A stretch of 64,000 bases of DNA from sequence record MZ475892.1. The stretch is one strand, 5' to 3'. How positions within the stretch are numbered: the first letter of the stretch is position 1; each line of letters opens with the position of its first letter. Positions 1 through 64,000 of this stretch are shown piece after piece. The notes beneath the pieces are model-generated. The model ran no database searches, was not told where the DNA came from, and worked only from the letters and a program-made list of their open reading frames with translations. The translations under genes were made by a program, and so were the position numbers.

Positions 1-323
1 GCCAGAGAACCTGCAAAGTTTTTAGTGATAGCTGTTGTGCGCACAGAGAGGAAACGAGAAATCTCCTGGCCACCAGCGTAACGCTTGAGCACGTTCATGC
101 CCAAGTCGTATGGGTTGTATGATTGTAGTTGATTAACCCACTTTGCTCGCACTTGGCTATACACGTATAAGCCAGGCTGGTTAGCACCAGACACAGCAGT
201 CAGGTTCCACACGCGGCCGTTAGTCGGGCTAGCAGGGAAAGTTGGGCCAGAAGAATTGGGATCACCTGGGGCGCGAACAATCTGAGAGTTCACACCTGCA
301 AGCTGTAGACCGTAAGATAACAT
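1..323 (-). CDS. Virion structural/fibre-associated protein, truncated by the window edge
   Basis: Translated by hand (not in the ORF track): ATG at 323 with SD TAAGGAG, MLSYGLQLAGVNSQIVRAPGDPNSSGPTFPASPTNGRVWNLT..., open to position 1. Has a P-x-x-P-x-x-G-x-x-W linker typical of phage fibre proteins. Confidence 0.65.
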   Translation of the reverse strand, partial: MLSYGLQLAGVNSQIVRAPGDPNSSGPTFPASPTNGRVWNLTAVSGANQPGLYVYSQVRAKWVNQLQSYNPYDLGMNVLKRYAGGQEISRFLSVRTTAITKNFAGSL

Positions 324-334
324 CAGTATTCTCC

Positions 335-556
335 TTAGGCGATTCGCACTTCACCAGTCACCGCGTACGGGAAGGTAATCTTAACAGTGTCCGAGTCAAC
401 GATGACTACATCCAGCGGCAGCACTTGATGTAACTTACCATCAGGTTGCATAGTGCAAGTAGTCACGGCGACAGGACGCCCGAAGTTGTGCAGAATCGTC
501 CATTCAGAAGCAGGCGTGTCTTGCTTGAAGCTACGCCCCATCGAATAGTTGAGCAT
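335..556 (-). CDS. Small virion protein, single W-x-I-x-HNxG beta module
   Basis: 73 aa; WTILHNFGRP...LPLDVVIVDSDTVKITF matches modules in neighbouring genes. Confidence 0.65.
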   Translation of the reverse strand: MLNYSMGRSFKQDTPASEWTILHNFGRPVAVTTCTMQPDGKLHQVLPLDVVIVDSDTVKITFPYAVTGEVRIA

Positions 557-577
557 AAGAGCCTCGCGATTGTGGCG

Positions 578-1174
578 TTAGTACAGGATTACAGTGCCAG
601 ACTCAGGATTGTCGAAGGTAATCGTCAACTGGCTGGTGCTGTCATGCACGATAGACTTAGGCTGTACTTCGTTCGCACCTTGATAGATACGCACCGCAGG
701 GTTATAACCGAGATTATGCACAACAACCCACGTAGCCAGATTCTCATAAGATGCAGTGAATGCAACGGTAGGAGTAGGCAGACCTGACTCAACGCCAGAC
801 AACAGTACAGCAGTACCGGCCACGGCAGAAGGGAAGAGGACAACGATGTTGTTAGCATCATCAGCGTGAATTGAAGATGGCTGCACCACGTCACCATTCT
901 CATCGTAGCACTGTACGATAGGCGTAGCGGTATTCATCTTGTGGTTAATCTCCCAACGAGACGAGGCAGTAGGTTGCGAGTAGCGAACCATAGTCATCTG
1001 TTGAGTTAATGGAACCCAGACAGGAACATCTTCGATAGACACGCAGAACATCAGACGCTTGTCCATGAAGATAGCCATACCAGGCTTAGGGTTAAGAGGC
1101 CAGTCAGTCGCTACGTCAAACGCGAAGTTAGCAAGTGAGCCAAACTCTAAATCAAGAGTCCCTAGGACTTTCAT
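578..1174 (-). CDS. Virion protein with two HNxG-type modules
   Basis: 198 aa, SD AGGAG; tandem repeats RWEINHKMN... and TWVVVHNLG... Confidence 0.7.
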   Translation of the reverse strand: MKVLGTLDLEFGSLANFAFDVATDWPLNPKPGMAIFMDKRLMFCVSIEDVPVWVPLTQQMTMVRYSQPTASSRWEINHKMNTATPIVQCYDENGDVVQPSSIHADDANNIVVLFPSAVAGTAVLLSGVESGLPTPTVAFTASYENLATWVVVHNLGYNPAVRIYQGANEVQPKSIVHDSTSQLTITFDNPESGTVILY

Positions 1175-1194
1175 AAATCTTTCTCCTGAGAGGT

Positions 1195-1224
1195 AAAAGG
1201 GGCAGGCAGAAGCCCACCCCTTTT
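1195..1224 (-). terminator. Rho-independent terminator
   Basis: - strand GGGGTGGGC-TTCT-GCCTGCCCC-TTTT just after the stop at 1238. Confidence 0.75.
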
Positions 1225-1237
1225 GTTTGTGTCGTTA

Positions 1238-2857
1238 TTACTCAGCCGGAGTATAAGCGTTCGCACCAGTAACGAATGCGATTGCCACTTTCTTCTCGGT
1301 GGTCAGTTCAACACGCAGCGTGTTAGCGTCAACAAACACGACCTCATCAGGGATGATCTGATAGCCGGTATCATCAACGACGGTAACGGTACCGTATTTG
1401 ACGCCTGCATTGTGTGCGAAGGTGTGAGTGGTATTAGCCACGTCACCGCTTGCAGTTTTGTCGTACTGGTACAGCTTAGCAGCAGAACCGCTTGAGCCAG
1501 CAGCAATCGCATCGTCAACATATTTCTTGCTGACAACAGACTCATCAACCAGCGCTTCGGTGCCGGTCAGAGTAAGGGCTTCGACAGCGCCGCCTTCACC
1601 AGCGATGAAACCAGCGCTTTTTAAGGCGTCTTGGTCCACGATGATTTTGCTGTTGGTAGTGTCCTGTTTCAGGCCAGTACCCAGAGCAGCACCTGCGATC
1701 TGCGCATAACCAACGCCACCGTCAGTGATTGCCAGACCATCAGCAGTACGTGACAGAGTAGCGCCGTCCAGCTTAACGCGAGTAGCACCAGCGTTATCCT
1801 CCAGGCCACCAGCAGCGTCCAGCTTAGCAGTAACAGCGTTGCCTGTAATTTCGATACCAGCACCAGTAACCACGTTAACGACGTTAGCAGCTTTCTCCAA
1901 ACCGTTACCGGCGTTGAAGTCAGAAGCGCCGCCGAAGGTAGTCCACTGAGTAGCGTCGAAGCGACGGTATTCTTTGATGCTCTTAACCCACGTTACAGCA
2001 CCACCAGCTTCGCTGTCGGCTGGGTTGAATACAACAACGAACGCAGTGCCATTGTAACGCACGATAGCGTTATCAACCAGGCCGCTGATAGTACCGAAGT
2101 TCGGGTTAACAGTGTCTGCATCGAGGATGATGTACTGCTTACCGTTCTCCAGCACAGGGTCGAGGGTGCCGTCAGTCTGAATGTCATCAGAATCGTGCAG
2201 CCAATCGATACCAGCGATAGCGTTGTCAATGTCGATCTTACGAGCGGCATCGTTCGCGTTTGCAGGCGCGGCCAGGTTGGTGATGGTGTTACCGTCAGCG
2301 TTCAGGTCACCAGTCAGAACACCAGCGCCTGCGTCCAGCTTACCTGCCAGAGCAGTTTCGTTGGCGTCAGATTTGTTCTTGACTGCGGTGATCTGAGTCT
2401 GGATAGAAGAGGTAGCACCCTTCAAATAACCCAGTTCAGTTGCAGTAACATCGCTGGTTTCCAGAGTGCTGTCAGCGCCTGCAAACACAACGGCGTTTTC
2501 AGTCAGGCCAGACAGTTTATCCTGCTTACCACTGATAACGGTTTCAACGTGCTTCTTACTAACAGCAGCGTTATCTTCTGACGCGCTCTGGTCTGGACCA
2601 GACAGCAGCAGATCGGCAGTCATGGCTACGGTACCGTCAGCGAGGATAACACCCTCTACAGAACCACCGCCTTCACCCAGCTCTTTGATTGCCGTACCGT
2701 CGAAGTATTTATACTTCTTGTCTGTGGTGTTATACCACATGCGCCCTTCCTGTGCGGCAACCAAGTCACCTACAGCAGGGTCAGCAGCAAGTTGTTCCGG
2801 ACGGAAGTTCTTGAGCTGGGCACCTAACATCAGTTCAATATTACCAGTACGCATCAT
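1238..2857 (-). CDS. Fibre-like virion structural protein
   Basis: 539 aa, G/A/D/T-rich. Has NDAARKIDID and VSKKYVD knots, AGNGL/AGAGI beta repeats and a C-terminal HNAG module. Confidence 0.7.
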   Translation of the reverse strand: MMRTGNIELMLGAQLKNFRPEQLAADPAVGDLVAAQEGRMWYNTTDKKYKYFDGTAIKELGEGGGSVEGVILADGTVAMTADLLLSGPDQSASEDNAAVSKKHVETVISGKQDKLSGLTENAVVFAGADSTLETSDVTATELGYLKGATSSIQTQITAVKNKSDANETALAGKLDAGAGVLTGDLNADGNTITNLAAPANANDAARKIDIDNAIAGIDWLHDSDDIQTDGTLDPVLENGKQYIILDADTVNPNFGTISGLVDNAIVRYNGTAFVVVFNPADSEAGGAVTWVKSIKEYRRFDATQWTTFGGASDFNAGNGLEKAANVVNVVTGAGIEITGNAVTAKLDAAGGLEDNAGATRVKLDGATLSRTADGLAITDGGVGYAQIAGAALGTGLKQDTTNSKIIVDQDALKSAGFIAGEGGAVEALTLTGTEALVDESVVSKKYVDDAIAAGSSGSAAKLYQYDKTASGDVANTTHTFAHNAGVKYGTVTVVDDTGYQIIPDEVVFVDANTLRVELTTEKKVAIAFVTGANAYTPAE

Positions 2858-2878
2858 GTTCTCCTAGTGCGTGGGGGA

Positions 2879-3622
2879 TTAGAAAAACTGACCGTCACAT
2901 TCACCAAGACTGCAACGCAGTTCCTGGTATGCAGCGATCCGTTGTTCAATTACATTAATAAACTTGTCATCAATATCATACTTCACACGAAGCGGAGCAT
3001 CATATCCTTCTAAGAGGCCGTGACGTCGATACGCATCTGCACGGAGCAGCGGTGCGCTAACGTGAGCACGTTCCATAATGCTTAAATCTATCTTATCGGC
3101 ATAGATGAACGGCCGCTCTCGTTTACACAGAAGGTAATCGATCTCGTGTAAATTAAAGAGTGTGAAATTCATATAGCCAATAATGAACTCCGCAATCAAA
3201 CGAAAACTATCTGCCATATCTGCACTCAGATTGTGAGCGAGTATGGGTTCTATGTGGGGTTGCAGTTCAGTACGCATGTCGTACCAAGCTTCACACAGAA
3301 CAGCAGGGAAGTCTTCAGGGTGAGCGGCCATAAGACCCATCACCCCTTTCTCCATATCTGCGAATGAGCTTAAAAGATTAGCGGTATCTTCAGGTGTTTC
3401 AATACCGCGACCCGTTGAAATGAACTGGCATTCAATTTCTCTCAACCAAGACTCGGACGCAGATAGGTATTGGAGAAGTGTCTCCCGAGCGCCAGCCGAA
3501 AACTCATGTCGGTCAGACTCAAGAGCCTGGTCCAACAAGAAGGCTTTAGCTTTGTAGAAGTCACTATAGCGCTCAGCGGTAAAGCGGCGGAACGCTATAT
3601 TATTTCTCAAATAGCCTATCAT
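2879..3622 (-). CDS. Hypothetical alpha-helical protein
   Basis: 247 aa; start overlaps the upstream stop by 4 nt. Confidence 0.6.
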   Translation of the reverse strand: MIGYLRNNIAFRRFTAERYSDFYKAKAFLLDQALESDRHEFSAGARETLLQYLSASESWLREIECQFISTGRGIETPEDTANLLSSFADMEKGVMGLMAAHPEDFPAVLCEAWYDMRTELQPHIEPILAHNLSADMADSFRLIAEFIIGYMNFTLFNLHEIDYLLCKRERPFIYADKIDLSIMERAHVSAPLLRADAYRRHGLLEGYDAPLRVKYDIDDKFINVIEQRIAAYQELRCSLGECDGQFF

Positions 3623-4122
3623 CGCAATTTCCTCAGATCATTCGACTCCGAAGCGCCTAAGCCGGGCGGAGCCGTATACAACGAACTGGAGAGGCTCTGC
3701 AATCTTAGCCCTAGCTTCTCTAGCTCATGTTGATTACCATCAAGACGGCCTAACACTTCACGCATTAGGTCAACTGACTCCTGATGGTCACGGGACTGCT
3801 GTGATATAATCCGCTCAAACCGCTGAACTGCTCGAAGAACTGAGTTCAATCCCTCTTTAAGATCTATATTGTCGACCTGCGTGGTTTCCGAAAACTCATT
3901 AAGGGCTTTGAGGACCTGCGCTAGTTCTGCTTCTAGTGACTCACCATCGAGCACTACGGGATTTGCTTCTAACTCGGCTAACTTCTCTTTGACCCGTTCA
4001 TAGTCCTGCATGTCGGGAATGACTTTCCACCAGTAAAAGCCAGCTCCTGCAATGAGAAGAACTACTGACAGGACAGTTGCGAAGTTGGACGCAAGCACTT
4101 GTCCTAGTATTTCAGCCCACAT
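3619..4122 (-). CDS. Membrane protein, N-terminal TM helix plus coiled coil
   Basis: FATVLSVVLLIAGAGFYWW followed by heptad-rich L/E/Q/R sequence. Confidence 0.6.
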   Translation of the reverse strand: MWAEILGQVLASNFATVLSVVLLIAGAGFYWWKVIPDMQDYERVKEKLAELEANPVVLDGESLEAELAQVLKALNEFSETTQVDNIDLKEGLNSVLRAVQRFERIISQQSRDHQESVDLMREVLGRLDGNQHELEKLGLRLQSLSSSLYTAPPGLGASESNDLRKLR

Positions 4123-4127
4123 TTCTT

Positions 4128-4412
4128 CTAACCCTTACAGGCTCGGTCATTGAGTTCGATAATAACTCGCTGTGCGCCTGGTTCGTTTACATCAGTGGTT
4201 TTATACGTGTGCGCCATCTTTGGCTTGAACTCTAAGCAGCTCTGTCCGTATCGTCCGTCAACGACGCAGATAGCAGACAGGCAGCTCACATCTTCCTTGA
4301 GGATTCTCGATTCAGGATCTGGGTTGACACTTCTAACGGCCGTGACAATAAGCGACACAAAGGCCAAGGCAATGCCAACCAAAATCACAATCTTGATTTT
4401 CCCGGCGTTCAT
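4128..4412 (-). CDS. Small membrane-anchored protein with a Cys-containing exported domain
   Basis: KIKIVILVGIALAFVSLIVTAV then a ~65-aa domain with 4 Cys. Confidence 0.6.
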   Translation of the reverse strand: MNAGKIKIVILVGIALAFVSLIVTAVRSVNPDPESRILKEDVSCLSAICVVDGRYGQSCLEFKPKMAHTYKTTDVNEPGAQRVIIELNDRACKG

Positions 4413-4443
4413 TTCGCTCTATCCAGTTGAATTTTGATAGGAG

Positions 4444-4451
4444 AAATTAGC
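4444..4451 (-). promoter_or_regulatory. GCTAATTT putative late promoter
   Basis: Exact motif, intergenic, 32 nt upstream of the ATG at 4412. Confidence 0.55.
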
Positions 4452-4473
4452 GACCGCGCAGATCCTAAACGGG

Positions 4474-5511
4474 TTATTCATCCAATACTCCACTTATATC
4501 TTGGAACATGTTTTTATACACGAGGCTACCTCCAAGTTTGTCCAGTCGTTCAATCGAAACATACATGTGCGGTTCTGTATTCACCTGTGCCCACTTGTTG
4601 TCTGTACTCAGGTTTTCCAAAGAAGGAATAAGAACGATGCTCAAGTTATCAGAAGCCCTAACGAAAGCCACATCGATATGATTCTTATTGATTCGAATGA
4701 TGTATCGGTTGATTGCGTCCAAACCAACCGTGCGATTGAACTCTACATCACTGACTGTATTCACCAAACTAATAAGGAAGCCTTTCGGGCGACTGTTTAT
4801 GTCGAACAGCGAACTCTTCAACTCAGAGAGGGTAGTAGCCGAGAAGTGTTGAACATCATGGCCCTTGCCTCTTAGACACTCACCCAAGATGCGACTCGAT
4901 TCAATGTGCGCGGTGTTGTCATCACGCATGATATAAATCGGTGCACCTCTGTTGTATGTGCGCTCGGTAATCTGCTGTATCAGGTCGCATGTAGGCTCCG
5001 TAACAGTAGACAGGCCTTTATACGCAATAACAAACTTGTCCTTGTACAGGTCGTAAATCTCAGGCGGCATGTACTTCATGTAATCATCATCAAGGCTCAA
5101 AATCAATCGAGGCTTAACGAGAGGAATCACAAGCTGCACAGACCGCAGAGCGTCCTTGTACTCCGTGTCCGATAGCACACGGTTTATAGGTAGGTACTGC
5201 ACAGTCACATACGGGTCAGAGCCTGTATCGACGATAGAGCGAACGGCTGTGCTGCCTACATTAGGACCTGCGGAGAACTGAGTGATAATCATCAAACTGT
5301 TTTGGCCTAAACCACCGCCACCAGCAACTGTAGTAGCACTACCATCTGCATTCTGGACTGTCTTAGAGCGCGTCAGCGTTGGCGCTACTCGGTCGTCTCG
5401 TCCGTTATCGGCATATACATTAACTGCGCAACACCAGAGACAGCTTCCAAGAACGTAAGCAGCAATACGTTGTCGGGATCTGCGTCTGCCGGGTTGACGG
5501 TGTCCGGCCAT
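4474..5511 (-). CDS. Exported protein resembling ABC substrate-binding (type I periplasmic-binding) domains
   Basis: SD AAAGGAG 7 nt before the ATG; signal-peptide-like N-terminus; KPRLILSLDDDYMKY...KFVIAY resembles the KPDxIIxxDDxA motif of ABC_sub_bind-type proteins (recognition by eye). Confidence 0.5.
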   Translation of the reverse strand: MAGHRQPGRRRSRQRIAAYVLGSCLWCCAVNVYADNGRDDRVAPTLTRSKTVQNADGSATTVAGGGGLGQNSLMIITQFSAGPNVGSTAVRSIVDTGSDPYVTVQYLPINRVLSDTEYKDALRSVQLVIPLVKPRLILSLDDDYMKYMPPEIYDLYKDKFVIAYKGLSTVTEPTCDLIQQITERTYNRGAPIYIMRDDNTAHIESSRILGECLRGKGHDVQHFSATTLSELKSSLFDINSRPKGFLISLVNTVSDVEFNRTVGLDAINRYIIRINKNHIDVAFVRASDNLSIVLIPSLENLSTDNKWAQVNTEPHMYVSIERLDKLGGSLVYKNMFQDISGVLDE

Positions 5512-6209
5512 AATACTTCTCCTTTCTCGTCAGTGACATAAGGAATACCGGCGCCTTTACCCAATCCATGACGTAAGGCCCATACGGTGTCGGCATTCTC
5601 TTGAACGAACACAAGACCATGCACCTGTGCTTTATCCCCTGTCTGCTCAAGCGCTGTCACACGACTATCGAGTAACTGCGTTTGCGATTGGAGAGCACGA
5701 ATCGATGCAAGGTTGGAGTTAACACGCGTGTTCATATTGTTGAACATGGTGAAGAAGCTGTTGTTCATCGCAGTACGGACGCTGTCCGTGTACGACTTAG
5801 GAATCAGCTCATTGCTGTCAAACGTTGTTGCGCCCGGTCGAACGAATACCTTACCTTGAAGTGTACCGCCGCTCGCACTGATAATCTGAGGTGCAGGCAG
5901 ATCAGCTGCATCCCAAGTCTGAACAGTGTTCATCACAGTAGCGTAGTCCGTTTCCTCCTGCCACGTATTCTTGTACGGGCTGGTGGCTGTTTTAGACTTG
6001 CGGCGTAACACTTTCTTGTAGCTGGCGTTGGCACCATCAGCAATGATCCAGAGACCGTTCAGAGGGAATGTATGCGTAACAGGTTCAGCAAACGCCAGTA
6101 TGATAATGACGTCCGCTCCTACCTTATACACAATATCATTCGACGCCGAAAGTCCCTGCTGTTGCGCAAGGCTTACGAGCGTGTCCACATAGTTAGTCAA
6201 CTGGCTCAT
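5385..6209 (-). CDS. Virion structural protein with coiled coil and C-terminal HGLG module
   Basis: 274 aa; LIPKSYTD knot, coiled coil, WALRHGLG...WPDTV module. Confidence 0.65.
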   Translation of the reverse strand: MSQLTNYVDTLVSLAQQQGLSASNDIVYKVGADVIIILAFAEPVTHTFPLNGLWIIADGANASYKKVLRRKSKTATSPYKNTWQEETDYATVMNTVQTWDAADLPAPQIISASGGTLQGKVFVRPGATTFDSNELIPKSYTDSVRTAMNNSFFTMFNNMNTRVNSNLASIRALQSQTQLLDSRVTALEQTGDKAQVHGLVFVQENADTVWALRHGLGKGAGIPYVTDEKGEVLWPDTVNPADADPDNVLLLTFLEAVSGVAQLMYMPITDETTE

Positions 6210-6669
6210 CCGAAACTCCTAAGGTTTTTAGAATTGAAGAACTTCTATCGGAGAAGGCTTTTGCAATTGACTTAGCAGCAGCCTTATCGATAACGATTGT
6301 GCTGATAACGCCTTTGGTGTTGCATACGATTGTTTGAGGAGCGTAGTCAACACAAGCCAAGGCGAATAGCAGATGATTACCGAGTTCACCGCTGATACAA
6401 ACGTCTACGTCGAGGTCAGGCACGTAAACGTTCTGGTTAATCTCAGAAATAAACTGCGCCAGCGCAACGGGATCAAACTTAGGAGGCGCTGTATCGTATT
6501 CCGCAATCAAGTCAATCTGTTTGGTTGCGGGATCGTATTCAAATGCGTTAATGTCCGAGATGATACGACCAAAGAGTTCGTTGCTTACTTCAATGCAATA
6601 CTCATCAGACTTCTCACGGACGCGACCAACTACCTTGTTAGTCGCTGGGTTGATACGAATGATTGGCAT
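6193..6669 (-). CDS. Hypothetical protein, possibly a fibre assembly chaperone
   Basis: 158 aa, directly downstream of a collagen fibre gene; the function is positional inference. Confidence 0.5.
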   Translation of the reverse strand: MPIIRINPATNKVVGRVREKSDEYCIEVSNELFGRIISDINAFEYDPATKQIDLIAEYDTAPPKFDPVALAQFISEINQNVYVPDLDVDVCISGELGNHLLFALACVDYAPQTIVCNTKGVISTIVIDKAAAKSIAKAFSDRSSSILKTLGVSDEPVD

Positions 6670-6671
6670 AA

Positions 6672-7493
6672 TTAGTCGCCCTCTGCACTATACCAGAAGT
6701 CCCAGCCGACAACGTTTGTGCCAGTAGACTTAATGGTGAAGCCACCCAACAGGGCGTTCTCGTTCATCGCACTTGTACCATCCAGATTATATAGCTGGAA
6801 GGTCCGAGATTGATTGGTTGCAGTATTGACGAACGTGATTTGCACAGACACACAGCGGTTGATGAACGGGCTGTTGAAGATAACGTTAATCGTATCAGTA
6901 GTGGATGTATTCACCACACGACCAAAGTTCTTCGTGTAACCAGTGTTCAGATCGCGGTCGCTACCAATCCATGCGTTAGGAATAGGCTGACCTGTGATAG
7001 GGTCAAGCGCTTGTGCTACGAGATACTCATTGATAGCAGCATCGCGTCCTGCATTACCAGTAGGACCAGTTGGGCCTGTAGGACCCACACCCCCTGTGTT
7101 ACCTGTAGCGCCGACAGGCCCTGTGTTACCAGTAGGGCCTTGACGCCCACGCTGACCACGAGGGCCAGGGCAACCGTCTTCACCATCAGCACCATCACGA
7201 CCATCAGCACCAGGCAGACCACGTAGACCGTCTTTACCCTGCTTGCCTTCCTTGCCTGACTTCAACTGGTCGGCAGTAGGCAGACCAGGCACGGTGCTCT
7301 GACTACCGTCTGGCCATACAATAGTAAGCGTACCACTCACTGGGTCGAACTGTACGCCTTGTGATCCCGGAATGTTAGCTGCCTCTGTCGGGTCAATAAA
7401 CGCAACAGAGTTCAGCGTTTGTTTGCCGAGAACTTTACCGACAGGAAATGCACCGCCATCGATTAGTCCCGGACTTATTTTCTGCAAAGACAT
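6672..7493 (-). CDS. Collagen-like fibre protein 1
   Basis: 24 G-X-Y triplets (about 7041-7256) plus a C-terminal beta domain (INVIFNSPFINRCVSVQIT). Confidence 0.85.
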   Translation of the reverse strand: MSLQKISPGLIDGGAFPVGKVLGKQTLNSVAFIDPTEAANIPGSQGVQFDPVSGTLTIVWPDGSQSTVPGLPTADQLKSGKEGKQGKDGLRGLPGADGRDGADGEDGCPGPRGQRGRQGPTGNTGPVGATGNTGGVGPTGPTGPTGNAGRDAAINEYLVAQALDPITGQPIPNAWIGSDRDLNTGYTKNFGRVVNTSTTDTINVIFNSPFINRCVSVQITFVNTATNQSRTFQLYNLDGTSAMNENALLGGFTIKSTGTNVVGWDFWYSAEGD

Positions 7494-7503
7494 GGGCTAG
7501 CTC

Positions 7504-7707
7504 CTAACCAGTCAGTGTTGTCCAATCAGGTTGGCCTGATTGACCCGCTTCGGGATTCTTAACTTTCGTGTTGTTGATTGTCATACGAATCCAACGCACA
7601 GTACCGTCAGAATCCTGCCAGCGAATCTTCGTTCCACCGTATGCTAAATTAGCTACCCATCTGTCTCTGCTAGGGTCTTTGAAAGCAAGACGTGCATAAG
7701 CAGGCAT
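7504..7707 (-). CDS. Small hypothetical virion protein
   Basis: 67 aa, SD AGGAG; Trp-rich, similar in style to the N-terminus of 10634-12655. Confidence 0.55.
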   Translation of the reverse strand: MPAYARLAFKDPSRDRWVANLAYGGTKIRWQDSDGTVRWIRMTINNTKVKNPEAGQSGQPDWTTLTG

Positions 7708-7716
7708 AAGTTCTCC

Positions 7717-10590
7717 TTAGATTTCGTCAGGTTCCCAACACAGAATAGGACGGCGATACACTTGGAATACGCCAGTAGGTGCGTAGCTTGAGCTAAGGTA
7801 TTCTTTAGCGTTTGTACTGAGGCTACGTTCTGACGTAAGCAACTGTTGCCTGTTGTGCGTCCACTGACAACGACCACAAGACTCTGCTTCGATACCTGCA
7901 TCTGAATCCCAACCAGGCACGTCGAATGTTTTGTTCCATCCGTTGAAGTGGTGAGTAGACACCGCTCCGTTGCCTGTTGCACACAGCACCATATACTGGT
8001 AGTCAGACTCGAAGTAGATAGGCACGTTACGGCCTGTAGGGATAGAAGGACCGTTAGCGTTATACGTCAACTGCCAACCAGTACGGTCTGCTGAGCCTGT
8101 AGACATGAACAACGGTCTACGGATAATCATCATGATACCGTTCTGCGTTCCGTTGTCGCTAGTCTTGGTGCAGTACGCATTGCAGCGCAGCGCACGGTCA
8201 ACAGTGAACAACGTACTGTTGGAGAAGTCAGCATTGTACAGGTTAGCCGCCCACTGAGGTAAGTTAGCAGCTTCTGGTACAATGAAGTGACGCTCTGCCA
8301 GTTCCAGATCACCGTAGCGGTCATAAGCAAACACGATATACTCGTAGCCTGCATCGATCTGAATGTTATGTCCTTGAGAACCCACGCCAGTCCACTTCCA
8401 AACAATCTGCCAGTCGTTAGTATCACGTCCAGGCGTATCGTTTATCAGGCCGTACTTGCGTTCGTATATCTGCCATACTCGGGAGCCACCAGTTGCAGCA
8501 AAGTACAAGCTGCCTGGATTAGAGCGGTCACCACCACAACGAGTAAGGTGGTCAGGGCCTGCTTCGTTGTAAGCACTGGCTCCGCCTACACCGTCAAACA
8601 TTTCCCAGTTCATCATCAAGTGAGAGGTGCACAACTCATTTGGTCCGCTATCATCCGTTGTCGTAACAAGATATTCGTACTGGTCAGCAAACGGATAGTA
8701 GACAGTCTCTGTTCCTGCCATAGCAACACGACGAACCCAATCGTGTGACTGCACTTTAGGTACAGGGAAGCAAGGGTTAGTCACAGACACGACGAAACTT
8801 TTAGTCTCGTACATCGGCAGCTTTTTGAAGCGGTTATCACGAATCGTTACCGTGTGCTTCATGCCGTAAGTCTGTGCACCGTCCATACCGCCTAGCACTT
8901 TGTAGTAGCTGAGATGCGCACTCTTGGTGCTCTCGTATAGCCCCGTGATGCCAAGCGACATGGCGCTGTTACGGTCAGTACCACAGCAATACTGATTGCC
9001 GTAGCTGTCATACGCGAAGCCCACAGAGAAGTAGCTATCAGGGTCAGACGACTGAGATCCGTAGTACATCTCAGTAGGCGCATTGCCCTCACCAACACCA
9101 GGCAGGCCAAAGCAGCAATAGCAACCGCGATACTGATACTGTCCGCCTTCGTACACGCGACGAGAAGCACCTATGCGATACATAGCACCAGCAAGTCCGC
9201 CTTGAGTACGGTTAACGTTCGCCGTGTCATAGGAAACGACATAAACAAAGTGGTCGGCGCCAATCGAGTTCAGGAACGCAGCCATGTTAGCAGCATTCGT
9301 TGTTCCTGGTGCAGTACCTTCGGCCGAAACGTGAATGTCATACGCTCTGCGATCTACGAGCACTTGGTCGGACTTGCGAATCTTGTACACGTTGAAGCCG
9401 CGAGAATCTCGGTAGTACACGCCATTCACATACGTGTAACCAACATCGCCTGTGTCAAGCGTGCGCTGATAACCTACGATGTGGCTGAACACGCTACTAC
9501 GCGCTTGCAGACTCGCACCGTTATCGTTCGACCAGTTGACAGATACATCACCAGCAGCCATACGCGCAGCCCAATCATCAGGCTTGTATGGGTAAGTGGT
9601 CACGTCAAAGTTAACGCCATACGCACTGCCTATTTCTACGCAGCACGGGTCACGATAGATGATCTCTGGGTCAAGAATAACATCGTCAGGAATATCGACT
9701 TGACCACAGTACATCTGACGCCACACACCAGCTTGACCGCCGATAGAACCCGGGCCAGCAGCACCTGCGCCAGAGTTGAACTGGTAAGCAGCAGACGCAC
9801 GGTAGTTCTTTTGGTTGCTTAACTGTGGAACGTTCAGCCAGCCTACGTGGTCACCAAAAGCATTGATGGACTTAGAACGCGCAGCCTGAGTAGCGACAAC
9901 GTTAGCAGCACCATTGCTTGTGATACCAAGCGGACTAAAGATAGCGTTGAAGTTAACGTTACCCTCGTACGGACCTTTCTGGAGTACAATCAAGCTGACG
10001 CCGTTACGGTGTGCTTCACGCAAGGCATTAAGCATCGCAGTAGGCATCGACTGACCGCTAGACGACAGCAGCAACATAACGCAGGACCATTGCTGGAAAT
10101 ACTTGTAGGTTCCGTCGTAACCGTAAGCACCAGCATTGATTTCATCCCACGTATGAGACAGCATATCAAGAGGCATACGCTCAAGATAGTGAACAAGCTG
10201 TCCCCATGACTCCATTGCAGATTCATCATCCACAGAAGCGCCATCACTAATGACCAGCATCGTCGAGCCAGCAGTGATGTTAGAGTTATATGCACGCTCG
10301 GTCAGGAACTGGCGCAGCGCACCCATGTTGTTAATTGTGGTATTGCGATAGTTACCCATCCAGCCGTAGCCTTCAGTAACCATTGGACTATCACTGCGAA
10401 TGAAGCTACCGTTCATATACACAGAACCGTAACCGCAAACATACGCGAGAGCATGACCATCAACAACAAAGGATGTGTAGCGATTGCTATCAACACCCAT
10501 CGCATCAACAGCAGCTACGGAGCCATCACCCACACCGCCAGTAAAGACAGGAGTAATGCCTCGTGCATACAAGCAACTTTGTTGCAGCAT
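7717..10590 (-). CDS. Large fibre/receptor-binding protein with ILEI/PANDER-like (GG-type lectin) domain
   Basis: 957 aa; AAFLNSIGADHFVYVVSYD...LAGAMYRIGA...YRGCYCCFG resembles the ILEI pattern; aromatic-rich C-terminal repeats. Confidence 0.65.
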   Translation of the reverse strand: MLQQSCLYARGITPVFTGGVGDGSVAAVDAMGVDSNRYTSFVVDGHALAYVCGYGSVYMNGSFIRSDSPMVTEGYGWMGNYRNTTINNMGALRQFLTERAYNSNITAGSTMLVISDGASVDDESAMESWGQLVHYLERMPLDMLSHTWDEINAGAYGYDGTYKYFQQWSCVMLLLSSSGQSMPTAMLNALREAHRNGVSLIVLQKGPYEGNVNFNAIFSPLGITSNGAANVVATQAARSKSINAFGDHVGWLNVPQLSNQKNYRASAAYQFNSGAGAAGPGSIGGQAGVWRQMYCGQVDIPDDVILDPEIIYRDPCCVEIGSAYGVNFDVTTYPYKPDDWAARMAAGDVSVNWSNDNGASLQARSSVFSHIVGYQRTLDTGDVGYTYVNGVYYRDSRGFNVYKIRKSDQVLVDRRAYDIHVSAEGTAPGTTNAANMAAFLNSIGADHFVYVVSYDTANVNRTQGGLAGAMYRIGASRRVYEGGQYQYRGCYCCFGLPGVGEGNAPTEMYYGSQSSDPDSYFSVGFAYDSYGNQYCCGTDRNSAMSLGITGLYESTKSAHLSYYKVLGGMDGAQTYGMKHTVTIRDNRFKKLPMYETKSFVVSVTNPCFPVPKVQSHDWVRRVAMAGTETVYYPFADQYEYLVTTTDDSGPNELCTSHLMMNWEMFDGVGGASAYNEAGPDHLTRCGGDRSNPGSLYFAATGGSRVWQIYERKYGLINDTPGRDTNDWQIVWKWTGVGSQGHNIQIDAGYEYIVFAYDRYGDLELAERHFIVPEAANLPQWAANLYNADFSNSTLFTVDRALRCNAYCTKTSDNGTQNGIMMIIRRPLFMSTGSADRTGWQLTYNANGPSIPTGRNVPIYFESDYQYMVLCATGNGAVSTHHFNGWNKTFDVPGWDSDAGIEAESCGRCQWTHNRQQLLTSERSLSTNAKEYLSSSYAPTGVFQVYRRPILCWEPDEI

Positions 10591-10611
10591 ATTATGTCCT
10601 TAGATCGGCAA

Positions 10612-10630
10612 GAGGGGCCGAAGCCCCTTC
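10612..10630 (-). terminator. UUCG-capped hairpin (weak terminator or stabiliser)
   Basis: - strand AGGGGC-TTCG-GCCCCT in the intergenic gap; the U-tract is short. Confidence 0.5.
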
Positions 10631-10633
10631 CTG

Positions 10634-12655
10634 TTAGCCAAATACAATCTCAGTGATTGCAAGATACGTCACATCGTTTGAGTCACCACGGTCACCAGAA
10701 CCGTATGCCATCAACCAAATCTCTTCACCTGCAGGGATGTTAGTGTCGAATGTGATACGTTGCAGAACGTTAGCACTTGAGTAAACACGCTGCGCTGCAC
10801 CAGCACCTGCATAACGTTCGTAGATGGACATGTCGTGCCAGCTACCGTTATTGCCATCAAACACCCAATCAAATGTGATTCGCTTGATAGGTCGAGTGAA
10901 GAAGTTATTCCACTTGAACCAACCATTCGAGCCACCCCAGAAGTTCATATAGCTGCCGTCCCAAACCTTCAGGTTCTCAATGCCCCCGCTGACTGTACGA
11001 CCGCCAGTTTGTGTGAATGCATAGCAGTACCATGGGAATGGATCTGAATCAGGCGGCTGTGAGTTACCACCAGCAACGGTGATGCAGCGATACGGAACTG
11101 TGAAGTCTCTGACGTTAATGTGCGGAGGCTGAATCGGACAGTACACATAGTAAGACCAGTCACACCCGATAGGGCCTGTAACGCGCACTGTGATTTCAGA
11201 ACGCAGGACATGCTCAGGGTATTTCCAGAACTCAAGTGTACCGACGGCGCCTGCTACGACAATAGACGTATCAAGCAGATTCATATCACGGTCAAATACC
11301 TCGAACTTGGTGTCGAATGAGTTAGCAACGCATACGACCAGCTCGGCTCGGATATCTGTCTGTGTGCCTAACGCAAAATTATCTTCTGTGGTTGGATGAC
11401 CGGCAGAGTAAACGCTGTAGCTTTGGCACGGATGCATGAACTCACGCGCACCACGCTCCGAAGGACAATAAAGGCTGTAGAAGAAGCTGTCAAGGGACTC
11501 AGCGTTTCCAAAGTCTTTAGATACCACGCGCACCATAATGTCACACGCGATGTTCTTAGGGTCAAAGTAGAAATACAGATAACCCTCAAGTGTCTTCGCA
11601 TCAAGCGTTGTTGCAATACGTCTACCGTTTTGATACACCTCAATGAAGTCGAGCGTTTCCCATGAGGTATAATCGAGGTACATCCAGCCTGCTGTCCAGC
11701 CCACAAAGTGATAATACTCGAACGCGTTAGCATTCTGAATACGCTCTGCAATAGGCCATACTGAGGCATGACACGGAGCTGGGAAGACTGGCGTGCCGAT
11801 ATAGTCAGGATTGATAACGTCAGGGTAGTTGATAACGTCATACGCAGCTTGACTATCAAGCGCTAACCCACCACGGTCAGAAGGTGCAGAAAGCAGAGGA
11901 GGATAAACCATCATGCTCCAGCCGTAACCTTGGGTTGTGCGCACACGTATCATGATACGCATATCGGCCGCGTCAGGGTCAAACTGGAACTTGATGCGAG
12001 AGCGTCCTGTTACTTTACCGCAAGATGAAGCTACGCGCACGCCCATGTGATAGACGTCAATGCTTGCACCAGCAGGCGCATACGAAGCAAAGTTAACTTC
12101 GACGTAACCTTCAGTTGCAGGCAGCGCATAGATCGTTTCAGTGATAATCGCACCACGACCGTGAGTAGATGCATAAGGCACGTTTGGGTTAGCATACGTA
12201 CCAAGACCTGCTCTCGATGCTACACCTACAGGGTCATAAGACTCAAGCGTCTTAATGCCTGGACGATTGATACTGCGACCAGTTGGCGGTGCTGACGAGT
12301 TGACGACACCGAAGCCTGTACGACCCGCATCAGGCAAGTCGAAACCTATTGGATAGCCACCAAGAATCGTATAGCTCTCACGACCACCACTGCCTATACC
12401 GTTACCGGAGCCTTTGGTTGTTGACGTAGGGCCACCGCCACATGCACCTGTTTCAAGATTCGAACAGGGATCATCATATGTAGGGTCAAACGTGTCATCG
12501 ATTAAATGCCAACGCTTGCCCCACTGATTACGCACGCTGAACTTCTCAGGTGTTAGAGGAGTCCAGTCACCTTCCTTGGTGCGAACGTACATGGGCGTAT
12601 CGACACAATCAAGCCAACCGTTATTCGCAGCATTACGAACGCGAAAACGTGACAT
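10634..12655 (-). CDS. Virion protein with three ~85-aa beta-sandwich repeats
   Basis: 673 aa; three repeats with ...VY/VF...F...P...IxVRV...W/F...YxP. Confidence 0.7.
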   Translation of the reverse strand: MSRFRVRNAANNGWLDCVDTPMYVRTKEGDWTPLTPEKFSVRNQWGKRWHLIDDTFDPTYDDPCSNLETGACGGGPTSTTKGSGNGIGSGGRESYTILGGYPIGFDLPDAGRTGFGVVNSSAPPTGRSINRPGIKTLESYDPVGVASRAGLGTYANPNVPYASTHGRGAIITETIYALPATEGYVEVNFASYAPAGASIDVYHMGVRVASSCGKVTGRSRIKFQFDPDAADMRIMIRVRTTQGYGWSMMVYPPLLSAPSDRGGLALDSQAAYDVINYPDVINPDYIGTPVFPAPCHASVWPIAERIQNANAFEYYHFVGWTAGWMYLDYTSWETLDFIEVYQNGRRIATTLDAKTLEGYLYFYFDPKNIACDIMVRVVSKDFGNAESLDSFFYSLYCPSERGAREFMHPCQSYSVYSAGHPTTEDNFALGTQTDIRAELVVCVANSFDTKFEVFDRDMNLLDTSIVVAGAVGTLEFWKYPEHVLRSEITVRVTGPIGCDWSYYVYCPIQPPHINVRDFTVPYRCITVAGGNSQPPDSDPFPWYCYAFTQTGGRTVSGGIENLKVWDGSYMNFWGGSNGWFKWNNFFTRPIKRITFDWVFDGNNGSWHDMSIYERYAGAGAAQRVYSSANVLQRITFDTNIPAGEEIWLMAYGSGDRGDSNDVTYLAITEIVFG

Positions 12656-12666
12656 GTACTATCTCC

Positions 12667-13158
12667 TTACGGTCTGACCCAGATAGCGCCTGCTGGAACT
12701 TCTTGATCTTGAGCAGGATCGGTATCTTGTACGAAGACAGCTACCACGCCTGGGTTTCCAGGAGCACCAGTCGGGCCTGTAGCGCCAGTAGGACCTGCTG
12801 GACCACGAATACCCACATAGCCTTGCTTGCCCGGCAGGCCATCGATACCACGAGGACCAACACAGCCGTCAGTACCGCGTTTACCGTCAGAACCCATCAG
12901 GCCGTCGATACCATCACGTCCAGAAGCACCAACACCACCTTCAGGACCGTAGCCGATGCTGTAGATAGTAGGCAGGCCAGAGATAGCGAGCTTTCCGATA
13001 CTCGGAATATTGATAGACAGCACACCTGTCAGTTGATCGAAGGCGCCTTGTAGCGTTGTTTCGTCTTCGGCAACATCAACAGACACACCGCCTTGAGTTG
13101 CTACTACTTTACCAGATGCATTAGTCTTGAGTAGCGATATATCAACCTTTTCTACCAC
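12667..13158 (-). CDS. Collagen-like fibre protein 2
   Basis: 23 G-X-Y triplets (about 12742-12948); ends PAGAIWVRP. Confidence 0.85.
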   Translation of the reverse strand: MVEKVDISLLKTNASGKVVATQGGVSVDVAEDETTLQGAFDQLTGVLSINIPSIGKLAISGLPTIYSIGYGPEGGVGASGRDGIDGLMGSDGKRGTDGCVGPRGIDGLPGKQGYVGIRGPAGPTGATGPTGAPGNPGVVAVFVQDTDPAQDQEVPAGAIWVRP

Positions 13159-13167
13159 GAGAACTCC

Positions 13168-13800
13168 TTATGGCCATGTGGTGCCTTGATCTTTAGTAGG
13201 GTCCACCCAGAGCGTACCTGCGGCTACAGCTCCCGGCTGGGTAGCGCTAACGATAATTGCAAGACGACCGGAAGGACCTGCAGGACCAGTTGGGCCAGTA
13301 GGACCAGTACCACCAGTAGAGCCAGTAGGACCAGTACCACCGCGAGGGCCAGTAGGTCCAGTCGGTCCCATAGGCCCTTCACGACCTTCTCTGCCCGTAG
13401 GCCCAACATTACCGTCACGGCCATCACGACCGTCCGGGCCTGGTATGCCTTGCTCACCATCAGGGCCCACAGGGCCTGTACAGCCTGGACCGCCCGTTGC
13501 ACCATCACGACCATCACGACCATCTTTTCCGTCTGCACCTGTTTCACCTTTCTGACCTGTACGACCTGCTGGAATATCAGACGCAGTTGGGAAACCTGAG
13601 ACTTTGAGACTACTGCCGTTAGCAAAGCGCAGAGTTAACACGCCCGCAGTAGCGTCATACGAGGAATCTGACGTGACTTCTGATGGAGCTTCGGACTCAG
13701 CGCTGTTAACGACAAGTGTGCCGCCAGATGCTCGGACAGGTGTTGCAACAGAGCTTACGCCCGCAGCGATTAAACTTGTTTTTACCTTTATCAAACTCAT
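13168..13800 (-). CDS. Collagen-like fibre protein 3
   Basis: 34 G-X-Y triplets (about 13261-13566), GPT-rich; ends AAGTLWVDP... Confidence 0.85.
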
Positions 13801-15236
13801 TACGTCTTCTCCGCCTGAGCAGTCATATCCGTGTTATGAGCCAGAACATCACCAACGAAATAGCAGTCGAAAGGTTCAACGTCTATGTCTACGGTATTAA
13901 CGAGTTGGTCTATACGACGACATTCGTATACAGACACAGGACCTTTGCGCCCTCTGACTTGCATTCCTTGCTTAACTTCACGAGCAGGAACATAGCGCCA
14001 TTGCTTATCATCATAGATCAGCACAGGATGTTCGTGCGTAAACTTCTGTCCATTAATGACGAAGTAGTGATCTTCCTGACCATACTTGAGTGCGCGCACA
14101 GCAGCATAGACATTCTTACCTTTCAGACTTGGTGAGGACCATTTACGGAACTCTTTAGGCTGATTGGAGAACGATGCAAGCATATCGCCTACAGACAAAC
14201 GTTCAACAGGCACAGAGCCAGCGATTGTATGCACAGTAGAGCCGAACACGATACAGCCAGATGTTTTACTCACAGGGTTACGTGCCACTACGGTCAAAGC
14301 AGATTTCACAGTGACTGTAGGACGAGACGGTTGCCCCATGTCTGTTACTAAACAACTGATGGTGCCTCTGATAGTACGGTCAGCACCGAGACCAAGACGC
14401 AGATAGAAGTTAACTATGCATGTGTTAGTCTCTATGGCGTCAAGGTTAACGCCCTCAGTTGTTGTGATTGTCCACTTGTACTTGTATGGACCCACACCGC
14501 CACGCGCATTGACAGGCAGATAAGCAAGCGAGGTGAATACGTCAGACCCTTGTACTGTGCGCGTGCCTACCATGTACAGACTAGACACAGAAGCAACAAG
14601 TGGGCTGATAGTAGGAAGAGGAGGTGCTGGCGATACGTTAGCAGTCGGGTACAGCCACACGAACACGTTAGATGCAGTGGGTTGCACATTAGACAGCACA
14701 GCAGTTTCGATAGGTGCAGGACCTGTAGGACCCGTTGCACCTGCGATACAGCTTGGACCGTCATTGCCTCGTGGGCCGAGTATGCCAGTAGGACCCGTTG
14801 GACCGATTGGCCCTGTAGGTCCGTCTTTACCGTCAGGACCCGTGTCACCGTCAGGGCCAGTAGCGCCATCACGGCCAGGCTCACCCGCAGTGCCATTAAG
14901 ACCTCTAGCACCAGGGAGACCACCACAGCCGTCAGCACCAGTAGAGCCATCACGACCGTCACGACCGTCACGACCAGCAGCGCCTGGCGCACCTCTCTTA
15001 CCTTGCTTACCTGAACCAAACATTGCACTCGTAGGCAGGCCGGGGATATTAACTAAATCCCCATTCTGTTTGATGAGTACGAGCACGCCGTTCTTACTGT
15101 CAAACTTTACGCTTGCGATCTGTGTCGTTGTCAACACATCGGAGGATTCGAATTGAATACCACCAGCAACAGCAACAACGGATTTACCTTCATCGTTGCC
15201 TGTTGTCTCGATTTGCGAAAGTTTTAAGTCTGTCAT
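13800..15236 (-). CDS. Collagen-like fibre protein 4 with Ig-like domain and C-terminal Hint domain
   Basis: About 33 triplets (14715-15011), a [10 protein letters not shown] Ig-like domain, then C...TxxH...HN/T. Confidence 0.85.
13833..14255 (-). other. Hint (mini-intein/BIL-like) domain, 141 aa
   Basis: Starts CIVFGS (Cys1), block B FTHEHP, ends [10 protein letters not shown] followed by Thr; no endonuclease insert. Confidence 0.8.
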
Positions 15237-17572
15237 TTAGGCTCGACCTTAATGCACAAGTTACCAATCAGCTTCGAACCGTAGCTCGTGATCTGGGCAT
15301 TACTGATACGCACCTTAGCGACAATATCAATAAAGCCTTGAGGTTGGTTCTCGGCTAACACGACAAGCATCTGGGTGATACTGACATTTGAATACGCGAT
15401 GATCTCAGTCAGGTTTTCTGTAGAATCAACAACGTTGAAACCACTGCTACCCGTACCTTTTAGACCACGACCGTATTCAGCCTCGGCAAGGCCAGGCGTC
15501 TTGTACGATAGAACGTACTCGATATGCTCTTTGCCGCTGGTGGCCTTAAAGCCAGGACCCAATTGACACTGGAAGTCTGCAACGCAGGTGAGCATGACAC
15601 CTTTCTTGAACTCGATGCGCTGCGTAATCGTCAGCTCCTCTGAGTCCTCAACATCTTGGTGGATGTTGTACATGTTCTTAGGGTCAGCTTCTTCTGCAAG
15701 CGCCTGCGTGTTGCTAATAGTGATGTTAGGCCACTCACCGCTGATCTTAATGCCTTCACCCTGAATGATTTCAGGAACGAACATAGGCACATCAATCGGC
15801 GAGAGTCCCTGACGCTTGAACATGAAGCCTGTTGGCGTAGGGATAACATCAATGATAACGCCATCAACAGAACTGTCTTTCGAGCCTACAGCCATCACGT
15901 TTTCGAAGATGGTGATTTCCACCAGCGTGTCTGCTGGGATAGGCGATACAGTCTGCAACGAGTTACCAACGACGGTGAAGTCAGAAGGATGAATCGTCAG
16001 ACCACCCATCGTTGCAACAACGTGCGCTTTGTTCAGTGGGCTAGTCGGAAGAATGTATGTATCAGCATCATAAGGAAGACGATACTGAGAAACACGCATA
16101 CGAGTAGACCAGTTGGCGCGTTCTTCATAGCGGGCAACATAGAAAGAATACTTCTGGCCAGAAGGAATTGCCTGCGTTAACGTAATCTTATTGCCGTTGT
16201 TGATCTTGTAGACTGTGGAGGGCTGCCACGTTGAGCCTACAACACAGAAGACCATATCGGCGCTTTCGATTACTTGACTACCCAGAGAGAACTGAGTTGT
16301 CTGACCGTCACCTACACCTTCGTACAGCTCAAACAGAACGACATGGCCTTGAGATGGTTCGATACGGAACTGTCTCAGGTCAAGCAGCATCTGTTGTTCA
16401 GGGTAGGATGAAAGCAGCAACTGATCTTCCTGAACGGAGTATGCAGTGCGCGGCTGGAGAACGCCTGACGTGCCTACAAATAAATCAGTAGAGCTATCAA
16501 GAATCTCGGTCAGTTGGTAACGCAGAGCATCAGGAGTAGCTGTGGTCACAACAGAACTAAACAGCATCTTGCCTGGTGGTACAAACAGGCTTGCAGTCGT
16601 CTGACGTGAGCCACCAACAGGACCCCAATACGGTTCGTTGTCTGCACCACGCATCAATCCCCATGTGCTCGGCACATCGTTGTTAGCAGGCCACGGGATG
16701 CCAGCGCTCGGCGTAGTTGGGTTAGTGATTCGACGCCACACAGCGATAGACGTTTGCGCAGACACGAATGGGATAGCGCTGTCCAAGTTGACAAGCTGCT
16801 GGTTGGTGTATTTGAAGTGACGACAAGCGCCTGCACCAGTACCTGCAATAGTCTGCACGAGGACGGTCTCACCTTCTTTGAGAGAAGTAAGACTTGGAAT
16901 CTTAAACGTGTTAGCGTTAATGAAACCAGTAGAGGTAATCTGGCCGCTGAACACACGGTCGTGCTCGCTGAAAGCCCAATAGTAAGAGCCTGCACCGTAG
17001 CGCGAAGCCTGACCAGGAGATTTAGAGCCATCGCTGTTGATATGCATGTCCAGCACAGACACAACGTTGAACACGTTATCGTTCAGGCTAGGCAGATTCT
17101 CCAGCGTTGCTACACTCGGGATAGACGTGTAATCTGCCATCTCAACAGCAAGAATCTTCTGGACGTCCTGCGTCAAATGGATGAGCAAGCTAACGCGAGA
17201 CACAGAGTTTGGAACTGCAATGATAGGCTCTTGCAGAACAACGTGACCGAAAGGACGGTTGTCTTTGAGCATGATCATCAACTCACCCACACGCTTCAAT
17301 TGCTCACCAGCAGCGTAGGTCAGTTTTATATCAAAGATAAAGCGTGCGCTATTCTCAGAGAGAACCTGTACATAGGACAGAGCACCGGAAGCAAGCTCGT
17401 TGCCAAGTAACTGCTCTGGAACCTCAGATGGGTTAGAGCCGATATAGTCACCTGCTTTGAACGAAACTGGCTGCACAGCAATGCCGCCTGCGTTAGCGTT
17501 CGCAACGGCCTGTTCTCCCTGAGGCGTTAAACGCAGAGCGTCAACGTAGATAGATTCATCAGCGGCCATCAA
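15233..17572 (-). CDS. Tail fibre/baseplate protein with tail-collar-like N-terminus
   Basis: 779 aa; [12 protein letters not shown]...FKAGD N-terminus, then repeated GVLQP..Y / STWQP..Y / LTIHP..F beta modules. Confidence 0.65.
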
Positions 17573-17599
17573 AAGAACTCCTTGAATATTTACGTTCTT

Positions 17600-17607
17600 A
17601 AATTAGC
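17600..17607 (-). promoter_or_regulatory. GCTAATTT putative late promoter
   Basis: Exact motif directly after a terminator and 28 nt before the ATG at 17572. Confidence 0.6.
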
Positions 17608-17614
17608 AATAAAC

Positions 17615-17653
17615 AAAAAGGGAGCCAGGAACACGCAGCTCCAAGCTCCCTTT
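17615..17653 (-). terminator. Rho-independent terminator
   Basis: - strand AAAGGGAGC...GCTCCCTTTTTGTTT after the stop at 17659. Confidence 0.7.
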
Positions 17654-17658
17654 ATTTT

Positions 17659-20600
17659 CTACTGGTATCTGACGGTCAGCACAGAACTGCCGAAAGCACG
17701 CGCATTGGTACGATAGATACAGACAACATCTGTCAGGTTATCGTAGACTCTGCGCCCAACAATCGGTCCTGTTTTACCATCTGATCCCGTTACTGGCCAC
17801 TGAGCACCATCAAAGCCTAACCACGCACGATTCACGTTACCCGTAGCATCAGCAGCAGCGCTGAACACAGGCGTACCGTAATCTTGGCGCACAACAAAGT
17901 AACCATATTCCTCTGTCTTAGTTGACAGTACGAACTGGCCACCTGTGTTAGAACGCAAGCGCGTAGGCAGTTGATCGAGTGCAATGCTTATCGTTGTCAA
18001 ACCGAATGGCGCAACACCGAAACGAGGATAGGATGAATACGCTGTCATGAAGTGGGTCTGCGTCAAACGCTGTTGCCCTTCAATGTACAGTGCTTTCACA
18101 CCAAACTTGGTATCGTTGAGCAACGTACCGATAACCAGCTTACCTGTCTGAGCGTTAATGCTGATACCTTGCACGTCTACAACGTCACCCTTCTCGTTTG
18201 TTATTTGCCACAAACATTTGGCGCTAACATCTTCCTTGTCAAACGTACCAGTACGACCGAGCAATGCGCTGATCTGCATCGCGCTATCATCGCGCACGTT
18301 AGTGTAACCACCCACAGATAAATCTTGAGGGAAGCCAACGCCTGGACAAACGATTGTCTGTGTCAGGCTTATCGTGGTGCGCTGTTCCGTAATGATACAT
18401 TCCACTTGAACAGTCTGTGGGTCCTTCGAAGCAGCAAAACTAAACGTACCGTCTTGTGCTAAGGTGAATCCAGTAGAAGACTTAACAACGTTCCATTGGA
18501 AGGACACAGAGTTAGCATCAGGCAGAACAGACGAGCCTGTCGCACCAGAACGGCGTTCATAGTATGCGATAAACTTGTAGTCTTTGTTCGGCTCAATGTT
18601 TGAAGCAGGGTTCTCGATGGCACCACTAAGGATAGTGTTCAACGTTTGCAGATTAACAGTACGACTACTGGTAATCGTTTCGTCCACCAGCGAGTACGGG
18701 TTCTGCTTGGTAAACGTGGCGTTGATTGTAATCAGGCCATCAGACAACTGAGACTGACCGATATACAGATGACCGTTAAGCTGATCAATCGATACACCAT
18801 CAACGTTGGTGCTTTCCCCAATAGACCACAATGCGTCTGTTGTTGTCAGCTCATCATCAGGGTCGATAATGATACGCAGCGAGAACGGAACGAACCAGCG
18901 GCCATTCTCATACCCAACATCAGGGTTACGATCAGACACGTCCCACACAATATCAGGACCAACGATACCCATTTGACGCAGATACGTGTTAGCCTGTACG
19001 AGGAACACCGTAAGTGTCTTCTCAATCTGATATTGGTCACAGGTATAACGCGCACGCAACGTCACAGCACCATTAACGTTCTGGTTAGGCGTGATGTTAC
19101 CTTCATCGTCAATCACTGCGATTATATCATCGGTCGGCACAAGCACTGTCGTATTATTCGGACCTGCCTGTGTGTAATACTGACCAATGATAGCCCACTC
19201 GGCATACTGCTCAAGTTCGAACGTGGTAGGCTTCTCTTCCAGATATGAACCATCAATCGTTCGCGCTACGCCGCCTGTTTGGTATGTGAGTACGAGCGCA
19301 TAAGACTCGGACAGCACGCCAGCAGAAATCTGAGTAGCACCTTCAATGCGACTGTTGATCACATTGTTGATACTCTCTTTAGGCTTAGGCGAAACGATCA
19401 AATCAATCTTGTTGCTCACACGGAAGAACGAAGCAATCACCTGAGTATACGTCGGATAGAGACACTTGCCCGCTTGCAGTATCGCACCATCGTAGAACGT
19501 ATTCTCCAAATCAGTCAGACTCGCAATGGAGTTGAACATAGGCAACTTGGAGACTTTCATCGCACGGAAGTCTTTGTACGACGCAGGCGTTGAGCCTTCT
19601 ACGATTTCAACAACAGCCATACCACTATAACGACCAGGCGAGAACTGTAGGACTTTGTAATCATCTGTGTCTTTATCCGGCCAGTTGCCAGACCACTGTG
19701 CGGCAGTAACGTATTCCTGAGTACCATCTGCATAGGTTGCGAGCAAACGCACAAAGGTACGTGTATTCGAATACAGGGTGTCAGGACATTCGATAGTGAT
19801 TGAATCCACCAGCGCACGTAACGGGATAAGCTGAATGTCTCGGTAGTTTACCAGCTCAGTGCCTTCGTACTCATAGTGCATCGTAATGCGTGCAGCACCA
19901 TGCAAGTCACCTTGGAAGTAAAGCGAGTATTCATCAAACTGACGTTCCATAATAGGATCATACACGCTGTTGGACGAGGCCGATACGTTCAGCGTTACCC
20001 AGCGAGCATATTCAGGATTATCTGGGTCATACTGCGTTGGGTCCTGACCTTGCTCGACAGCTTCCTGTTGCAGCTTGATGGTACGCTCACGCGCTTCTTC
20101 CTTGGCGCTCGCACTCGGCACGTACTCAACGCTAACAGACGCAGCAGCCGCATACACTTGACCGTCGTTCCACAAACACACAGTCGGCAGCATCAACGTG
20201 TTACCGTTACCGATAGATGAGGAGCTACGCAGATCCACCTGCTTAGGAATCATGATAGTATCATTGATCAAGAACAGGTTTTGGTATGTCTGTGTTGTAC
20301 CTTCTGTGTAAGCAAAGCACAGAGCATATCGCACAGCATCACCATCAACCAGAGGCGCAGTAAACTCACCGCTCTTCGGGTCAACATACGTGAGGGCGTG
20401 TGTATCGGTCGCTGTGTCTGCACGACTGAACCAAACGCCTTGAACCTCTGTGTAAGCTACCACGATCGAGGGGTCACGCGCAGCAATTTGCTCAGGCGTT
20501 GCAGCAGCTAACACATACAGTGCCATAGCCTTAGGACGAATGATTGTGCGCTCAACGATGGTATCAGGAATAACAAGGTCAACAGTCGCAAGCGCAATCT

Positions 20601-22185
20601 CAGGCGCCTTCATCTTAATCTGACGCACAGCCTGAATAGGAGTGACGTCACCAAACTCAGCATACAGCGAGGTCATGTAATCCTGACGCATCACCTTAGA
20701 CTTGAGCGTGGACTCTACAATGTCAGTCCATTCAGAGGTAGAGCGGCACTGCGCAGAGGAGACCTTAGACGTACCATCGTTGTATGTAACGACATATTTG
20801 ATCGCTTGGTCCTGCCCTTGAGCAATCTCGTCATCAACGAGAATCTCCAGATTAACAGGCACAAGGTCTTTGACGCTGCGATTGACAGCAAACTCTTTCG
20901 TCTGCGTCATATCAAACTGACCCTGGAAGTCTACCGTGATATCCAGAGTGGTGTCAGCATCAACACTAGGCAGTACCAGAGTCGAACCGTTGAACGTACC
21001 CAGAGTAGAACTCAATTTGACCATGCCGCTATCAGTCAGGTCTTTTGTCTGGCCAGTAGTTTTATACAGACCGTACACTTTGACCTTAGCGCTTGAGTTA
21101 CCGTACAGGCTAGACGTTTCAATTGTTAGCTCGTCTGGGTCAGGCTCAACGCCGATAGGATAGATGCGACTCTCCAGCACTTGGCTTGTGGTGTTATAGC
21201 GCAAAGTAAGGCTAATCGATGTGATAGCAAGAGGCTCATTGAAACGCACAGCATTACCGTCACGCTCTGCAATCCATGAACTGTCTTCTACCCACACTTC
21301 GACTGTTTGTTCTGTGTTGTCACTGTAACTGATAACAGCACCGAACGTCATCCACTCACCACCACGAATGAACTCAGGCTGAATGAATGAGATAGCAGAC
21401 TGCAAAGGACTGCCTACAGTGAATCGGCGGATAGGCTCTACCACTGTATGTGCACCGATATAAATCTGCGCTGTCATGTTGATTGCAGCGTACACGCCTT
21501 CGAGAACTTCTTCGATAGGCGCCCACTGATAGAACAGCTCGGAGATGCGACGATAGAACATTGCACTACGCGCCGTGTATTGCTCAACATCGTTGTTCAC
21601 AGGGTCAAAGCCAATGTGGTTGTTGAACCAGTCTTCGGCTTCTGTCTGCGTCAACCCTACTTGCTGTAGCGCATTCACAACATCGGTCTGCGCGTCTTTT
21701 GTGATCGTCAGGTCAAGGCCACCGTCAATCAGATGTGCATCGACTTCAAGATTAACCTTGTTCGTCTTATACCACTGGCCACCATCTTGAATCAAAGCAC
21801 CAAGAGGCGTAGGCAGGAATGTCTGATAGTCCGCTGTGTACAGGCGGTTAGTATCAAACTGGCCACCTAGCAACAGACCAACAAACTTGTTCCACTGTGT
21901 TGTTCCACTGACTTGCTGCCAATCAGGCAAGCAATCGATAACACGCTTTAACGTAGGCAGACGCGCGCTCATCAGGTCACGCGTCAAGTTGATGCCTAAC
22001 TGGCGAATGGATGCAGCCGCCAGTTCATCGTTAGAGTCAGCATTGATGCGACGAAGGTCTAACAGTTGTTGAATAGCTGTCAGGTTTTGTTCGTCGTTGT
22101 GATCATCAAAGATTTGGAACAACTCAGCCCACGCTTCATTCGACTCAACAAAGTCGATGTTAAAGGCTATTGAGTTAGTCTTCAC
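17659..22185 (-). CDS. Large baseplate wedge protein (gp7-like position) with Ig-like repeats
   Basis: 1508 aa, immediately after the gp6-like gene; LRQLG..L-type N-terminus; many beta-rich repeats. Confidence 0.6.
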   Translation of the reverse strand: MKTNSIAFNIDFVESNEAWAELFQIFDDHNDEQNLTAIQQLLDLRRINADSNDELAAASIRQLGINLTRDLMSARLPTLKRVIDCLPDWQQVSGTTQWNKFVGLLLGGQFDTNRLYTADYQTFLPTPLGALIQDGGQWYKTNKVNLEVDAHLIDGGLDLTITKDAQTDVVNALQQVGLTQTEAEDWFNNHIGFDPVNNDVEQYTARSAMFYRRISELFYQWAPIEEVLEGVYAAINMTAQIYIGAHTVVEPIRRFTVGSPLQSAISFIQPEFIRGGEWMTFGAVISYSDNTEQTVEVWVEDSSWIAERDGNAVRFNEPLAITSISLTLRYNTTSQVLESRIYPIGVEPDPDELTIETSSLYGNSSAKVKVYGLYKTTGQTKDLTDSGMVKLSSTLGTFNGSTLVLPSVDADTTLDITVDFQGQFDMTQTKEFAVNRSVKDLVPVNLEILVDDEIAQGQDQAIKYVVTYNDGTSKVSSAQCRSTSEWTDIVESTLKSKVMRQDYMTSLYAEFGDVTPIQAVRQIKMKAPEIALATVDLVIPDTIVERTIIRPKAMALYVLAAATPEQIAARDPSIVVAYTEVQGVWFSRADTATDTHALTYVDPKSGEFTAPLVDGDAVRYALCFAYTEGTTQTYQNLFLINDTIMIPKQVDLRSSSSIGNGNTLMLPTVCLWNDGQVYAAAASVSVEYVPSASAKEEARERTIKLQQEAVEQGQDPTQYDPDNPEYARWVTLNVSASSNSVYDPIMERQFDEYSLYFQGDLHGAARITMHYEYEGTELVNYRDIQLIPLRALVDSITIECPDTLYSNTRTFVRLLATYADGTQEYVTAAQWSGNWPDKDTDDYKVLQFSPGRYSGMAVVEIVEGSTPASYKDFRAMKVSKLPMFNSIASLTDLENTFYDGAILQAGKCLYPTYTQVIASFFRVSNKIDLIVSPKPKESINNVINSRIEGATQISAGVLSESYALVLTYQTGGVARTIDGSYLEEKPTTFELEQYAEWAIIGQYYTQAGPNNTTVLVPTDDIIAVIDDEGNITPNQNVNGAVTLRARYTCDQYQIEKTLTVFLVQANTYLRQMGIVGPDIVWDVSDRNPDVGYENGRWFVPFSLRIIIDPDDELTTTDALWSIGESTNVDGVSIDQLNGHLYIGQSQLSDGLITINATFTKQNPYSLVDETITSSRTVNLQTLNTILSGAIENPASNIEPNKDYKFIAYYERRSGATGSSVLPDANSVSFQWNVVKSSTGFTLAQDGTFSFAASKDPQTVQVECIITEQRTTISLTQTIVCPGVGFPQDLSVGGYTNVRDDSAMQISALLGRTGTFDKEDVSAKCLWQITNEKGDVVDVQGISINAQTGKLVIGTLLNDTKFGVKALYIEGQQRLTQTHFMTAYSSYPRFGVAPFGLTTISIALDQLPTRLRSNTGGQFVLSTKTEEYGYFVVRQDYGTPVFSAAADATGNVNRAWLGFDGAQWPVTGSDGKTGPIVGRRVYDNLTDVVCIYRTNARAFGSSVLTVRYQ

Positions 22186-23645
22186 TGATTCATCTTCCTT
22201 TCGCTATAAAGGATATTGACTCGCAGGTTACGCAGCGCAACATACTCAAGCACGGTGTTAGGAATGATATCCTGAACAGGACTTGGGATATTGCAGTAGT
22301 CCACTTCTGGGCGGCGCACTGGCTTGTCTGGGTCTGTCCAATCGTACAGCACACGGTCAGTAATGTCAGACAGCGCAAGACGTTTACCCAACATGCCCGG
22401 TCGGCGCTCAAACAACTTGAGGACAGACGCTTCCAGCACAGACTGATTCGACTCACGCGTACCTGGTGCATCAGCGTAAAGCGACACATCCAGTACACAG
22501 TCGATCTGCAACTTGTCAGGGTTCCATGATTGAATATCGAGTGGGCTGCTGTACTGTGAAAGCCAGTTGAGGAACTTAGTCCACTGTGCCGACGAAGGGT
22601 TCGGGTTGATGCCGCCCCACGAGCTGGTGTTACGAGGCAGCACACAGATGCGTACAACGCCTTGCCACTCTTTGTCGTTAGGTGCTATCTCTGCTTGCCC
22701 CTGAACAACAACGTCAGCAACGTCTGGATAGAGCGCACACGCCGCCTTCCATTCATCACGACGAATCAGTTTCTTGCGGCTACGACCAACAATCGGGCTG
22801 TAGTTGCGATAATACTCAGGAGGAGTTTCATCAGAACCACCAAGCGCGGCAGTAGTAGTCTTGCCTTGAAGCTGAGGGTTATCTAAGCACTGCACTTTCA
22901 GGCCCATGCTGTCAGTATTACCAGCAGCGCCTACCGCCTTGATGCCCTGAACTTTCATTGTATAGCCAGCTGGTGGTTTGATTCCCCACTGCTCACCACC
23001 GAACTGAATCTCAACGTCACCGCTATCTGTCGTCACATCTAGGAAGATCTGTTGTCCAGCATACGCTTCAAACAAACACTTCTCATAGCGCTGATACTCA
23101 GTCTTAGTACCAGTAGGATGTTCGAACCAGACACGCAGGTCAGACGTAAGCTCAAAGTTCTCGGTACCTAAAGCAACAGTCATGTAATCATACGGGTTAG
23201 TGATCACTTGGCTGAACGTGAACATGCTACCGATAATCAAATCAACTGTCTTGACTTCGCCTGGTGCCCATTGAGTTACTTCGGACAGGAGAGCATTACT
23301 ATCGCCTACAGTGAATGCCGTGTACTTGTCATAACTGACTTTCACAGCGCTCAGGTTAGCGATGGTGGCACTAACAGTAGACGTTGACTTGCGTCCAATG
23401 TCCACACCAAGATAGCGGGCGTTAGCGAGGAGGCTTGTGTTACGACGAGCAAGACGGCTGAACGCTTCACGCGCTGCAATCAGTGTAGCCCACGAGTTAG
23501 ATACACCGATATCGCCAAGAGCATCGGCAAGGAGTGCAGTCAATGAACTGACTTGACTATCAGTCCAGTAAGAAGATTCGTTGATACGCTTGAGGAAGTC
23601 TTGGGCAAACTCCTCGTGCGTAGTGTACGTGTTAAGCATGGACAT
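22182..23645 (-). CDS. Baseplate wedge protein (T4 gp6 / baseplate J-like)
   Basis: EIQFGGEQWGIKP, GAAGN, LGGSDETP..., LIRRDEW, YPDVADVVV motifs. Confidence 0.8.
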   Translation of the reverse strand: MSMLNTYTTHEEFAQDFLKRINESSYWTDSQVSSLTALLADALGDIGVSNSWATLIAAREAFSRLARRNTSLLANARYLGVDIGRKSTSTVSATIANLSAVKVSYDKYTAFTVGDSNALLSEVTQWAPGEVKTVDLIIGSMFTFSQVITNPYDYMTVALGTENFELTSDLRVWFEHPTGTKTEYQRYEKCLFEAYAGQQIFLDVTTDSGDVEIQFGGEQWGIKPPAGYTMKVQGIKAVGAAGNTDSMGLKVQCLDNPQLQGKTTTAALGGSDETPPEYYRNYSPIVGRSRKKLIRRDEWKAACALYPDVADVVVQGQAEIAPNDKEWQGVVRICVLPRNTSSWGGINPNPSSAQWTKFLNWLSQYSSPLDIQSWNPDKLQIDCVLDVSLYADAPGTRESNQSVLEASVLKLFERRPGMLGKRLALSDITDRVLYDWTDPDKPVRRPEVDYCNIPSPVQDIIPNTVLEYVALRNLRVNILYSERKMNQ

Positions 23646-24064
23646 TATTGGGCCCTCATGGCAAACGTAACTGACTGCGTGTTTTCCAGTTTAGGACAAC
23701 GCCAGTTGATGGTACACACATAGGTCTGATCGTACTGAGCGCTCATACCACACGTTGTCCGTACATCGGTAACGTCATCAGTCAACCCGTTCGCTGGGTC
23801 TTCTAGTGCGATACGCATGTAGGTTGCAATCCACTGTGCGGTCTTATCATCAAACGGTTCGAACAGGTATTGATAGACGTCAGCACCAAACGCTTCACGC
23901 CATTTACGTGAACGCTTTCTCGTACCAACAACCATCAGAATCTTTTGGACGATGCTGTCCATGTTCTGAACGTTATCGCGAGGCTCAAGATGAATCCACA
24001 CGTTAACGTCACAGTAAACACGCTCGGAGACAGGCACGTCAATCAAACGAATAGCGATAGCCAT
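23645..24064 (-). CDS. Baseplate gp25-like protein
   Basis: 139 aa; GTRKRS...FGADVYQYLFEP motif, between PAAR and gp6. Confidence 0.8.
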   Translation of the reverse strand: MAIAIRLIDVPVSERVYCDVNVWIHLEPRDNVQNMDSIVQKILMVVGTRKRSRKWREAFGADVYQYLFEPFDDKTAQWIATYMRIALEDPANGLTDDVTDVRTTCGMSAQYDQTYVCTINWRCPKLENTQSVTFAMRAQ

Positions 24065-24354
24065 TAGCCAAATCTCACGTTGTTGCTGCCATTGGATGCG
24101 GTGTCATTGCACGTATTAGGGTCACCATTGCGCTGAGCAGGCTTACCGTTAACACGCACAGTCGAACTGGAAATAGCGTAGCCCACATGCGGTGGTTTCT
24201 TAGGAGCTGAGTGCGGTTGATACGCATCTCCATGACGCACGCTCCCCTTACCATTGATCATGACATTAGCTGAGGCTTGTACTGCGACAACAGGGTAGAA
24301 CCCGTTGTGTCCTGTGGACAGGTCTGCGCCTAACCGAATTGCTTTCTGGCCCAT
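24064..24354 (-). CDS. PAAR-like spike tip protein (T4 gp5.4-like)
   Basis: AIRLGAD...GH...VMINGKGSVRHGD...H...VRVNGKPAQRNGD...C...GSNNV. Confidence 0.9.
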   Translation of the reverse strand: MGQKAIRLGADLSTGHNGFYPVVAVQASANVMINGKGSVRHGDAYQPHSAPKKPPHVGYAISSSTVRVNGKPAQRNGDPNTCNDTASNGSNNVRFG

Positions 24355-24377
24355 TGTTATTCTCCTCTGTTAGGCAC

Positions 24378-24385
24378 AAATTAGC
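24378..24385 (-). promoter_or_regulatory. GCTAATTT putative late promoter
   Basis: Exact motif between a terminator and the PAAR ATG (24 nt upstream). Confidence 0.6.
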
Positions 24386-24403
24386 TTTATACGCGACAGA
24401 AAC

Positions 24404-24430
24404 AAAAACGGGCAGCCTAATGGCCACCCG
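24404..24430 (-). terminator. Rho-independent terminator
   Basis: - strand CGGGTGGCC-ATTA-GGCTGCCCG-TTTTTGTTT. Confidence 0.75.
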
Positions 24431-24453
24431 GTTCTTGCGCTTGGATTTTGTCG

Positions 24454-24615
24454 CTATTCCCACATCCCTCGAACGTGTGCCACTGTGCCCTCAAGCACGT
24501 AGCCGGAATGAATAGAGGAAGGATAGACTGCCTGAGGTCCTTCCTGTAACGATAACAACCGACCAAGCATTGCGATTGCTATCAGCGACAATATGAGCAG
24601 TACAATCGTCATCAT
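24454..24615 (-). CDS. Putative 53-aa single-pass membrane peptide
   Basis: Translated by hand: MMTIVLLILSLIAIAMLGRLLSLQEGPQAVYPSSIHSGYVLEGTVAHVRGMWE*. Ends just before the terminator; the SD is weak. Confidence 0.4.
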   Translation of the reverse strand: MMTIVLLILSLIAIAMLGRLLSLQEGPQAVYPSSIHSGYVLEGTVAHVRGMWE

Positions 24616-24714
24616 ATCGTCGTTACTCTTCTTTTGGCCGAACGGTATTGCATGGTTTGATCAGATTACTCCGCTGCCTATCGTCCACGATCACTTAGGT
24701 TTCAGTTTCTTCAT

Positions 24715-25580
24715 CTCTTTACCGCCTGCGCTGCGGTCAAGCCGCACACCCTGCACACGAATCTAACACAAAGGGGCGGAAGAACCTTTATGCTCGAAAC
24801 ATGCACCTGGCGAAGGAGGCCACGCATCGGTGATCTGCTGGTGTTAACACACTTTTAAGGCCTTTCTTTTGTGCACCATTCAAGAGACAGGGCCACCAGC
24901 TAGTGATCTCTTTAAGGTATCGCACTGACTTGTGAACAAGTCACGGGTTGAAAACTATACACTTCCATATGCGCATCGGGAGAAACGCATAAGGCTGATG
25001 CACAGCTTTGACTAAGAAGGATTGCGCCCGTCGCCCGACTTCACTTGGGTATCGACAATCGTTCTCTCTTACTCCCTTGAGTACAGCGCAAGGAACACTG
25101 AGTCAATGAGTAGTCTGCGGGTGTTACTCACTAGAGGGTGAAAGCCTTTTAGATTCTTTATTCTGCGCAGCACCTTAATGGACTTGAATCGCCCGCTGGA
25201 GTATCCAATAAGGCCCTCTCGGTTAGGCACCTTGCTGCACAGAAAACCCGGGGAGTACGTTACCATATAAAACGACTCTCCCCAATGCATACCAGAGCGA
25301 CTTGATATGCATCAGGCAGTGAACGTTTGCAGAAGTTCAACTGCTTTGCTTCCCGCAGAACTAGAGCCACACCGTTGAGTATACGGTCCACAGTAGTTAC
25401 ATGCCTAGAGGATATTGCCTTGGAGTTTATGTCCTATGGAATAACCGGGCTCGTCGCGTCGGTGCCACAGCAATATTCTATCATGTGGTGCTGGGGTTGT
25501 TCCCCACATTATGCGATTGCTCGCAACCAGCTGGAGGTCTGCGTCCGATGAAAAGAATAACTAAGACGCAGATGAGCTTT
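24715..25580 (+). ncRNA. Candidate large structured non-coding RNA (~0.87 kb), family unknown
   Basis: No credible ORF; about 20 adjacent or nested hairpins; most non-canonical pairs read as G-U on +; GAAA and GGGA tetraloops on +. Boundaries are approximate. Confidence 0.6.
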
Positions 25581-25672
25581 TCAGAAAAAACAGCACACCA
25601 AGAAAATTGGCTAAACTCAGTGTGCGTATAGATATTACTATCTACAATTTTTATTTACAGATTTTTCTGAGA

Positions 25673-27436
25673 TTAGAATGCCTTACGTTCAACATTCGAA
25701 TAATACGTTTCGTACGGCTCAGAATACAACTCAGGACCGCGCTGCGCACGCACAGTAACATAGCCTGTATGGCGATTCACTGCGGTGATTTCGATAGTAG
25801 GCTGTTTAGGCTTAATCGTGCCGTAGATAGGCGCGTTCATCGTTGGTGGGTCTGTCTGAATCTTGTTTACAGATTGCAGTGCAGCACCAGACAGCGTAGG
25901 GAACTTAAAGCGCAATTCAGCACGCGTGCGCCCTGTAGCGATCTTGATACTACCCGCAGGCAGTTCAACGCCGCTCTGTTTCAAGTAAGCTGCGATGCGA
26001 CGACCGATACCCGCCAATTGGTTCTTAGCGACAGGGTCCATCAGACCATCGAAGCTAATGGCTGATTGCGGTTGATTCACTGACAGATGCATACCAGTGT
26101 TGAAGTAGCCTTCTGCGAGGAAGCGATACAACTGACGAACAATCTCAGGAGTGTTCTGTGCGATCACAGGCGTCAACAACTCAGGTGGGTTGGTCTTCAT
26201 TGGGTCGCGGTATTCAACCTGACCTTGCGAGTAACCCATGCTGATATGCTTAACACGAGGATAAGCAGACTGCAACGAACCAGTAGAGCGAATCAGGATA
26301 GAGCCAGACTTCGCTTGATCATACAGCTCATCGCTGGTGGTTGTTGAGAACAGGAAGTAGTCGGTAGGCACAGCCATACGACCGATAGCTTCGATTGCTT
26401 TCGTCTGTACTTCTTTGATCGTCGAGCCGAACACTACACGACTGCGATTAGGCTGAGCGGTAGACACAGCAAAGAATGCACCGTACACCACCTTCTGGTC
26501 TTTGACGATAGGCGAAGCAGACTTAACCTTTTGACCGCCTGGCAGTGGAGGTAGCTTAACGCCCACCAGCTTGCCTTTAGTGATTGCTTTGTTAGCAACA
26601 ACAGGCTTCAAGGAAGACAGCAATTTGTTCAACTCAGACCCGTCAAGAATCTTCTCCAGCGGAACAACGAGGTTCTGCGGCAGATAGTGTTTCTTGCGCA
26701 ACGTATAGATAACGGTGTCTTTCTTGATCTGTAACGGAGTAGCCATGTTACGACCAGCTTGACCAACAGGCTGGAACGTATTCGCTTTGTCCTGACCAAC
26801 AGAGCCGAACTCTTTGTCAAACACAGACTGACCGATGATGTTCGCTGCACGCAGATGACCACGCACGTTGAACACAATCTTAGGTTCATCTTTCATGCGC
26901 AACTCATAGCGGTCACGCGTCAGATAGACCATACTGAACTTGTCGCCTTTCTCCAGCTCAAGGTCATACTCATCGTTAGCGTCATCGATAACAACTTTCT
27001 TACCCTGATAGGTAGCGTACACGCGAGCGGCAGCAGACTCCGAAGCAATCTTCAACGCTACGCCACAGTTAGACAGCGCGGTAGCATAGTTGGTTGCGTG
27101 GAACAGCGCGTCGTTCGATTCCGTGATAGCGACTTCTTTACCGCGTACGCCCAGAGCGAGGTGGATAGCGCTAGAGCTGGACATGAACACAGTGTGACCT
27201 GTATCTTCATGCTTACCAGCAAAGGACATACCACTAACACGCGACACAGACAGCGCATTCAGGTGCGGAGTAGTGAACGTATCACCCGCAGCAAAGTCAA
27301 AGATTTCACCTTGACGCCACGCGTAACCGATGTTGTTTGAACTCAAGCCAACAAACGCATCACCCACCTGTCGAATCGTAGTAGGGATAATGCTGAGATC
27401 GCGGACGATCTGATTTTGTTTCTGAATGATGGTCAT
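25673..27436 (-). CDS. Hypothetical protein, probable internal head protein
   Basis: 587 aa; contains ASESA and a copy of the domain shared with 40130, 48729 and 55962. Confidence 0.6.
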   Translation of the reverse strand: MTIIQKQNQIVRDLSIIPTTIRQVGDAFVGLSSNNIGYAWRQGEIFDFAAGDTFTTPHLNALSVSRVSGMSFAGKHEDTGHTVFMSSSSAIHLALGVRGKEVAITESNDALFHATNYATALSNCGVALKIASESAAARVYATYQGKKVVIDDANDEYDLELEKGDKFSMVYLTRDRYELRMKDEPKIVFNVRGHLRAANIIGQSVFDKEFGSVGQDKANTFQPVGQAGRNMATPLQIKKDTVIYTLRKKHYLPQNLVVPLEKILDGSELNKLLSSLKPVVANKAITKGKLVGVKLPPLPGGQKVKSASPIVKDQKVVYGAFFAVSTAQPNRSRVVFGSTIKEVQTKAIEAIGRMAVPTDYFLFSTTTSDELYDQAKSGSILIRSTGSLQSAYPRVKHISMGYSQGQVEYRDPMKTNPPELLTPVIAQNTPEIVRQLYRFLAEGYFNTGMHLSVNQPQSAISFDGLMDPVAKNQLAGIGRRIAAYLKQSGVELPAGSIKIATGRTRAELRFKFPTLSGAALQSVNKIQTDPPTMNAPIYGTIKPKQPTIEITAVNRHTGYVTVRAQRGPELYSEPYETYYSNVERKAF

Positions 27437-27444
27437 ATTGATCC

Positions 27445-27879
27445 CTAATACGAAACAAGGCGGAAGGCATTCTTCTTGAGAAGATTCAAATTGCCTAACA
27501 TGAGACTGTAGGCCATTGTGCCGTGCTCTTTAATAAGCTCGTCAGGCACAAGTGAACCGAAATAAATTGAGCGGTCAGGACGTGAGTTAATCTCTACGCC
27601 ACTGGACTTCATTACATTCGGTACGATGAAGCACCAAGGCTCTGCAACGTACTTACCTTTCACATACTGAACTCTATAGCCAACGGCAACGCGCTGGCCT
27701 TTCGGCGGGCTGTATGAAAAGACATCCGTCTGCAATTCGAGGGCTTTCGACACGGAGAAAAGCGCCATAGTCAGAAAGCGTTGCTCGAATTGTGGAATGA
27801 ATGCGTTGTCTTCGCATATCTTTTTCAGTACAGCCTCTTGCCGTGCTCGTGGGAACGAAGCGAAGAGGCTCAGGTTCAT
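27445..27879 (-). CDS. Hypothetical protein
   Basis: 144 aa; start overlaps the tmk stop by 4 nt. Confidence 0.6.
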   Translation of the reverse strand: MNLSLFASFPRARQEAVLKKICEDNAFIPQFEQRFLTMALFSVSKALELQTDVFSYSPPKGQRVAVGYRVQYVKGKYVAEPWCFIVPNVMKSSGVEINSRPDRSIYFGSLVPDELIKEHGTMAYSLMLGNLNLLKKNAFRLVSY

Positions 27880-28490
27880 CCGAGACGCGCCAGAATCTGT
27901 CGAACAACCTCAGACACAGATGCCGTTTCAGTATCAATAACAAGATCGAAACCACCAGGCACTTGCTTGTAGCGTTCGCTGTACTGCTCGAACACTTCTT
28001 TGGTCTGACGTTGTTCTATGCGGTCTTCACCACCAACGCGATGTTTACGGCGCTCTACCGAAGTCTCGTAAGAAACATTCAGCAGCACAGTAAGACGCTT
28101 CTCAGGTGCGAGCACTTCCCACGTATGACGATAGATGCGATCATTGATATCCGAATCACCCGCTTGATAAACGAAGGTGGACGGGTAACCACGGTCAGCA
28201 ATAATCATCGTGTTCGGTTCGTTAGCGAGAATACGCTCGTAGGAATTCATGGTCGATGAACGCGCAGCCAAGAACAGCAGCATTTCGGTGCGACTGTCCA
28301 TATCTGTTGCGAGGCCGCCTCTGTCGTTAAGCAGAATATCACGCAGATGTTCTGACAAAGGAGTACCACCAGGCTCGCGCAGTCTCAGGACCTGAGAACC
28401 ACGTTGTTGCAAAATTTCGGAGATTGCTGTGCAAACGGTAGATTTGCCAGAACCTTCGGGACCTTCTACTAAAAGATAAACAGAGTTCAT
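27876..28490 (-). CDS. tmk: Thymidylate (dTMP) kinase
   Basis: P-loop EGPEGSGKST, REPGGT, EMLLFLAAR, DRGYPS. Confidence 0.92.
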   Translation of the reverse strand: MNSVYLLVEGPEGSGKSTVCTAISEILQQRGSQVLRLREPGGTPLSEHLRDILLNDRGGLATDMDSRTEMLLFLAARSSTMNSYERILANEPNTMIIADRGYPSTFVYQAGDSDINDRIYRHTWEVLAPEKRLTVLLNVSYETSVERRKHRVGGEDRIEQRQTKEVFEQYSERYKQVPGGFDLVIDTETASVSEVVRQILARLG

Positions 28491-28499
28491 AGGGATTCC

Positions 28500-28991
28500 T
28501 TAGGCAAATCGCCCACCACGCCATGCGGCCTTGATGAGCAACTTAGCCACGATTTCGTTCTTCATTGTCTTTCGCTTTGCATTGCTACGGACAAATGCAG
28601 AGCCGAACTTATTCACGACAATCAAACCAACACCGCTCACGCGTATGCGTTCAATTATTCTATCGCCGTGAGATTCAAACAGAGCCTCGTCTATGGCAAA
28701 GTACATACGCATACAAAACGGTAGATACTTGTGCCACTTCTTATCAGTATTGAAATCAGCCCAGCAACTCTTAACCTCAGTGATAATCATATCGCATTTG
28801 GTATTAAGGCAGAACACGTCTGCTCTTAGGTTGCCGTGCTTAATCAAACCCAGCTCAACATGACAGGAATAACGTTTGTCAATCCAATAACGCTGAGCTG
28901 CCTCAGTGATAAACATAGTCCTATCAGGACGACTCATTGAGGTAAAGACTGCCTGTGTTTGACGTTCAGCTTTGCGGCGCTTAAAGGCCAT
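28500..28991 (-). CDS. MmcB-family PD-(D/E)xK nuclease-like protein
   Basis: LRADV...ITEVKSCWADFNTDKKWHKYLPFC..MYFA matches the MmcB pattern. Confidence 0.75.
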   Translation of the reverse strand: MAFKRRKAERQTQAVFTSMSRPDRTMFITEAAQRYWIDKRYSCHVELGLIKHGNLRADVFCLNTKCDMIITEVKSCWADFNTDKKWHKYLPFCMRMYFAIDEALFESHGDRIIERIRVSGVGLIVVNKFGSAFVRSNAKRKTMKNEIVAKLLIKAAWRGGRFA

Positions 28992-29436
28992 ACGAGTCGA
29001 TAATGTCCAGCGCCTGAGCTAAAATTGGGCGGAGTTTCTTGTCCACCTTCTTTAGAGCTTTATCAGCACTGAACCACTTACGCTCACGCATGCCTGCTTC
29101 ATCATATTCAGTCAGTTCCTGCTTGACCTTCATGATGAACCATTCAACGTTCTGGGCGCGGCCGGTCTTGCCTTTAACATACTTCATAATGTCGATGAAG
29201 TCTTTAGGCTTACCGAGAATGCCGCCTTCTTCCATGGCTTCTTTAAGCGCGGAATCCAGTGGCGTCATACCTTTCTCAACGCCACCTTTAGGGAATCCCC
29301 AATTGTTTCCGTGTGTGGTGCGAATCAACAAGATCTGCACTTCACCTTTTTTCTTTTTGTATGGGACAACGCCTGACTGCTTACGCGCTTTCTTTTCCGA
29401 AGGCAGCTTAGCAGAGAGTGACACATTCAGCATCAT
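28981..29436 (-). CDS. NUDIX hydrolase
   Basis: WGFPKGGVEKGMTPLDSALKEAMEEGG Nudix box. Confidence 0.92.
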   Translation of the reverse strand: MMLNVSLSAKLPSEKKARKQSGVVPYKKKKGEVQILLIRTTHGNNWGFPKGGVEKGMTPLDSALKEAMEEGGILGKPKDFIDIMKYVKGKTGRAQNVEWFIMKVKQELTEYDEAGMRERKWFSADKALKKVDKKLRPILAQALDIIDSYGL

Positions 29437-29933
29437 AGATAATCACTTCCACGAGGCATGTTCACTTCCCAGCGTCCAGAGTTGTCTACCCACAGACCGT
29501 TATCCTGCAGGCGCTTGTACGCATCATACAGAGAGCATGAGGCGAGCACTTGCAGTTCAGTGCCGAAATCCGACATTGAATAGCTGTAGATAGATTCAGG
29601 CAGGTACGACAGGCGCTGGCCTTCATACGAGTCGTGAACAATACAACCATCAGCGTCAGTGACAACGGCGTGAGATGCAGCAATGGTAGGCCCCAGAACA
29701 ACGATACGATAGTCTGGGTGCTTGTTGTAGTTGCGCTGAATGAACAACGCAGCTTCTGCAAACGGACGTGCGACTTGCGCAGCGCGTGTGCAGTTTTGCT
29801 CAAACGCAGATTCAGACAAAGAGCGTGCACCAGTCAAATTCATGGCCGATGCAAAAATCATTGTTGTCAGATCGTTTGGTGCGATAGCTGTGGGGAAGAA
29901 CTTCGTGCCCCACGCTTGATCTAAAGAAAGCAT
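29433..29933 (-). CDS. Hypothetical protein, possible papain/transglutaminase-like Cys-His-Asp enzyme
   Basis: QNCTRAA...SHAVV...VHDSY order and spacing. Confidence 0.4.
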   Translation of the reverse strand: MLSLDQAWGTKFFPTAIAPNDLTTMIFASAMNLTGARSLSESAFEQNCTRAAQVARPFAEAALFIQRNYNKHPDYRIVVLGPTIAASHAVVTDADGCIVHDSYEGQRLSYLPESIYSYSMSDFGTELQVLASCSLYDAYKRLQDNGLWVDNSGRWEVNMPRGSDYL

Positions 29934-29963
29934 GGACCGTCTCCTTATTCGATAGTCTAAACT

Positions 29964-29971
29964 AAATTAGC
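29964..29971 (-). promoter_or_regulatory. GCTAATTT putative late promoter
   Basis: Exact motif 31 nt upstream of the ATG at 29933. Confidence 0.6.
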
Positions 29972-29972
29972 G

Positions 29973-30263
29973 TTAATCAGCAGGACAGATAAGGACTTGT
30001 CTGCGATTCTGCATAAAAGACTTTGGAGCAGGGCCACCTATCACGATAGCGTATTTTAACAGGAAGCCGGGCTTCTTTGTCGCTACGTTACAGCCACCGT
30101 GTGAAAGAGCTGCTAGTGCTTGACTGCGAAAAGGACCGGTCAAGCACAGCGTATGAGCGAAGAAGGGTTTGCTCACCTTCTTCATTGTTCTGCTCATCAG
30201 AGCGCGGATAGCTTCGCATTGTTCCGCAGTAGGTTCAGCACCGCAATAAACATCGAAATGCAT
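29973..30263 (-). CDS. Hypothetical protein, weak BRCT-like pattern
   Basis: LCLTGPFRSQALAALSHGGCNV...KYAIVIG; translationally coupled to the upstream gene. Confidence 0.45.
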   Translation of the reverse strand: MHFDVYCGAEPTAEQCEAIRALMSRTMKKVSKPFFAHTLCLTGPFRSQALAALSHGGCNVATKKPGFLLKYAIVIGGPAPKSFMQNRRQVLICPAD

Positions 30264-30964
30264 TATGCGCCCTTAATAGTCATCAGGCTCTTGTACAGGC
30301 CGAACTTCTTCGAGAAGTCAGCAAGCGCATAGCCAGCCATATCTGCGGAATCAATCTGCTTAGTGATCAGCTTGCAGTTGGATGCGCTCAGGTTGTTTGT
30401 CTTGTCTTCATACAGGACAAGGGTGTGGCCATCATAGCGCTTATCGTCCGTAAAGAACACACCAAACTCTTTCCACGAGCGAGTGCCGTACTCAAGGACG
30501 AACACCGATGCTTCATAGAAGCCAGTGCCCATCTCCTGACTGTTGTCGTTAAGGAAGTGCTGGTCAATGTGGTCAGCAGCAACAACGTCAATCGTAATAA
30601 ACTCACACACCTCAGGACAGTTGCGCAACCACGCACGCATACTGCGGTCAAAATACGCAGCCAGTGCGCAGCAGATGCAGCTACGATTGTTCGGGTCTTT
30701 ATCGACGCGAGGGATAGCTGTCAGCAAACGATCATACACAGCCCACGAGATGAAATCTGTGTCCAGACGTCCATCCGAGTACTCGTATTCTTCGTCGTTG
30801 ATAACGAACAGATTGTGGCGCTGCATGTTGATGTTGCCTAACACATGCTTAACGCGGTTCATCTGCCCGTAAGGGAATTGGAATAGAACCTCGGTATTGA
30901 TAACACGAGGTACGCCATTTTCTAAGTAGGCAAACTCCATAGGGTGCCGTAATACAGAACGCAT
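30263..30964 (-). CDS. Hypothetical protein
   Basis: 233 aa ORF with SD AAAGGA; no recognisable motif. Confidence 0.6.
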   Translation of the reverse strand: MRSVLRHPMEFAYLENGVPRVINTEVLFQFPYGQMNRVKHVLGNINMQRHNLFVINDEEYEYSDGRLDTDFISWAVYDRLLTAIPRVDKDPNNRSCICCALAAYFDRSMRAWLRNCPEVCEFITIDVVAADHIDQHFLNDNSQEMGTGFYEASVFVLEYGTRSWKEFGVFFTDDKRYDGHTLVLYEDKTNNLSASNCKLITKQIDSADMAGYALADFSKKFGLYKSLMTIKGA

Positions 30965-30974
30965 TGTCTTTCCT

Positions 30975-31763
30975 TTAGTTCAGGTGAATTATCTGGCCAT
31001 TAGCTGTAATGTCTTGGCCTGCTTCGATTCCGACGCGGCCTTTGACGTCCAGAGTATCATCGCCCTTTATTGTGGTCTTGCGATTACCTTCAATCACAAC
31101 TGTCTGATTGCCTGTAATCTTCGTGTACTGATTACCACCATCACCTTTCGCTACACCAGCAAACTTGATGCGCTTCTTAGGGTCAGGCTTGAGAGCTTTA
31201 GGCGTCATTGTCGGGTCATTCAAGATATAATCAGGAATGTCGTTCTTGCTGCCTGTGACGATAAGCTGTTGGTTGCCTACGATTGTCTGATTCACGTCAC
31301 CCATGATCGTCATGTTGAAATCACCAGACGTCACAAGGAAGTGTTCGTTAGTCAGACGGTCAATAATCAACTGCGTGCCTGTAGACAGACGAACGCCCAC
31401 GCGATGCGGATAGTTGATCAAGAACTCAGGCAGCTTATCAGCTTCTGTCATGCGCACGTTGGTGCTGTATACGCCTTCATGCAACTGACCAGTAGGGAAT
31501 CTGACAGATACCTTAGCGCCCATCATAGGAACGAACTGTGCCCCGAATACAGTTCCAGTAGAGCCACCTTTGAGTCCTTCAAGATGACCGATGCCAGGAC
31601 GAATCCACGGAATCATTTCATCAGGAATATCATCGGTAAGGCCCATGATGCGTGCGCGTATCATCTGAATCTTCTTGGGGTCGGAGCTATCGATAACAAT
31701 AGCTTCGTACTCCATTTGCGGGTCAATCCCTTTCTTTGAGTTTACAGCATTTAGAGGAATCAT
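30975..31763 (-). CDS. Baseplate central spike (gp5/VgrG-like)
   Basis: N-terminal OB-fold YEAIVIDSSDP...IRARI...IPW; C-terminal VxGN/GD beta-helix repeats. Confidence 0.85.
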   Translation of the reverse strand: MIPLNAVNSKKGIDPQMEYEAIVIDSSDPKKIQMIRARIMGLTDDIPDEMIPWIRPGIGHLEGLKGGSTGTVFGAQFVPMMGAKVSVRFPTGQLHEGVYSTNVRMTEADKLPEFLINYPHRVGVRLSTGTQLIIDRLTNEHFLVTSGDFNMTIMGDVNQTIVGNQQLIVTGSKNDIPDYILNDPTMTPKALKPDPKKRIKFAGVAKGDGGNQYTKITGNQTVVIEGNRKTTIKGDDTLDVKGRVGIEAGQDITANGQIIHLN

Positions 31764-33658
31764 TGTTTTACTCGCGGTAGGTACATCTCAAGTTTCTCAC
31801 CGTCTGGCGTACCTGTTTTATTAGAGCCATCAACAGTGCCGTCACCGAGAGAACACAGGAAGTTACGCAGGTCTTCTTCTGCCTGTCTGATCAACTGGCT
31901 CAAGTTAGTGCTCGGACCCATCAGCTTACTGATAGAAGAAGCATCAAGGCACTTGTCAGGCAGAGAGTTGTCCAGCATCTTCTGCATATCATCAAGTTTG
32001 TTTGAGACGCAACGCTGGTTAATCTGAGGACCATCAAGATACTCAGCAGGGATATCACCGTTAGCGATAAGGCCGTTAATATCGCCGGTCATACCGCCAA
32101 GCATATTCTCCATGCTATCCAGACGACCAGCAAGTCCATCGAGTATGCCTGTCTTATAGTTGATGGACAGGTCAACACTCATCTTCTGGAGTTTGTTGAG
32201 CGCAGCACACATACCCGTAAGCAGCTTAGCTAGGCTAAACTCCTGCATAAGACTGTTCAGGTAGTCAGCACCTTCACCATACTTAGCAGCCAGCTCTGGG
32301 AACTTGAACGCTTCGCTGTCTACTTGGAACTGGTTGAGCATCACATCGAGTTTAAGGCTGTGTTGCTGTGCAATCCAATCGAGTGGGCTGGCACCATCAA
32401 GCGCCTGTTTGATGTTCGCGTTAATCTGCATAGGGCGCAGAATGTTAGCGACAGTATCGAGAGGGGTAAGGATGATGTTCTTACCACCACCGATATTCGA
32501 TGTGCCTTCAACAGGAGTGAAGTTACGGGCCAACAGGAATGCTTCGCTGTACATGTGCCCTGAGTAAACGCGAGTACGCCCGATGATAATCCACTTGCCT
32601 GATAGCTTCTCATCGAGAATCAGTTCACGGTTAGAAGACACCATACCGGCAGTCACTTCGACAATATCAAACAGGTCAACCTCAGGACAGCCGCCCATGA
32701 TTAGTGCGCGTGCAGTCTCGGTATACGTCATTGCCTGACGCTTGTTTGAGTAGAACGCCTGCATGTATTTATCGTGCAGGTTAATATCGTTCGACGGTCG
32801 GGCATAGGCTTTACGTGCACCAACAATATCACCACGCGTATCGCTGTTGATATTGAGAGGGTCACGGCCTTTAACTGTCACTGTGGACATTTCGTTGACA
32901 GCACCTTTGCTATCAGCCCACAGCAGCTTGTCACCATAGTTCGACATACCGTTGAAGATGCCGCTAAGCGATTTCGGGCGGAACTCATGCACGTTGTACT
33001 CAGGACTACGACCTGTTGGCGTGTGGTTAAACGTCCAGTAAGCTACAGGGTCTTTGTCGAACTGCGCATTGAGGTCACGCACTATCATGCGCTTGTCTGC
33101 GCTGATAATCATCTTAGGTGCAGCCTCTTCCGATATCCAGATGTGCTGCTCAATCTCCGACGCAAACTTCTTAGGCGAACACGCAGCAGACACCCAGCTC
33201 ATAATGTCTTTGGTCTGCATATCACCTGCATCAAGCGTAAGCCCACACGACTGTGCGACTGTGCGTAGCGCCTCAAGGCTGGTGGATCGCATTGCATACG
33301 AGCGGGAGTCAAAGAGGAACTTGGGTGCGTCGATAGCACACAGCACGTTCATCATATGGAAGCCACCCTCGTCGTACTCACGCACGGCAAACACACTAAA
33401 CGTCAGTGTCGTAGACCTGTCAATCGATGGTCCCGTGGTTATCGTGATCTTTGTACCATCAACGATAGCGTGAGAGCTACGCAGGATATTCGTGCGGTCA
33501 GCTAATACGAGAAGACAGGCAGGAACAGCGAAGGTGTTTTCATACGTGTGAACGTTGCGAACAAGATTCGGTGCATCCGGAGGAGCTTTACCGTCAAGCA
33601 ACAGACCAAAGTAGCCCTGATTCTTGACGCCACCAGCGGAAGGATTTTCCATCGCCAT
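31760..33658 (-). CDS. Baseplate hub protein (gp27-like position)
   Basis: 632 aa directly upstream of the spike; LSGKWIIIG..RV-type end of the hub fold, plus a helical extension. Confidence 0.6.
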   Translation of the reverse strand: MAMENPSAGGVKNQGYFGLLLDGKAPPDAPNLVRNVHTYENTFAVPACLLVLADRTNILRSSHAIVDGTKITITTGPSIDRSTTLTFSVFAVREYDEGGFHMMNVLCAIDAPKFLFDSRSYAMRSTSLEALRTVAQSCGLTLDAGDMQTKDIMSWVSAACSPKKFASEIEQHIWISEEAAPKMIISADKRMIVRDLNAQFDKDPVAYWTFNHTPTGRSPEYNVHEFRPKSLSGIFNGMSNYGDKLLWADSKGAVNEMSTVTVKGRDPLNINSDTRGDIVGARKAYARPSNDINLHDKYMQAFYSNKRQAMTYTETARALIMGGCPEVDLFDIVEVTAGMVSSNRELILDEKLSGKWIIIGRTRVYSGHMYSEAFLLARNFTPVEGTSNIGGGKNIILTPLDTVANILRPMQINANIKQALDGASPLDWIAQQHSLKLDVMLNQFQVDSEAFKFPELAAKYGEGADYLNSLMQEFSLAKLLTGMCAALNKLQKMSVDLSINYKTGILDGLAGRLDSMENMLGGMTGDINGLIANGDIPAEYLDGPQINQRCVSNKLDDMQKMLDNSLPDKCLDASSISKLMGPSTNLSQLIRQAEEDLRNFLCSLGDGTVDGSNKTGTPDGEKLEMYLPRVKQ

Positions 33659-33661
33659 ATT

Positions 33662-33874
33662 TTACTCCAGAATGCGAAAAGGCCCGCTAACAAAGCGGAT
33701 AGCTATGTTACTCAGGCCATGTTGTTTCAACAGTTTTGCACAGCAGTTGCAGCAAAGTCTTTTGTCAGTTGGATTGATTACGGACGAGGCGTATTCGCTT
33801 ATCACGTAATTGTCGTACGGTTCATCGCAGAACTGACACAGCTCCTGCTTTTCGAGTGATACTCGGATGCGCAT
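33662..33874 (-). CDS. Small zinc-finger protein
   Basis: CQFC...CCNC, 70 aa. Confidence 0.55.
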   Translation of the reverse strand: MRIRVSLEKQELCQFCDEPYDNYVISEYASSVINPTDKRLCCNCCAKLLKQHGLSNIAIRFVSGPFRILE

Positions 33875-33876
33875 GG

Positions 33877-34299
33877 TTAGCCCTCGGCGTCAAGCTCCAG
33901 CGCAATGGCTTTCAGTTTCGCAGCAAGCAACTTAATCTCAGAAGACTTGGCTTGCATGTTAAAGCCACCACGCCCTGGTTTTATTTCAGAGTCTTTCTTC
34001 GTGTTGTACCACTTGCGCACTTCTACGACACGGTTACCGGCATCATCGTTAGCGAGATCAACAGACAGGAAGGTGTTAGGGCCGATAGCGATGCGAAACA
34101 GTTCAGGTGCAGAAGTCTCTTTGCGAGTCTTCTTTGCTTTCTCTTTCACAGGCTCAGACTTTTTAGACTTCTTAGCAGTCTTCGCTAACTCTCCCTTAGC
34201 AGGCTTCTCTGCCTCACGTTCAACAGGCTTAACCTTGCTCAGGGTCTTCTTGATCTTCTTCGCTTTCGCGCCAACGATTTTGCCGTTAACCATTGCCAT
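33877..34299 (-). CDS. PC4-like ssDNA-binding protein with Lys-rich N-tail
   Basis: VEVRKWYNTKKDSEIKPGRGGFNM resembles the PC4/YdbC motif; the first ~60 aa are K/A/E-rich. Confidence 0.6.
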   Translation of the reverse strand: MAMVNGKIVGAKAKKIKKTLSKVKPVEREAEKPAKGELAKTAKKSKKSEPVKEKAKKTRKETSAPELFRIAIGPNTFLSVDLANDDAGNRVVEVRKWYNTKKDSEIKPGRGGFNMQAKSSEIKLLAAKLKAIALELDAEG

Positions 34300-34589
34300 T
34301 AGATTTGCGTCCTCTTAACTTGCTTTATTGCAGCACTAGGACGAGGCTGGGGAATAGCAACGAGTGCGCCTGCCAGCATCTCGGATGAGTGAACCCATCC
34401 GTTAGCTATCAGAATATTCCGCCAGTATGCGTTAGTGCTGAGTTCTTTGTACGACAGCAACTGAGGATTTCCCTCCATAGATGCGTCGATACGTTTGGTC
34501 GTGAACAACGATCTGTCCACGTCATCGAATACAGAAACAGACAGCGGGTCAATTCCCCACTTGTCTATGTTAGCGATAGTTTCAGCCAT
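34299..34589 (-). CDS. LysM-like baseplate protein (gp53/tail X-like)
   Basis: LLSYKEL...YWRNILIANG...GALVAIP. Confidence 0.7.
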   Translation of the reverse strand: MAETIANIDKWGIDPLSVSVFDDVDRSLFTTKRIDASMEGNPQLLSYKELSTNAYWRNILIANGWVHSSEMLAGALVAIPQPRPSAAIKQVKRTQI

Positions 34590-35308
34590 TTTTTCAGATC
34601 CTCACGAGTCACGGCAAAGTAACTGCTTACCTGCAGGACGAAGTCAACGGAGATTGGATTCCCTGTACCATCTTCCCACACGTTGTCGAAGTTAGCACTG
34701 ACACTATCAACAACGCAAGGTGTCATAGAGAAGAAATTACCAATATCAACTGAGAACGCCTCGTCATCAGAAAACTCTATGTTCTGTCCCGCTTGAGCAG
34801 CAGCCGCATTAGCGATTGCTTTAGCAGGGCTTGGGCCAGGTGCAACAAGTATCCCGCCTACCTCAGACGGAGCGCACAGGCTCAACAGATTATAGGTTGT
34901 CTCGACGACTTCGCTGCGCGTATCATCGTAAGCATCAACGAAGATAGGGAGGTCAAGCGTAAAGTAACTTGGTCCTCCCCACATCTTGAAGCTGGCCAAC
35001 TTGTGAATGGAGCTGGCACCACCGAGCTTTAATGCAGAGTCAGCAGTGCCTGCGAGTCTACCCAACATACCGCCAGACCTATCAGAGATTCCCTGACCGA
35101 TTGAAGTGTCCCCGAAAGGAGCACTCCAACCGCTTGACAGAGAGAACGTAAAGTCAGGTGGCACAAATCCGGTAAACTTGATGGTACCGCTTTTGTTGTA
35201 GATCTGAACACGGTACATGTTATCGACGCTTATCACGTCACCACGTTGTCGTGCAGTACCCACAGCAGTGGCGGTATTACCATCAGCAGGAATCAGATAG
35301 TTAGCCAC
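34565..35308 (-). CDS. Baseplate tail-tube initiator/cap (gp48-like)
   Basis: Tube-like fold features (WGGPSYFTL..., CVVDSVSANF, PISVDFVLQ) and gene position. Confidence 0.55.
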   Translation of the reverse strand: MANYLIPADGNTATAVGTARQRGDVISVDNMYRVQIYNKSGTIKFTGFVPPDFTFSLSSGWSAPFGDTSIGQGISDRSGGMLGRLAGTADSALKLGGASSIHKLASFKMWGGPSYFTLDLPIFVDAYDDTRSEVVETTYNLLSLCAPSEVGGILVAPGPSPAKAIANAAAAQAGQNIEFSDDEAFSVDIGNFFSMTPCVVDSVSANFDNVWEDGTGNPISVDFVLQVSSYFAVTREDLKKWLKLSLT

Positions 35309-35319
35309 AGATAGTCCTC

Positions 35320-38085
35320 TTACATATAATCCATAGTAATCATGTTCGTCATAGGGTCGTTCATGAATACTGGGATACCGTCTAATGAATGTGCATTGCC
35401 TGGGCGACCTTGAGCTGGAACAGGACCTTGCTGAGGAGTAGCAGCACCTGTAACTTTAGCCGTATCTGTCGGAGCAGGAGGCGGCGCTACAGGCTCAGGC
35501 ACTTCGGTGCGAGCAACATCCCCTACAGACACTAGAGGCTGGTGATCGACTTCTGGCTGAGGTTGCTGTTTAGGCTCAATGCGTGATACTTGGTCCTGTA
35601 CTTCTTTAGGCTGTAGCCCACCAGCTTGCTCATCGTTGACACGCTTACGCGCAGCAGGCAGCTCTTTGCCTTGACCAGAAGCAACAAGATCTTGCATCTT
35701 ACGGTCGTAGTCTGCTTGAGACTGCTTAGGCGTGACAGCACCCTTACCAGTCAAGTCTGGGACGTTTTTGTTTGCGTCCACTTGCGTGTTCGCATAGTCC
35801 TCAGGCTTGCCCGTGCCTTTCTGCAACTCAGGGAACTTCTCGGCAATGCGACGATCTTCATCGGACATCTCTGTCAGCTTAGGCATCTTTACAGACTTAT
35901 TTAGGTCTGCCTCAGATACTTTGAGTAACACGTCCTTTTCGTTTTGAGCACGGTTCGCTACTGATTGTTGCGTCTGTGCTGAACTCGATTTGAAGTAACG
36001 ATCGGTTGTCGCAGCTTTGTAGTCCTGAATGGTCTTAATCATATCCGCATCGGACATGGAGTTAACGTCTTTGCCTTTGAGAGCATTGGCGATAACGCTA
36101 GTACCAGCACCATACTGAACTGCCGTACTGTACATTAGTTCCTTAACACCAGCACCACGCTTCGTCAAGTCCACACCAACATCGTTCTGCACTTTAGCAG
36201 CAAGCGGTGCGTAGTGAGTACGCGTAATGTAATCGCCCTGTGCTTTATCGAACTCTTCTCCTTGAGTGTTAGCAACGTCCTTATACACGGAGTTGAACTG
36301 TGCAGTACCTGGAGCGAGGCCGCCGAAACGAGCAAGGAAGGGTTTGCCTTCAGGACTGTTCAGGAAGTTAGTCATACTGCCTGTGTTGGTAGCAAGCTGG
36401 TGCTTACCGTAGCTTACACCGCCAGCATCACCTGCGCCCGTAGACACAGTACCAACACCACGACCGCCTGATTCGAATTGCTCTGACACTGAACCAAGAC
36501 CGCCCTCAGCAATAGCCTTGTTAGCGATATCGGTTACTTGCTTGCTATCCATACGACGAGAAGGCTGTGCACGGAACGGGCCTTGATACTGACCAGCGCC
36601 AGAGCCAGGCATACCACCAGCAAGAGCGCCTAAGTTAAACGGTACAACAACAGGTGCAGGAGTCTTAGACTTGTCCAAGTTCTCAAGCGTTGTGTCGTTG
36701 TATTCATCCATCTTCTCTTGGCGATCTTTCTCACCATCAGCAATCATCTTGTCAGAGGTATCGGTAATCTTGTCAGACACGTACTCACCAACAGAGCTAC
36801 CGAAGTAGTCACCTAGGATGCCGCCAATAGTAGCACCGAGAGCAGCGCCAGCAGCAGTTCCCGCTACAGGTACGACAGACCCCAATATGCCACCAATCCA
36901 ACCGCCAGCCACTGCGCCGATAGAGCCACCAGCAGTGCCACCAATGGCCGAGCCAGCAGCCTTCTTTTTAGCTCCAGCTTTCTCAGCATCTGTCATGTCC
37001 TGATCAGCATCGATGTGTTGAACATCGTTTGCGTATGAAAGGCCATTACCTAACGCTGGACCGATTACAGGGATGCGCTTAGAAGCACCCATAAGCAGTG
37101 CGCTGGTTCCCGCAACTGCAACATCCTGAACAGCGGAAGGTGCAGTCGGTGTCTTAGCAGCGATAGTCTGTGCAGCACTATCGTCAGCTTGTGTTGTGTC
37201 TTGTTGTGCAACGGATGGATTAACCGCAGCAGGAACAATGTCAGGCTTACCTGCACCTTCGTTGCTTGCGTTGTCATCAACAGAATCCGTGTCAGTCTTA
37301 TCCTTGAGCCAGTTACCTACACCCAGACCAGCAGCGGCAGTAAGAGCAACAGCAGCAAACGATCCCCACTTACCAAGCTTACCCAAACGAGGGAAGCGCT
37401 CACGTAGAGGTCTGCGACGATTAGGCAGATCACGACCAGGACCACGACGTTCACCACGATTGCGTCCATAGCGGCGGCCACGTCTGCGGCCTCTTCTGCG
37501 ATCTGTGTCATCAAGGTCTATGCCGGGACCGTCATCAGCTGGTGGTGGGCCATCGTCATTAGCAGACTTACCGCCTTCACCATTCTGTTGTCCATACGGG
37601 TCAGACTTGGCTTTGTTCTTAGCGCGGAATGCTTCTGACTTCTCCCACGCTAACCATTCTTCCAGTGCTTTCTGCGTCTTCTGATTGACTAACGTACCGT
37701 CACGAATAGCATCAACGATTTCATCACTGGAGCGCTCGCCTGAGATGAACAGGTCTTCAAGCGCAGACTCAACCTGTTTAGGATTCGGCACGGTAGCACG
37801 CGGCGATGGGTCCTGACTCAGATTGATATTGATTGCACGTTCTTTCTCACGGGCAGCTTTACGCTCACGCACAGCACGGTTCTTAGCACGCGAACCTGGG
37901 CCAACATAATACTCGTCTTCATCATCCACGAGATCATCGTCGTGCATGTTAAACGAGAAGTCAGGACCTTTCTTCCGCGCTTTGCGTCCTTTAGGCATAC
38001 CCGCTACAAAGGAGCCTAAGCCATCAGCGTGCTCGATCATTAGTTCGAGTGCAGACAGCTCTTTCTCTTGAGGCTTAGCCATCAT
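35320..38085 (-). CDS. Tape-measure/hub-like protein with VgrG3-type muramidase domain
   Basis: 921 aa; G/A-rich hydrophobic stretch; LGSVSEQFESGGRG...GD.GGVSYGKHQL lysozyme-like motif. Confidence 0.7.
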   Translation of the reverse strand: MMAKPQEKELSALELMIEHADGLGSFVAGMPKGRKARKKGPDFSFNMHDDDLVDDEDEYYVGPGSRAKNRAVRERKAAREKERAININLSQDPSPRATVPNPKQVESALEDLFISGERSSDEIVDAIRDGTLVNQKTQKALEEWLAWEKSEAFRAKNKAKSDPYGQQNGEGGKSANDDGPPPADDGPGIDLDDTDRRRGRRRGRRYGRNRGERRGPGRDLPNRRRPLRERFPRLGKLGKWGSFAAVALTAAAGLGVGNWLKDKTDTDSVDDNASNEGAGKPDIVPAAVNPSVAQQDTTQADDSAAQTIAAKTPTAPSAVQDVAVAGTSALLMGASKRIPVIGPALGNGLSYANDVQHIDADQDMTDAEKAGAKKKAAGSAIGGTAGGSIGAVAGGWIGGILGSVVPVAGTAAGAALGATIGGILGDYFGSSVGEYVSDKITDTSDKMIADGEKDRQEKMDEYNDTTLENLDKSKTPAPVVVPFNLGALAGGMPGSGAGQYQGPFRAQPSRRMDSKQVTDIANKAIAEGGLGSVSEQFESGGRGVGTVSTGAGDAGGVSYGKHQLATNTGSMTNFLNSPEGKPFLARFGGLAPGTAQFNSVYKDVANTQGEEFDKAQGDYITRTHYAPLAAKVQNDVGVDLTKRGAGVKELMYSTAVQYGAGTSVIANALKGKDVNSMSDADMIKTIQDYKAATTDRYFKSSSAQTQQSVANRAQNEKDVLLKVSEADLNKSVKMPKLTEMSDEDRRIAEKFPELQKGTGKPEDYANTQVDANKNVPDLTGKGAVTPKQSQADYDRKMQDLVASGQGKELPAARKRVNDEQAGGLQPKEVQDQVSRIEPKQQPQPEVDHQPLVSVGDVARTEVPEPVAPPPAPTDTAKVTGAATPQQGPVPAQGRPGNAHSLDGIPVFMNDPMTNMITMDYM

Positions 38086-38921
38086 TTACTCCTATTGCGC
38101 TTCGATTTCTCCAGCGCTCGGGCTTCTTCTGCTTTGTTCTTATCGTGAACGTAAGCACTATGCCAGTAGAGCAGTTTGTTTATATTGATGTTGTCTGGCA
38201 CGTAAATGTTCTTGGCCGAGGCAAGGTCCAACGTCATGTTGTTCATTGACGTATCGGAGTACACACGCAAGTAACCCAAGATATTGATAGGGCTTTTGTG
38301 TTTGTACGTGCGGAAGCAGCGGTTACACTTGTGGGTTGTTTCCAACTCGCAGCTAATGTACTCGTAGCTTCCTGCATTAAGCAGCTCGGCAGGATCCGTG
38401 TACAGGATGGTATCTTCCAGTGACAAGTCGCTGTCCACGTAAAGCGCATTCATTACCTGTGTGCGTTCATACGTCTCTGCCAACAACTCGGCTTCAATCC
38501 AACGCTGCACTGTAGGGTGACGAACACCAGCAGGTACATCATACCACTTGTGCTCGATGATGCGTTGCTTACTCACTTCCTCTGTGTTAAGCATATCACA
38601 AGGCACTTCAACAAACTTGCGGCCACGTGGTCTATCGTAATGACGTTCACCACGCATATCAACAAAGAACGATTGCACACAGCGCCACTCATACAGACGG
38701 TGGGACTGAGGCCAACTGTTTCTGTCGAACATCGCAAGCATATAGCGGAAGTCTTCCAAATACATATCGCGGACACGCACGTTGGTGAAACGTTGCAGCG
38801 TATCGACAAAGAGGTCAGGCAGTTTATACTTCTGCGCGTTGTACAGGCTAGACATAGCATCAGCCGTCACCTGTTGAATACGCACATCGGTCCTGCCTGA
38901 GGGCAGATATATCTCTAACAT
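38082..38921 (-). CDS. Baseplate/tail assembly chaperone (gp26/gp51-like) A
   Basis: Starts LPSG; has CNRC; paralogue of the adjacent gene. Confidence 0.5.
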   Translation of the reverse strand: MLEIYLPSGRTDVRIQQVTADAMSSLYNAQKYKLPDLFVDTLQRFTNVRVRDMYLEDFRYMLAMFDRNSWPQSHRLYEWRCVQSFFVDMRGERHYDRPRGRKFVEVPCDMLNTEEVSKQRIIEHKWYDVPAGVRHPTVQRWIEAELLAETYERTQVMNALYVDSDLSLEDTILYTDPAELLNAGSYEYISCELETTHKCNRCFRTYKHKSPINILGYLRVYSDTSMNNMTLDLASAKNIYVPDNININKLLYWHSAYVHDKNKAEEARALEKSKRNRSK

Positions 38922-39604
38922 TAGCTGATAAAGATCTGAGGTGTCATTTCCCAGCGACGAGTCGAGTGACGGCCACAGGAAGGACAGAGCAGTTCAATAT
39001 CATTTAGCACACCATGACGAGAAGCAAGCACCCACTCAGACAATTCAGTCCACAGCTTGAGGTCTTGTTGATCTTCTAAGCGTGCCATGTTGCGATCAAA
39101 GTTAGGACCAAGATGCGCTACGTGCCAGTTGAAAATATCTTCTGACGCGCGTTCGTAATCGCGCATACGAGGCAGGTCGAAGTGTTCATGCTCAGCAGTC
39201 AGCACCGCGATTGTCATAGACGAATCGTCGATGATACCAACGTTACGGCTGGCGCACGGGAAGGTGTTGATAACGCCTGCGTCCGTACGTAATTCGTTGA
39301 CGATGCCATCAGAATATTCAAACAGAGGTTTCTTACACTGCCAGTATGTGCGCAGCGGCACAACAGGCGACATGAACATGCGTTGCTGGAATACAAGTGC
39401 GTGCGCATCAGGTATTGTCAGCTCATCCAGACTGACGTTCAGGCAAGGAGCCAAAGCATCAAGCAGGATGTAGCGCATATCTTTTGTTTCAACTGCTTTA
39501 GCGATAGCACGGTTCTGTCTGCCGCTAAAGTGTGTCATCTCAAACGACTCAGGCAGACTAGCCTTGTAGCCGCGTGATGGTAAGCTCGCTGTTTGAATTT
39601 CCAT
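38921..39604 (-). CDS. Baseplate/tail assembly chaperone (gp26-like) B
   Basis: Probable start MEIQTASLPSRGY at 39604 (the longer ORF-track start overlaps the tube paralogue); CPSCG near the end. Confidence 0.55.
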   Translation of the reverse strand: MEIQTASLPSRGYKASLPESFEMTHFSGRQNRAIAKAVETKDMRYILLDALAPCLNVSLDELTIPDAHALVFQQRMFMSPVVPLRTYWQCKKPLFEYSDGIVNELRTDAGVINTFPCASRNVGIIDDSSMTIAVLTAEHEHFDLPRMRDYERASEDIFNWHVAHLGPNFDRNMARLEDQQDLKLWTELSEWVLASRHGVLNDIELLCPSCGRHSTRRWEMTPQIFIS

Positions 39605-39611
39605 AATGATC

Positions 39612-40127
39612 TCAACTAAATTCAGGGATTTGGGCATCAAGTTGCATTTGCACTGACCATACACCACGGCCGCCGGTGCCGTTAAGTTGTATGCCTTGCC
39701 CACCCACTGGCCAACAGTTACGAAGCTGCATAGCGGCAACCATTTTTCCTTGGTTGTCGTACAGTTCAATGAACATATTCTTTTTATAGGCGGAAGGTAA
39801 ACGCATACCGCCAGTGTACGGATTCTGAATCAGGTTCTGCCACGCTGTGAAATACTTCATTACAGCAAGACGTTGGTCGATACCGAACATCAGATTGAAT
39901 CCGTCAATGCTGGAACCATGTGGCCAGTTGATTGCTACTGAGGCCACTTCTTTTGATTTAGACTGAAAGACAGAGAACGGCAAATCGACTTCTTCACACG
40001 CAAAAGGACTGAGTGACACACCGCCCATTGTAGGGAACTCACGGATGCGCCACTTGTCCAGCATGAAGGGATCGTCTAAGCCAGGTGCAGATGTGTCTTG
40101 CAGGTCAGCAAGCGTCGGCAGCGGCAT
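39612..40127 (-). CDS. Tail tube paralogue (gp19/gp54-like)
   Basis: YFTAWQNLIQNP...YKK...IELYD...LRNCWP tube signature. Confidence 0.75.
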   Translation of the reverse strand: MPLPTLADLQDTSAPGLDDPFMLDKWRIREFPTMGGVSLSPFACEEVDLPFSVFQSKSKEVASVAINWPHGSSIDGFNLMFGIDQRLAVMKYFTAWQNLIQNPYTGGMRLPSAYKKNMFIELYDNQGKMVAAMQLRNCWPVGGQGIQLNGTGGRGVWSVQMQLDAQIPEFS

Positions 40128-40129
40128 GA

Positions 40130-40807
40130 TCAGTCCTCTACAATAATAAGCACAGGTCTAACAGCATCATCGAACTTGATGAACGCAGCGCCAACAAGAT
40201 AGCCACCCTTCTCTACTTGTTTCACGACAGCCTTTTCAAGATCTGTTTCCCACTTATCGCGCTGTGCGGGTTTGTAAGAAGCAAACGTCTCAGAAGCATC
40301 GTAGTAGTTATAGGTACCACCAGTAGGCATTGGGATACGTGCAAGGAACTCTAAGCGACTACAGTTCTTGAACGGGGTCTTGCGTAGCTCTTGCGTCAGC
40401 TTGGTGTTCTCTGATTTAGAGCCAGGCACAGCGGTGAATACTTTCTTAGGCTGAGGCTCACGAGGAGCAGCAGGCATCTTCTCACGCGCTGGCGTATTCT
40501 TGTCGCTGGCTTTCTTAACACGAATACCAGAAACAGTCCCTGTGAATGGACGACTGCGACCAAGCAACGAACGTGCGGCCGTAGCGTCAACAACAAACAC
40601 AACAGACGGGTCATCACGGTGCAGCACATAGAACTTGTTACGTGCAGCGGCCTTGATACCGAATACGTCTTTGTCCTCAATATCCGCTTCGTGTTCTTTG
40701 TTCTCGATACTGACCTTGCGCTTACCTTCAAAGCGATACCAGTCGCAGTCATTGATAGACACGATAGGTGTTTTGCGTGAAGCACTCTCGCTCAGAAAAA
40801 TAAGCAT
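40130..40807 (-). CDS. Hypothetical protein, probable head-internal protein
   Basis: Starts MLIFLSESAS; carries the shared WxxFxG...DxFG domain. Confidence 0.6.
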   Translation of the reverse strand: MLIFLSESASRKTPIVSINDCDWYRFEGKRKVSIENKEHEADIEDKDVFGIKAAARNKFYVLHRDDPSVVFVVDATAARSLLGRSRPFTGTVSGIRVKKASDKNTPAREKMPAAPREPQPKKVFTAVPGSKSENTKLTQELRKTPFKNCSRLEFLARIPMPTGGTYNYYDASETFASYKPAQRDKWETDLEKAVVKQVEKGGYLVGAAFIKFDDAVRPVLIIVED

Positions 40808-40826
40808 GGTATCTCCAGGAAACGAG

Positions 40827-40850
40827 AAAGGGCCAAAACATCTGGCCCTT
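40827..40850 (-). terminator. Terminator after tail tube
   Basis: - strand AAGGGCCA-GATGTTT-TGGCCCTT-TC. Confidence 0.6.
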
Positions 40851-40855
40851 AGTTA

Positions 40856-41368
40856 TTACGATGCGAGTTCAACGTAGTCGAAGGACCATTCGATTGAGAT
40901 CGGTACAGCCTGTGCAGCACCAGAGAAGCTCAGGTCAGGAACCTGCTTAGGCCACACACCGAACACGTTGTATTCTGCAACCACAGAACCATCCATATCA
41001 AAGATACGGAAGATAGCTTTGGTTGAGTAGTCCGCTTTCTTCGCACCCAACTGAGTCTGCGTAGCACGAACAAGTTCATGCCATGCTTCCAGTTGTTTGT
41101 ACACAGCCATCTCTGAGTTCTCATTGTACTCAGTGGAGATTGTGTGCGAGAAGGTTTTACGACCCGCGTAGTTAAGCTGGTGACCGAACGCTTCTTTCAA
41201 TACTTCTTCCAGCGTTGAACCAGGCTTAACGCCAGTCTTACAGAAGATACGCAGAGTACGCGCATAGTCTGTACCACCAACTGGCGGGTTCGGAATCAGG
41301 AACTCGAAGTTGTCATCGAGTAACGGATCGAGCGTAGACGAAAATTCGTCAAGAGTTACCTTTGGCAT
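40856..41368 (-). CDS. Tail tube protein (T4 gp19-like)
   Basis: YAGRKTF...VYKQLEAWHE...YNVFGVWPKQV...IEWSFDY. Confidence 0.88.
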   Translation of the reverse strand: MPKVTLDEFSSTLDPLLDDNFEFLIPNPPVGGTDYARTLRIFCKTGVKPGSTLEEVLKEAFGHQLNYAGRKTFSHTISTEYNENSEMAVYKQLEAWHELVRATQTQLGAKKADYSTKAIFRIFDMDGSVVAEYNVFGVWPKQVPDLSFSGAAQAVPISIEWSFDYVELAS

Positions 41369-41378
41369 CTAAAGCTCC

Positions 41379-43064
41379 TTAGATTGCGCCAGACTGGATG
41401 AGTTGCAGCGCGTACTGGATATCGCCAACAGGTGGCACGATAGCAGTTACGTGAATGCGTTTAGTATAGCGAGTCGGGTCAAGGAAAATATCGATGATCA
41501 GATCGCCACGCGCTTCGTCTTCTGCGGTGTTGTTGGTATAGTCACAAGTAACTGCATACCAACGCAGGCCACGACCGGTCTTAATCGGTTCGAGGATTGC
41601 TTCCATCGCAGACTTCTGGCGCTGCTTCAGGATGTCATCGTTCGGCTCAAACACGGCGCTAAGGTTGTTAGCACGCGCAGATGCATGAAGCATCGCAAGC
41701 AGACGACGTACACCGATATCCTGAAGAGGAGACTTCGTGGTGTAAGTGGTATCAGCACCCCACATGAAGATGCCTTCACCTTCGAAGATAGCAATCGGGT
41801 TGATTTGGTTCTCAACCAGAATATCGCGATCACCGAGTTTGAAGCGATAGCGCACATCAGTAGCGAAGTCCAGTTTACCACGTTGCAGACCGCCAGGAGC
41901 AAGCCATGAAGCAACTTGGTCAGCAGTCAACATGCAGTAAGCAGAACACACAGACGCAGGCACATAGAAGTCGCGTGCGTTGTCGTTGTCGCGTGCTTTA
42001 ACATCGGAGTTAGCCAGAGAAGACCAAGAACCCGTGATAGAGAACTCAGCGTTCTGGTACTCTTTATTACCACGACGATACGCAACAGCGTTGTCACGAC
42101 CTTGCAGCAGCACAGGAATACCGTGCGTTGCAATACAGTCCATGCGAGACTCTGCCAGGGTGTCAATCTTGTTGGCAATCACTGGATGCTCAAGACCACC
42201 AGAGCACAGGATGCCAGCTTGAATGTCTTCCCAATCGCGGTAGTTATCCCACGCACTGACGACAGCGCTCAGACTCTGGTTCGCTATAGTTGCATCGGAG
42301 TGATCGACGTCAATAACAGCACCATCAGAACCGCCAGTAAACTGACCGTTAACTGCATCAGGGTCCGTAGGATCAGCTGGCCCACCACCGATAGCATTGA
42401 TGACCACATAGTTTGGGTCCTCCAGCAATTTGTAGTGATTGGTATTCAGCTTGACACGGATATATTTGGACGCTGTGTTGATAACGTCTTCAATATAGAA
42501 CTGGTTGCCAGCTTCGTCTTTGTAGTAACGCGTAGTCACCACGTGAGTTTCGAGCGCTGTCAGGTAGCCTGTCTGATACACTTTGATGATGGACTTAATG
42601 CCCAGCGCATCAGTCACGTCAGGTTCAAACGTGATGTACAGGTTGTTCGCCGCTGCATACTGTGACAGAGAATAAATCAGGCAAATATCGCGGGTAGAGA
42701 AAGCGACTTGCTCTGGGTCATCTAATCCAGCATCACCCAGAGGGCGGCAGGTGGCGAAGTTGTTATAAGTTGTGAGGAACACACCTGCGTACTTGACAGA
42801 GAGAGCGACACGCGTAATGTTCAGCTTGGTCGCCTTCGTCATCAGAATCTTAGCGATCTGAACGTTGTTGGCATACTGACCGGTCGCTGGACCAAACAGG
42901 GCATCAATCTCGTCTTTGCTTGTCACAGTTGTGTTAACGCCAACAGGACCTCGTGGGAACGGCAGCACAAGAGTACACATGCCAAAAGTGACAAGTGACG
43001 CTTGGTTACTGCGGTCGTTCTCCATCGAGTAAACCCCAGGAGAGGGGTGATTCGGAATTAACAT
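41379..43064 (-). CDS. Tail sheath protein
   Basis: SPGVYSME N-terminus, FTGGSDG, WLAPGG..RG, INPI, WGADT, IGVRRLL, FEPND. Confidence 0.95.
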   Translation of the reverse strand: MLIPNHPSPGVYSMENDRSNQASLVTFGMCTLVLPFPRGPVGVNTTVTSKDEIDALFGPATGQYANNVQIAKILMTKATKLNITRVALSVKYAGVFLTTYNNFATCRPLGDAGLDDPEQVAFSTRDICLIYSLSQYAAANNLYITFEPDVTDALGIKSIIKVYQTGYLTALETHVVTTRYYKDEAGNQFYIEDVINTASKYIRVKLNTNHYKLLEDPNYVVINAIGGGPADPTDPDAVNGQFTGGSDGAVIDVDHSDATIANQSLSAVVSAWDNYRDWEDIQAGILCSGGLEHPVIANKIDTLAESRMDCIATHGIPVLLQGRDNAVAYRRGNKEYQNAEFSITGSWSSLANSDVKARDNDNARDFYVPASVCSAYCMLTADQVASWLAPGGLQRGKLDFATDVRYRFKLGDRDILVENQINPIAIFEGEGIFMWGADTTYTTKSPLQDIGVRRLLAMLHASARANNLSAVFEPNDDILKQRQKSAMEAILEPIKTGRGLRWYAVTCDYTNNTAEDEARGDLIIDIFLDPTRYTKRIHVTAIVPPVGDIQYALQLIQSGAI

Positions 43065-43106
43065 CGTGAATCTCCATAAGAGAGGGTATCGTGCAACGAC
43101 TGGTGT

Positions 43107-43114
43107 AAATTAGC
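43107..43114 (-). promoter_or_regulatory. GCTAATTT putative late promoter
   Basis: Exact motif 43 nt upstream of the sheath ATG. Confidence 0.6.
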
Positions 43115-43120
43115 GTGTTG

Positions 43121-43465
43121 TCAGTAGCAAATCACATTAACACGCTGATCAACGTCACTTACCAGAACACTTTTATCCATAGAGCCAGTAAGAGTAAACT
43201 GACCTTCGATAATCATCTGGCCACCAGCGAATTGCAGAATAATAGGCTCGGCAGTATCGATATACAACAGACCTACGATAGCAGGCAGTTGATATCCAGT
43301 AGGTCCTACGATAACAGACTGCATCTGATACAGGCCGTCAAGAGGTACGCCCACGGCATGAGACTGACGCTTGAGCACTTCGTTTTGATTAGAAGTAACT
43401 GAACGCACACGGCTGTCAATGACAAGCGTACGGTCGAGCTTACGATACTTTTGGCGCGTATACAT
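43121..43465 (-). CDS. Hypothetical virion protein
   Basis: 114 aa, coupled to the upstream gene (TAATG). Confidence 0.55.
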   Translation of the reverse strand: MYTRQKYRKLDRTLVIDSRVRSVTSNQNEVLKRQSHAVGVPLDGLYQMQSVIVGPTGYQLPAIVGLLYIDTAEPIILQFAGGQMIIEGQFTLTGSMDKSVLVSDVDQRVNVICY

Positions 43466-44136
43466 TACTCTTCCTCTTCGTCGTCAGGCAGCCCCAAGTC
43501 CATATCGATCTCAACGTTCTCGGAGACTTCACCGTAGTTGTTGATTTTCGCTTGTTCGAGGTTAAAGCCAATCTTTGTTTTAATCGAGAACGGGATTTCA
43601 AGTTCAAAGCTGCCAGGCGTTGAGCCTTCATCAAGGTTATCGATAGCAGGCATTGGGATGCTGTCGCCGTCAAGCAACACACGCACAGTCCAGGCGGACG
43701 TAGGCATCTCAATCTTAAAGCTGAGCAGTTCCGTGATAGACGCAATCAACAGTTGCTGCGTGAACAACAGCGCTTGGTCGATATCCATGAACTTGATGAA
43801 GAAGCTACCACTCATCGTTACAGGGAAGTAGTAGTTGGTGACGACAATAGCGTTGGTGTCGTCTTTGCCCATCGCCCAGCCAGAACCAAAGCGAGCAACA
43901 TTCTTAGGGTTGCCCAGCAGTTCGCGGTCGAATGCGATAGTGGACAACTTGAACCAACCGTAAGGATATTCTGTGCTCTGATTGTTATTGGCACGAATAC
44001 CTTGCTTAGGGTTGTTGTGTACAGACCACACAAAGCGCTTTAGACCAAAGCCTCGGCATAGTTGTCGCTGTACTCCGAAAATCGAGGTGCGCAATGAAGT
44101 AGAGTTCTTCATCAGACCTGTAATGTTTACCGTCAT
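43465..44136 (-). CDS. Putative neck/tail-completion protein
   Basis: 223 aa between capsid and sheath genes; function is positional inference. Confidence 0.45.
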   Translation of the reverse strand: MTVNITGLMKNSTSLRTSIFGVQRQLCRGFGLKRFVWSVHNNPKQGIRANNNQSTEYPYGWFKLSTIAFDRELLGNPKNVARFGSGWAMGKDDTNAIVVTNYYFPVTMSGSFFIKFMDIDQALLFTQQLLIASITELLSFKIEMPTSAWTVRVLLDGDSIPMPAIDNLDEGSTPGSFELEIPFSIKTKIGFNLEQAKINNYGEVSENVEIDMDLGLPDDEEEE

Positions 44137-44155
44137 TTGTGGTACCCCAGATACG

Positions 44156-44182
44156 AAAAAGGGCAGCCGAAGCCACCCTTTT
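44156..44182 (-). terminator. Rho-independent terminator
   Basis: - strand AAAGGGTGGC-TTCG-GCTGCCC-TTTTT. Confidence 0.85.
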
Positions 44183-44201
44183 GGTTACCCGTAATCGGGT
44201 G

Positions 44202-44606
44202 CTAGTCGAGACGCAAGCGAATCAGCGAGCTAGACTCAGAATCAACAACGGTAACGTCATCTTCATCGTCCAGGTCTTCTTCGTCTTCAACATCATCCGC
44301 AGAATCATCTTCGGAGGTATTGAGACTAACTACTTCATCGTCATACAACGACTCGGCTCTTTCTTCCTCGGCAGTAAGCGCTAAGGCCGCAGACAGAGCA
44401 GTAACCGAATCAGCCATGCTTGATGCACTACTCACGGAGTTAACGAGGCAATTAGCTTCGAAGTTATCAGTGAGTTCGCATTCAAGGAACTGATCAGCAT
44501 CTGGCGCAACCGCAGCTTGAGTTAACAAGCGAGCTACGTCCAACCACTGTCCGTCACGCGCGGCGACAATTGCCAGTGCAGCTAAGGAACCAGATAAGGT
44601 CTTCAT
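44202..44606 (-). CDS. Small acidic prohead-associated protein
   Basis: 134 aa after the MCP; acidic tail, DSESSS, ends LIRLRLD. Confidence 0.6.
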   Translation of the reverse strand: MKTLSGSLAALAIVAARDGQWLDVARLLTQAAVAPDADQFLECELTDNFEANCLVNSVSSASSMADSVTALSAALALTAEEERAESLYDDEVVSLNTSEDDSADDVEDEEDLDDEDDVTVVDSESSSLIRLRLD

Positions 44607-44661
44607 GTTTGGTCCTCAGTGAAGAGGGCAGCAAAGCGCTACCCTCATTGCAAAGTCAATC

Positions 44662-45762
44662 CTAGCCTCGCACTGCCTTCGCCACAGAACGCACGTTCGC
44701 CAGAGTGAAGGAGAAGGTGCTTGACAGCAACCAGCCGCGGTCAGTGTTACCCTGGTTAGCACCAGAGGTAGGAGTAGACTGCGTACCGCCACGGGTAGTA
44801 TATACCGCATGGTAGTCCTGGTCAGCCAGAACATACAACTCGCCCTGTTTCAGAACGATGTGCTCTGGAGCACGCATACCATCAGTCACCAGCTCCATAC
44901 CCAGCAGGGTACCCAGACGACCGGTGATCAGCAAATCATACTTAGACACTGGGTCCAGAGCAGAAGAGAACTGATCGTTACCGATAATGTCGTTCCAGTA
45001 GTCCCACGCCATCACGGCGGTAGAGGTCGGCAGCGGCCATGAAGCAACGCTGTTTTTCAGGGTAGACAGCAGACGCGGAGTCAGGTCACCGTGAACGTAG
45101 GTGATCGGGTTAGCGATACCAACAGCTTCGTCACACGCTTGTTTCCACAGACGGTCTTCTGCAACCATGATAGAAGACAGGCCATCTTGCTGCGCACGGT
45201 CCAGCAGGTCGCCGTTGATCTGGTCCAGATCCATTTTGCTTACGCGGATGTTGGATTTCAGTTCGAACTCAGCCGGCTGGTAGGTACGGCCGCGGAACTG
45301 GCGGTAACCGAAATCGGTAGGACCAGTTGCGATGATTGCTTCTGCCTGGTGAATTTTCAGTTCGATACGAGCAATGTCGCCCTGACGAACGGTAGCACCC
45401 TTACAGACTTTACGCAGCAGACCAGCACGCTCAGCACGGTCTTCGATAGATGCAACGATAGAAGCACCAAGCGAGTCCCACTTAGCGCCAGAGGTATCAG
45501 CAGCAGCTTCGGCAAACAGTTCAATCTTCTCAGCTTCTGACAGACCGTTAGAAGCGTTAGACTGTGAATGAACCAGCTCACCATTTTGGAACGCGTTAGC
45601 CAGACGGCTGATCTGAGAGATCAGGTCTTTCTGGCTTGATGCGTTAATCTCACCAGTGCTTTGGCTCAGAGCTAATTCATTGCTCTTGCCGAAACGCAGG
45701 TCTTCAATCGGGGCGCCATTACGCAGAGTTACTTTCGCGCCGCGCATTAAGGAATTAGTCAT
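44662..45762 (-). CDS. Major capsid protein (HK97 fold)
   Basis: 366 aa, strongly biased codon use; follows protease/scaffold/decoration; DLLDRAQQDGLSSIMVAEDRLW spine-helix-like motif. Confidence 0.85.
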   Translation of the reverse strand: MTNSLMRGAKVTLRNGAPIEDLRFGKSNELALSQSTGEINASSQKDLISQISRLANAFQNGELVHSQSNASNGLSEAEKIELFAEAAADTSGAKWDSLGASIVASIEDRAERAGLLRKVCKGATVRQGDIARIELKIHQAEAIIATGPTDFGYRQFRGRTYQPAEFELKSNIRVSKMDLDQINGDLLDRAQQDGLSSIMVAEDRLWKQACDEAVGIANPITYVHGDLTPRLLSTLKNSVASWPLPTSTAVMAWDYWNDIIGNDQFSSALDPVSKYDLLITGRLGTLLGMELVTDGMRAPEHIVLKQGELYVLADQDYHAVYTTRGGTQSTPTSGANQGNTDRGWLLSSTFSFTLANVRSVAKAVRG

Positions 45763-45825
45763 TGCTTTGCTCCTGAGATTTTAATCTCGTAGTTTCAGTT
45801 TCTAACAGTTACGGTGCGCGACGAA

Positions 45826-46533
45826 TTAGGCGCCGTAAGAGGAAGACATTTCGATGATCAGGTAACCTTTATCAGAGGTCGGCGAGTGCTTGATGATGCA
45901 GCCAGTCAGCTCAGTGCCGGTACCGCCGATAGTCAGCATACCGTTCGGGCCCAGGGTAGGATGCAGCACATTGTCAGCAGACCAGTCAACAGACGGGTCG
46001 AACATTGACGTTGCGATGTTACCCAGCTTGATGTAGCCGATACGGCCAACAACGTTTGATGCCAGACCACCGATAGGAGCATCAGCAGTATAAGAACGCG
46101 CTTCGGTAACGGTCAGCTCGTATGCGTACTGAACGTATACGGTTTTGCCAACGTCATCAGCGTGGAAGTACAGGTCAGCGCCATCAACACCAACTTTACC
46201 TACAGCAGACGCTTCGGTATCAGCTTCCTGGTCAGCTTTTTTGCCGTCGATTTTAACGAACAGGCGGCCAGCATCAGGTACGCGAGAAGCGGTGAACTTT
46301 TTGGTAGCGTCGATGGTGAAGGTTTCAACGCGGTTCATGTGCGCAGGCGGCATGTTACGAGCCAGAGCGAAACCAGCGAACACTTCGTTAGCAGCGCCAG
46401 TAGACAGACGCAGGAATGATTGACCGTTTTCACGGGCCCATACCAGCGCAACGCCTTCTTCGTGGATTACTTCGCCCGGCAGCAGGTCAGCTTCCTGGGT
46501 CTGTACAATGTCAGTAGCATTCTGATACAACAT
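45826..46533 (-). CDS. Head decoration/cement-like structural protein
   Basis: Start MLYQ at 46533 (SD GGAG); highly expressed codon style; located between scaffold and MCP. Confidence 0.55.
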   Translation of the reverse strand: MLYQNATDIVQTQEADLLPGEVIHEEGVALVWARENGQSFLRLSTGAANEVFAGFALARNMPPAHMNRVETFTIDATKKFTASRVPDAGRLFVKIDGKKADQEADTEASAVGKVGVDGADLYFHADDVGKTVYVQYAYELTVTEARSYTADAPIGGLASNVVGRIGYIKLGNIATSMFDPSVDWSADNVLHPTLGPNGMLTIGGTGTELTGCIIKHSPTSDKGYLIIEMSSSYGA

Positions 46534-46583
46534 AATTGGAATCTCCAATAAGAGAGTAAAGTTTAACTAGCGTAAGGCCGCTC

Positions 46584-48650
46584 TTATGAGCAGCGCAGAC
46601 GGGCCAGTTTATCTTCGAACGAGTCAGTGGAAGCTGAACTCTGTGATTGAATAGGTGCACTATCTTCGTCACCCAGAAGCTGCGCTGCAACGCTTGGTTG
46701 CTGCGGCTTAACAGGTGCGGTGACCTGCTGTTGAACTACAGGCTGAGCCTGCTGCACGGTACCGGCTGCGGCTTCGATTGACTGTGCAACTTCGTTCTGT
46801 GCAGTTTCAGACATAGACATAAGAGCCTGTGCTTTTGCCAGAGAAGTTGTCAGGAAATCTTTACCATGCGCGATAAACGCGTTTTGAATCAGCGCGTTCG
46901 GGTCTTTGATGCCTGCGGCAGACAGAGAGCGAACGAGAGAATCAACGATCGGGTTACGCACTTCACCCCAGTAGTTTTTGGTGATACCCAGCTGAGCAGA
47001 AGACAGGGCAGCAATCAAACGTTCCTGATGGGAAGCAACAGTGTCGTTGATAGTAGACGATACGCTGGTGGTAGCTTCGTTGATGCGAGCATCAGATTCA
47101 GCAACCAGCAATTTGTCTACAGGCATTTCGATTTGATACGGCATAAAGCCATACGCTTCGACTGTACCTACAACACCGCTTTGAACCAGGCTGTGTGAAA
47201 CGGCACGGATGAAATTATCAGTTGCGAAAGATTTACGCGCAACTTCTTCACCAACAACGTTAGACACAGAGTTGAACGTGGCGCGAGCAACTGGCTGGCC
47301 GTCGTAGTACATGTGTACCGATTCGACTTTACCGCCGTTAGAACGGCTGAGGCTTACCAGGGTCGGGTCCAGTTCGCCGTACTGAGCTTGTACGGTAGAC
47401 AGGCTGTCGAAGGTGCGATTAACGACTTTAGATTCGGAATCGAAGTCTTCGTCGTCGAGGTCGAGATCATCTTCTTCCAGATCTTCGTCATCGTCGAGGT
47501 CTTCGTCTTCATCATCAGCGCCAGACTCAGAATCGAAATCTTCGTCTTCGTCGTCTTCGCCATCCAGATCGTCTTCATCCAGATCTTCGTCGTCGCCTGC
47601 ACCAGATTCGGAGTCGAAATCTTCGTCTTCCAAATCTTCGTCATCTTCGAGGTCTTCGTCGTCTTCGTCGTCCAGATCATCTTCATCCAGATCTTCGTCG
47701 TCGAGGTCATCCTCTTCGTCTTCGTCGAAGTCATCTTCATCGAAGTCGTCTTCATCTTCATCACCATCAGATGATTCAGAATCAAAGTCGTCGTCAGAAT
47801 CTTCGTCTTCGTCGTCGAGGTCCAGATCGTCTTCGTCCAGGATATCAATGTCGCTGTCGCTATCATCGTCACCGGAGTTAGATTCAATCGGCTCGTCGAC
47901 CAGTGCCGCAGAGCAATGCGCACAGAAGACAGGCTCTTCATCGGAGCTTACAGTAAACGGCTGTTCGCATTTAGCGGAGCAGCTATAGATGTGAGCTTCG
48001 ACGGTACCGTCAGCGGCAGCAGAAGACAGAGCAGTAACAGCTTCAGGAGCGTCCTGAGCATCACAGCTATCAACAGCCTGGCCGGTGTACGGGTCGAATT
48101 TGGCAACAGTAGCAGCGTTGAAGCTACCAGTGTTGGACAGCGCTGTGAACGTTTGAGCACCAGACAGGGCCTGCGCGAAGTTGCGTTGAGCTTCTTCGGC
48201 AGTCTCGCCAGTAGCGATCAGGCTCGCGTGTTCAATCTGTTCATCAGCGTTTGCGCTCTCAGCAAGGAACTGTGATACGCGTTCATCAGTGATTTCTGAC
48301 AGGTCAGCAGAGCACGACGGGCAGCAGCCCTGAACGAGCGAAGCACTGTCGCTGATAACGTGGCTACCACAACCATCCAGACAGATAGTGTAATGCGCCT
48401 TCACGTCACCAGCAGAAGACTGAGACTGAACTTCGGCTTTCTCAACCAAATCAGGATGCTCATCCAGCAGTTCGTTACCGCCGGTTGGGTTGTAGAGGTC
48501 AGCGCCACTTTGCGAAGCAAAGCCCACACCGTCAGAAGAACCATAAATCATTAAGTTCTGGCCTAACGCAGTGCGACGAAAGTTCTCTACTGCCTGATTA
48601 TGGTTTTTACCGACACACAGGATACCCGCGAGTTGGGTAATCTTTGGCAT
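46584..48650 (-). CDS. Prohead scaffold/core protein with two Zn-ribbon motifs and a long acidic tract
   Basis: Start MPKITQ at 48650 (SD GAGG); CLDGC..CPSC and CSAKC..CAHC; D/E tract. Confidence 0.65.
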   Translation of the reverse strand: MPKITQLAGILCVGKNHNQAVENFRRTALGQNLMIYGSSDGVGFASQSGADLYNPTGGNELLDEHPDLVEKAEVQSQSSAGDVKAHYTICLDGCGSHVISDSASLVQGCCPSCSADLSEITDERVSQFLAESANADEQIEHASLIATGETAEEAQRNFAQALSGAQTFTALSNTGSFNAATVAKFDPYTGQAVDSCDAQDAPEAVTALSSAAADGTVEAHIYSCSAKCEQPFTVSSDEEPVFCAHCSAALVDEPIESNSGDDDSDSDIDILDEDDLDLDDEDEDSDDDFDSESSDGDEDEDDFDEDDFDEDEEDDLDDEDLDEDDLDDEDDEDLEDDEDLEDEDFDSESGAGDDEDLDEDDLDGEDDEDEDFDSESGADDEDEDLDDDEDLEEDDLDLDDEDFDSESKVVNRTFDSLSTVQAQYGELDPTLVSLSRSNGGKVESVHMYYDGQPVARATFNSVSNVVGEEVARKSFATDNFIRAVSHSLVQSGVVGTVEAYGFMPYQIEMPVDKLLVAESDARINEATTSVSSTINDTVASHQERLIAALSSAQLGITKNYWGEVRNPIVDSLVRSLSAAGIKDPNALIQNAFIAHGKDFLTTSLAKAQALMSMSETAQNEVAQSIEAAAGTVQQAQPVVQQQVTAPVKPQQPSVAAQLLGDEDSAPIQSQSSASTDSFEDKLARLRCS
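47428..47873 (-). repeat. Asp/Glu low-complexity tract punctuated by four DFDSES motifs
   Basis: About 150 aa almost entirely D/E/L/F. Confidence 0.9.
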
Positions 48651-48695
48651 GGTTAAAACCCTCATAAGGAATGAAGTCGTTGAATCGACAGGTTG

Positions 48696-48703
48696 AAATT
48701 AAC
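48696..48703 (-). promoter_or_regulatory. GTTAATTT, variant of the late promoter
   Basis: One mismatch to GCTAATTT, intergenic, 46 nt upstream of the scaffold ATG. Confidence 0.45.
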
Positions 48704-48728
48704 GAAAGCAGAAAAATTTAAGGTATTT

Positions 48729-49859
48729 TTAGACTTTTCTGCTATCAATATCTGACTGAGGAATATAGCGATTTTCGAAGTATTTATTCACTACTTCGAC
48801 ACCGTTTAGCGTATAAACGTTACGCAAACTATCTCCCCATACCATTAGTTCTGCCAGCGTTGCAAAGTGCTCCGTAGGCACGGATTTAATGGTCAGTGCA
48901 TTGTTCGAATCAGGATGGATTCGCTTACCACGAATGGCCTGATCAAACTTCATACGGTCTACGTTACGCAGCATAGTATGGTCCACAAAGTGAGCCAATT
49001 CATGCGTCATAACGTGGGCCATACTTTTGCTGTTATATCCACCCAGCAGACGAACAAGCTGTTGTGGACTAATAGCGATAACACCGTACATAAAGCCACG
49101 AATCATGTACGTGCTAATGTGAGAACCACCTACATCGTTACCTTCCTGCCCGCCCAGAATAGAAACGTACAGACGCTTAAACGGCAGATTAACGTTCAGC
49201 CCTACAGCAGGCATTACGTTGTCCTGGATATCCTTTAGCACGAATGCTGGTGGGCTAACACCGTTGACTGAGATGTTTAGGCCAGGGATATTCAGCTCAT
49301 CTGCACCACGCACTTCGAGATGTACCGTACCACATTTAGGCAGTGGTTGAATTGCGTAGTTGTTTGGAGTACCACCAGCATAAGCAATATCAGAGTATTG
49401 CAGAGGCGTGAATTTACCGAACTGAGGCCTGTCAAGTTCTCGACGTTGACGCGCTTCTTTGGACGCACGATCATCATCGATAGGAGTATCAACAGGAGGT
49501 TTTGGCTCAGGTTCAGGCGGTGGGATTGGCACTTCGGCAGCGGCAGGTTTTGGAACTTTCGCAGGCTTAGGCACTTTGACAGGCTTAGGCTTAACAGACT
49601 TCTCCTCGAGTGGAGTAAAGTCAAAGCTATCAAACAACGCATCAGGCTGAGCAGCAAAAGGCCTGCTATTAGCCAGTATCATTCCAGCGCTCTCCCCGCT
49701 GATTGCAACAGCTTGAGGGTACTTAGGGTGAGCGATGTAATAGAGGTCATCGTTAACTTGATGGAGACCTACGACCTCGCGTGGCTGCATACGCACACCA
49801 TTTGAAATCATAGTATCTCCACCTAAGTAACGGACGAATTTGTAGTCCGTTACATCCAT
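48729..49859 (-). CDS. HExxH zinc-metalloprotease-like protein
   Basis: Start MDVTDY at 49859 (TAATG coupling); VMTHELAHFVDH...EHFA; Pro-rich linker. Confidence 0.65.
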   Translation of the reverse strand: MDVTDYKFVRYLGGDTMISNGVRMQPREVVGLHQVNDDLYYIAHPKYPQAVAISGESAGMILANSRPFAAQPDALFDSFDFTPLEEKSVKPKPVKVPKPAKVPKPAAAEVPIPPPEPEPKPPVDTPIDDDRASKEARQRRELDRPQFGKFTPLQYSDIAYAGGTPNNYAIQPLPKCGTVHLEVRGADELNIPGLNISVNGVSPPAFVLKDIQDNVMPAVGLNVNLPFKRLYVSILGGQEGNDVGGSHISTYMIRGFMYGVIAISPQQLVRLLGGYNSKSMAHVMTHELAHFVDHTMLRNVDRMKFDQAIRGKRIHPDSNNALTIKSVPTEHFATLAELMVWGDSLRNVYTLNGVEVVNKYFENRYIPQSDIDSRKV

Positions 49860-50638
49860 TAACGCATCCGCAGCAGGTGTTCTTTGTACGTTGCAGCACA
49901 AGCAAATGCTGGGTCATCCACAGAGCTACACTCGAAACCAGTGAGACCCTTACAGTCACGATACACCAGGCGGCCTGTACGTGCATCCAAATACGTAGGC
50001 TTGTTGAACGCTGTGTGCGAACAGAAGTTACGATTCTTCGGCGTTACCATCTGACCACAGATACTGCATTTATAAGCACGGTAGGTTGTGCCCTTGCTGT
50101 ACGTGTTCAGTTCACCGCTGAGAATACGGTCACAACGTTCCTTACAGCGCGTGCGGTCAAACGCCAGCAACAGAGTCAGACGCGCATGATTGCCACGGAA
50201 GTTTTTCAGCTTAGACAGGTTCGAGTCAAAGATCATGCCCATTGCTTGACGATAGTCTTTGTTGTTGTGCTCGATAAACGTCGGCTTACCAATGAACGTC
50301 TGATATGCAAGGCGTCCTTGATCAGGGTTAAACGTCAACCATTCCTGTAAGCTGAATGCATCACCGTTAGTGTTCGGCAACTCCGTGATGTTTACCACAA
50401 CAGGCGCAATGATATAGTCACGGATATCACGCGAGGTGTTGTACATCTCAGCAGCTTTAGGCAGCCACACGTTAACGTCGAGGTTAAAAGATCCCGTCTC
50501 AATACCGAAACGCGAAGCATCAACACGAATAGACTTAGCGTTTCGGCTAACATCTTCTTTGTGCATATCAATCGCGTTCAGTCCGACGAGGCCCATGTCT
50601 GAGGTATCAAACGACTCAGACTTGATGAGCTGGGTCAT
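49859..50638 (-). CDS. Prohead maturation protease
   Basis: NTNGDAF...TFIGKPTFIEH...YSKG plus CSICG..CSH, resembling phage capsid maturation proteases; upstream of scaffold and MCP. Confidence 0.75.
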   Translation of the reverse strand: MTQLIKSESFDTSDMGLVGLNAIDMHKEDVSRNAKSIRVDASRFGIETGSFNLDVNVWLPKAAEMYNTSRDIRDYIIAPVVVNITELPNTNGDAFSLQEWLTFNPDQGRLAYQTFIGKPTFIEHNNKDYRQAMGMIFDSNLSKLKNFRGNHARLTLLLAFDRTRCKERCDRILSGELNTYSKGTTYRAYKCSICGQMVTPKNRNFCSHTAFNKPTYLDARTGRLVYRDCKGLTGFECSSVDDPAFACAATYKEHLLRMR

Positions 50639-50648
50639 CGTGTTCTCC

Positions 50649-51065
50649 CTATTGGAAATTGTTTATGTTATCAAGGCCGCAATTGGCTAGACGCACATGC
50701 GACTCAGGCACCTCGAAGATTTGAGAGCAACCCAAGTCGGTCAGTTGATATATCAATCGTCCATTAGAAATTATTGCGTTTTCAACATAGGCAGCAACTT
50801 CTGTACCATCTTCTTGCTTGACCATAACTTCAACGCCAGGATAGAATACGTCGAAACTCTTGGAGCTAAAGATAGGTCGAACAATGTCGGTCTCTGCAAC
50901 AGGATGCTGGGCATAGCGCGTTTGAATCATATACAGCGCACAGTCACCGCTGATCAGGATAGTATTGATTGTGCCACGCAGATTGTACGGAGCACCCTGA
51001 GCAGTAGTGCCAGCAACGAACGTGACAATATCACCGATGTTATACGCAAACGAGAACTGAGCCAT
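50649..51065 (-). CDS. Hypothetical protein with two small SH3/Tudor-like repeats
   Basis: Start MAQFSF at 51065; YNIGDIV... and FYPGVEV... halves. Confidence 0.5.
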   Translation of the reverse strand: MAQFSFAYNIGDIVTFVAGTTAQGAPYNLRGTINTILISGDCALYMIQTRYAQHPVAETDIVRPIFSSKSFDVFYPGVEVMVKQEDGTEVAAYVENAIISNGRLIYQLTDLGCSQIFEVPESHVRLANCGLDNINNFQ

Positions 51066-51066
51066 G

Positions 51067-51921
51067 TTAACCTCGAAGTGCACCACGCGCCCAAGACTTA
51101 GCGAGAGCCAGAGTCATACGGCTAGGGTTCTGGAGTTTGACTTCACCCCGATGAACAGCAGTGAACGGTTCATTAGGGTTCTCGCTGCGTCCAGAACGAT
51201 ACGCAGATTCATTGAAGCCATCAAACAAAGTAACCAGCCAGCCAGTTGACTTGTCCGAGCATTCGCCGCACTTGTTGTCCCAGCTAATCTTACCGCATGT
51301 ACGGCCACCAGCATTGATAGCGTATGACACACGGTCTTTGTCTGAGTAAACGTCCTTAGCACGAATGGTCTTGAACGTCACACGAGACGAGGACTCGGAG
51401 CGTGGCATCATGCGTGCTTTAATCGCTTCTGTATCAATAGAGGACCAGAATGATTCAAACAGCATACCCAGCTTCTGATCGATAGGCAGCTTGAGTCCAT
51501 TGATTTGCGCAATGGTACTGGAGCTGTCATTGATAACGCGATTCAGGAAGTAGCCACCAATGATTATCGGCAGCTGTGTTCCCTGTGAGCCTACAGTGAT
51601 ACCAGATTGCTTGCAGTAGATCTCAGACAGACCGACAGCGAGACGCGCAAGAACCTTGAACGTCTCTTTCTCTGTCGTGTTTGCGATTTCAGTATACAGA
51701 CGCGCGGCAATGTTCGGCACGACTGTACGCTTGGCAACGCTGGCAATATCTTCGGCTGTGATAGTCTGACCAAGTTTCTTCTTGGCCGCTAACGCAAAGG
51801 CGTTATACAGGCTGGCTTTGTTCTCCGACGTCAGGGCCTCGTTCAGCTTGCTGATCGTCGTCTCCGCGCTGCTTTTCAGACTCGGAGTTTGAACTGTTTT
51901 GAGTCTCGCAACTTTCGGCAT
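51067..51921 (-). CDS. Hypothetical protein
   Basis: 284 aa; SD AGGAG lies inside the end of the GT gene. Confidence 0.6.
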   Translation of the reverse strand: MPKVARLKTVQTPSLKSSAETTISKLNEALTSENKASLYNAFALAAKKKLGQTITAEDIASVAKRTVVPNIAARLYTEIANTTEKETFKVLARLAVGLSEIYCKQSGITVGSQGTQLPIIIGGYFLNRVINDSSSTIAQINGLKLPIDQKLGMLFESFWSSIDTEAIKARMMPRSESSSRVTFKTIRAKDVYSDKDRVSYAINAGGRTCGKISWDNKCGECSDKSTGWLVTLFDGFNESAYRSGRSENPNEPFTAVHRGEVKLQNPSRMTLALAKSWARGALRG

Positions 51922-53035
51922 TGGAGTTTTTCTCCTGGTTGAGGGCTTGCTTCGCTAAAATCCCAAGCAGGCCAGAGGCTTTGATTTCTGTCTCAACGTC
52001 AAGCCCACGATGCAGACTGAGTTGAGCTAAATAGTTCAATGCAGGTTCGACCATATTAAGATTACGACAACCCCAATAGGCGCATTCGTAACATAAGTCT
52101 AAATTAACAGAGGTCTGGTCAAACAAGAAACTTTTTGGATTCTGTTGCGCAACAGACAGTCCCTGTATAGCCATGCCCACAGAGTTGATCATATCGTCAC
52201 GGCGATAGAAAATATCAGACAGCATCGCGTAGCACTCAATACGATCAGAGCGGGCTGCAATAGCACGGTAGCAGCAGTTAACGGCTTCCTGAATAAAGCC
52301 CTGCTTGAACGTTGCTTTTGACAGTTCCAGATTAGCCACAGCAACATAGTCAGACCACGTTGCGAGTTTGGTGAGACGTGCCACTTCGGCGCGTGCATCA
52401 TCAAGCAGGTCAGCACGGTCATAGTATGCAACCGAGTAGCACAGCTCACGCGCATAATAGAACGAGCAGCGCTGGTCACGAGGCCAATCGCCCGCATCAC
52501 GCGCCAGCTCCATGAGATAACCACGAGGCTTAGTGTGATCTGGGAAATGGTCAGTAGCGAACTCAGCACGCACAGTATGCGGTGGGTTACCTTCACGAAT
52601 ACGCATCAACACTTCATGCGCACGGTAACGCCACGTATATGCTCGACTCTTGTATGCTTTCATCTGGTCATACTGGCTATCGCCGTTACGCATCAGAATC
52701 CAAACACCATCAGCCTGTTCAATGTCAGGCATCTGACGTAACTTCTCAACCCAATCTGGATCGTCGAAGCGTTCATCAATGTCCAGCCAAACGATTAAAT
52801 CATCTTCATGGAATGGCGCAGCGGCCAGGTCGCGACTAGCACCCAGATTGCGTTCTTCGGAGATGTCCGTAGAGTGATACAGCGCTGGGTGCGCGAACTC
52901 GGAAACAATCTGAGTCGTTGCATCAATGCTGCCTGTGTCCACGATACTGATAGCATCAGCAGCAGACACATGCTTCAACCACTCGGCCATATTCTTTTCT
53001 TCATCACGGCAGATAGCCGCTACGCAAATTCTCAT
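51803..53035 (-). CDS. GT2-family glycosyltransferase with TPR-like C-terminal region
   Basis: ICVAAICRDEEKNM...IVDTGSIDAT, WLDIDE, WRYRAHE, FYYARE, helical repeats. Confidence 0.85.
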   Translation of the reverse strand: MRICVAAICRDEEKNMAEWLKHVSAADAISIVDTGSIDATTQIVSEFAHPALYHSTDISEERNLGASRDLAAAPFHEDDLIVWLDIDERFDDPDWVEKLRQMPDIEQADGVWILMRNGDSQYDQMKAYKSRAYTWRYRAHEVLMRIREGNPPHTVRAEFATDHFPDHTKPRGYLMELARDAGDWPRDQRCSFYYARELCYSVAYYDRADLLDDARAEVARLTKLATWSDYVAVANLELSKATFKQGFIQEAVNCCYRAIAARSDRIECYAMLSDIFYRRDDMINSVGMAIQGLSVAQQNPKSFLFDQTSVNLDLCYECAYWGCRNLNMVEPALNYLAQLSLHRGLDVETEIKASGLLGILAKQALNQEKNSNAESCETQNSSNSESEKQRGDDDQQAERGPDVGEQSQPV

Positions 53036-53046
53036 GAGTGCCTCTT

Positions 53047-53955
53047 TTATACAAGAACGTTACCGCTATCCCACCACTTCTTGCCATAGATTTCAGACAG
53101 GCGGTAGTCAAGCACGATTGGTTGGTCAAGATCGACCTGAAGGATATCGCGACCTAGTGCAGCGCTATAAACTGTTTTCTCCTCAGTGTATACGCGTATC
53201 TCTAGTTCCATGTCGCCTTGCGAATACTTGGGAACGAACGGCACATTCAGATCGCCGTTGAACCCCTGACCGAGCGTATCGTCAAAGTAAGTAGACATAC
53301 GAATCTCGGTACCCTGATTGATAATGGTGGGTGCATACACCATGCGATTGTTATACGCCGTGTAGTCGGCCACCGTGGACTGTTGAATCAGGCGGCGCTT
53401 ATAGATGCGCGTTACGCCTTTGTCATCCACTACCGTACGATACTGATTGTAGAACCAGTTGATCTCATAGAACTTAACTGGCTTGAGGCCAGCAGATGAA
53501 ACCAACGAGGCAGTCATACGGTGATAGGTCTTCTCCGTATTCAGACGATAGAGCAGAATCTTAAACGCGTACCATTGGTAAACGTCTAACGTGATTGAGC
53601 CTGCATCTGATTGCTGAGTACCGTTGGTGAGGATATACGAGAAGCAATCGCCACCAACATAACCACTACGGGGATCGTAAATGAACGCATCACTAAAGCT
53701 ATTCAGTTCGACAGTACCCAACAGTGGGTCGCTCACTTTGATTGCAGCAAGGCGCCAACCACGCTGGGCTGGAACCTTGTCGAGAACGCCTTCTGTGGGA
53801 CTGTGACCTGTTAACTCGTCGCGTGCGCCTTGCAGAATCTGATCGATAGTGATTTCAGTTTTACCTGAGTTCTTCACACGTATCGTTCTGTTTGGTGCTA
53901 TTGGCTTATAGTTGCGCCAGTAGTCAAACGTACAAGGCAAAGAGAGCATAGTCAC
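53047..53955 (-). CDS. Virion protein with Ig/cadherin-like (Big_9-type) domain
   Basis: GTVELNSFSDAFIYDPRSGYVGGDCFSYILTNG. Confidence 0.65.
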   Translation of the reverse strand: MTMLSLPCTFDYWRNYKPIAPNRTIRVKNSGKTEITIDQILQGARDELTGHSPTEGVLDKVPAQRGWRLAAIKVSDPLLGTVELNSFSDAFIYDPRSGYVGGDCFSYILTNGTQQSDAGSITLDVYQWYAFKILLYRLNTEKTYHRMTASLVSSAGLKPVKFYEINWFYNQYRTVVDDKGVTRIYKRRLIQQSTVADYTAYNNRMVYAPTIINQGTEIRMSTYFDDTLGQGFNGDLNVPFVPKYSQGDMELEIRVYTEEKTVYSAALGRDILQVDLDQPIVLDYRLSEIYGKKWWDSGNVLV

Positions 53956-55922
53956 TCCAACTTATATTTACGTCGGAACTCTGCTAGACCCATGACAGGA
54001 ATGCCTTTGTCCATGGCCTTCTGGAGTTTCGCAGAACCCGAGCCTGGGTCTTTGGCGATAAGAATGGTTGTATCTGCTTTCATGCTATCTGAGGCAGTAC
54101 CACCAAGCTCAACGATACGCTGCATCAGTTCACGATCACGAATACCTGTGAATGCAACGTTAACGCCTTTCAGCTTAGAACTCTTCACCTGAACACGTTT
54201 CGGTGCAACCAGCTTAACACCGATTTCATTCGCAAGCTGATACGCAGAGACACACGCAAGAGCAATGTCAGGCGATTTTGTTTTGATGCCGTGAATATCC
54301 GAGATAGCTTTAGCGAGCGCCAGAGGATTCTGTTTGCGCACTAGCTTGTCAAGGTCAGGCACGCTATCGACCACTTTATCAAACGTAGTGTTAGCGCCAC
54401 GCATGAAGTACGGCGAGCACGCTTTAAGCCACGTATTGACAGCAACGCCTGAGCGTAATGCTTTGAGGTCTTTCGCAAGCTGAGCACCACGCGAGTCACC
54501 AACCACTTCACGCAGCACACCGATAGTTGCAGCGAACAAACGGGCAGGTGTATCAATGCCAGACTCTACGAGCAGCTTCGACGTACTCGGTCCTGTGTTA
54601 GCAACGTCCAATCCTTTGAGGAATGAACTGAGCAGTCGAGTAGTGCCTACCTCAGTCTTGGTATTGATAACGAACTCAACGCCATTGACTTTGTAAGGCA
54701 CATCAGGCAGCTTTGGCTTCTTCGCAGGCTTGAGAATCTCCATGATGTATGGGATTACCTTACCGCTACGAATCAGCTTGACCGTAGCACCTGGGCCAAG
54801 AGGCTTCTTAGCATGAGGCGCAGTCGCTTTGCCTTTAGGTTTGAGGTAGCCGTGCTCAACATAGAATCCATTGTGACCATTAGCACGCTGTACAGTGACG
54901 CCGCCAGTCATCAGCGTTGGTGGGAAGATGATAACAGGCTGCAAGATACCGTACTTGGTCTCTTGGTAGATAACATCTTCTACCTTAACGATCACTGTGT
55001 CAGCTTCTGCATTCATTTTGAACTTGAATGCGTGCTTTGGATTAGATGCAGTCGCTTTAGGGCTGGGTACATCTTCCGTGAGTACAACACCATCCAGCTC
55101 GTAGATAGCTTTAGACAGACGGCGCTCCAAGAACGCAATCAACTCGTCTTCTGAGTTGAAGCGCTTTGGTGGCGTATGCCTAACGACTTCGAATCCCCAG
55201 CGCTCCAGCAGGGCGAACTGCTTAGACTGCTTGAGCGTAGCACCGTCACCGCCGATGATAGAGAAGCACACCATGCGGACGTACTTGAACTCGGACGCTG
55301 TTTCAAAGTTACGCACAAGTCCAGACGCAGCGTTACGAGCGGCCTTGAAGCGACCACCAGCAGACTCATGCATCTTAGCCATGAATGTCTTTTGAGGAAT
55401 GAGTGCCTCAAAGCGCAACACCGTCTGACCTCTGACTGGAATCTTTTTAGGGATTTTCATCGCAGGGATATGATGGGATACGTCTTTACCGTGAGTAGCA
55501 TCACCACGGGTATAAGCCTTTACAGGCACACCGTCTTGATACACAATCTCAAGGCTCAAGCCATCGAGCTTGTCGGTTGCAACGTAGTCCACATCTTTCG
55601 ACAGTGCTTTGGCAATCTGCTTCGAGCCTGCCTGAAACTGATTGAGACTTGCCATAGGTACAGGCAGCTTAACATCAGCATCATCACGCTGACCAATCTT
55701 ACGAGCCAGCTTCGACTTAGGCCATTTAGCGTCGATGTAGTTACGGATTGAATCGTACACTGCATCGCTCACCAGACCTTCATCATCCGTATGATATGCG
55801 TTGTCCAGAGCGGTTATTAAGTTACGCACTTGCGTCTGGTTCAAGGTGTCCAAGACCTTTTGAGGGTTCTTGGACAGTTGCTTGAGACTAACAGAGGCAG
55901 AAATAGAAAGCCTTACTTTCAT
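53952..55922 (-). CDS. ligA: NAD+-dependent DNA ligase
   Basis: YH...VSDAVYD, KLDGLS, TRGD, ELDGVV, AFKFK, LIRSGKVIP, and C-terminal BRCT (VAFTG..GG). Confidence 0.95.
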   Translation of the reverse strand: MKVRLSISASVSLKQLSKNPQKVLDTLNQTQVRNLITALDNAYHTDDEGLVSDAVYDSIRNYIDAKWPKSKLARKIGQRDDADVKLPVPMASLNQFQAGSKQIAKALSKDVDYVATDKLDGLSLEIVYQDGVPVKAYTRGDATHGKDVSHHIPAMKIPKKIPVRGQTVLRFEALIPQKTFMAKMHESAGGRFKAARNAASGLVRNFETASEFKYVRMVCFSIIGGDGATLKQSKQFALLERWGFEVVRHTPPKRFNSEDELIAFLERRLSKAIYELDGVVLTEDVPSPKATASNPKHAFKFKMNAEADTVIVKVEDVIYQETKYGILQPVIIFPPTLMTGGVTVQRANGHNGFYVEHGYLKPKGKATAPHAKKPLGPGATVKLIRSGKVIPYIMEILKPAKKPKLPDVPYKVNGVEFVINTKTEVGTTRLLSSFLKGLDVANTGPSTSKLLVESGIDTPARLFAATIGVLREVVGDSRGAQLAKDLKALRSGVAVNTWLKACSPYFMRGANTTFDKVVDSVPDLDKLVRKQNPLALAKAISDIHGIKTKSPDIALACVSAYQLANEIGVKLVAPKRVQVKSSKLKGVNVAFTGIRDRELMQRIVELGGTASDSMKADTTILIAKDPGSGSAKLQKAMDKGIPVMGLAEFRRKYKLE

Positions 55923-55961
55923 GCTTTTCTCCGATCGACATTAACACTCTTGTTTACAGTG

Positions 55962-57908
55962 TTATGATGCGATAGGGTCCTTGTTGACCTCGTAATCTTC
56001 CGCCATGTCGTACACGCGATTGAACAGCTTAGGCGCCATATCTTTCACATGCTCGGCATAGTCAAACAGGTTCTGCTTACGCGCACGATTGACACGCACC
56101 TGACGTACTTCGTCTGGGCTATTCGTAATGTCGTACAGCGTATACACAACGATGTTATCGGAGGAGTTATGAGTGCTTACCTTGAGGACTACCCAATCGC
56201 GTTGCAGTTTAGCATCAGCCTTGAAGCGGAGGACGTCGCCCTCTTCGGCCTCATCTGCACGCGCATCAGGAGTAGACTTGTTAGTTGCGGCAATCTTCTT
56301 CGCAGTCTCGGCAGCTTCTTTCTCTGCCTCAGCCACATCAGAATCTTGGTCTTCATCCGCTTCTGTTTCGTCTACGGCGTCAGAGGTATCGTCATCGGAG
56401 TCGTCGGCTTCTTCGTCGTCATCTCCAGACGTATCTTCCTCGTCATCTCCTCCGTCGTCGGCATCATCAGATTCCACATCGGAGTCGTCATCTGAATCGT
56501 CGGAGCTATCATCCCCATCCTCATCATCAGACTCTGAATCGCTATCGTCAGCATCTTCTTCTGCATCTGGATCGTCCTCTTCCGTTTCGTCGTCTGGGTC
56601 AACGTCACCGCCTTCAGGGTCATCCTCTTCCAGCTCGGAGTCGTCGTCGAGGTTATCCTCTTCTGAGTCGTCTGGCTCATCATCCTTGGTTGAGTTCTTA
56701 GCAGAGCCGCCTTTCTTGCGTACCTTAGACTTAGGAGCAACTTCCTCTTCGTCATCATCTGGTTCATCAATGTCAGACAGGTCAAGCTCGGAATCGACTT
56801 CGTTGTCTGCGCTATCATCACCGCCGAACATAGAGCTAACGGTATCCTCCAGACTGAACACATCACCTGCAAACGGGCTGCGTTGAAGAATGTCTTCAAG
56901 GCGCTGCTCATCTAGGTCCTGCTCAAGGTCCAGATGTTCTTCGATAGCATCATCGAGGTTTTCATGCTCAATGACTTTAGGCAGACGACGACGATCATTC
57001 AGGCCAGGGTCGTCAGAGTAGATGGTACGCTGTGGTCCTGTAGGCGCTTCAATCTCACCGTCACGCACTTTGCGTCTGAGGTCACGCATCTCTGCGCTAC
57101 GCTCACGCGCTTTCTTACGTGCTTCCTGTGCGAGTTCCTTGCGCTGTTGTTTACGCTCAAGGGAAGATGCCTCACGACCTAAACGTTCAGCTTCCTCAAG
57201 TTCACGGCCTTCGCGATGGCGAGCGCGACGAACCATACGACGATACTGTTTGATAGTATCAACATCAACACTACCAACAGGCCAGTCATTAAGAGGCAGA
57301 ATGTTTGTGTCATGCACAATCAGATCGTACTGAGCATCATCAACCTTCAGGAACAGGCCTTCTGTGTTGATAACGATACCGCCTTTGCCTTGACGCAAGA
57401 AACGCACGCCAATCATATCGTTGCGGTACATCTTATAAATACCCTTGGTAGTCTTCACAGGATATTCATTGCCTGGCACCATGCGCCATTGATAGTTGGC
57501 AAAGTCAACGCCGTACACAGCTTCTGACTTAACCGATTTCGGCATAAAGCGAGGAGCATCAAACAGGGTGCGATTGATCTTACGCTCAAGGCTCTTAGCG
57601 CCAGCAACGCGTGCAGTAGTACCAGCCTCACGTTTAACCACAGCTGGTGGCTTACGCAACTTAGAGCTACGTTCAATGAGGAACAGACCTGTCGTTTTGT
57701 CGAGAGGGAAATCGACGTGCGGCATGTCTGGGAAAATCAGTGTATAACGACCACCATTCCTGAGTGGCAGAATACCAAAAGTGTCGCCATTACGAATCAT
57801 ACGTTTGTGTGATCGCTGCGTCACCTCTCGTCCACGTGAACCAGTAAACTGCATCCACGCGTACTTCGATACGGCATCTTCATATGATGCGGATTCGGAG
57901 AGTACCAT
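55962..57908 (-). CDS. Acidic/basic block protein, probable head-internal protein
   Basis: 648 aa; starts MVLSESAS; two copies of the shared domain, an R/E coiled coil, and a long D/E tract. Confidence 0.6.
   Translation of the reverse strand: MVLSESASYEDAVSKYAWMQFTGSRGREVTQRSHKRMIRNGDTFGILPLRNGGRYTLIFPDMPHVDFPLDKTTGLFLIERSSKLRKPPAVVKREAGTTARVAGAKSLERKINRTLFDAPRFMPKSVKSEAVYGVDFANYQWRMVPGNEYPVKTTKGIYKMYRNDMIGVRFLRQGKGGIVINTEGLFLKVDDAQYDLIVHDTNILPLNDWPVGSVDVDTIKQYRRMVRRARHREGRELEEAERLGREASSLERKQQRKELAQEARKKARERSAEMRDLRRKVRDGEIEAPTGPQRTIYSDDPGLNDRRRLPKVIEHENLDDAIEEHLDLEQDLDEQRLEDILQRSPFAGDVFSLEDTVSSMFGGDDSADNEVDSELDLSDIDEPDDDEEEVAPKSKVRKKGGSAKNSTKDDEPDDSEEDNLDDDSELEEDDPEGGDVDPDDETEEDDPDAEEDADDSDSESDDEDGDDSSDDSDDDSDVESDDADDGGDDEEDTSGDDDEEADDSDDDTSDAVDETEADEDQDSDVAEAEKEAAETAKKIAATNKSTPDARADEAEEGDVLRFKADAKLQRDWVVLKVSTHNSSDNIVVYTLYDITNSPDEVRQVRVNRARKQNLFDYAEHVKDMAPKLFNRVYDMAEDYEVNKDPIAS
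56335..56823 (-). repeat. Asp/Glu/Ser low-complexity tract
   Basis: About 160 aa dominated by D/E/S. Confidence 0.85.
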
Positions 57909-57941
57909 GTTATTGTCTCTTTGTTATACGAACGCTCATTG

Positions 57942-57949
57942 AAATTAGC
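57942..57949 (-). promoter_or_regulatory. GCTAATTT putative late promoter
   Basis: Exact motif after a terminator and 34 nt upstream of the ATG at 57908. Confidence 0.6.
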
Positions 57950-57959
57950 TTTTTGAGGG

Positions 57960-57981
57960 AAAGCGGGGATTATCCCCCGCT
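57960..57981 (-). terminator. Terminator overlapping the stop of 57970-62163
   Basis: - strand GCGGGG-GATAAT-CCCCGC-TTT. Confidence 0.55.
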
Positions 57982-60900
57982 CATATAACCTCGTGCGGAA
58001 CAAGACATGGAACCACATGCAGAATCACACACGGTTACCTGTGCCCACGTCCATGCACCATTAGGCTGCTCGATAGCGTATACAGCAGACGCATCGAATC
58101 CCCAAACCTGAGTAGCATTTTGCAGCGCCTCCAGCTCAGTAGCGAAGTAACCCTCTTTGAGCGGTTCATCTCGCGTGCCGTGATTAGGAGTTGCAGTCCA
58201 CGTTTCAAACACAGGACCTTTGACACGCACAGCACTGTTGGACGTAGCTTTACGCGCAGTAGGCACTTTAGCACGAACAACAGGACGAGCGGTAGTCTTA
58301 GGCGCACTTACCTTAGCACGAACAGCATTAGCACTCACGACCTTGATAGGTGGTGCTGCTTCTGGATGTCCGATAGCCGCAGTAGGAACGTGTTTGATTC
58401 CCTCGTTTGAAGCCAGATACGCAGGCGCGGTAGCTTTGAACGCAATGCTATGCGGAACTACTGAATCAGCCACCAGCTTCAATTGATAGAACTGAGGACG
58501 TGATGGGTCAATCAGATATTTCTGCGGAGCTTTCTGCCAATCAGACGCAGCAGGACCTACGTGGTAGTATACAGGGTTCGTGTGGAAACGAACGAACGGT
58601 ATCTCAGGCATAAAGATTACTGCCGGATGATATACCGGGTCCACATACTTACCGACGACAGCCTTGACCTGATACGTCACTACCGAAGGCATCCACTGAG
58701 GACGTGCTGGGTCGATGTGATACGTTGTCGATGTAGACACATACACAGGCAATGCAGTATCAGCAGCATACAGTCCAGGCTGTTTGACATACTGAGGTCG
58801 TGCACCTTCAACGACGACATAAGAGTGATCGACTTTGCGCCCAGGCGCAGCAGGAACATGATGCAGGCCAGGCTCAGGACGATACTTACCTTCTGTCTTA
58901 GGTGCTACAGCCAGAGTCTGCTTAACGTAACGCGGAGCAGCAATCTCGAATGAATCCCATGCAGCTTCCAAACTAAAGTGCGCATCGAACTCAGGAACAA
59001 ACGCATCAGCTACTGCCTTACTGCCTTGCGTCATCTCAAACAGCGGGAACTCTGCAACAGAGTCCTTTTGTCCGAGTGTTGCTTCGAACAGGGGCATGTC
59101 CGTGACTGTGTGTTCTGTGCCTTGCGTCAGTTCGAATAGCGGCATGTCCGTTACTGCGTGCTCGGTGCCCTGAGTCATTTCAAACAGATCGAACTCAGTT
59201 ACACCATTAGAGCCTACAACTGCTTCAGGTTTCATCAAAGGAGTTGTTTCGACAACATCCTTCTTACCTTCCACCAGCTCAAACAGAGGCATGTCCGTTA
59301 CTGTTTTCTCTGTGCCTTCCATAAGTTCGAACAGGTCGAAATCAGTAACAACAATATCCGAACGAGCAATAAGATCTGCCATGCGGAAGTTATCAACGAA
59401 GTCTTTCTGACCTGTATCAAACGCAGGACCTGCAACAGTTTCCGCATCGAACGCAGGCGCTACGAAGTTGCGAACAAGAGGCTCTGCGAGAGTAACAGAT
59501 GCATCCTCAAACTCAAACAGGTCAATGTAGTTAGCACTGTCTGTCTTAGTCGCGTACTCAACCTCGATCGAGGTAACGTTCTCCGTGTGTGCTGCAATGT
59601 AGTGCTGGTCAACGAACTGCGCTGTCTGCTCTCCCCACTCGTAGGTAGGGTCAACCGTCATATCATATAACCAAGGCAGTGGTGCATTGCCAAGCATCAG
59701 CGTATGTGGTTGATCGTGCGACGGCAGGCCGTAGATTTTCAGCATCGTGTCTGCGCATTCGAATGGACCTACAACGAGTCCTTGATTCTTATACACACCA
59801 CGTACGTCCAGCTCTTGGACAACACGATTGCCGTCAACATCAAGCAGCAAACCTGCAGGCACTGTGATATACGTCCAGAAGTTATCTGGGATGTTATCAA
59901 AGAAAATGTCACCGCTATCTGCCATGACGTAACGTTCGGCACGTTTTGTCTGAGGCACATCACCTAGCCACACCTTATCAGCCCACACGTACCATTCATA
60001 GTTGTGCTGCTCTGTGCTGAACTTGACAGTGTATTGAATATTCTCTGTAGGCGTGAACTCAATCTGAGCCGTACCATTAGCAGGAACAGTTACTGTCTTT
60101 CCTCCTGACACAAACTTAGCATCGGTGTCAGTGATTGTCAGGACAAGAGCACTGGTGCCTGTGTTGCGAATAACATCAGAACGTACAGGCTTACCAATAG
60201 GTGCGTATGCCCAGTGACGTCCTACATTCAGCACAGGTTCGACGATGGTATACACACCAAACGAGGAGCTTGTCTTGCCTACTTCAACGCTGATCTTTGT
60301 CGTGTTGTTTTGTTGCAGCACTTCGAAACCAAGCGTCTGTCCGTTACGAATAACAGCAGGCTGGGCAGTCTCTACACCATCAACAAAGATCTTAACACGT
60401 TCATCAGTTGCTTCTTCACCATCCACCAACACTGTGATAGGAACGGTAACGTTGATGCCGCTGATTGTCACATCTTCGGTACGTGTCCACGTATCGTTCT
60501 CAACACCAACAATGTTCTCCCACTTGAAAGCGTTAGGAGTATCATCGATCTTGGTTTCGAACTGATATACGGTACGACCAATCGCTACAGGGAATGACGT
60601 ACCTGTAATGTACGCATGAGACAGCGTGACAGTAACTTCATCACCGTTAAACACACGCGTTACAGGCTTACCACCAACAGTTGCTGATACAGACACACCT
60701 GCAGGCGCTGAGATAGCGAGAGGTAAGTCTGGGTCTTCTGCCTGAACTGTCAACGTGAAACTAACAGTCGGACCAAGCTCAACATCAGCCAGATTAGGCC
60801 AGACAGTGTTGTAGTTGCGATAGTCAATGTGCTTCAGGTTGTTTGTAGGACGCGCTGCGTAATAGAACAGACGGTCATACTGGTCTGCATCTGTATACGG

Positions 60901-62163
60901 AGCATTGAACAAAGACAGCACAGGCCAGCCGTTACGCGTAGGCGTAGCAACATCAGAGCCACGAAGCGAACTGACAAGAGCATCCGTACCATCAGTACAC
61001 ATACCCTTAGACATATAACCAGCATCAGTCCAAGCACCGTCAGACCAGTAGAACAGTCTGTCACCATTATTGCTGTTACGGCTGCCGGTACCCGCAAACG
61101 ACCAACGTATCTCTAATGCACGGGCACTGTCAGGAAATGACTCCGAGCGTGCAACATCATAACCAAGAACAGCAGTTGAACCAGTAGGGAACTGGAACCA
61201 CAATACATTAGATGGCGGGACATAGCTACCGTTATCTGATACGAACCCGATAAGCTCACCAGAAGCAGTGGCGAGCATGTCTGTACCATCAGAGGCGTTG
61301 ACGTAGAACTTGTCCGTCAGTACCTTAGTCTGGTTGAAAGACGCATCGAGGTAATGGGCAGCACCATCACGGTCAAACACCACATAGCTATCAGCAGTAC
61401 CATTAAGCGCGAAGTTAGCGCGACGATACACAACACGGTTGACCTTATACCCTAGTTGTATAGGGTCTGCCGTAGACGTCAGGGCTTCATCGAGAATATC
61501 GATATGACCATCACGATGAATCAGCACCAGACCTGTGCGCTTACCAGTAGAGTCAAAAGTCACATGGTAGTGTGCAAGGTCAACGTCAGTCAGTGCGCTG
61601 AAGATCTTCGTGTTAACCACAGCACCGTTAGTGTATAAACAGTACAGGGTTTTAGCTTGGCGATCATATACGAACGACACACGCTTGGTAAGGTCAAACG
61701 GTGCGTATGCGAGATCACTGATTTTAACTACAGGCGATTGCTGCAATTCAGCCTGAGTAGGATTGCGTACACCACCACCAATAACAAGACCGTTGTACGT
61801 CGGGTTTAGGGACGCACCAAGCGGCATTGCATCAACGCCTTGCGTGAAGAAGCGATAGTCCAGCGTCTTCTTGCGAGGTACGGTGAAGATACGAGAAGCT
61901 GAATGAACCAGCATCCAGTTGTCACCGTCTTTGTAATAGACGACTACAGGCTGGGTTGTTGTCTCATCAACAGTGATAGTTGCCTTGAGCGATACTGCAT
62001 ACACAGAACCCGTTGGCGTAATGTCCATCTGAGATGTGTTATTGCTAAACGTACCACCAGCAACACGAAACGTCAGGACGTCGGTATGACCAGAAATCGT
62101 TACGCTATCTGACCACGTAACTGGACCGCTGGCCTGCTCGACTACAGGAATCAATTCAGCCAT
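57970..62163 (-). CDS. Large repeat-rich virion fibre-like protein
   Basis: 1397 aa; DDTPNAFKW-type beta modules, 16-aa repeats, Cys-containing C-terminus. Confidence 0.65.
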   Translation of the reverse strand: MAELIPVVEQASGPVTWSDSVTISGHTDVLTFRVAGGTFSNNTSQMDITPTGSVYAVSLKATITVDETTTQPVVVYYKDGDNWMLVHSASRIFTVPRKKTLDYRFFTQGVDAMPLGASLNPTYNGLVIGGGVRNPTQAELQQSPVVKISDLAYAPFDLTKRVSFVYDRQAKTLYCLYTNGAVVNTKIFSALTDVDLAHYHVTFDSTGKRTGLVLIHRDGHIDILDEALTSTADPIQLGYKVNRVVYRRANFALNGTADSYVVFDRDGAAHYLDASFNQTKVLTDKFYVNASDGTDMLATASGELIGFVSDNGSYVPPSNVLWFQFPTGSTAVLGYDVARSESFPDSARALEIRWSFAGTGSRNSNNGDRLFYWSDGAWTDAGYMSKGMCTDGTDALVSSLRGSDVATPTRNGWPVLSLFNAPYTDADQYDRLFYYAARPTNNLKHIDYRNYNTVWPNLADVELGPTVSFTLTVQAEDPDLPLAISAPAGVSVSATVGGKPVTRVFNGDEVTVTLSHAYITGTSFPVAIGRTVYQFETKIDDTPNAFKWENIVGVENDTWTRTEDVTISGINVTVPITVLVDGEEATDERVKIFVDGVETAQPAVIRNGQTLGFEVLQQNNTTKISVEVGKTSSSFGVYTIVEPVLNVGRHWAYAPIGKPVRSDVIRNTGTSALVLTITDTDAKFVSGGKTVTVPANGTAQIEFTPTENIQYTVKFSTEQHNYEWYVWADKVWLGDVPQTKRAERYVMADSGDIFFDNIPDNFWTYITVPAGLLLDVDGNRVVQELDVRGVYKNQGLVVGPFECADTMLKIYGLPSHDQPHTLMLGNAPLPWLYDMTVDPTYEWGEQTAQFVDQHYIAAHTENVTSIEVEYATKTDSANYIDLFEFEDASVTLAEPLVRNFVAPAFDAETVAGPAFDTGQKDFVDNFRMADLIARSDIVVTDFDLFELMEGTEKTVTDMPLFELVEGKKDVVETTPLMKPEAVVGSNGVTEFDLFEMTQGTEHAVTDMPLFELTQGTEHTVTDMPLFEATLGQKDSVAEFPLFEMTQGSKAVADAFVPEFDAHFSLEAAWDSFEIAAPRYVKQTLAVAPKTEGKYRPEPGLHHVPAAPGRKVDHSYVVVEGARPQYVKQPGLYAADTALPVYVSTSTTYHIDPARPQWMPSVVTYQVKAVVGKYVDPVYHPAVIFMPEIPFVRFHTNPVYYHVGPAASDWQKAPQKYLIDPSRPQFYQLKLVADSVVPHSIAFKATAPAYLASNEGIKHVPTAAIGHPEAAPPIKVVSANAVRAKVSAPKTTARPVVRAKVPTARKATSNSAVRVKGPVFETWTATPNHGTRDEPLKEGYFATELEALQNATQVWGFDASAVYAIEQPNGAWTWAQVTVCDSACGSMSCSARGYMSGG
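59005..59352 (-). repeat. Seven 16-aa (48-bp) tandem repeats VTDMPLFELTQGTEHT-like
   Basis: Six clear units plus one degenerate unit. Confidence 0.85.
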
Positions 62164-62188
62164 TGCTTTTCCTCACGATGTAGAAACT

Positions 62189-62212
62189 AAAAAGGGCGGC
62201 CGAAGCCACCCT
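62189..62212 (-). terminator. Rho-independent terminator
   Basis: - strand AGGGTGGC-TTCG-GCCGCCC-TTTTT. Confidence 0.85.
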
Positions 62213-62225
62213 GTGAGGAATAGGC

Positions 62226-63398
62226 TTAGGCGCCTGAAGTTGGAGCTGGGTCTGCCGCTTTGTAGCCACGCAGGAAGAAGACACGCATACCGGTGTTGTT
62301 CGGACTGTTAGCAGTCAGAGCTTTATAGGTACGCTTCTTCGGCGTAGTGCCATCGCTTTCCATCTCGTTGTACACCTGCACGTCGAGGTCGGTACCGTTC
62401 GATACAACGTCAGCAGACGCGTAACCAACAATATCCATCTCGTACGGGTAGCTGTAGCGCTGCGTGTTGAAGCCAGCAGGCAGACGGAAGTCGAAGTGGT
62501 TATCCTCAGAGAATGGAACCATCTGATATGGGTTGATAACCGCTGAGCAGTCAGCACTGTGCAGATGCGCAGGAGCTGGAGCAGTCGGCGCATTCACATC
62601 AGATTCACGCACGGTAAAGCGCATGAGCTGGTACGAACCTGGGCTGTACGTGATAGGACGCACTTCGGTGTTGTTATCCGCAGCGCCGCCACCGTTAACG
62701 GTGAACATACAGAACAGAGGAGCTTTACCATCGACAACCACAGTACCATCGCTGTTGATAGCACGCTGAACAACGAACCACGCAGCACGGCAGCCATCAG
62801 AGTCATGGCCTTCTGCCTGAATGTGAACAGCGAAGCCGTGCTCAGTCAGAGAGATGTGGTAAGTGAACGGCGTAGCTTCTGGGTCAGCGAAGATCAGACT
62901 GTCTGGGTTAGTCTGAGTTGGCGTGGTAACGTTCTGTGGGAACGCCATAGTGCCGCTGTAGTACACGCTGTTTTGGTTAGCACCAGCAATACCACGATGC
63001 CAGAAGCATACTTCGGTATCACCAGTTGCACCCTGAGTACCAGTGAAGCGAGCACCAATCTGACCTGAATACTCAGGCATAGAGTTGGAGGTGGTACCAG
63101 TAGTGCCTGTCTTAGACACAGTGCCCGTGTCAGAGATCTGCGTAGGCGAAGCAACATAAAGCTGCGTGCGCTTATCAGTTCCCTTCATGGCCACACGCCA
63201 TTTCTGCGTAGCAGCCAGCGGATCAATGGTATCAGTCGCTTCGATTACGAAGGACGACAGGTCGGTAGAAGGCACAGTGGTTGCTGCCGTACCGTTGAAG
63301 CTGATCAGCTTAAAGCCATTAGCCAACAAATCATTCAGAATGTCTTTCCACATCTTCAGGTTGTTGGTGTAGCCTGATTTAACAATCAGTTTGTTCAT
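62226..63398 (-). CDS. Abundant virion structural protein (paralogue family)
   Basis: 390 aa, highly expressed codon bias; paralogous to the next gene. Confidence 0.7.
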   Translation of the reverse strand: MNKLIVKSGYTNNLKMWKDILNDLLANGFKLISFNGTAATTVPSTDLSSFVIEATDTIDPLAATQKWRVAMKGTDKRTQLYVASPTQISDTGTVSKTGTTGTTSNSMPEYSGQIGARFTGTQGATGDTEVCFWHRGIAGANQNSVYYSGTMAFPQNVTTPTQTNPDSLIFADPEATPFTYHISLTEHGFAVHIQAEGHDSDGCRAAWFVVQRAINSDGTVVVDGKAPLFCMFTVNGGGAADNNTEVRPITYSPGSYQLMRFTVRESDVNAPTAPAPAHLHSADCSAVINPYQMVPFSEDNHFDFRLPAGFNTQRYSYPYEMDIVGYASADVVSNGTDLDVQVYNEMESDGTTPKKRTYKALTANSPNNTGMRVFFLRGYKAADPAPTSGA

Positions 63399-63416
63399 GT
63401 TTCAAATCCCCTAAGA

Positions 63417-64000
63417 TTAAGCTGAATCGCCGGCAGCAACAGGAAGCATCAGACGCATACCACGGTTGTCTTTACCGTTAGCGTTCATACCCTGATACAC
63501 GGTCTTATCAGCAGCTTTCAGCGGGTTCAGTTGCACCTGAGAGCCAGAAGACAGCACGTCGGCAGAGGTGTAGCCCAGCATGTCCAGTGTAGCGAAGTAC
63601 ACGTAACGCTGAGTGTTAATCATCTGCGGGAACAGCACGATAGCGCGGTTACCTTCGGCAATCATAACCTGTTGCATTGGGTTGATGATTGGGCCGCAGT
63701 CAGCGCTTGCCTGTACAGCAGACACAGGAACGGTAGCAGCATAGATGCCGTTCTCGATAACAACGTAGCGCTGAATCGATTCAGGCTTCAATGTATCAGG
63801 GTCGCCTGCCAGACCACCGCCACATGAGAACACAGCGAACAACGGACTCTGGTCACCAGGCTTAGTGTCGCCTTCCTGAACGCCGCGCTGAACAACGAAC
63901 CACGAGAACGCAGTACCGGTGTTGTCGAAGCCTTCTGCATTCACATGCAGTGCTACGCCGTGGTCAGTAACAACCAGATCGTAGGTCAGTGGGTAAGCGG
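63417..64000 (-). CDS. Virion structural protein paralogue, N-terminus outside the window
   Basis: The frame stays open to the edge (AYPLTYDLVVTDHGVALHVNAEG...); aligns with PFTYHISLTEHGFAVHIQAEG of 62226-63398. Confidence 0.7.
   Translation of the reverse strand, partial: AYPLTYDLVVTDHGVALHVNAEGFDNTGTAFSWFVVQRGVQEGDTKPGDQSPLFAVFSCGGGLAGDPDTLKPESIQRYVVIENGIYAATVPVSAVQASADCGPIINPMQQVMIAEGNRAIVLFPQMINTQRYVYFATLDMLGYTSADVLSSGSQVQLNPLKAADKTVYQGMNANGKDNRGMRLMLPVAAGDSA

Follow-up and report, generated by a model that had tools for sequence, protein, structure and literature searches.

A Ser-x-Ser-Ala leader on otherwise unrelated proteins of an Erwinia jumbo phage: a candidate head-assembly signal

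Background

In bacteriophage T4, the internal proteins and Alt carry a capsid targeting sequence that is removed by the prohead protease gp21 (Mullaney and Black 1996, cited in PMC10052503). In the phages SPN3US, phiKZ and 201phi2-1, some head proteins begin with a short propeptide of 20-24 residues, and the host receives many of the packaged proteins by ejection. The known relatives of the gp21-like protease type cut after Glu. In phage P1, the Dar antirestriction cargo includes the large helicase-methyltransferase DarB; incorporation of the Dar proteins needs partner proteins, and we know of no short leader that they share.

The DNA analyzed here (the window) is a stretch of 64,000 nucleotides from MZ475892.1, the Erwinia jumbo phage pEa_SNUABM_34, which belongs to the PaBG/Lu11-like group. 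An earlier note on this DNA had pointed out that the DNA ligase and several other proteins begin alike, and had read their common leader as a possible capsid-targeting signal.

Results

A leader common to otherwise unrelated proteins

The leader consists of Met, one to five residues with a hydrophobic end, and then Ser-x-Ser-Ala (S-x-S-A). The proteins that carry it, at their extreme N-terminus and ahead of any Pfam domain, are otherwise unrelated: an NAD+-dependent DNA ligase, a NUDIX hydrolase, two KMPT-N proteins (KMPT225 and KMPT648), an SNF2 helicase, rec206628 and a few unknown proteins. The N-termini quoted in the earlier note (ligase, NUDIX, the genes at 40130 and 55962, and the protease) are all present on the minus strand of the window, and several proteins do share the leader, although two of the five examples are the KMPT-N paralogues. 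Two of the quotations need amendment: the annotated NUDIX start gives MMLNVSLSAK, the form MLNVSLSA being read from the second ATG, and the protease N-terminus (MTQLIKSESF) contains S-x-S-F, not S-x-S-A. The tail and baseplate genes were said mostly to lack the leader, and indeed 0 of the window's sheath, tube, baseplate and fibre genes begin in this way. The carriers are enzymes of a cytoplasmic type.

The Ser codons vary from gene to gene (TCT, TCC, AGC, AGT, TCA). Because the codons differ between genes, the likeness lies at the level of the peptide and not of the DNA, which points to selection on the peptide. Among orthologues of KMPT225, KMPT648, NUDIX and the helicase, the two Ser and the Ala are fixed but x is variable (E/V/L; T/V/A/R), except in NUDIX, where x is L in 3/3 sequences; the linker after the motif also varies, as in KMPT225 and rec206628. 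SES triplets cluster in head-module proteins, yet a Glu-specific site (S-E then S) was rejected: Glu is not needed at x because orthologues have V, L, I, T, A or R there. A Sec, Tat or lipoprotein signal peptide was rejected on inspection, since both length and composition are against it (2-4 hydrophobic residues, no Cys, no twin Arg). Nor does the KMPT-N domain explain all the carriers, as only three proteins have this domain and one of them is leaderless.

The carrier proteins

The ligase gene (53952..55922, minus strand) encodes 656 aa with a KxDG motif (K118) and falls into phrog_3869 (5e-153). Pfam detects an adenylation domain (3e-26) and a BRCT domain (4e-8); the OB fold scores 28.9, under the Pfam cut-off of 32.9, and neither a Zn-finger nor an HhH domain is called by Pfam. 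The alignment to E. coli LigA (2owo, 6e-23) pairs query residue 30 with chain residue 9 and extends to residue 471. Judged by these matches, the protein is of the LigA type. Its leader (MKVRLSISAS, residues 1-10; 55893..55922, minus strand) lies N-terminal of domain Ia and, compared with the orthologues of Alexandravirus and Y3, represents an insertion of 8 residues. The insertion is kept in L009, L010 and L023 and is confined to Snuvirus and two further lineages that share about 80% identity with it; the ligases of Alexandravirus, Y3, the L030 relative, NCTB and PaBG have no leader. Since the leader is missing in sister genera, a packaged ligase could not be a general strategy of the group.

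The NUDIX hydrolase (28981..29436, minus strand; 151 aa; phrog_10313) has its Pfam domain at residues 22-140 (2e-14), with its start overlapping the stop of the gene before it. Its leader (29407-29436, minus strand) is retained in an Alexandravirus-like phage and in Y3, where the first residues vary and the motif is kept. KMPT648 (55962..57908, minus strand; 648 aa) combines a KMPT-N domain (PF20294, 3e-17, residues 16-81) with a long Asp/Glu-rich region. Its leader, MVLSESAS (57885-57908, minus strand), retains Ser, Ser and Ala in 9 distinct orthologue N-termini, with E, V or L at x. KMPT225 (40130..40807, minus strand; 225 aa; PF20294, 6e-19, residues 21-85) starts with MLIFLSESAS (40778-40807, minus strand), and the same three residues are invariant in 10 distinct N-termini in which the linker is variable and the domain conserved. 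The KMPT225 gene is flanked by two tail-tube paralogues. The third KMPT-N protein (48729..49859, minus strand; PF20294, 3e-20) is SprT-like, with an HExxH motif (HELAH), is encoded directly downstream of the protease and has no S-x-S-A leader. The corresponding orthologue region in PaBG contains KMPT-N and SprT-like domains, and the JA29 orthologue contains KMPT-N. PF20294 scores are 62.9, 68.4 and 72.8 bits for the three window proteins (cut-off 28.9); our search for literature on KMPT-N found none.

The sixth carrier is the SNF2 helicase (1944 aa), whose N-terminus reads MMNQIISTSAT. A column count that covered 12 of its 13 orthologues finds the motif kept in all 12, and the thirteenth (Y3) has it in the alignment. 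The PaBG orthologue gp202 also has the motif and was detected in purified PaBG virions (221 kDa), where 14 abundant gel bands were identified; the Dickeya and Eneladusvirus papers contain no virion proteomics. This detection would favor virion cargo, although the helicase may belong to the tail or the surface of the virion and not to the head cargo. Another PaBG virion protein, gp83, was considered as a homologue of the window phage's MSLIKINL-type proteins and rejected, as blastp gives no match and the N-termini alone are alike.

The motif in the head module

The prohead (head maturation) protease (49859..50638, minus strand; 259 aa; phrog_18299, 1e-125) has its gene in the head module, some 4 kb upstream of that for the capsid protein, and carries S-E-S-F at residues 7-10 (50609-50620, minus strand). 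Its AF2 model (pLDDT 84) is disordered over residues 1-18, and the best three Foldseek matches are to T4 gp21 (5jbl), with a weak E of 0.017 at a probability of 0.9; Pfam and PDB sequence searches gave no matches, so that the gp21 likeness comes from the fold search only. The invariant columns of the family include H124 and S181. On its model, with the gp21 match weak, the protein is placed as a prohead protease of the gp21/assemblin fold. Of 62 protease homologues, 39-41 have an S-x-S-F among their first 25 residues, with variable leader length and 13 different residues at x.

The major capsid protein (44662..45762, minus strand; 366 aa) has an HK97 fold and is annotated as major head protein in relatives. 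Its AF2 model (pLDDT 81; lowest, below 50, in loop 68-72) matches HK97 capsids and encapsulins (Foldseek, 1e-9). Candidate processing sites are at residues 32-36 (45655-45669) and 64-71 (45550-45573), both on the minus strand. S-x-S-A occurs in the hypervariable, disordered segment of 21 of 94 capsid homologues, and a relaxed form in 32 of 94, while shuffles of this segment give 4.2 +/- 2.0 matches (maximum 13 in 2000) and the remaining 31,595 residues of the homologues hold 7 S-x-S-A matches only. In a protein of about 366 residues the motif lies at 60-79, or 16-21% of the length, and the PaBG capsid protein loses about 20% at maturation (PMC7412058). These figures support the view that the capsid-linker motif sits at the predicted place of PaBG capsid trimming. 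The window's own linker is S-Q-S-N-A, an inexact motif, and that of PaBG is P-S-A-R. An alternative maturation site, L-S-E at capsid residues 74-76, was discarded because it is not conserved in the family.

Between the protease and capsid genes lies a scaffold-like protein of about 690 aa (46584..48665, minus strand) with CxxC pairs and a long acidic repeat. In an alignment with Y3, JA29 and PaBG, its S-x-S-(S/A/T) sites at domain borders are kept in three genera. It contains four S-x-S-A matches versus 0.46 expected, two of the four being in CxxC motifs. The earlier proposal of capsid targeting thus gains support for one of its parts, a link to head maturation: S-x-S occurs at the start of the protease, in the linker of the capsid protein and at the scaffold-like borders, and the PaBG helicase is found in virions.

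Frequency of the motif across the genome

The earlier note had suggested a genome-wide scan of gene starts. Across 341 annotated genes, with the expectation taken from the internal rate, the strict motif (hydrophobic-S-x-S-A in residues 3-11) occurs in 6 genes versus 0.46 expected (P 9e-6), about 13-fold over expectation; counted as 5 independent families, P is 1e-4. S-x-S-A alone begins 8 genes versus 2.0 expected (P 1e-3). The scan thus bears out enrichment overall, but outside the window, inside which the pattern was first noticed, it is borderline (2 versus 0.38 expected, P 0.056). Carriers cluster in the block of structural genes on the minus strand (11 versus 2, Fisher P 0.003); two carriers sit in a plus-strand small-gene block whose genes may be early.

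These numbers bear on the possibility that the leaders have no common function and amount to Ser-rich N-termini, one paralogue pair and a chance insertion in the ligase, picked by eye from about 60 gene starts. The borderline count outside the window is what such a collection would give, as are the paralogy of KMPT225 and KMPT648 and the lineage-specific leader of the ligase. Ser-x-Ser triplets are over-represented 1.5-1.9-fold in the proteome generally. In an all-against-all comparison of N-terminal 18-mers, similarity is no greater than among internal segments, so the case depends on the specific motif and on how well it is conserved. Both speak against chance: the genome-wide excess is large, and S, S and A are fixed in four families called unrelated although the NUDIX starts and the KMPT225 and rec206628 linkers vary. 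Moreover, the core recurs in the protease-family N-terminus and in the capsid linker, which were both outside the original observation. We consider an absence of common function unlikely.

Discussion

The reading that we favor, although we hold its chances to be evenly balanced, is that the leader is a short propeptide with a prohead-protease site on head-internal cargo, as in T4 with another motif. Because the leader is shared with the capsid maturation linker and the protease N-terminus, the carriers are probably cut by the prohead protease and carried in the capsid. The leader would then be a head-assembly signal of the PaBG/Lu11-like group, most likely recognized and cut by the gp21-like prohead protease, and its extreme N-terminal placement would let it act as a short propeptide, as in T4 internal proteins. 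The carriers would be incorporated into the prohead and trimmed inside it, and would exit with the DNA. Once in the host, the ligase and the NUDIX enzyme might then, as the earlier note proposed, circularise or repair incoming DNA or degrade signalling nucleotides. We infer, from sequence patterns, that the protease cuts at the leader, that the carriers lie inside the capsid and that the leader brings them in. Several observations count against this scheme. The known relatives of the protease cut after Glu, so Ser at this place would be a new specificity; about two thirds of the capsid homologues are without the exact motif; the ligase leader is missing in sister genera and the out-of-window enrichment is borderline; and two carriers belong to the possibly early plus-strand block.

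The leader may instead be functional without being a capsid signal, serving as a sliding-clamp docking peptide, or as a site or degradation tag for another protease, such as the SprT-like KMPT-N metallopeptidase. Leaderless ligase orthologues start with a Gln-hydrophobic-Ser-Leu stretch, and the ligase N-termini bear a possible likeness to the consensus of the bacterial beta-clamp-binding pentapeptide. The phage has a clamp homologue (record positions 141682-142860; blastp against PaBG gp207, 4e-26), and DNA enzymes are among the carriers (ligase, NUDIX, helicase and the PaBG topoisomerase IB). A second peptidase in the head module would likewise suit cleavage by another protease. However, at a position where the clamp motif requires a hydrophobic residue, the leaders of the KMPT-N proteins contain Glu, and the capsid, scaffold-like protein and protease share the core without a reason for clamp binding. 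On this balance, a function apart from the capsid appears improbable. A nucleic-acid signal over the first codons (promoter, translation enhancer or RNA structure) would fit the position of the motif, always inside the first 35 nucleotides of the genes, but is very improbable, as the Ser, Leu and Ala codons differ, the upstream regions share ordinary Shine-Dalgarno sites and nothing more (which together rule out a DNA-level motif), and x and the flanks vary in orthologues while S, S and A are fixed.

Returning to the propeptide reading, a broader proposition can be put forward tentatively, and as a whole it is rather doubtful: the PaBG/Lu11-like jumbo phages, including the Erwinia and Dickeya 'hairy' myoviruses, may have an undescribed Ser-x-Ser prohead-protease specificity, and a portable leader of 6-10 residues may load a co-injected DNA toolkit (SNF2 helicase, NUDIX and KMPT-N proteins, with LigA in Snuvirus and topoisomerase IB in PaBG) to which the ligase would have been recruited recently via the 8-residue insertion. 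If true, this would reveal how cleavage and targeting are encoded in a group of jumbo phages that is large but little studied, and make head-internal cargo predictable from sequence alone. The few enzymes that phages carry into the cell would then be joined by a NUDIX hydrolase, a replicative-type NAD+ ligase and a helicase like those of chromatin remodellers, and there would be an example of such a tag gained through a small insertion. If wrong, the conserved Ser-x-Ser-Ala leaders remain an unexplained N-terminal signal in at least six protein families.

Comparison with known systems

Encapsulins offer an analogy only: enzymes are guided into a shell of HK97 fold by a short peptide at one terminus, and the window's capsid model matches encapsulin shells as well as HK97, but encapsulin cargo peptides are mostly C-terminal and uncleaved. 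With the Dar system of P1, the window phage would have in common a very large helicase-type protein together with accessory proteins in the virion. SPN3US, phiKZ and 201phi2-1 are likewise jumbo myoviruses, and their prohead protease trims many head proteins; however, their proteases cut after A-X-E, whereas the window phage, a member of the PaBG/Lu11-like group, has another motif.

There are also parallels to T4. In both phages a leader of about ten residues lies at the extreme N-terminus of unrelated proteins, and the head module includes the gene for a protease of the gp21 type. As the T4 leader motif is shared with processing sites of head proteins, so that of the window phage recurs at candidate sites of this kind. 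Enzymes as cargo would be a further likeness, Alt being the T4 example. The putative cargo differs from that of T4 in comprising LigA, a NUDIX enzyme and an SNF2 helicase. The T4 site ends in Glu, whereas the core here is Ser-x-Ser followed by Ala, Phe or Thr. On our best reading, what would be new relative to T4 is thus the leader motif itself, with its Ser-x-Ser core.

Proteins carrying the leader in the window

The window is identical (100%) to part of Erwinia phage pEa_SNUABM_34 (MZ475892.1, 264,306 bp; record position minus 62,000 gives window position), a jumbo myovirus near the genus Snuvirus. The group to which it belongs includes PaBG, Lu11, NCTB, the Dickeya phages JA and AD1, and the Erwinia phages Y3, Yoloswag and Alexandra (PMC7412058). 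Nearly all window genes lie on the minus strand and form a head, tail and baseplate block with a few enzymes in between. A 1.3 kb stretch between a PAAR-like gene and a 587-aa gene (24355-25672) has neither a long ORF nor public annotation; it contains a single terminator-like hairpin (24409-24430, minus strand), and searches there for tRNAs and for Rfam matches (E up to 0.1) found none.

The earlier note quoted five N-termini as sharing a hydrophobic-S-x-S-A leader, and all are present in the window. The ligase (53952-55922, minus strand) is a complete LigA, with Pfam adenylation and BRCT domains, an OB fold slightly below cut-off, and the KxDG motif with its lysine at K118. In an alignment with E. 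coli LigA (2owo), residue 30 of the phage protein falls opposite residue 9, which leaves about 21 residues ahead of domain Ia. In the proteins of 225 aa (40130-40807, minus strand) and 648 aa (55962-57908, minus strand), which both carry LSESAS, a KMPT-N domain (Pfam) follows the leader immediately, and the two are therefore paralogues. The remaining two are the NUDIX enzyme (28981-29436, minus strand) and the prohead protease (49859-50638, minus strand; phrog_18299), which has S-x-S-F.

Several features adjoin these genes. Between the tail-tube gene and that of the 225-aa protein, a GC-rich hairpin precedes a run of T (40808-40860); the 225-aa protein may thus be less strongly expressed than the tube protein. 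The 648-aa protein has a very long Asp/Glu-rich low-complexity stretch at about residues 330-560. The NUDIX gene is followed by genes for an MmcB-like repair nuclease and a thymidylate kinase (28500-29436, minus strand) amid baseplate genes. The order of the latter two recurs in Y3 and PaBG; in PaBG a KMPT-N/SprT protein lies directly upstream of the pair and the NUDIX gene (gp60) is elsewhere.

Frequency and conservation of the motif

The genome-wide scan of N-termini proposed in the earlier note, run on the annotated starts of MZ475892.1, bears out a shared leader in part. Hydrophobic-S-x-S-A within residues 3-11 occurs in 6 genes against 0.46 expected (P 9e-6, rising to 1e-4 if five independent families are counted), namely four in the window, a 1944-aa helicase with SNF2-related and helicase C-terminal domains (record 148488-154322, or 23488-29322 of the stretch L004) and the gene at record 206628. 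Without the hydrophobic requirement, 8 genes match where 2.0 are expected. Beyond the window, the sole part of the genome that played no role in forming the hypothesis, the strict motif occurs twice against 0.38 expected (P 0.056), and an all-against-all comparison of N-terminal 18-mers gave no excess over internal controls; the enrichment by itself is therefore suggestive of a common signal, not decisive. The carriers cluster in the minus-strand block (11 versus 2, P 0.003).

In orthologues drawn from some 40 related genomes and contigs, the two Ser and the Ala stay unchanged in all distinct N-termini of the 648-aa protein (9/9; x is E in two, V in five and L in two), of the 225-aa protein (10/10, with a variable linker after the motif and a conserved domain behind it) and of the helicase (6/6; x is T, V, A or R), and the motif is present in all three NUDIX orthologues. 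The record 206628 family keeps hydrophobic-S-L-S without the Ala, and its neighbour, the record 207297 family, keeps S-x-S-A in four diverged forms. In PaBG (45% identity in the capsid protein), the helicase gp202 and the topoisomerase IB gp84 bear the motif, and the ligase, the NUDIX enzyme and the KMPT-N/SprT protein do not.

The S-x-S core in head proteins

The evidence that ties the motif to head maturation, from the protease, capsid protein, scaffold-like protein, helicase and distribution, did not enter into the original observation. S-x-S-F lies within the first 3-25 residues of 39-41 of 62 protease homologues (identity down to about 30%), behind leaders of varying length and sequence and with 13 different residues at x. 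Residues 1-18 are disordered in the AF2 model of the protease (pLDDT 84), and its three best structural matches are T4 gp21 chains (E 0.017, probability 0.9), followed by far weaker assemblin-type proteases.

The capsid protein (44662-45762, minus strand) is modelled (pLDDT 81) as an HK97 fold with some 75 additional residues ahead. The segment corresponding to residues 56-84 is hypervariable in length and sequence among 94 homologues, 21 of which contain S-x-S-A there in 21 different contexts (32 with the relaxed form S-x-S-(S/N)-A). Composition-preserving shuffles (2000) gave 4.2 +/- 2.0 S-x-S-A matches (maximum 13), and the rest of the homologues (31,595 residues) holds 7. The motif falls at residues 60-79, or 16-21% of the chain; maturation of the PaBG capsid protein is reported to remove about 20% of its mass (PMC7412058). 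The site in the window phage, residues 64-71, is V-H-S-Q-S-N-A-S; inside the chain, model confidence is lowest at residues 68-72. Nearer the N-terminus, at residues 32-38, is another, highly conserved site, L-S-x-S-T-G-E, with S-x-S and a variable x in 78 of 95 homologues. The acidic scaffold-like protein (46584-48665, minus strand), encoded between protease and capsid genes, has S-x-S-(S/A/T) at domain borders in Snuvirus, Y3 and JA29.

The scaffold-like protein also contains, at about residues 260-410, a very long Asp/Glu-rich low-complexity stretch with repeated D-F-D-S-E-S units, flanked by CxxC pairs. Directly after the protease gene, with overlapping stop and start codons, comes the gene of a KMPT-N protein bearing an HExxH (SprT-like) motif (48729-49859, minus strand), which may be a second peptidase of the head module; PaBG combines KMPT-N and SprT-like parts in a single 448-aa protein. 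A family 2 glycosyltransferase (51803-53035, minus strand) occupies the same position within the head and ligase gene cluster in Y3, JA29, NCTB and PaBG, and could in principle act on the Ser-rich leaders.

A candidate propeptide and its alternatives

We infer that the gp21-like protease would recognize hydrophobic-(x)-S-x-S and cut beside the second Ser, its targets being itself, the N-terminal extension of the capsid protein and the scaffold-like protein. By analogy, proteins with the same site in their first dozen residues would be head-internal cargo bearing a short propeptide.

The ligase leader is found in Snuvirus and in two lineages with about 80% identity (L009, L010 and L023). The ligases of Alexandravirus, AD1 and Y3 (72% identical) start with MQISLKRL and that of a relative on a 259,700-bp contig (L030) with MAVQLSLKRL; those of NCTB, PaBG and two metagenomic relatives open with unrelated sequence. 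The Snuvirus leader is thus a lineage-specific insertion of 8 residues, placed before the start common to the rest of the group. For the ligase, a putative clamp-docking peptide is worth keeping as an explanation: the phage encodes a clamp homologue and untagged ligases begin with a Gln-hydrophobic-Ser-Leu stretch, although the KMPT-N leaders and head proteins are left unexplained. The leader is also a candidate site for another protease, the SprT-like KMPT-N protein beside the prohead protease being one possibility, or a degradation tag. Chance combined with paralogy is weakened as a source of the shared leaders by the invariance of S, S and A and because protease and capsid protein show the core independently. 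A nucleic-acid signal overlapping the first codons is disfavoured, as the genes use differing codons for the motif and have nothing more in common upstream than ordinary ribosome-binding sites.

A virion helicase and a longer leader

The helicase is the sole carrier family with particle data: its PaBG orthologue, gp202, is an abundant 221-kDa band in purified virions, which is unusual for a helicase.

A second, longer leader, M-x-(L)-I-K-I-N-L, followed after a few residues by S-x-S-A at residues 11-19, opens several otherwise non-homologous proteins. They are those at record 147622, 148448, 167066 and 168078 of MZ475892.1 (L004) and PaBG gp83 and gp219 (L058 and L060), and blastp found no similarity past the N-terminus. 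In PaBG gp83, which mass spectrometry identified in virions, the opening is the same and Ala replaces the Ser.

Comparison with known systems

Related proteases cut after Glu. The SPN3US protease cuts after A-X-E, whereas the cut proposed here adjoins a Ser of S-x-S. The propeptide mechanism is in difficulty because of these relatives, because the exact motif is missing in two thirds of capsid homologues and because the ligase tag is missing from sister genera. Literature searches on the group turned up neither this motif nor packaged ligase, NUDIX or topoisomerase enzymes. The abundant PaBG virion helicase is reminiscent of large antirestriction helicases that other phages package. In T4, head-internal cargo bears a short propeptide, and we propose the same arrangement here.
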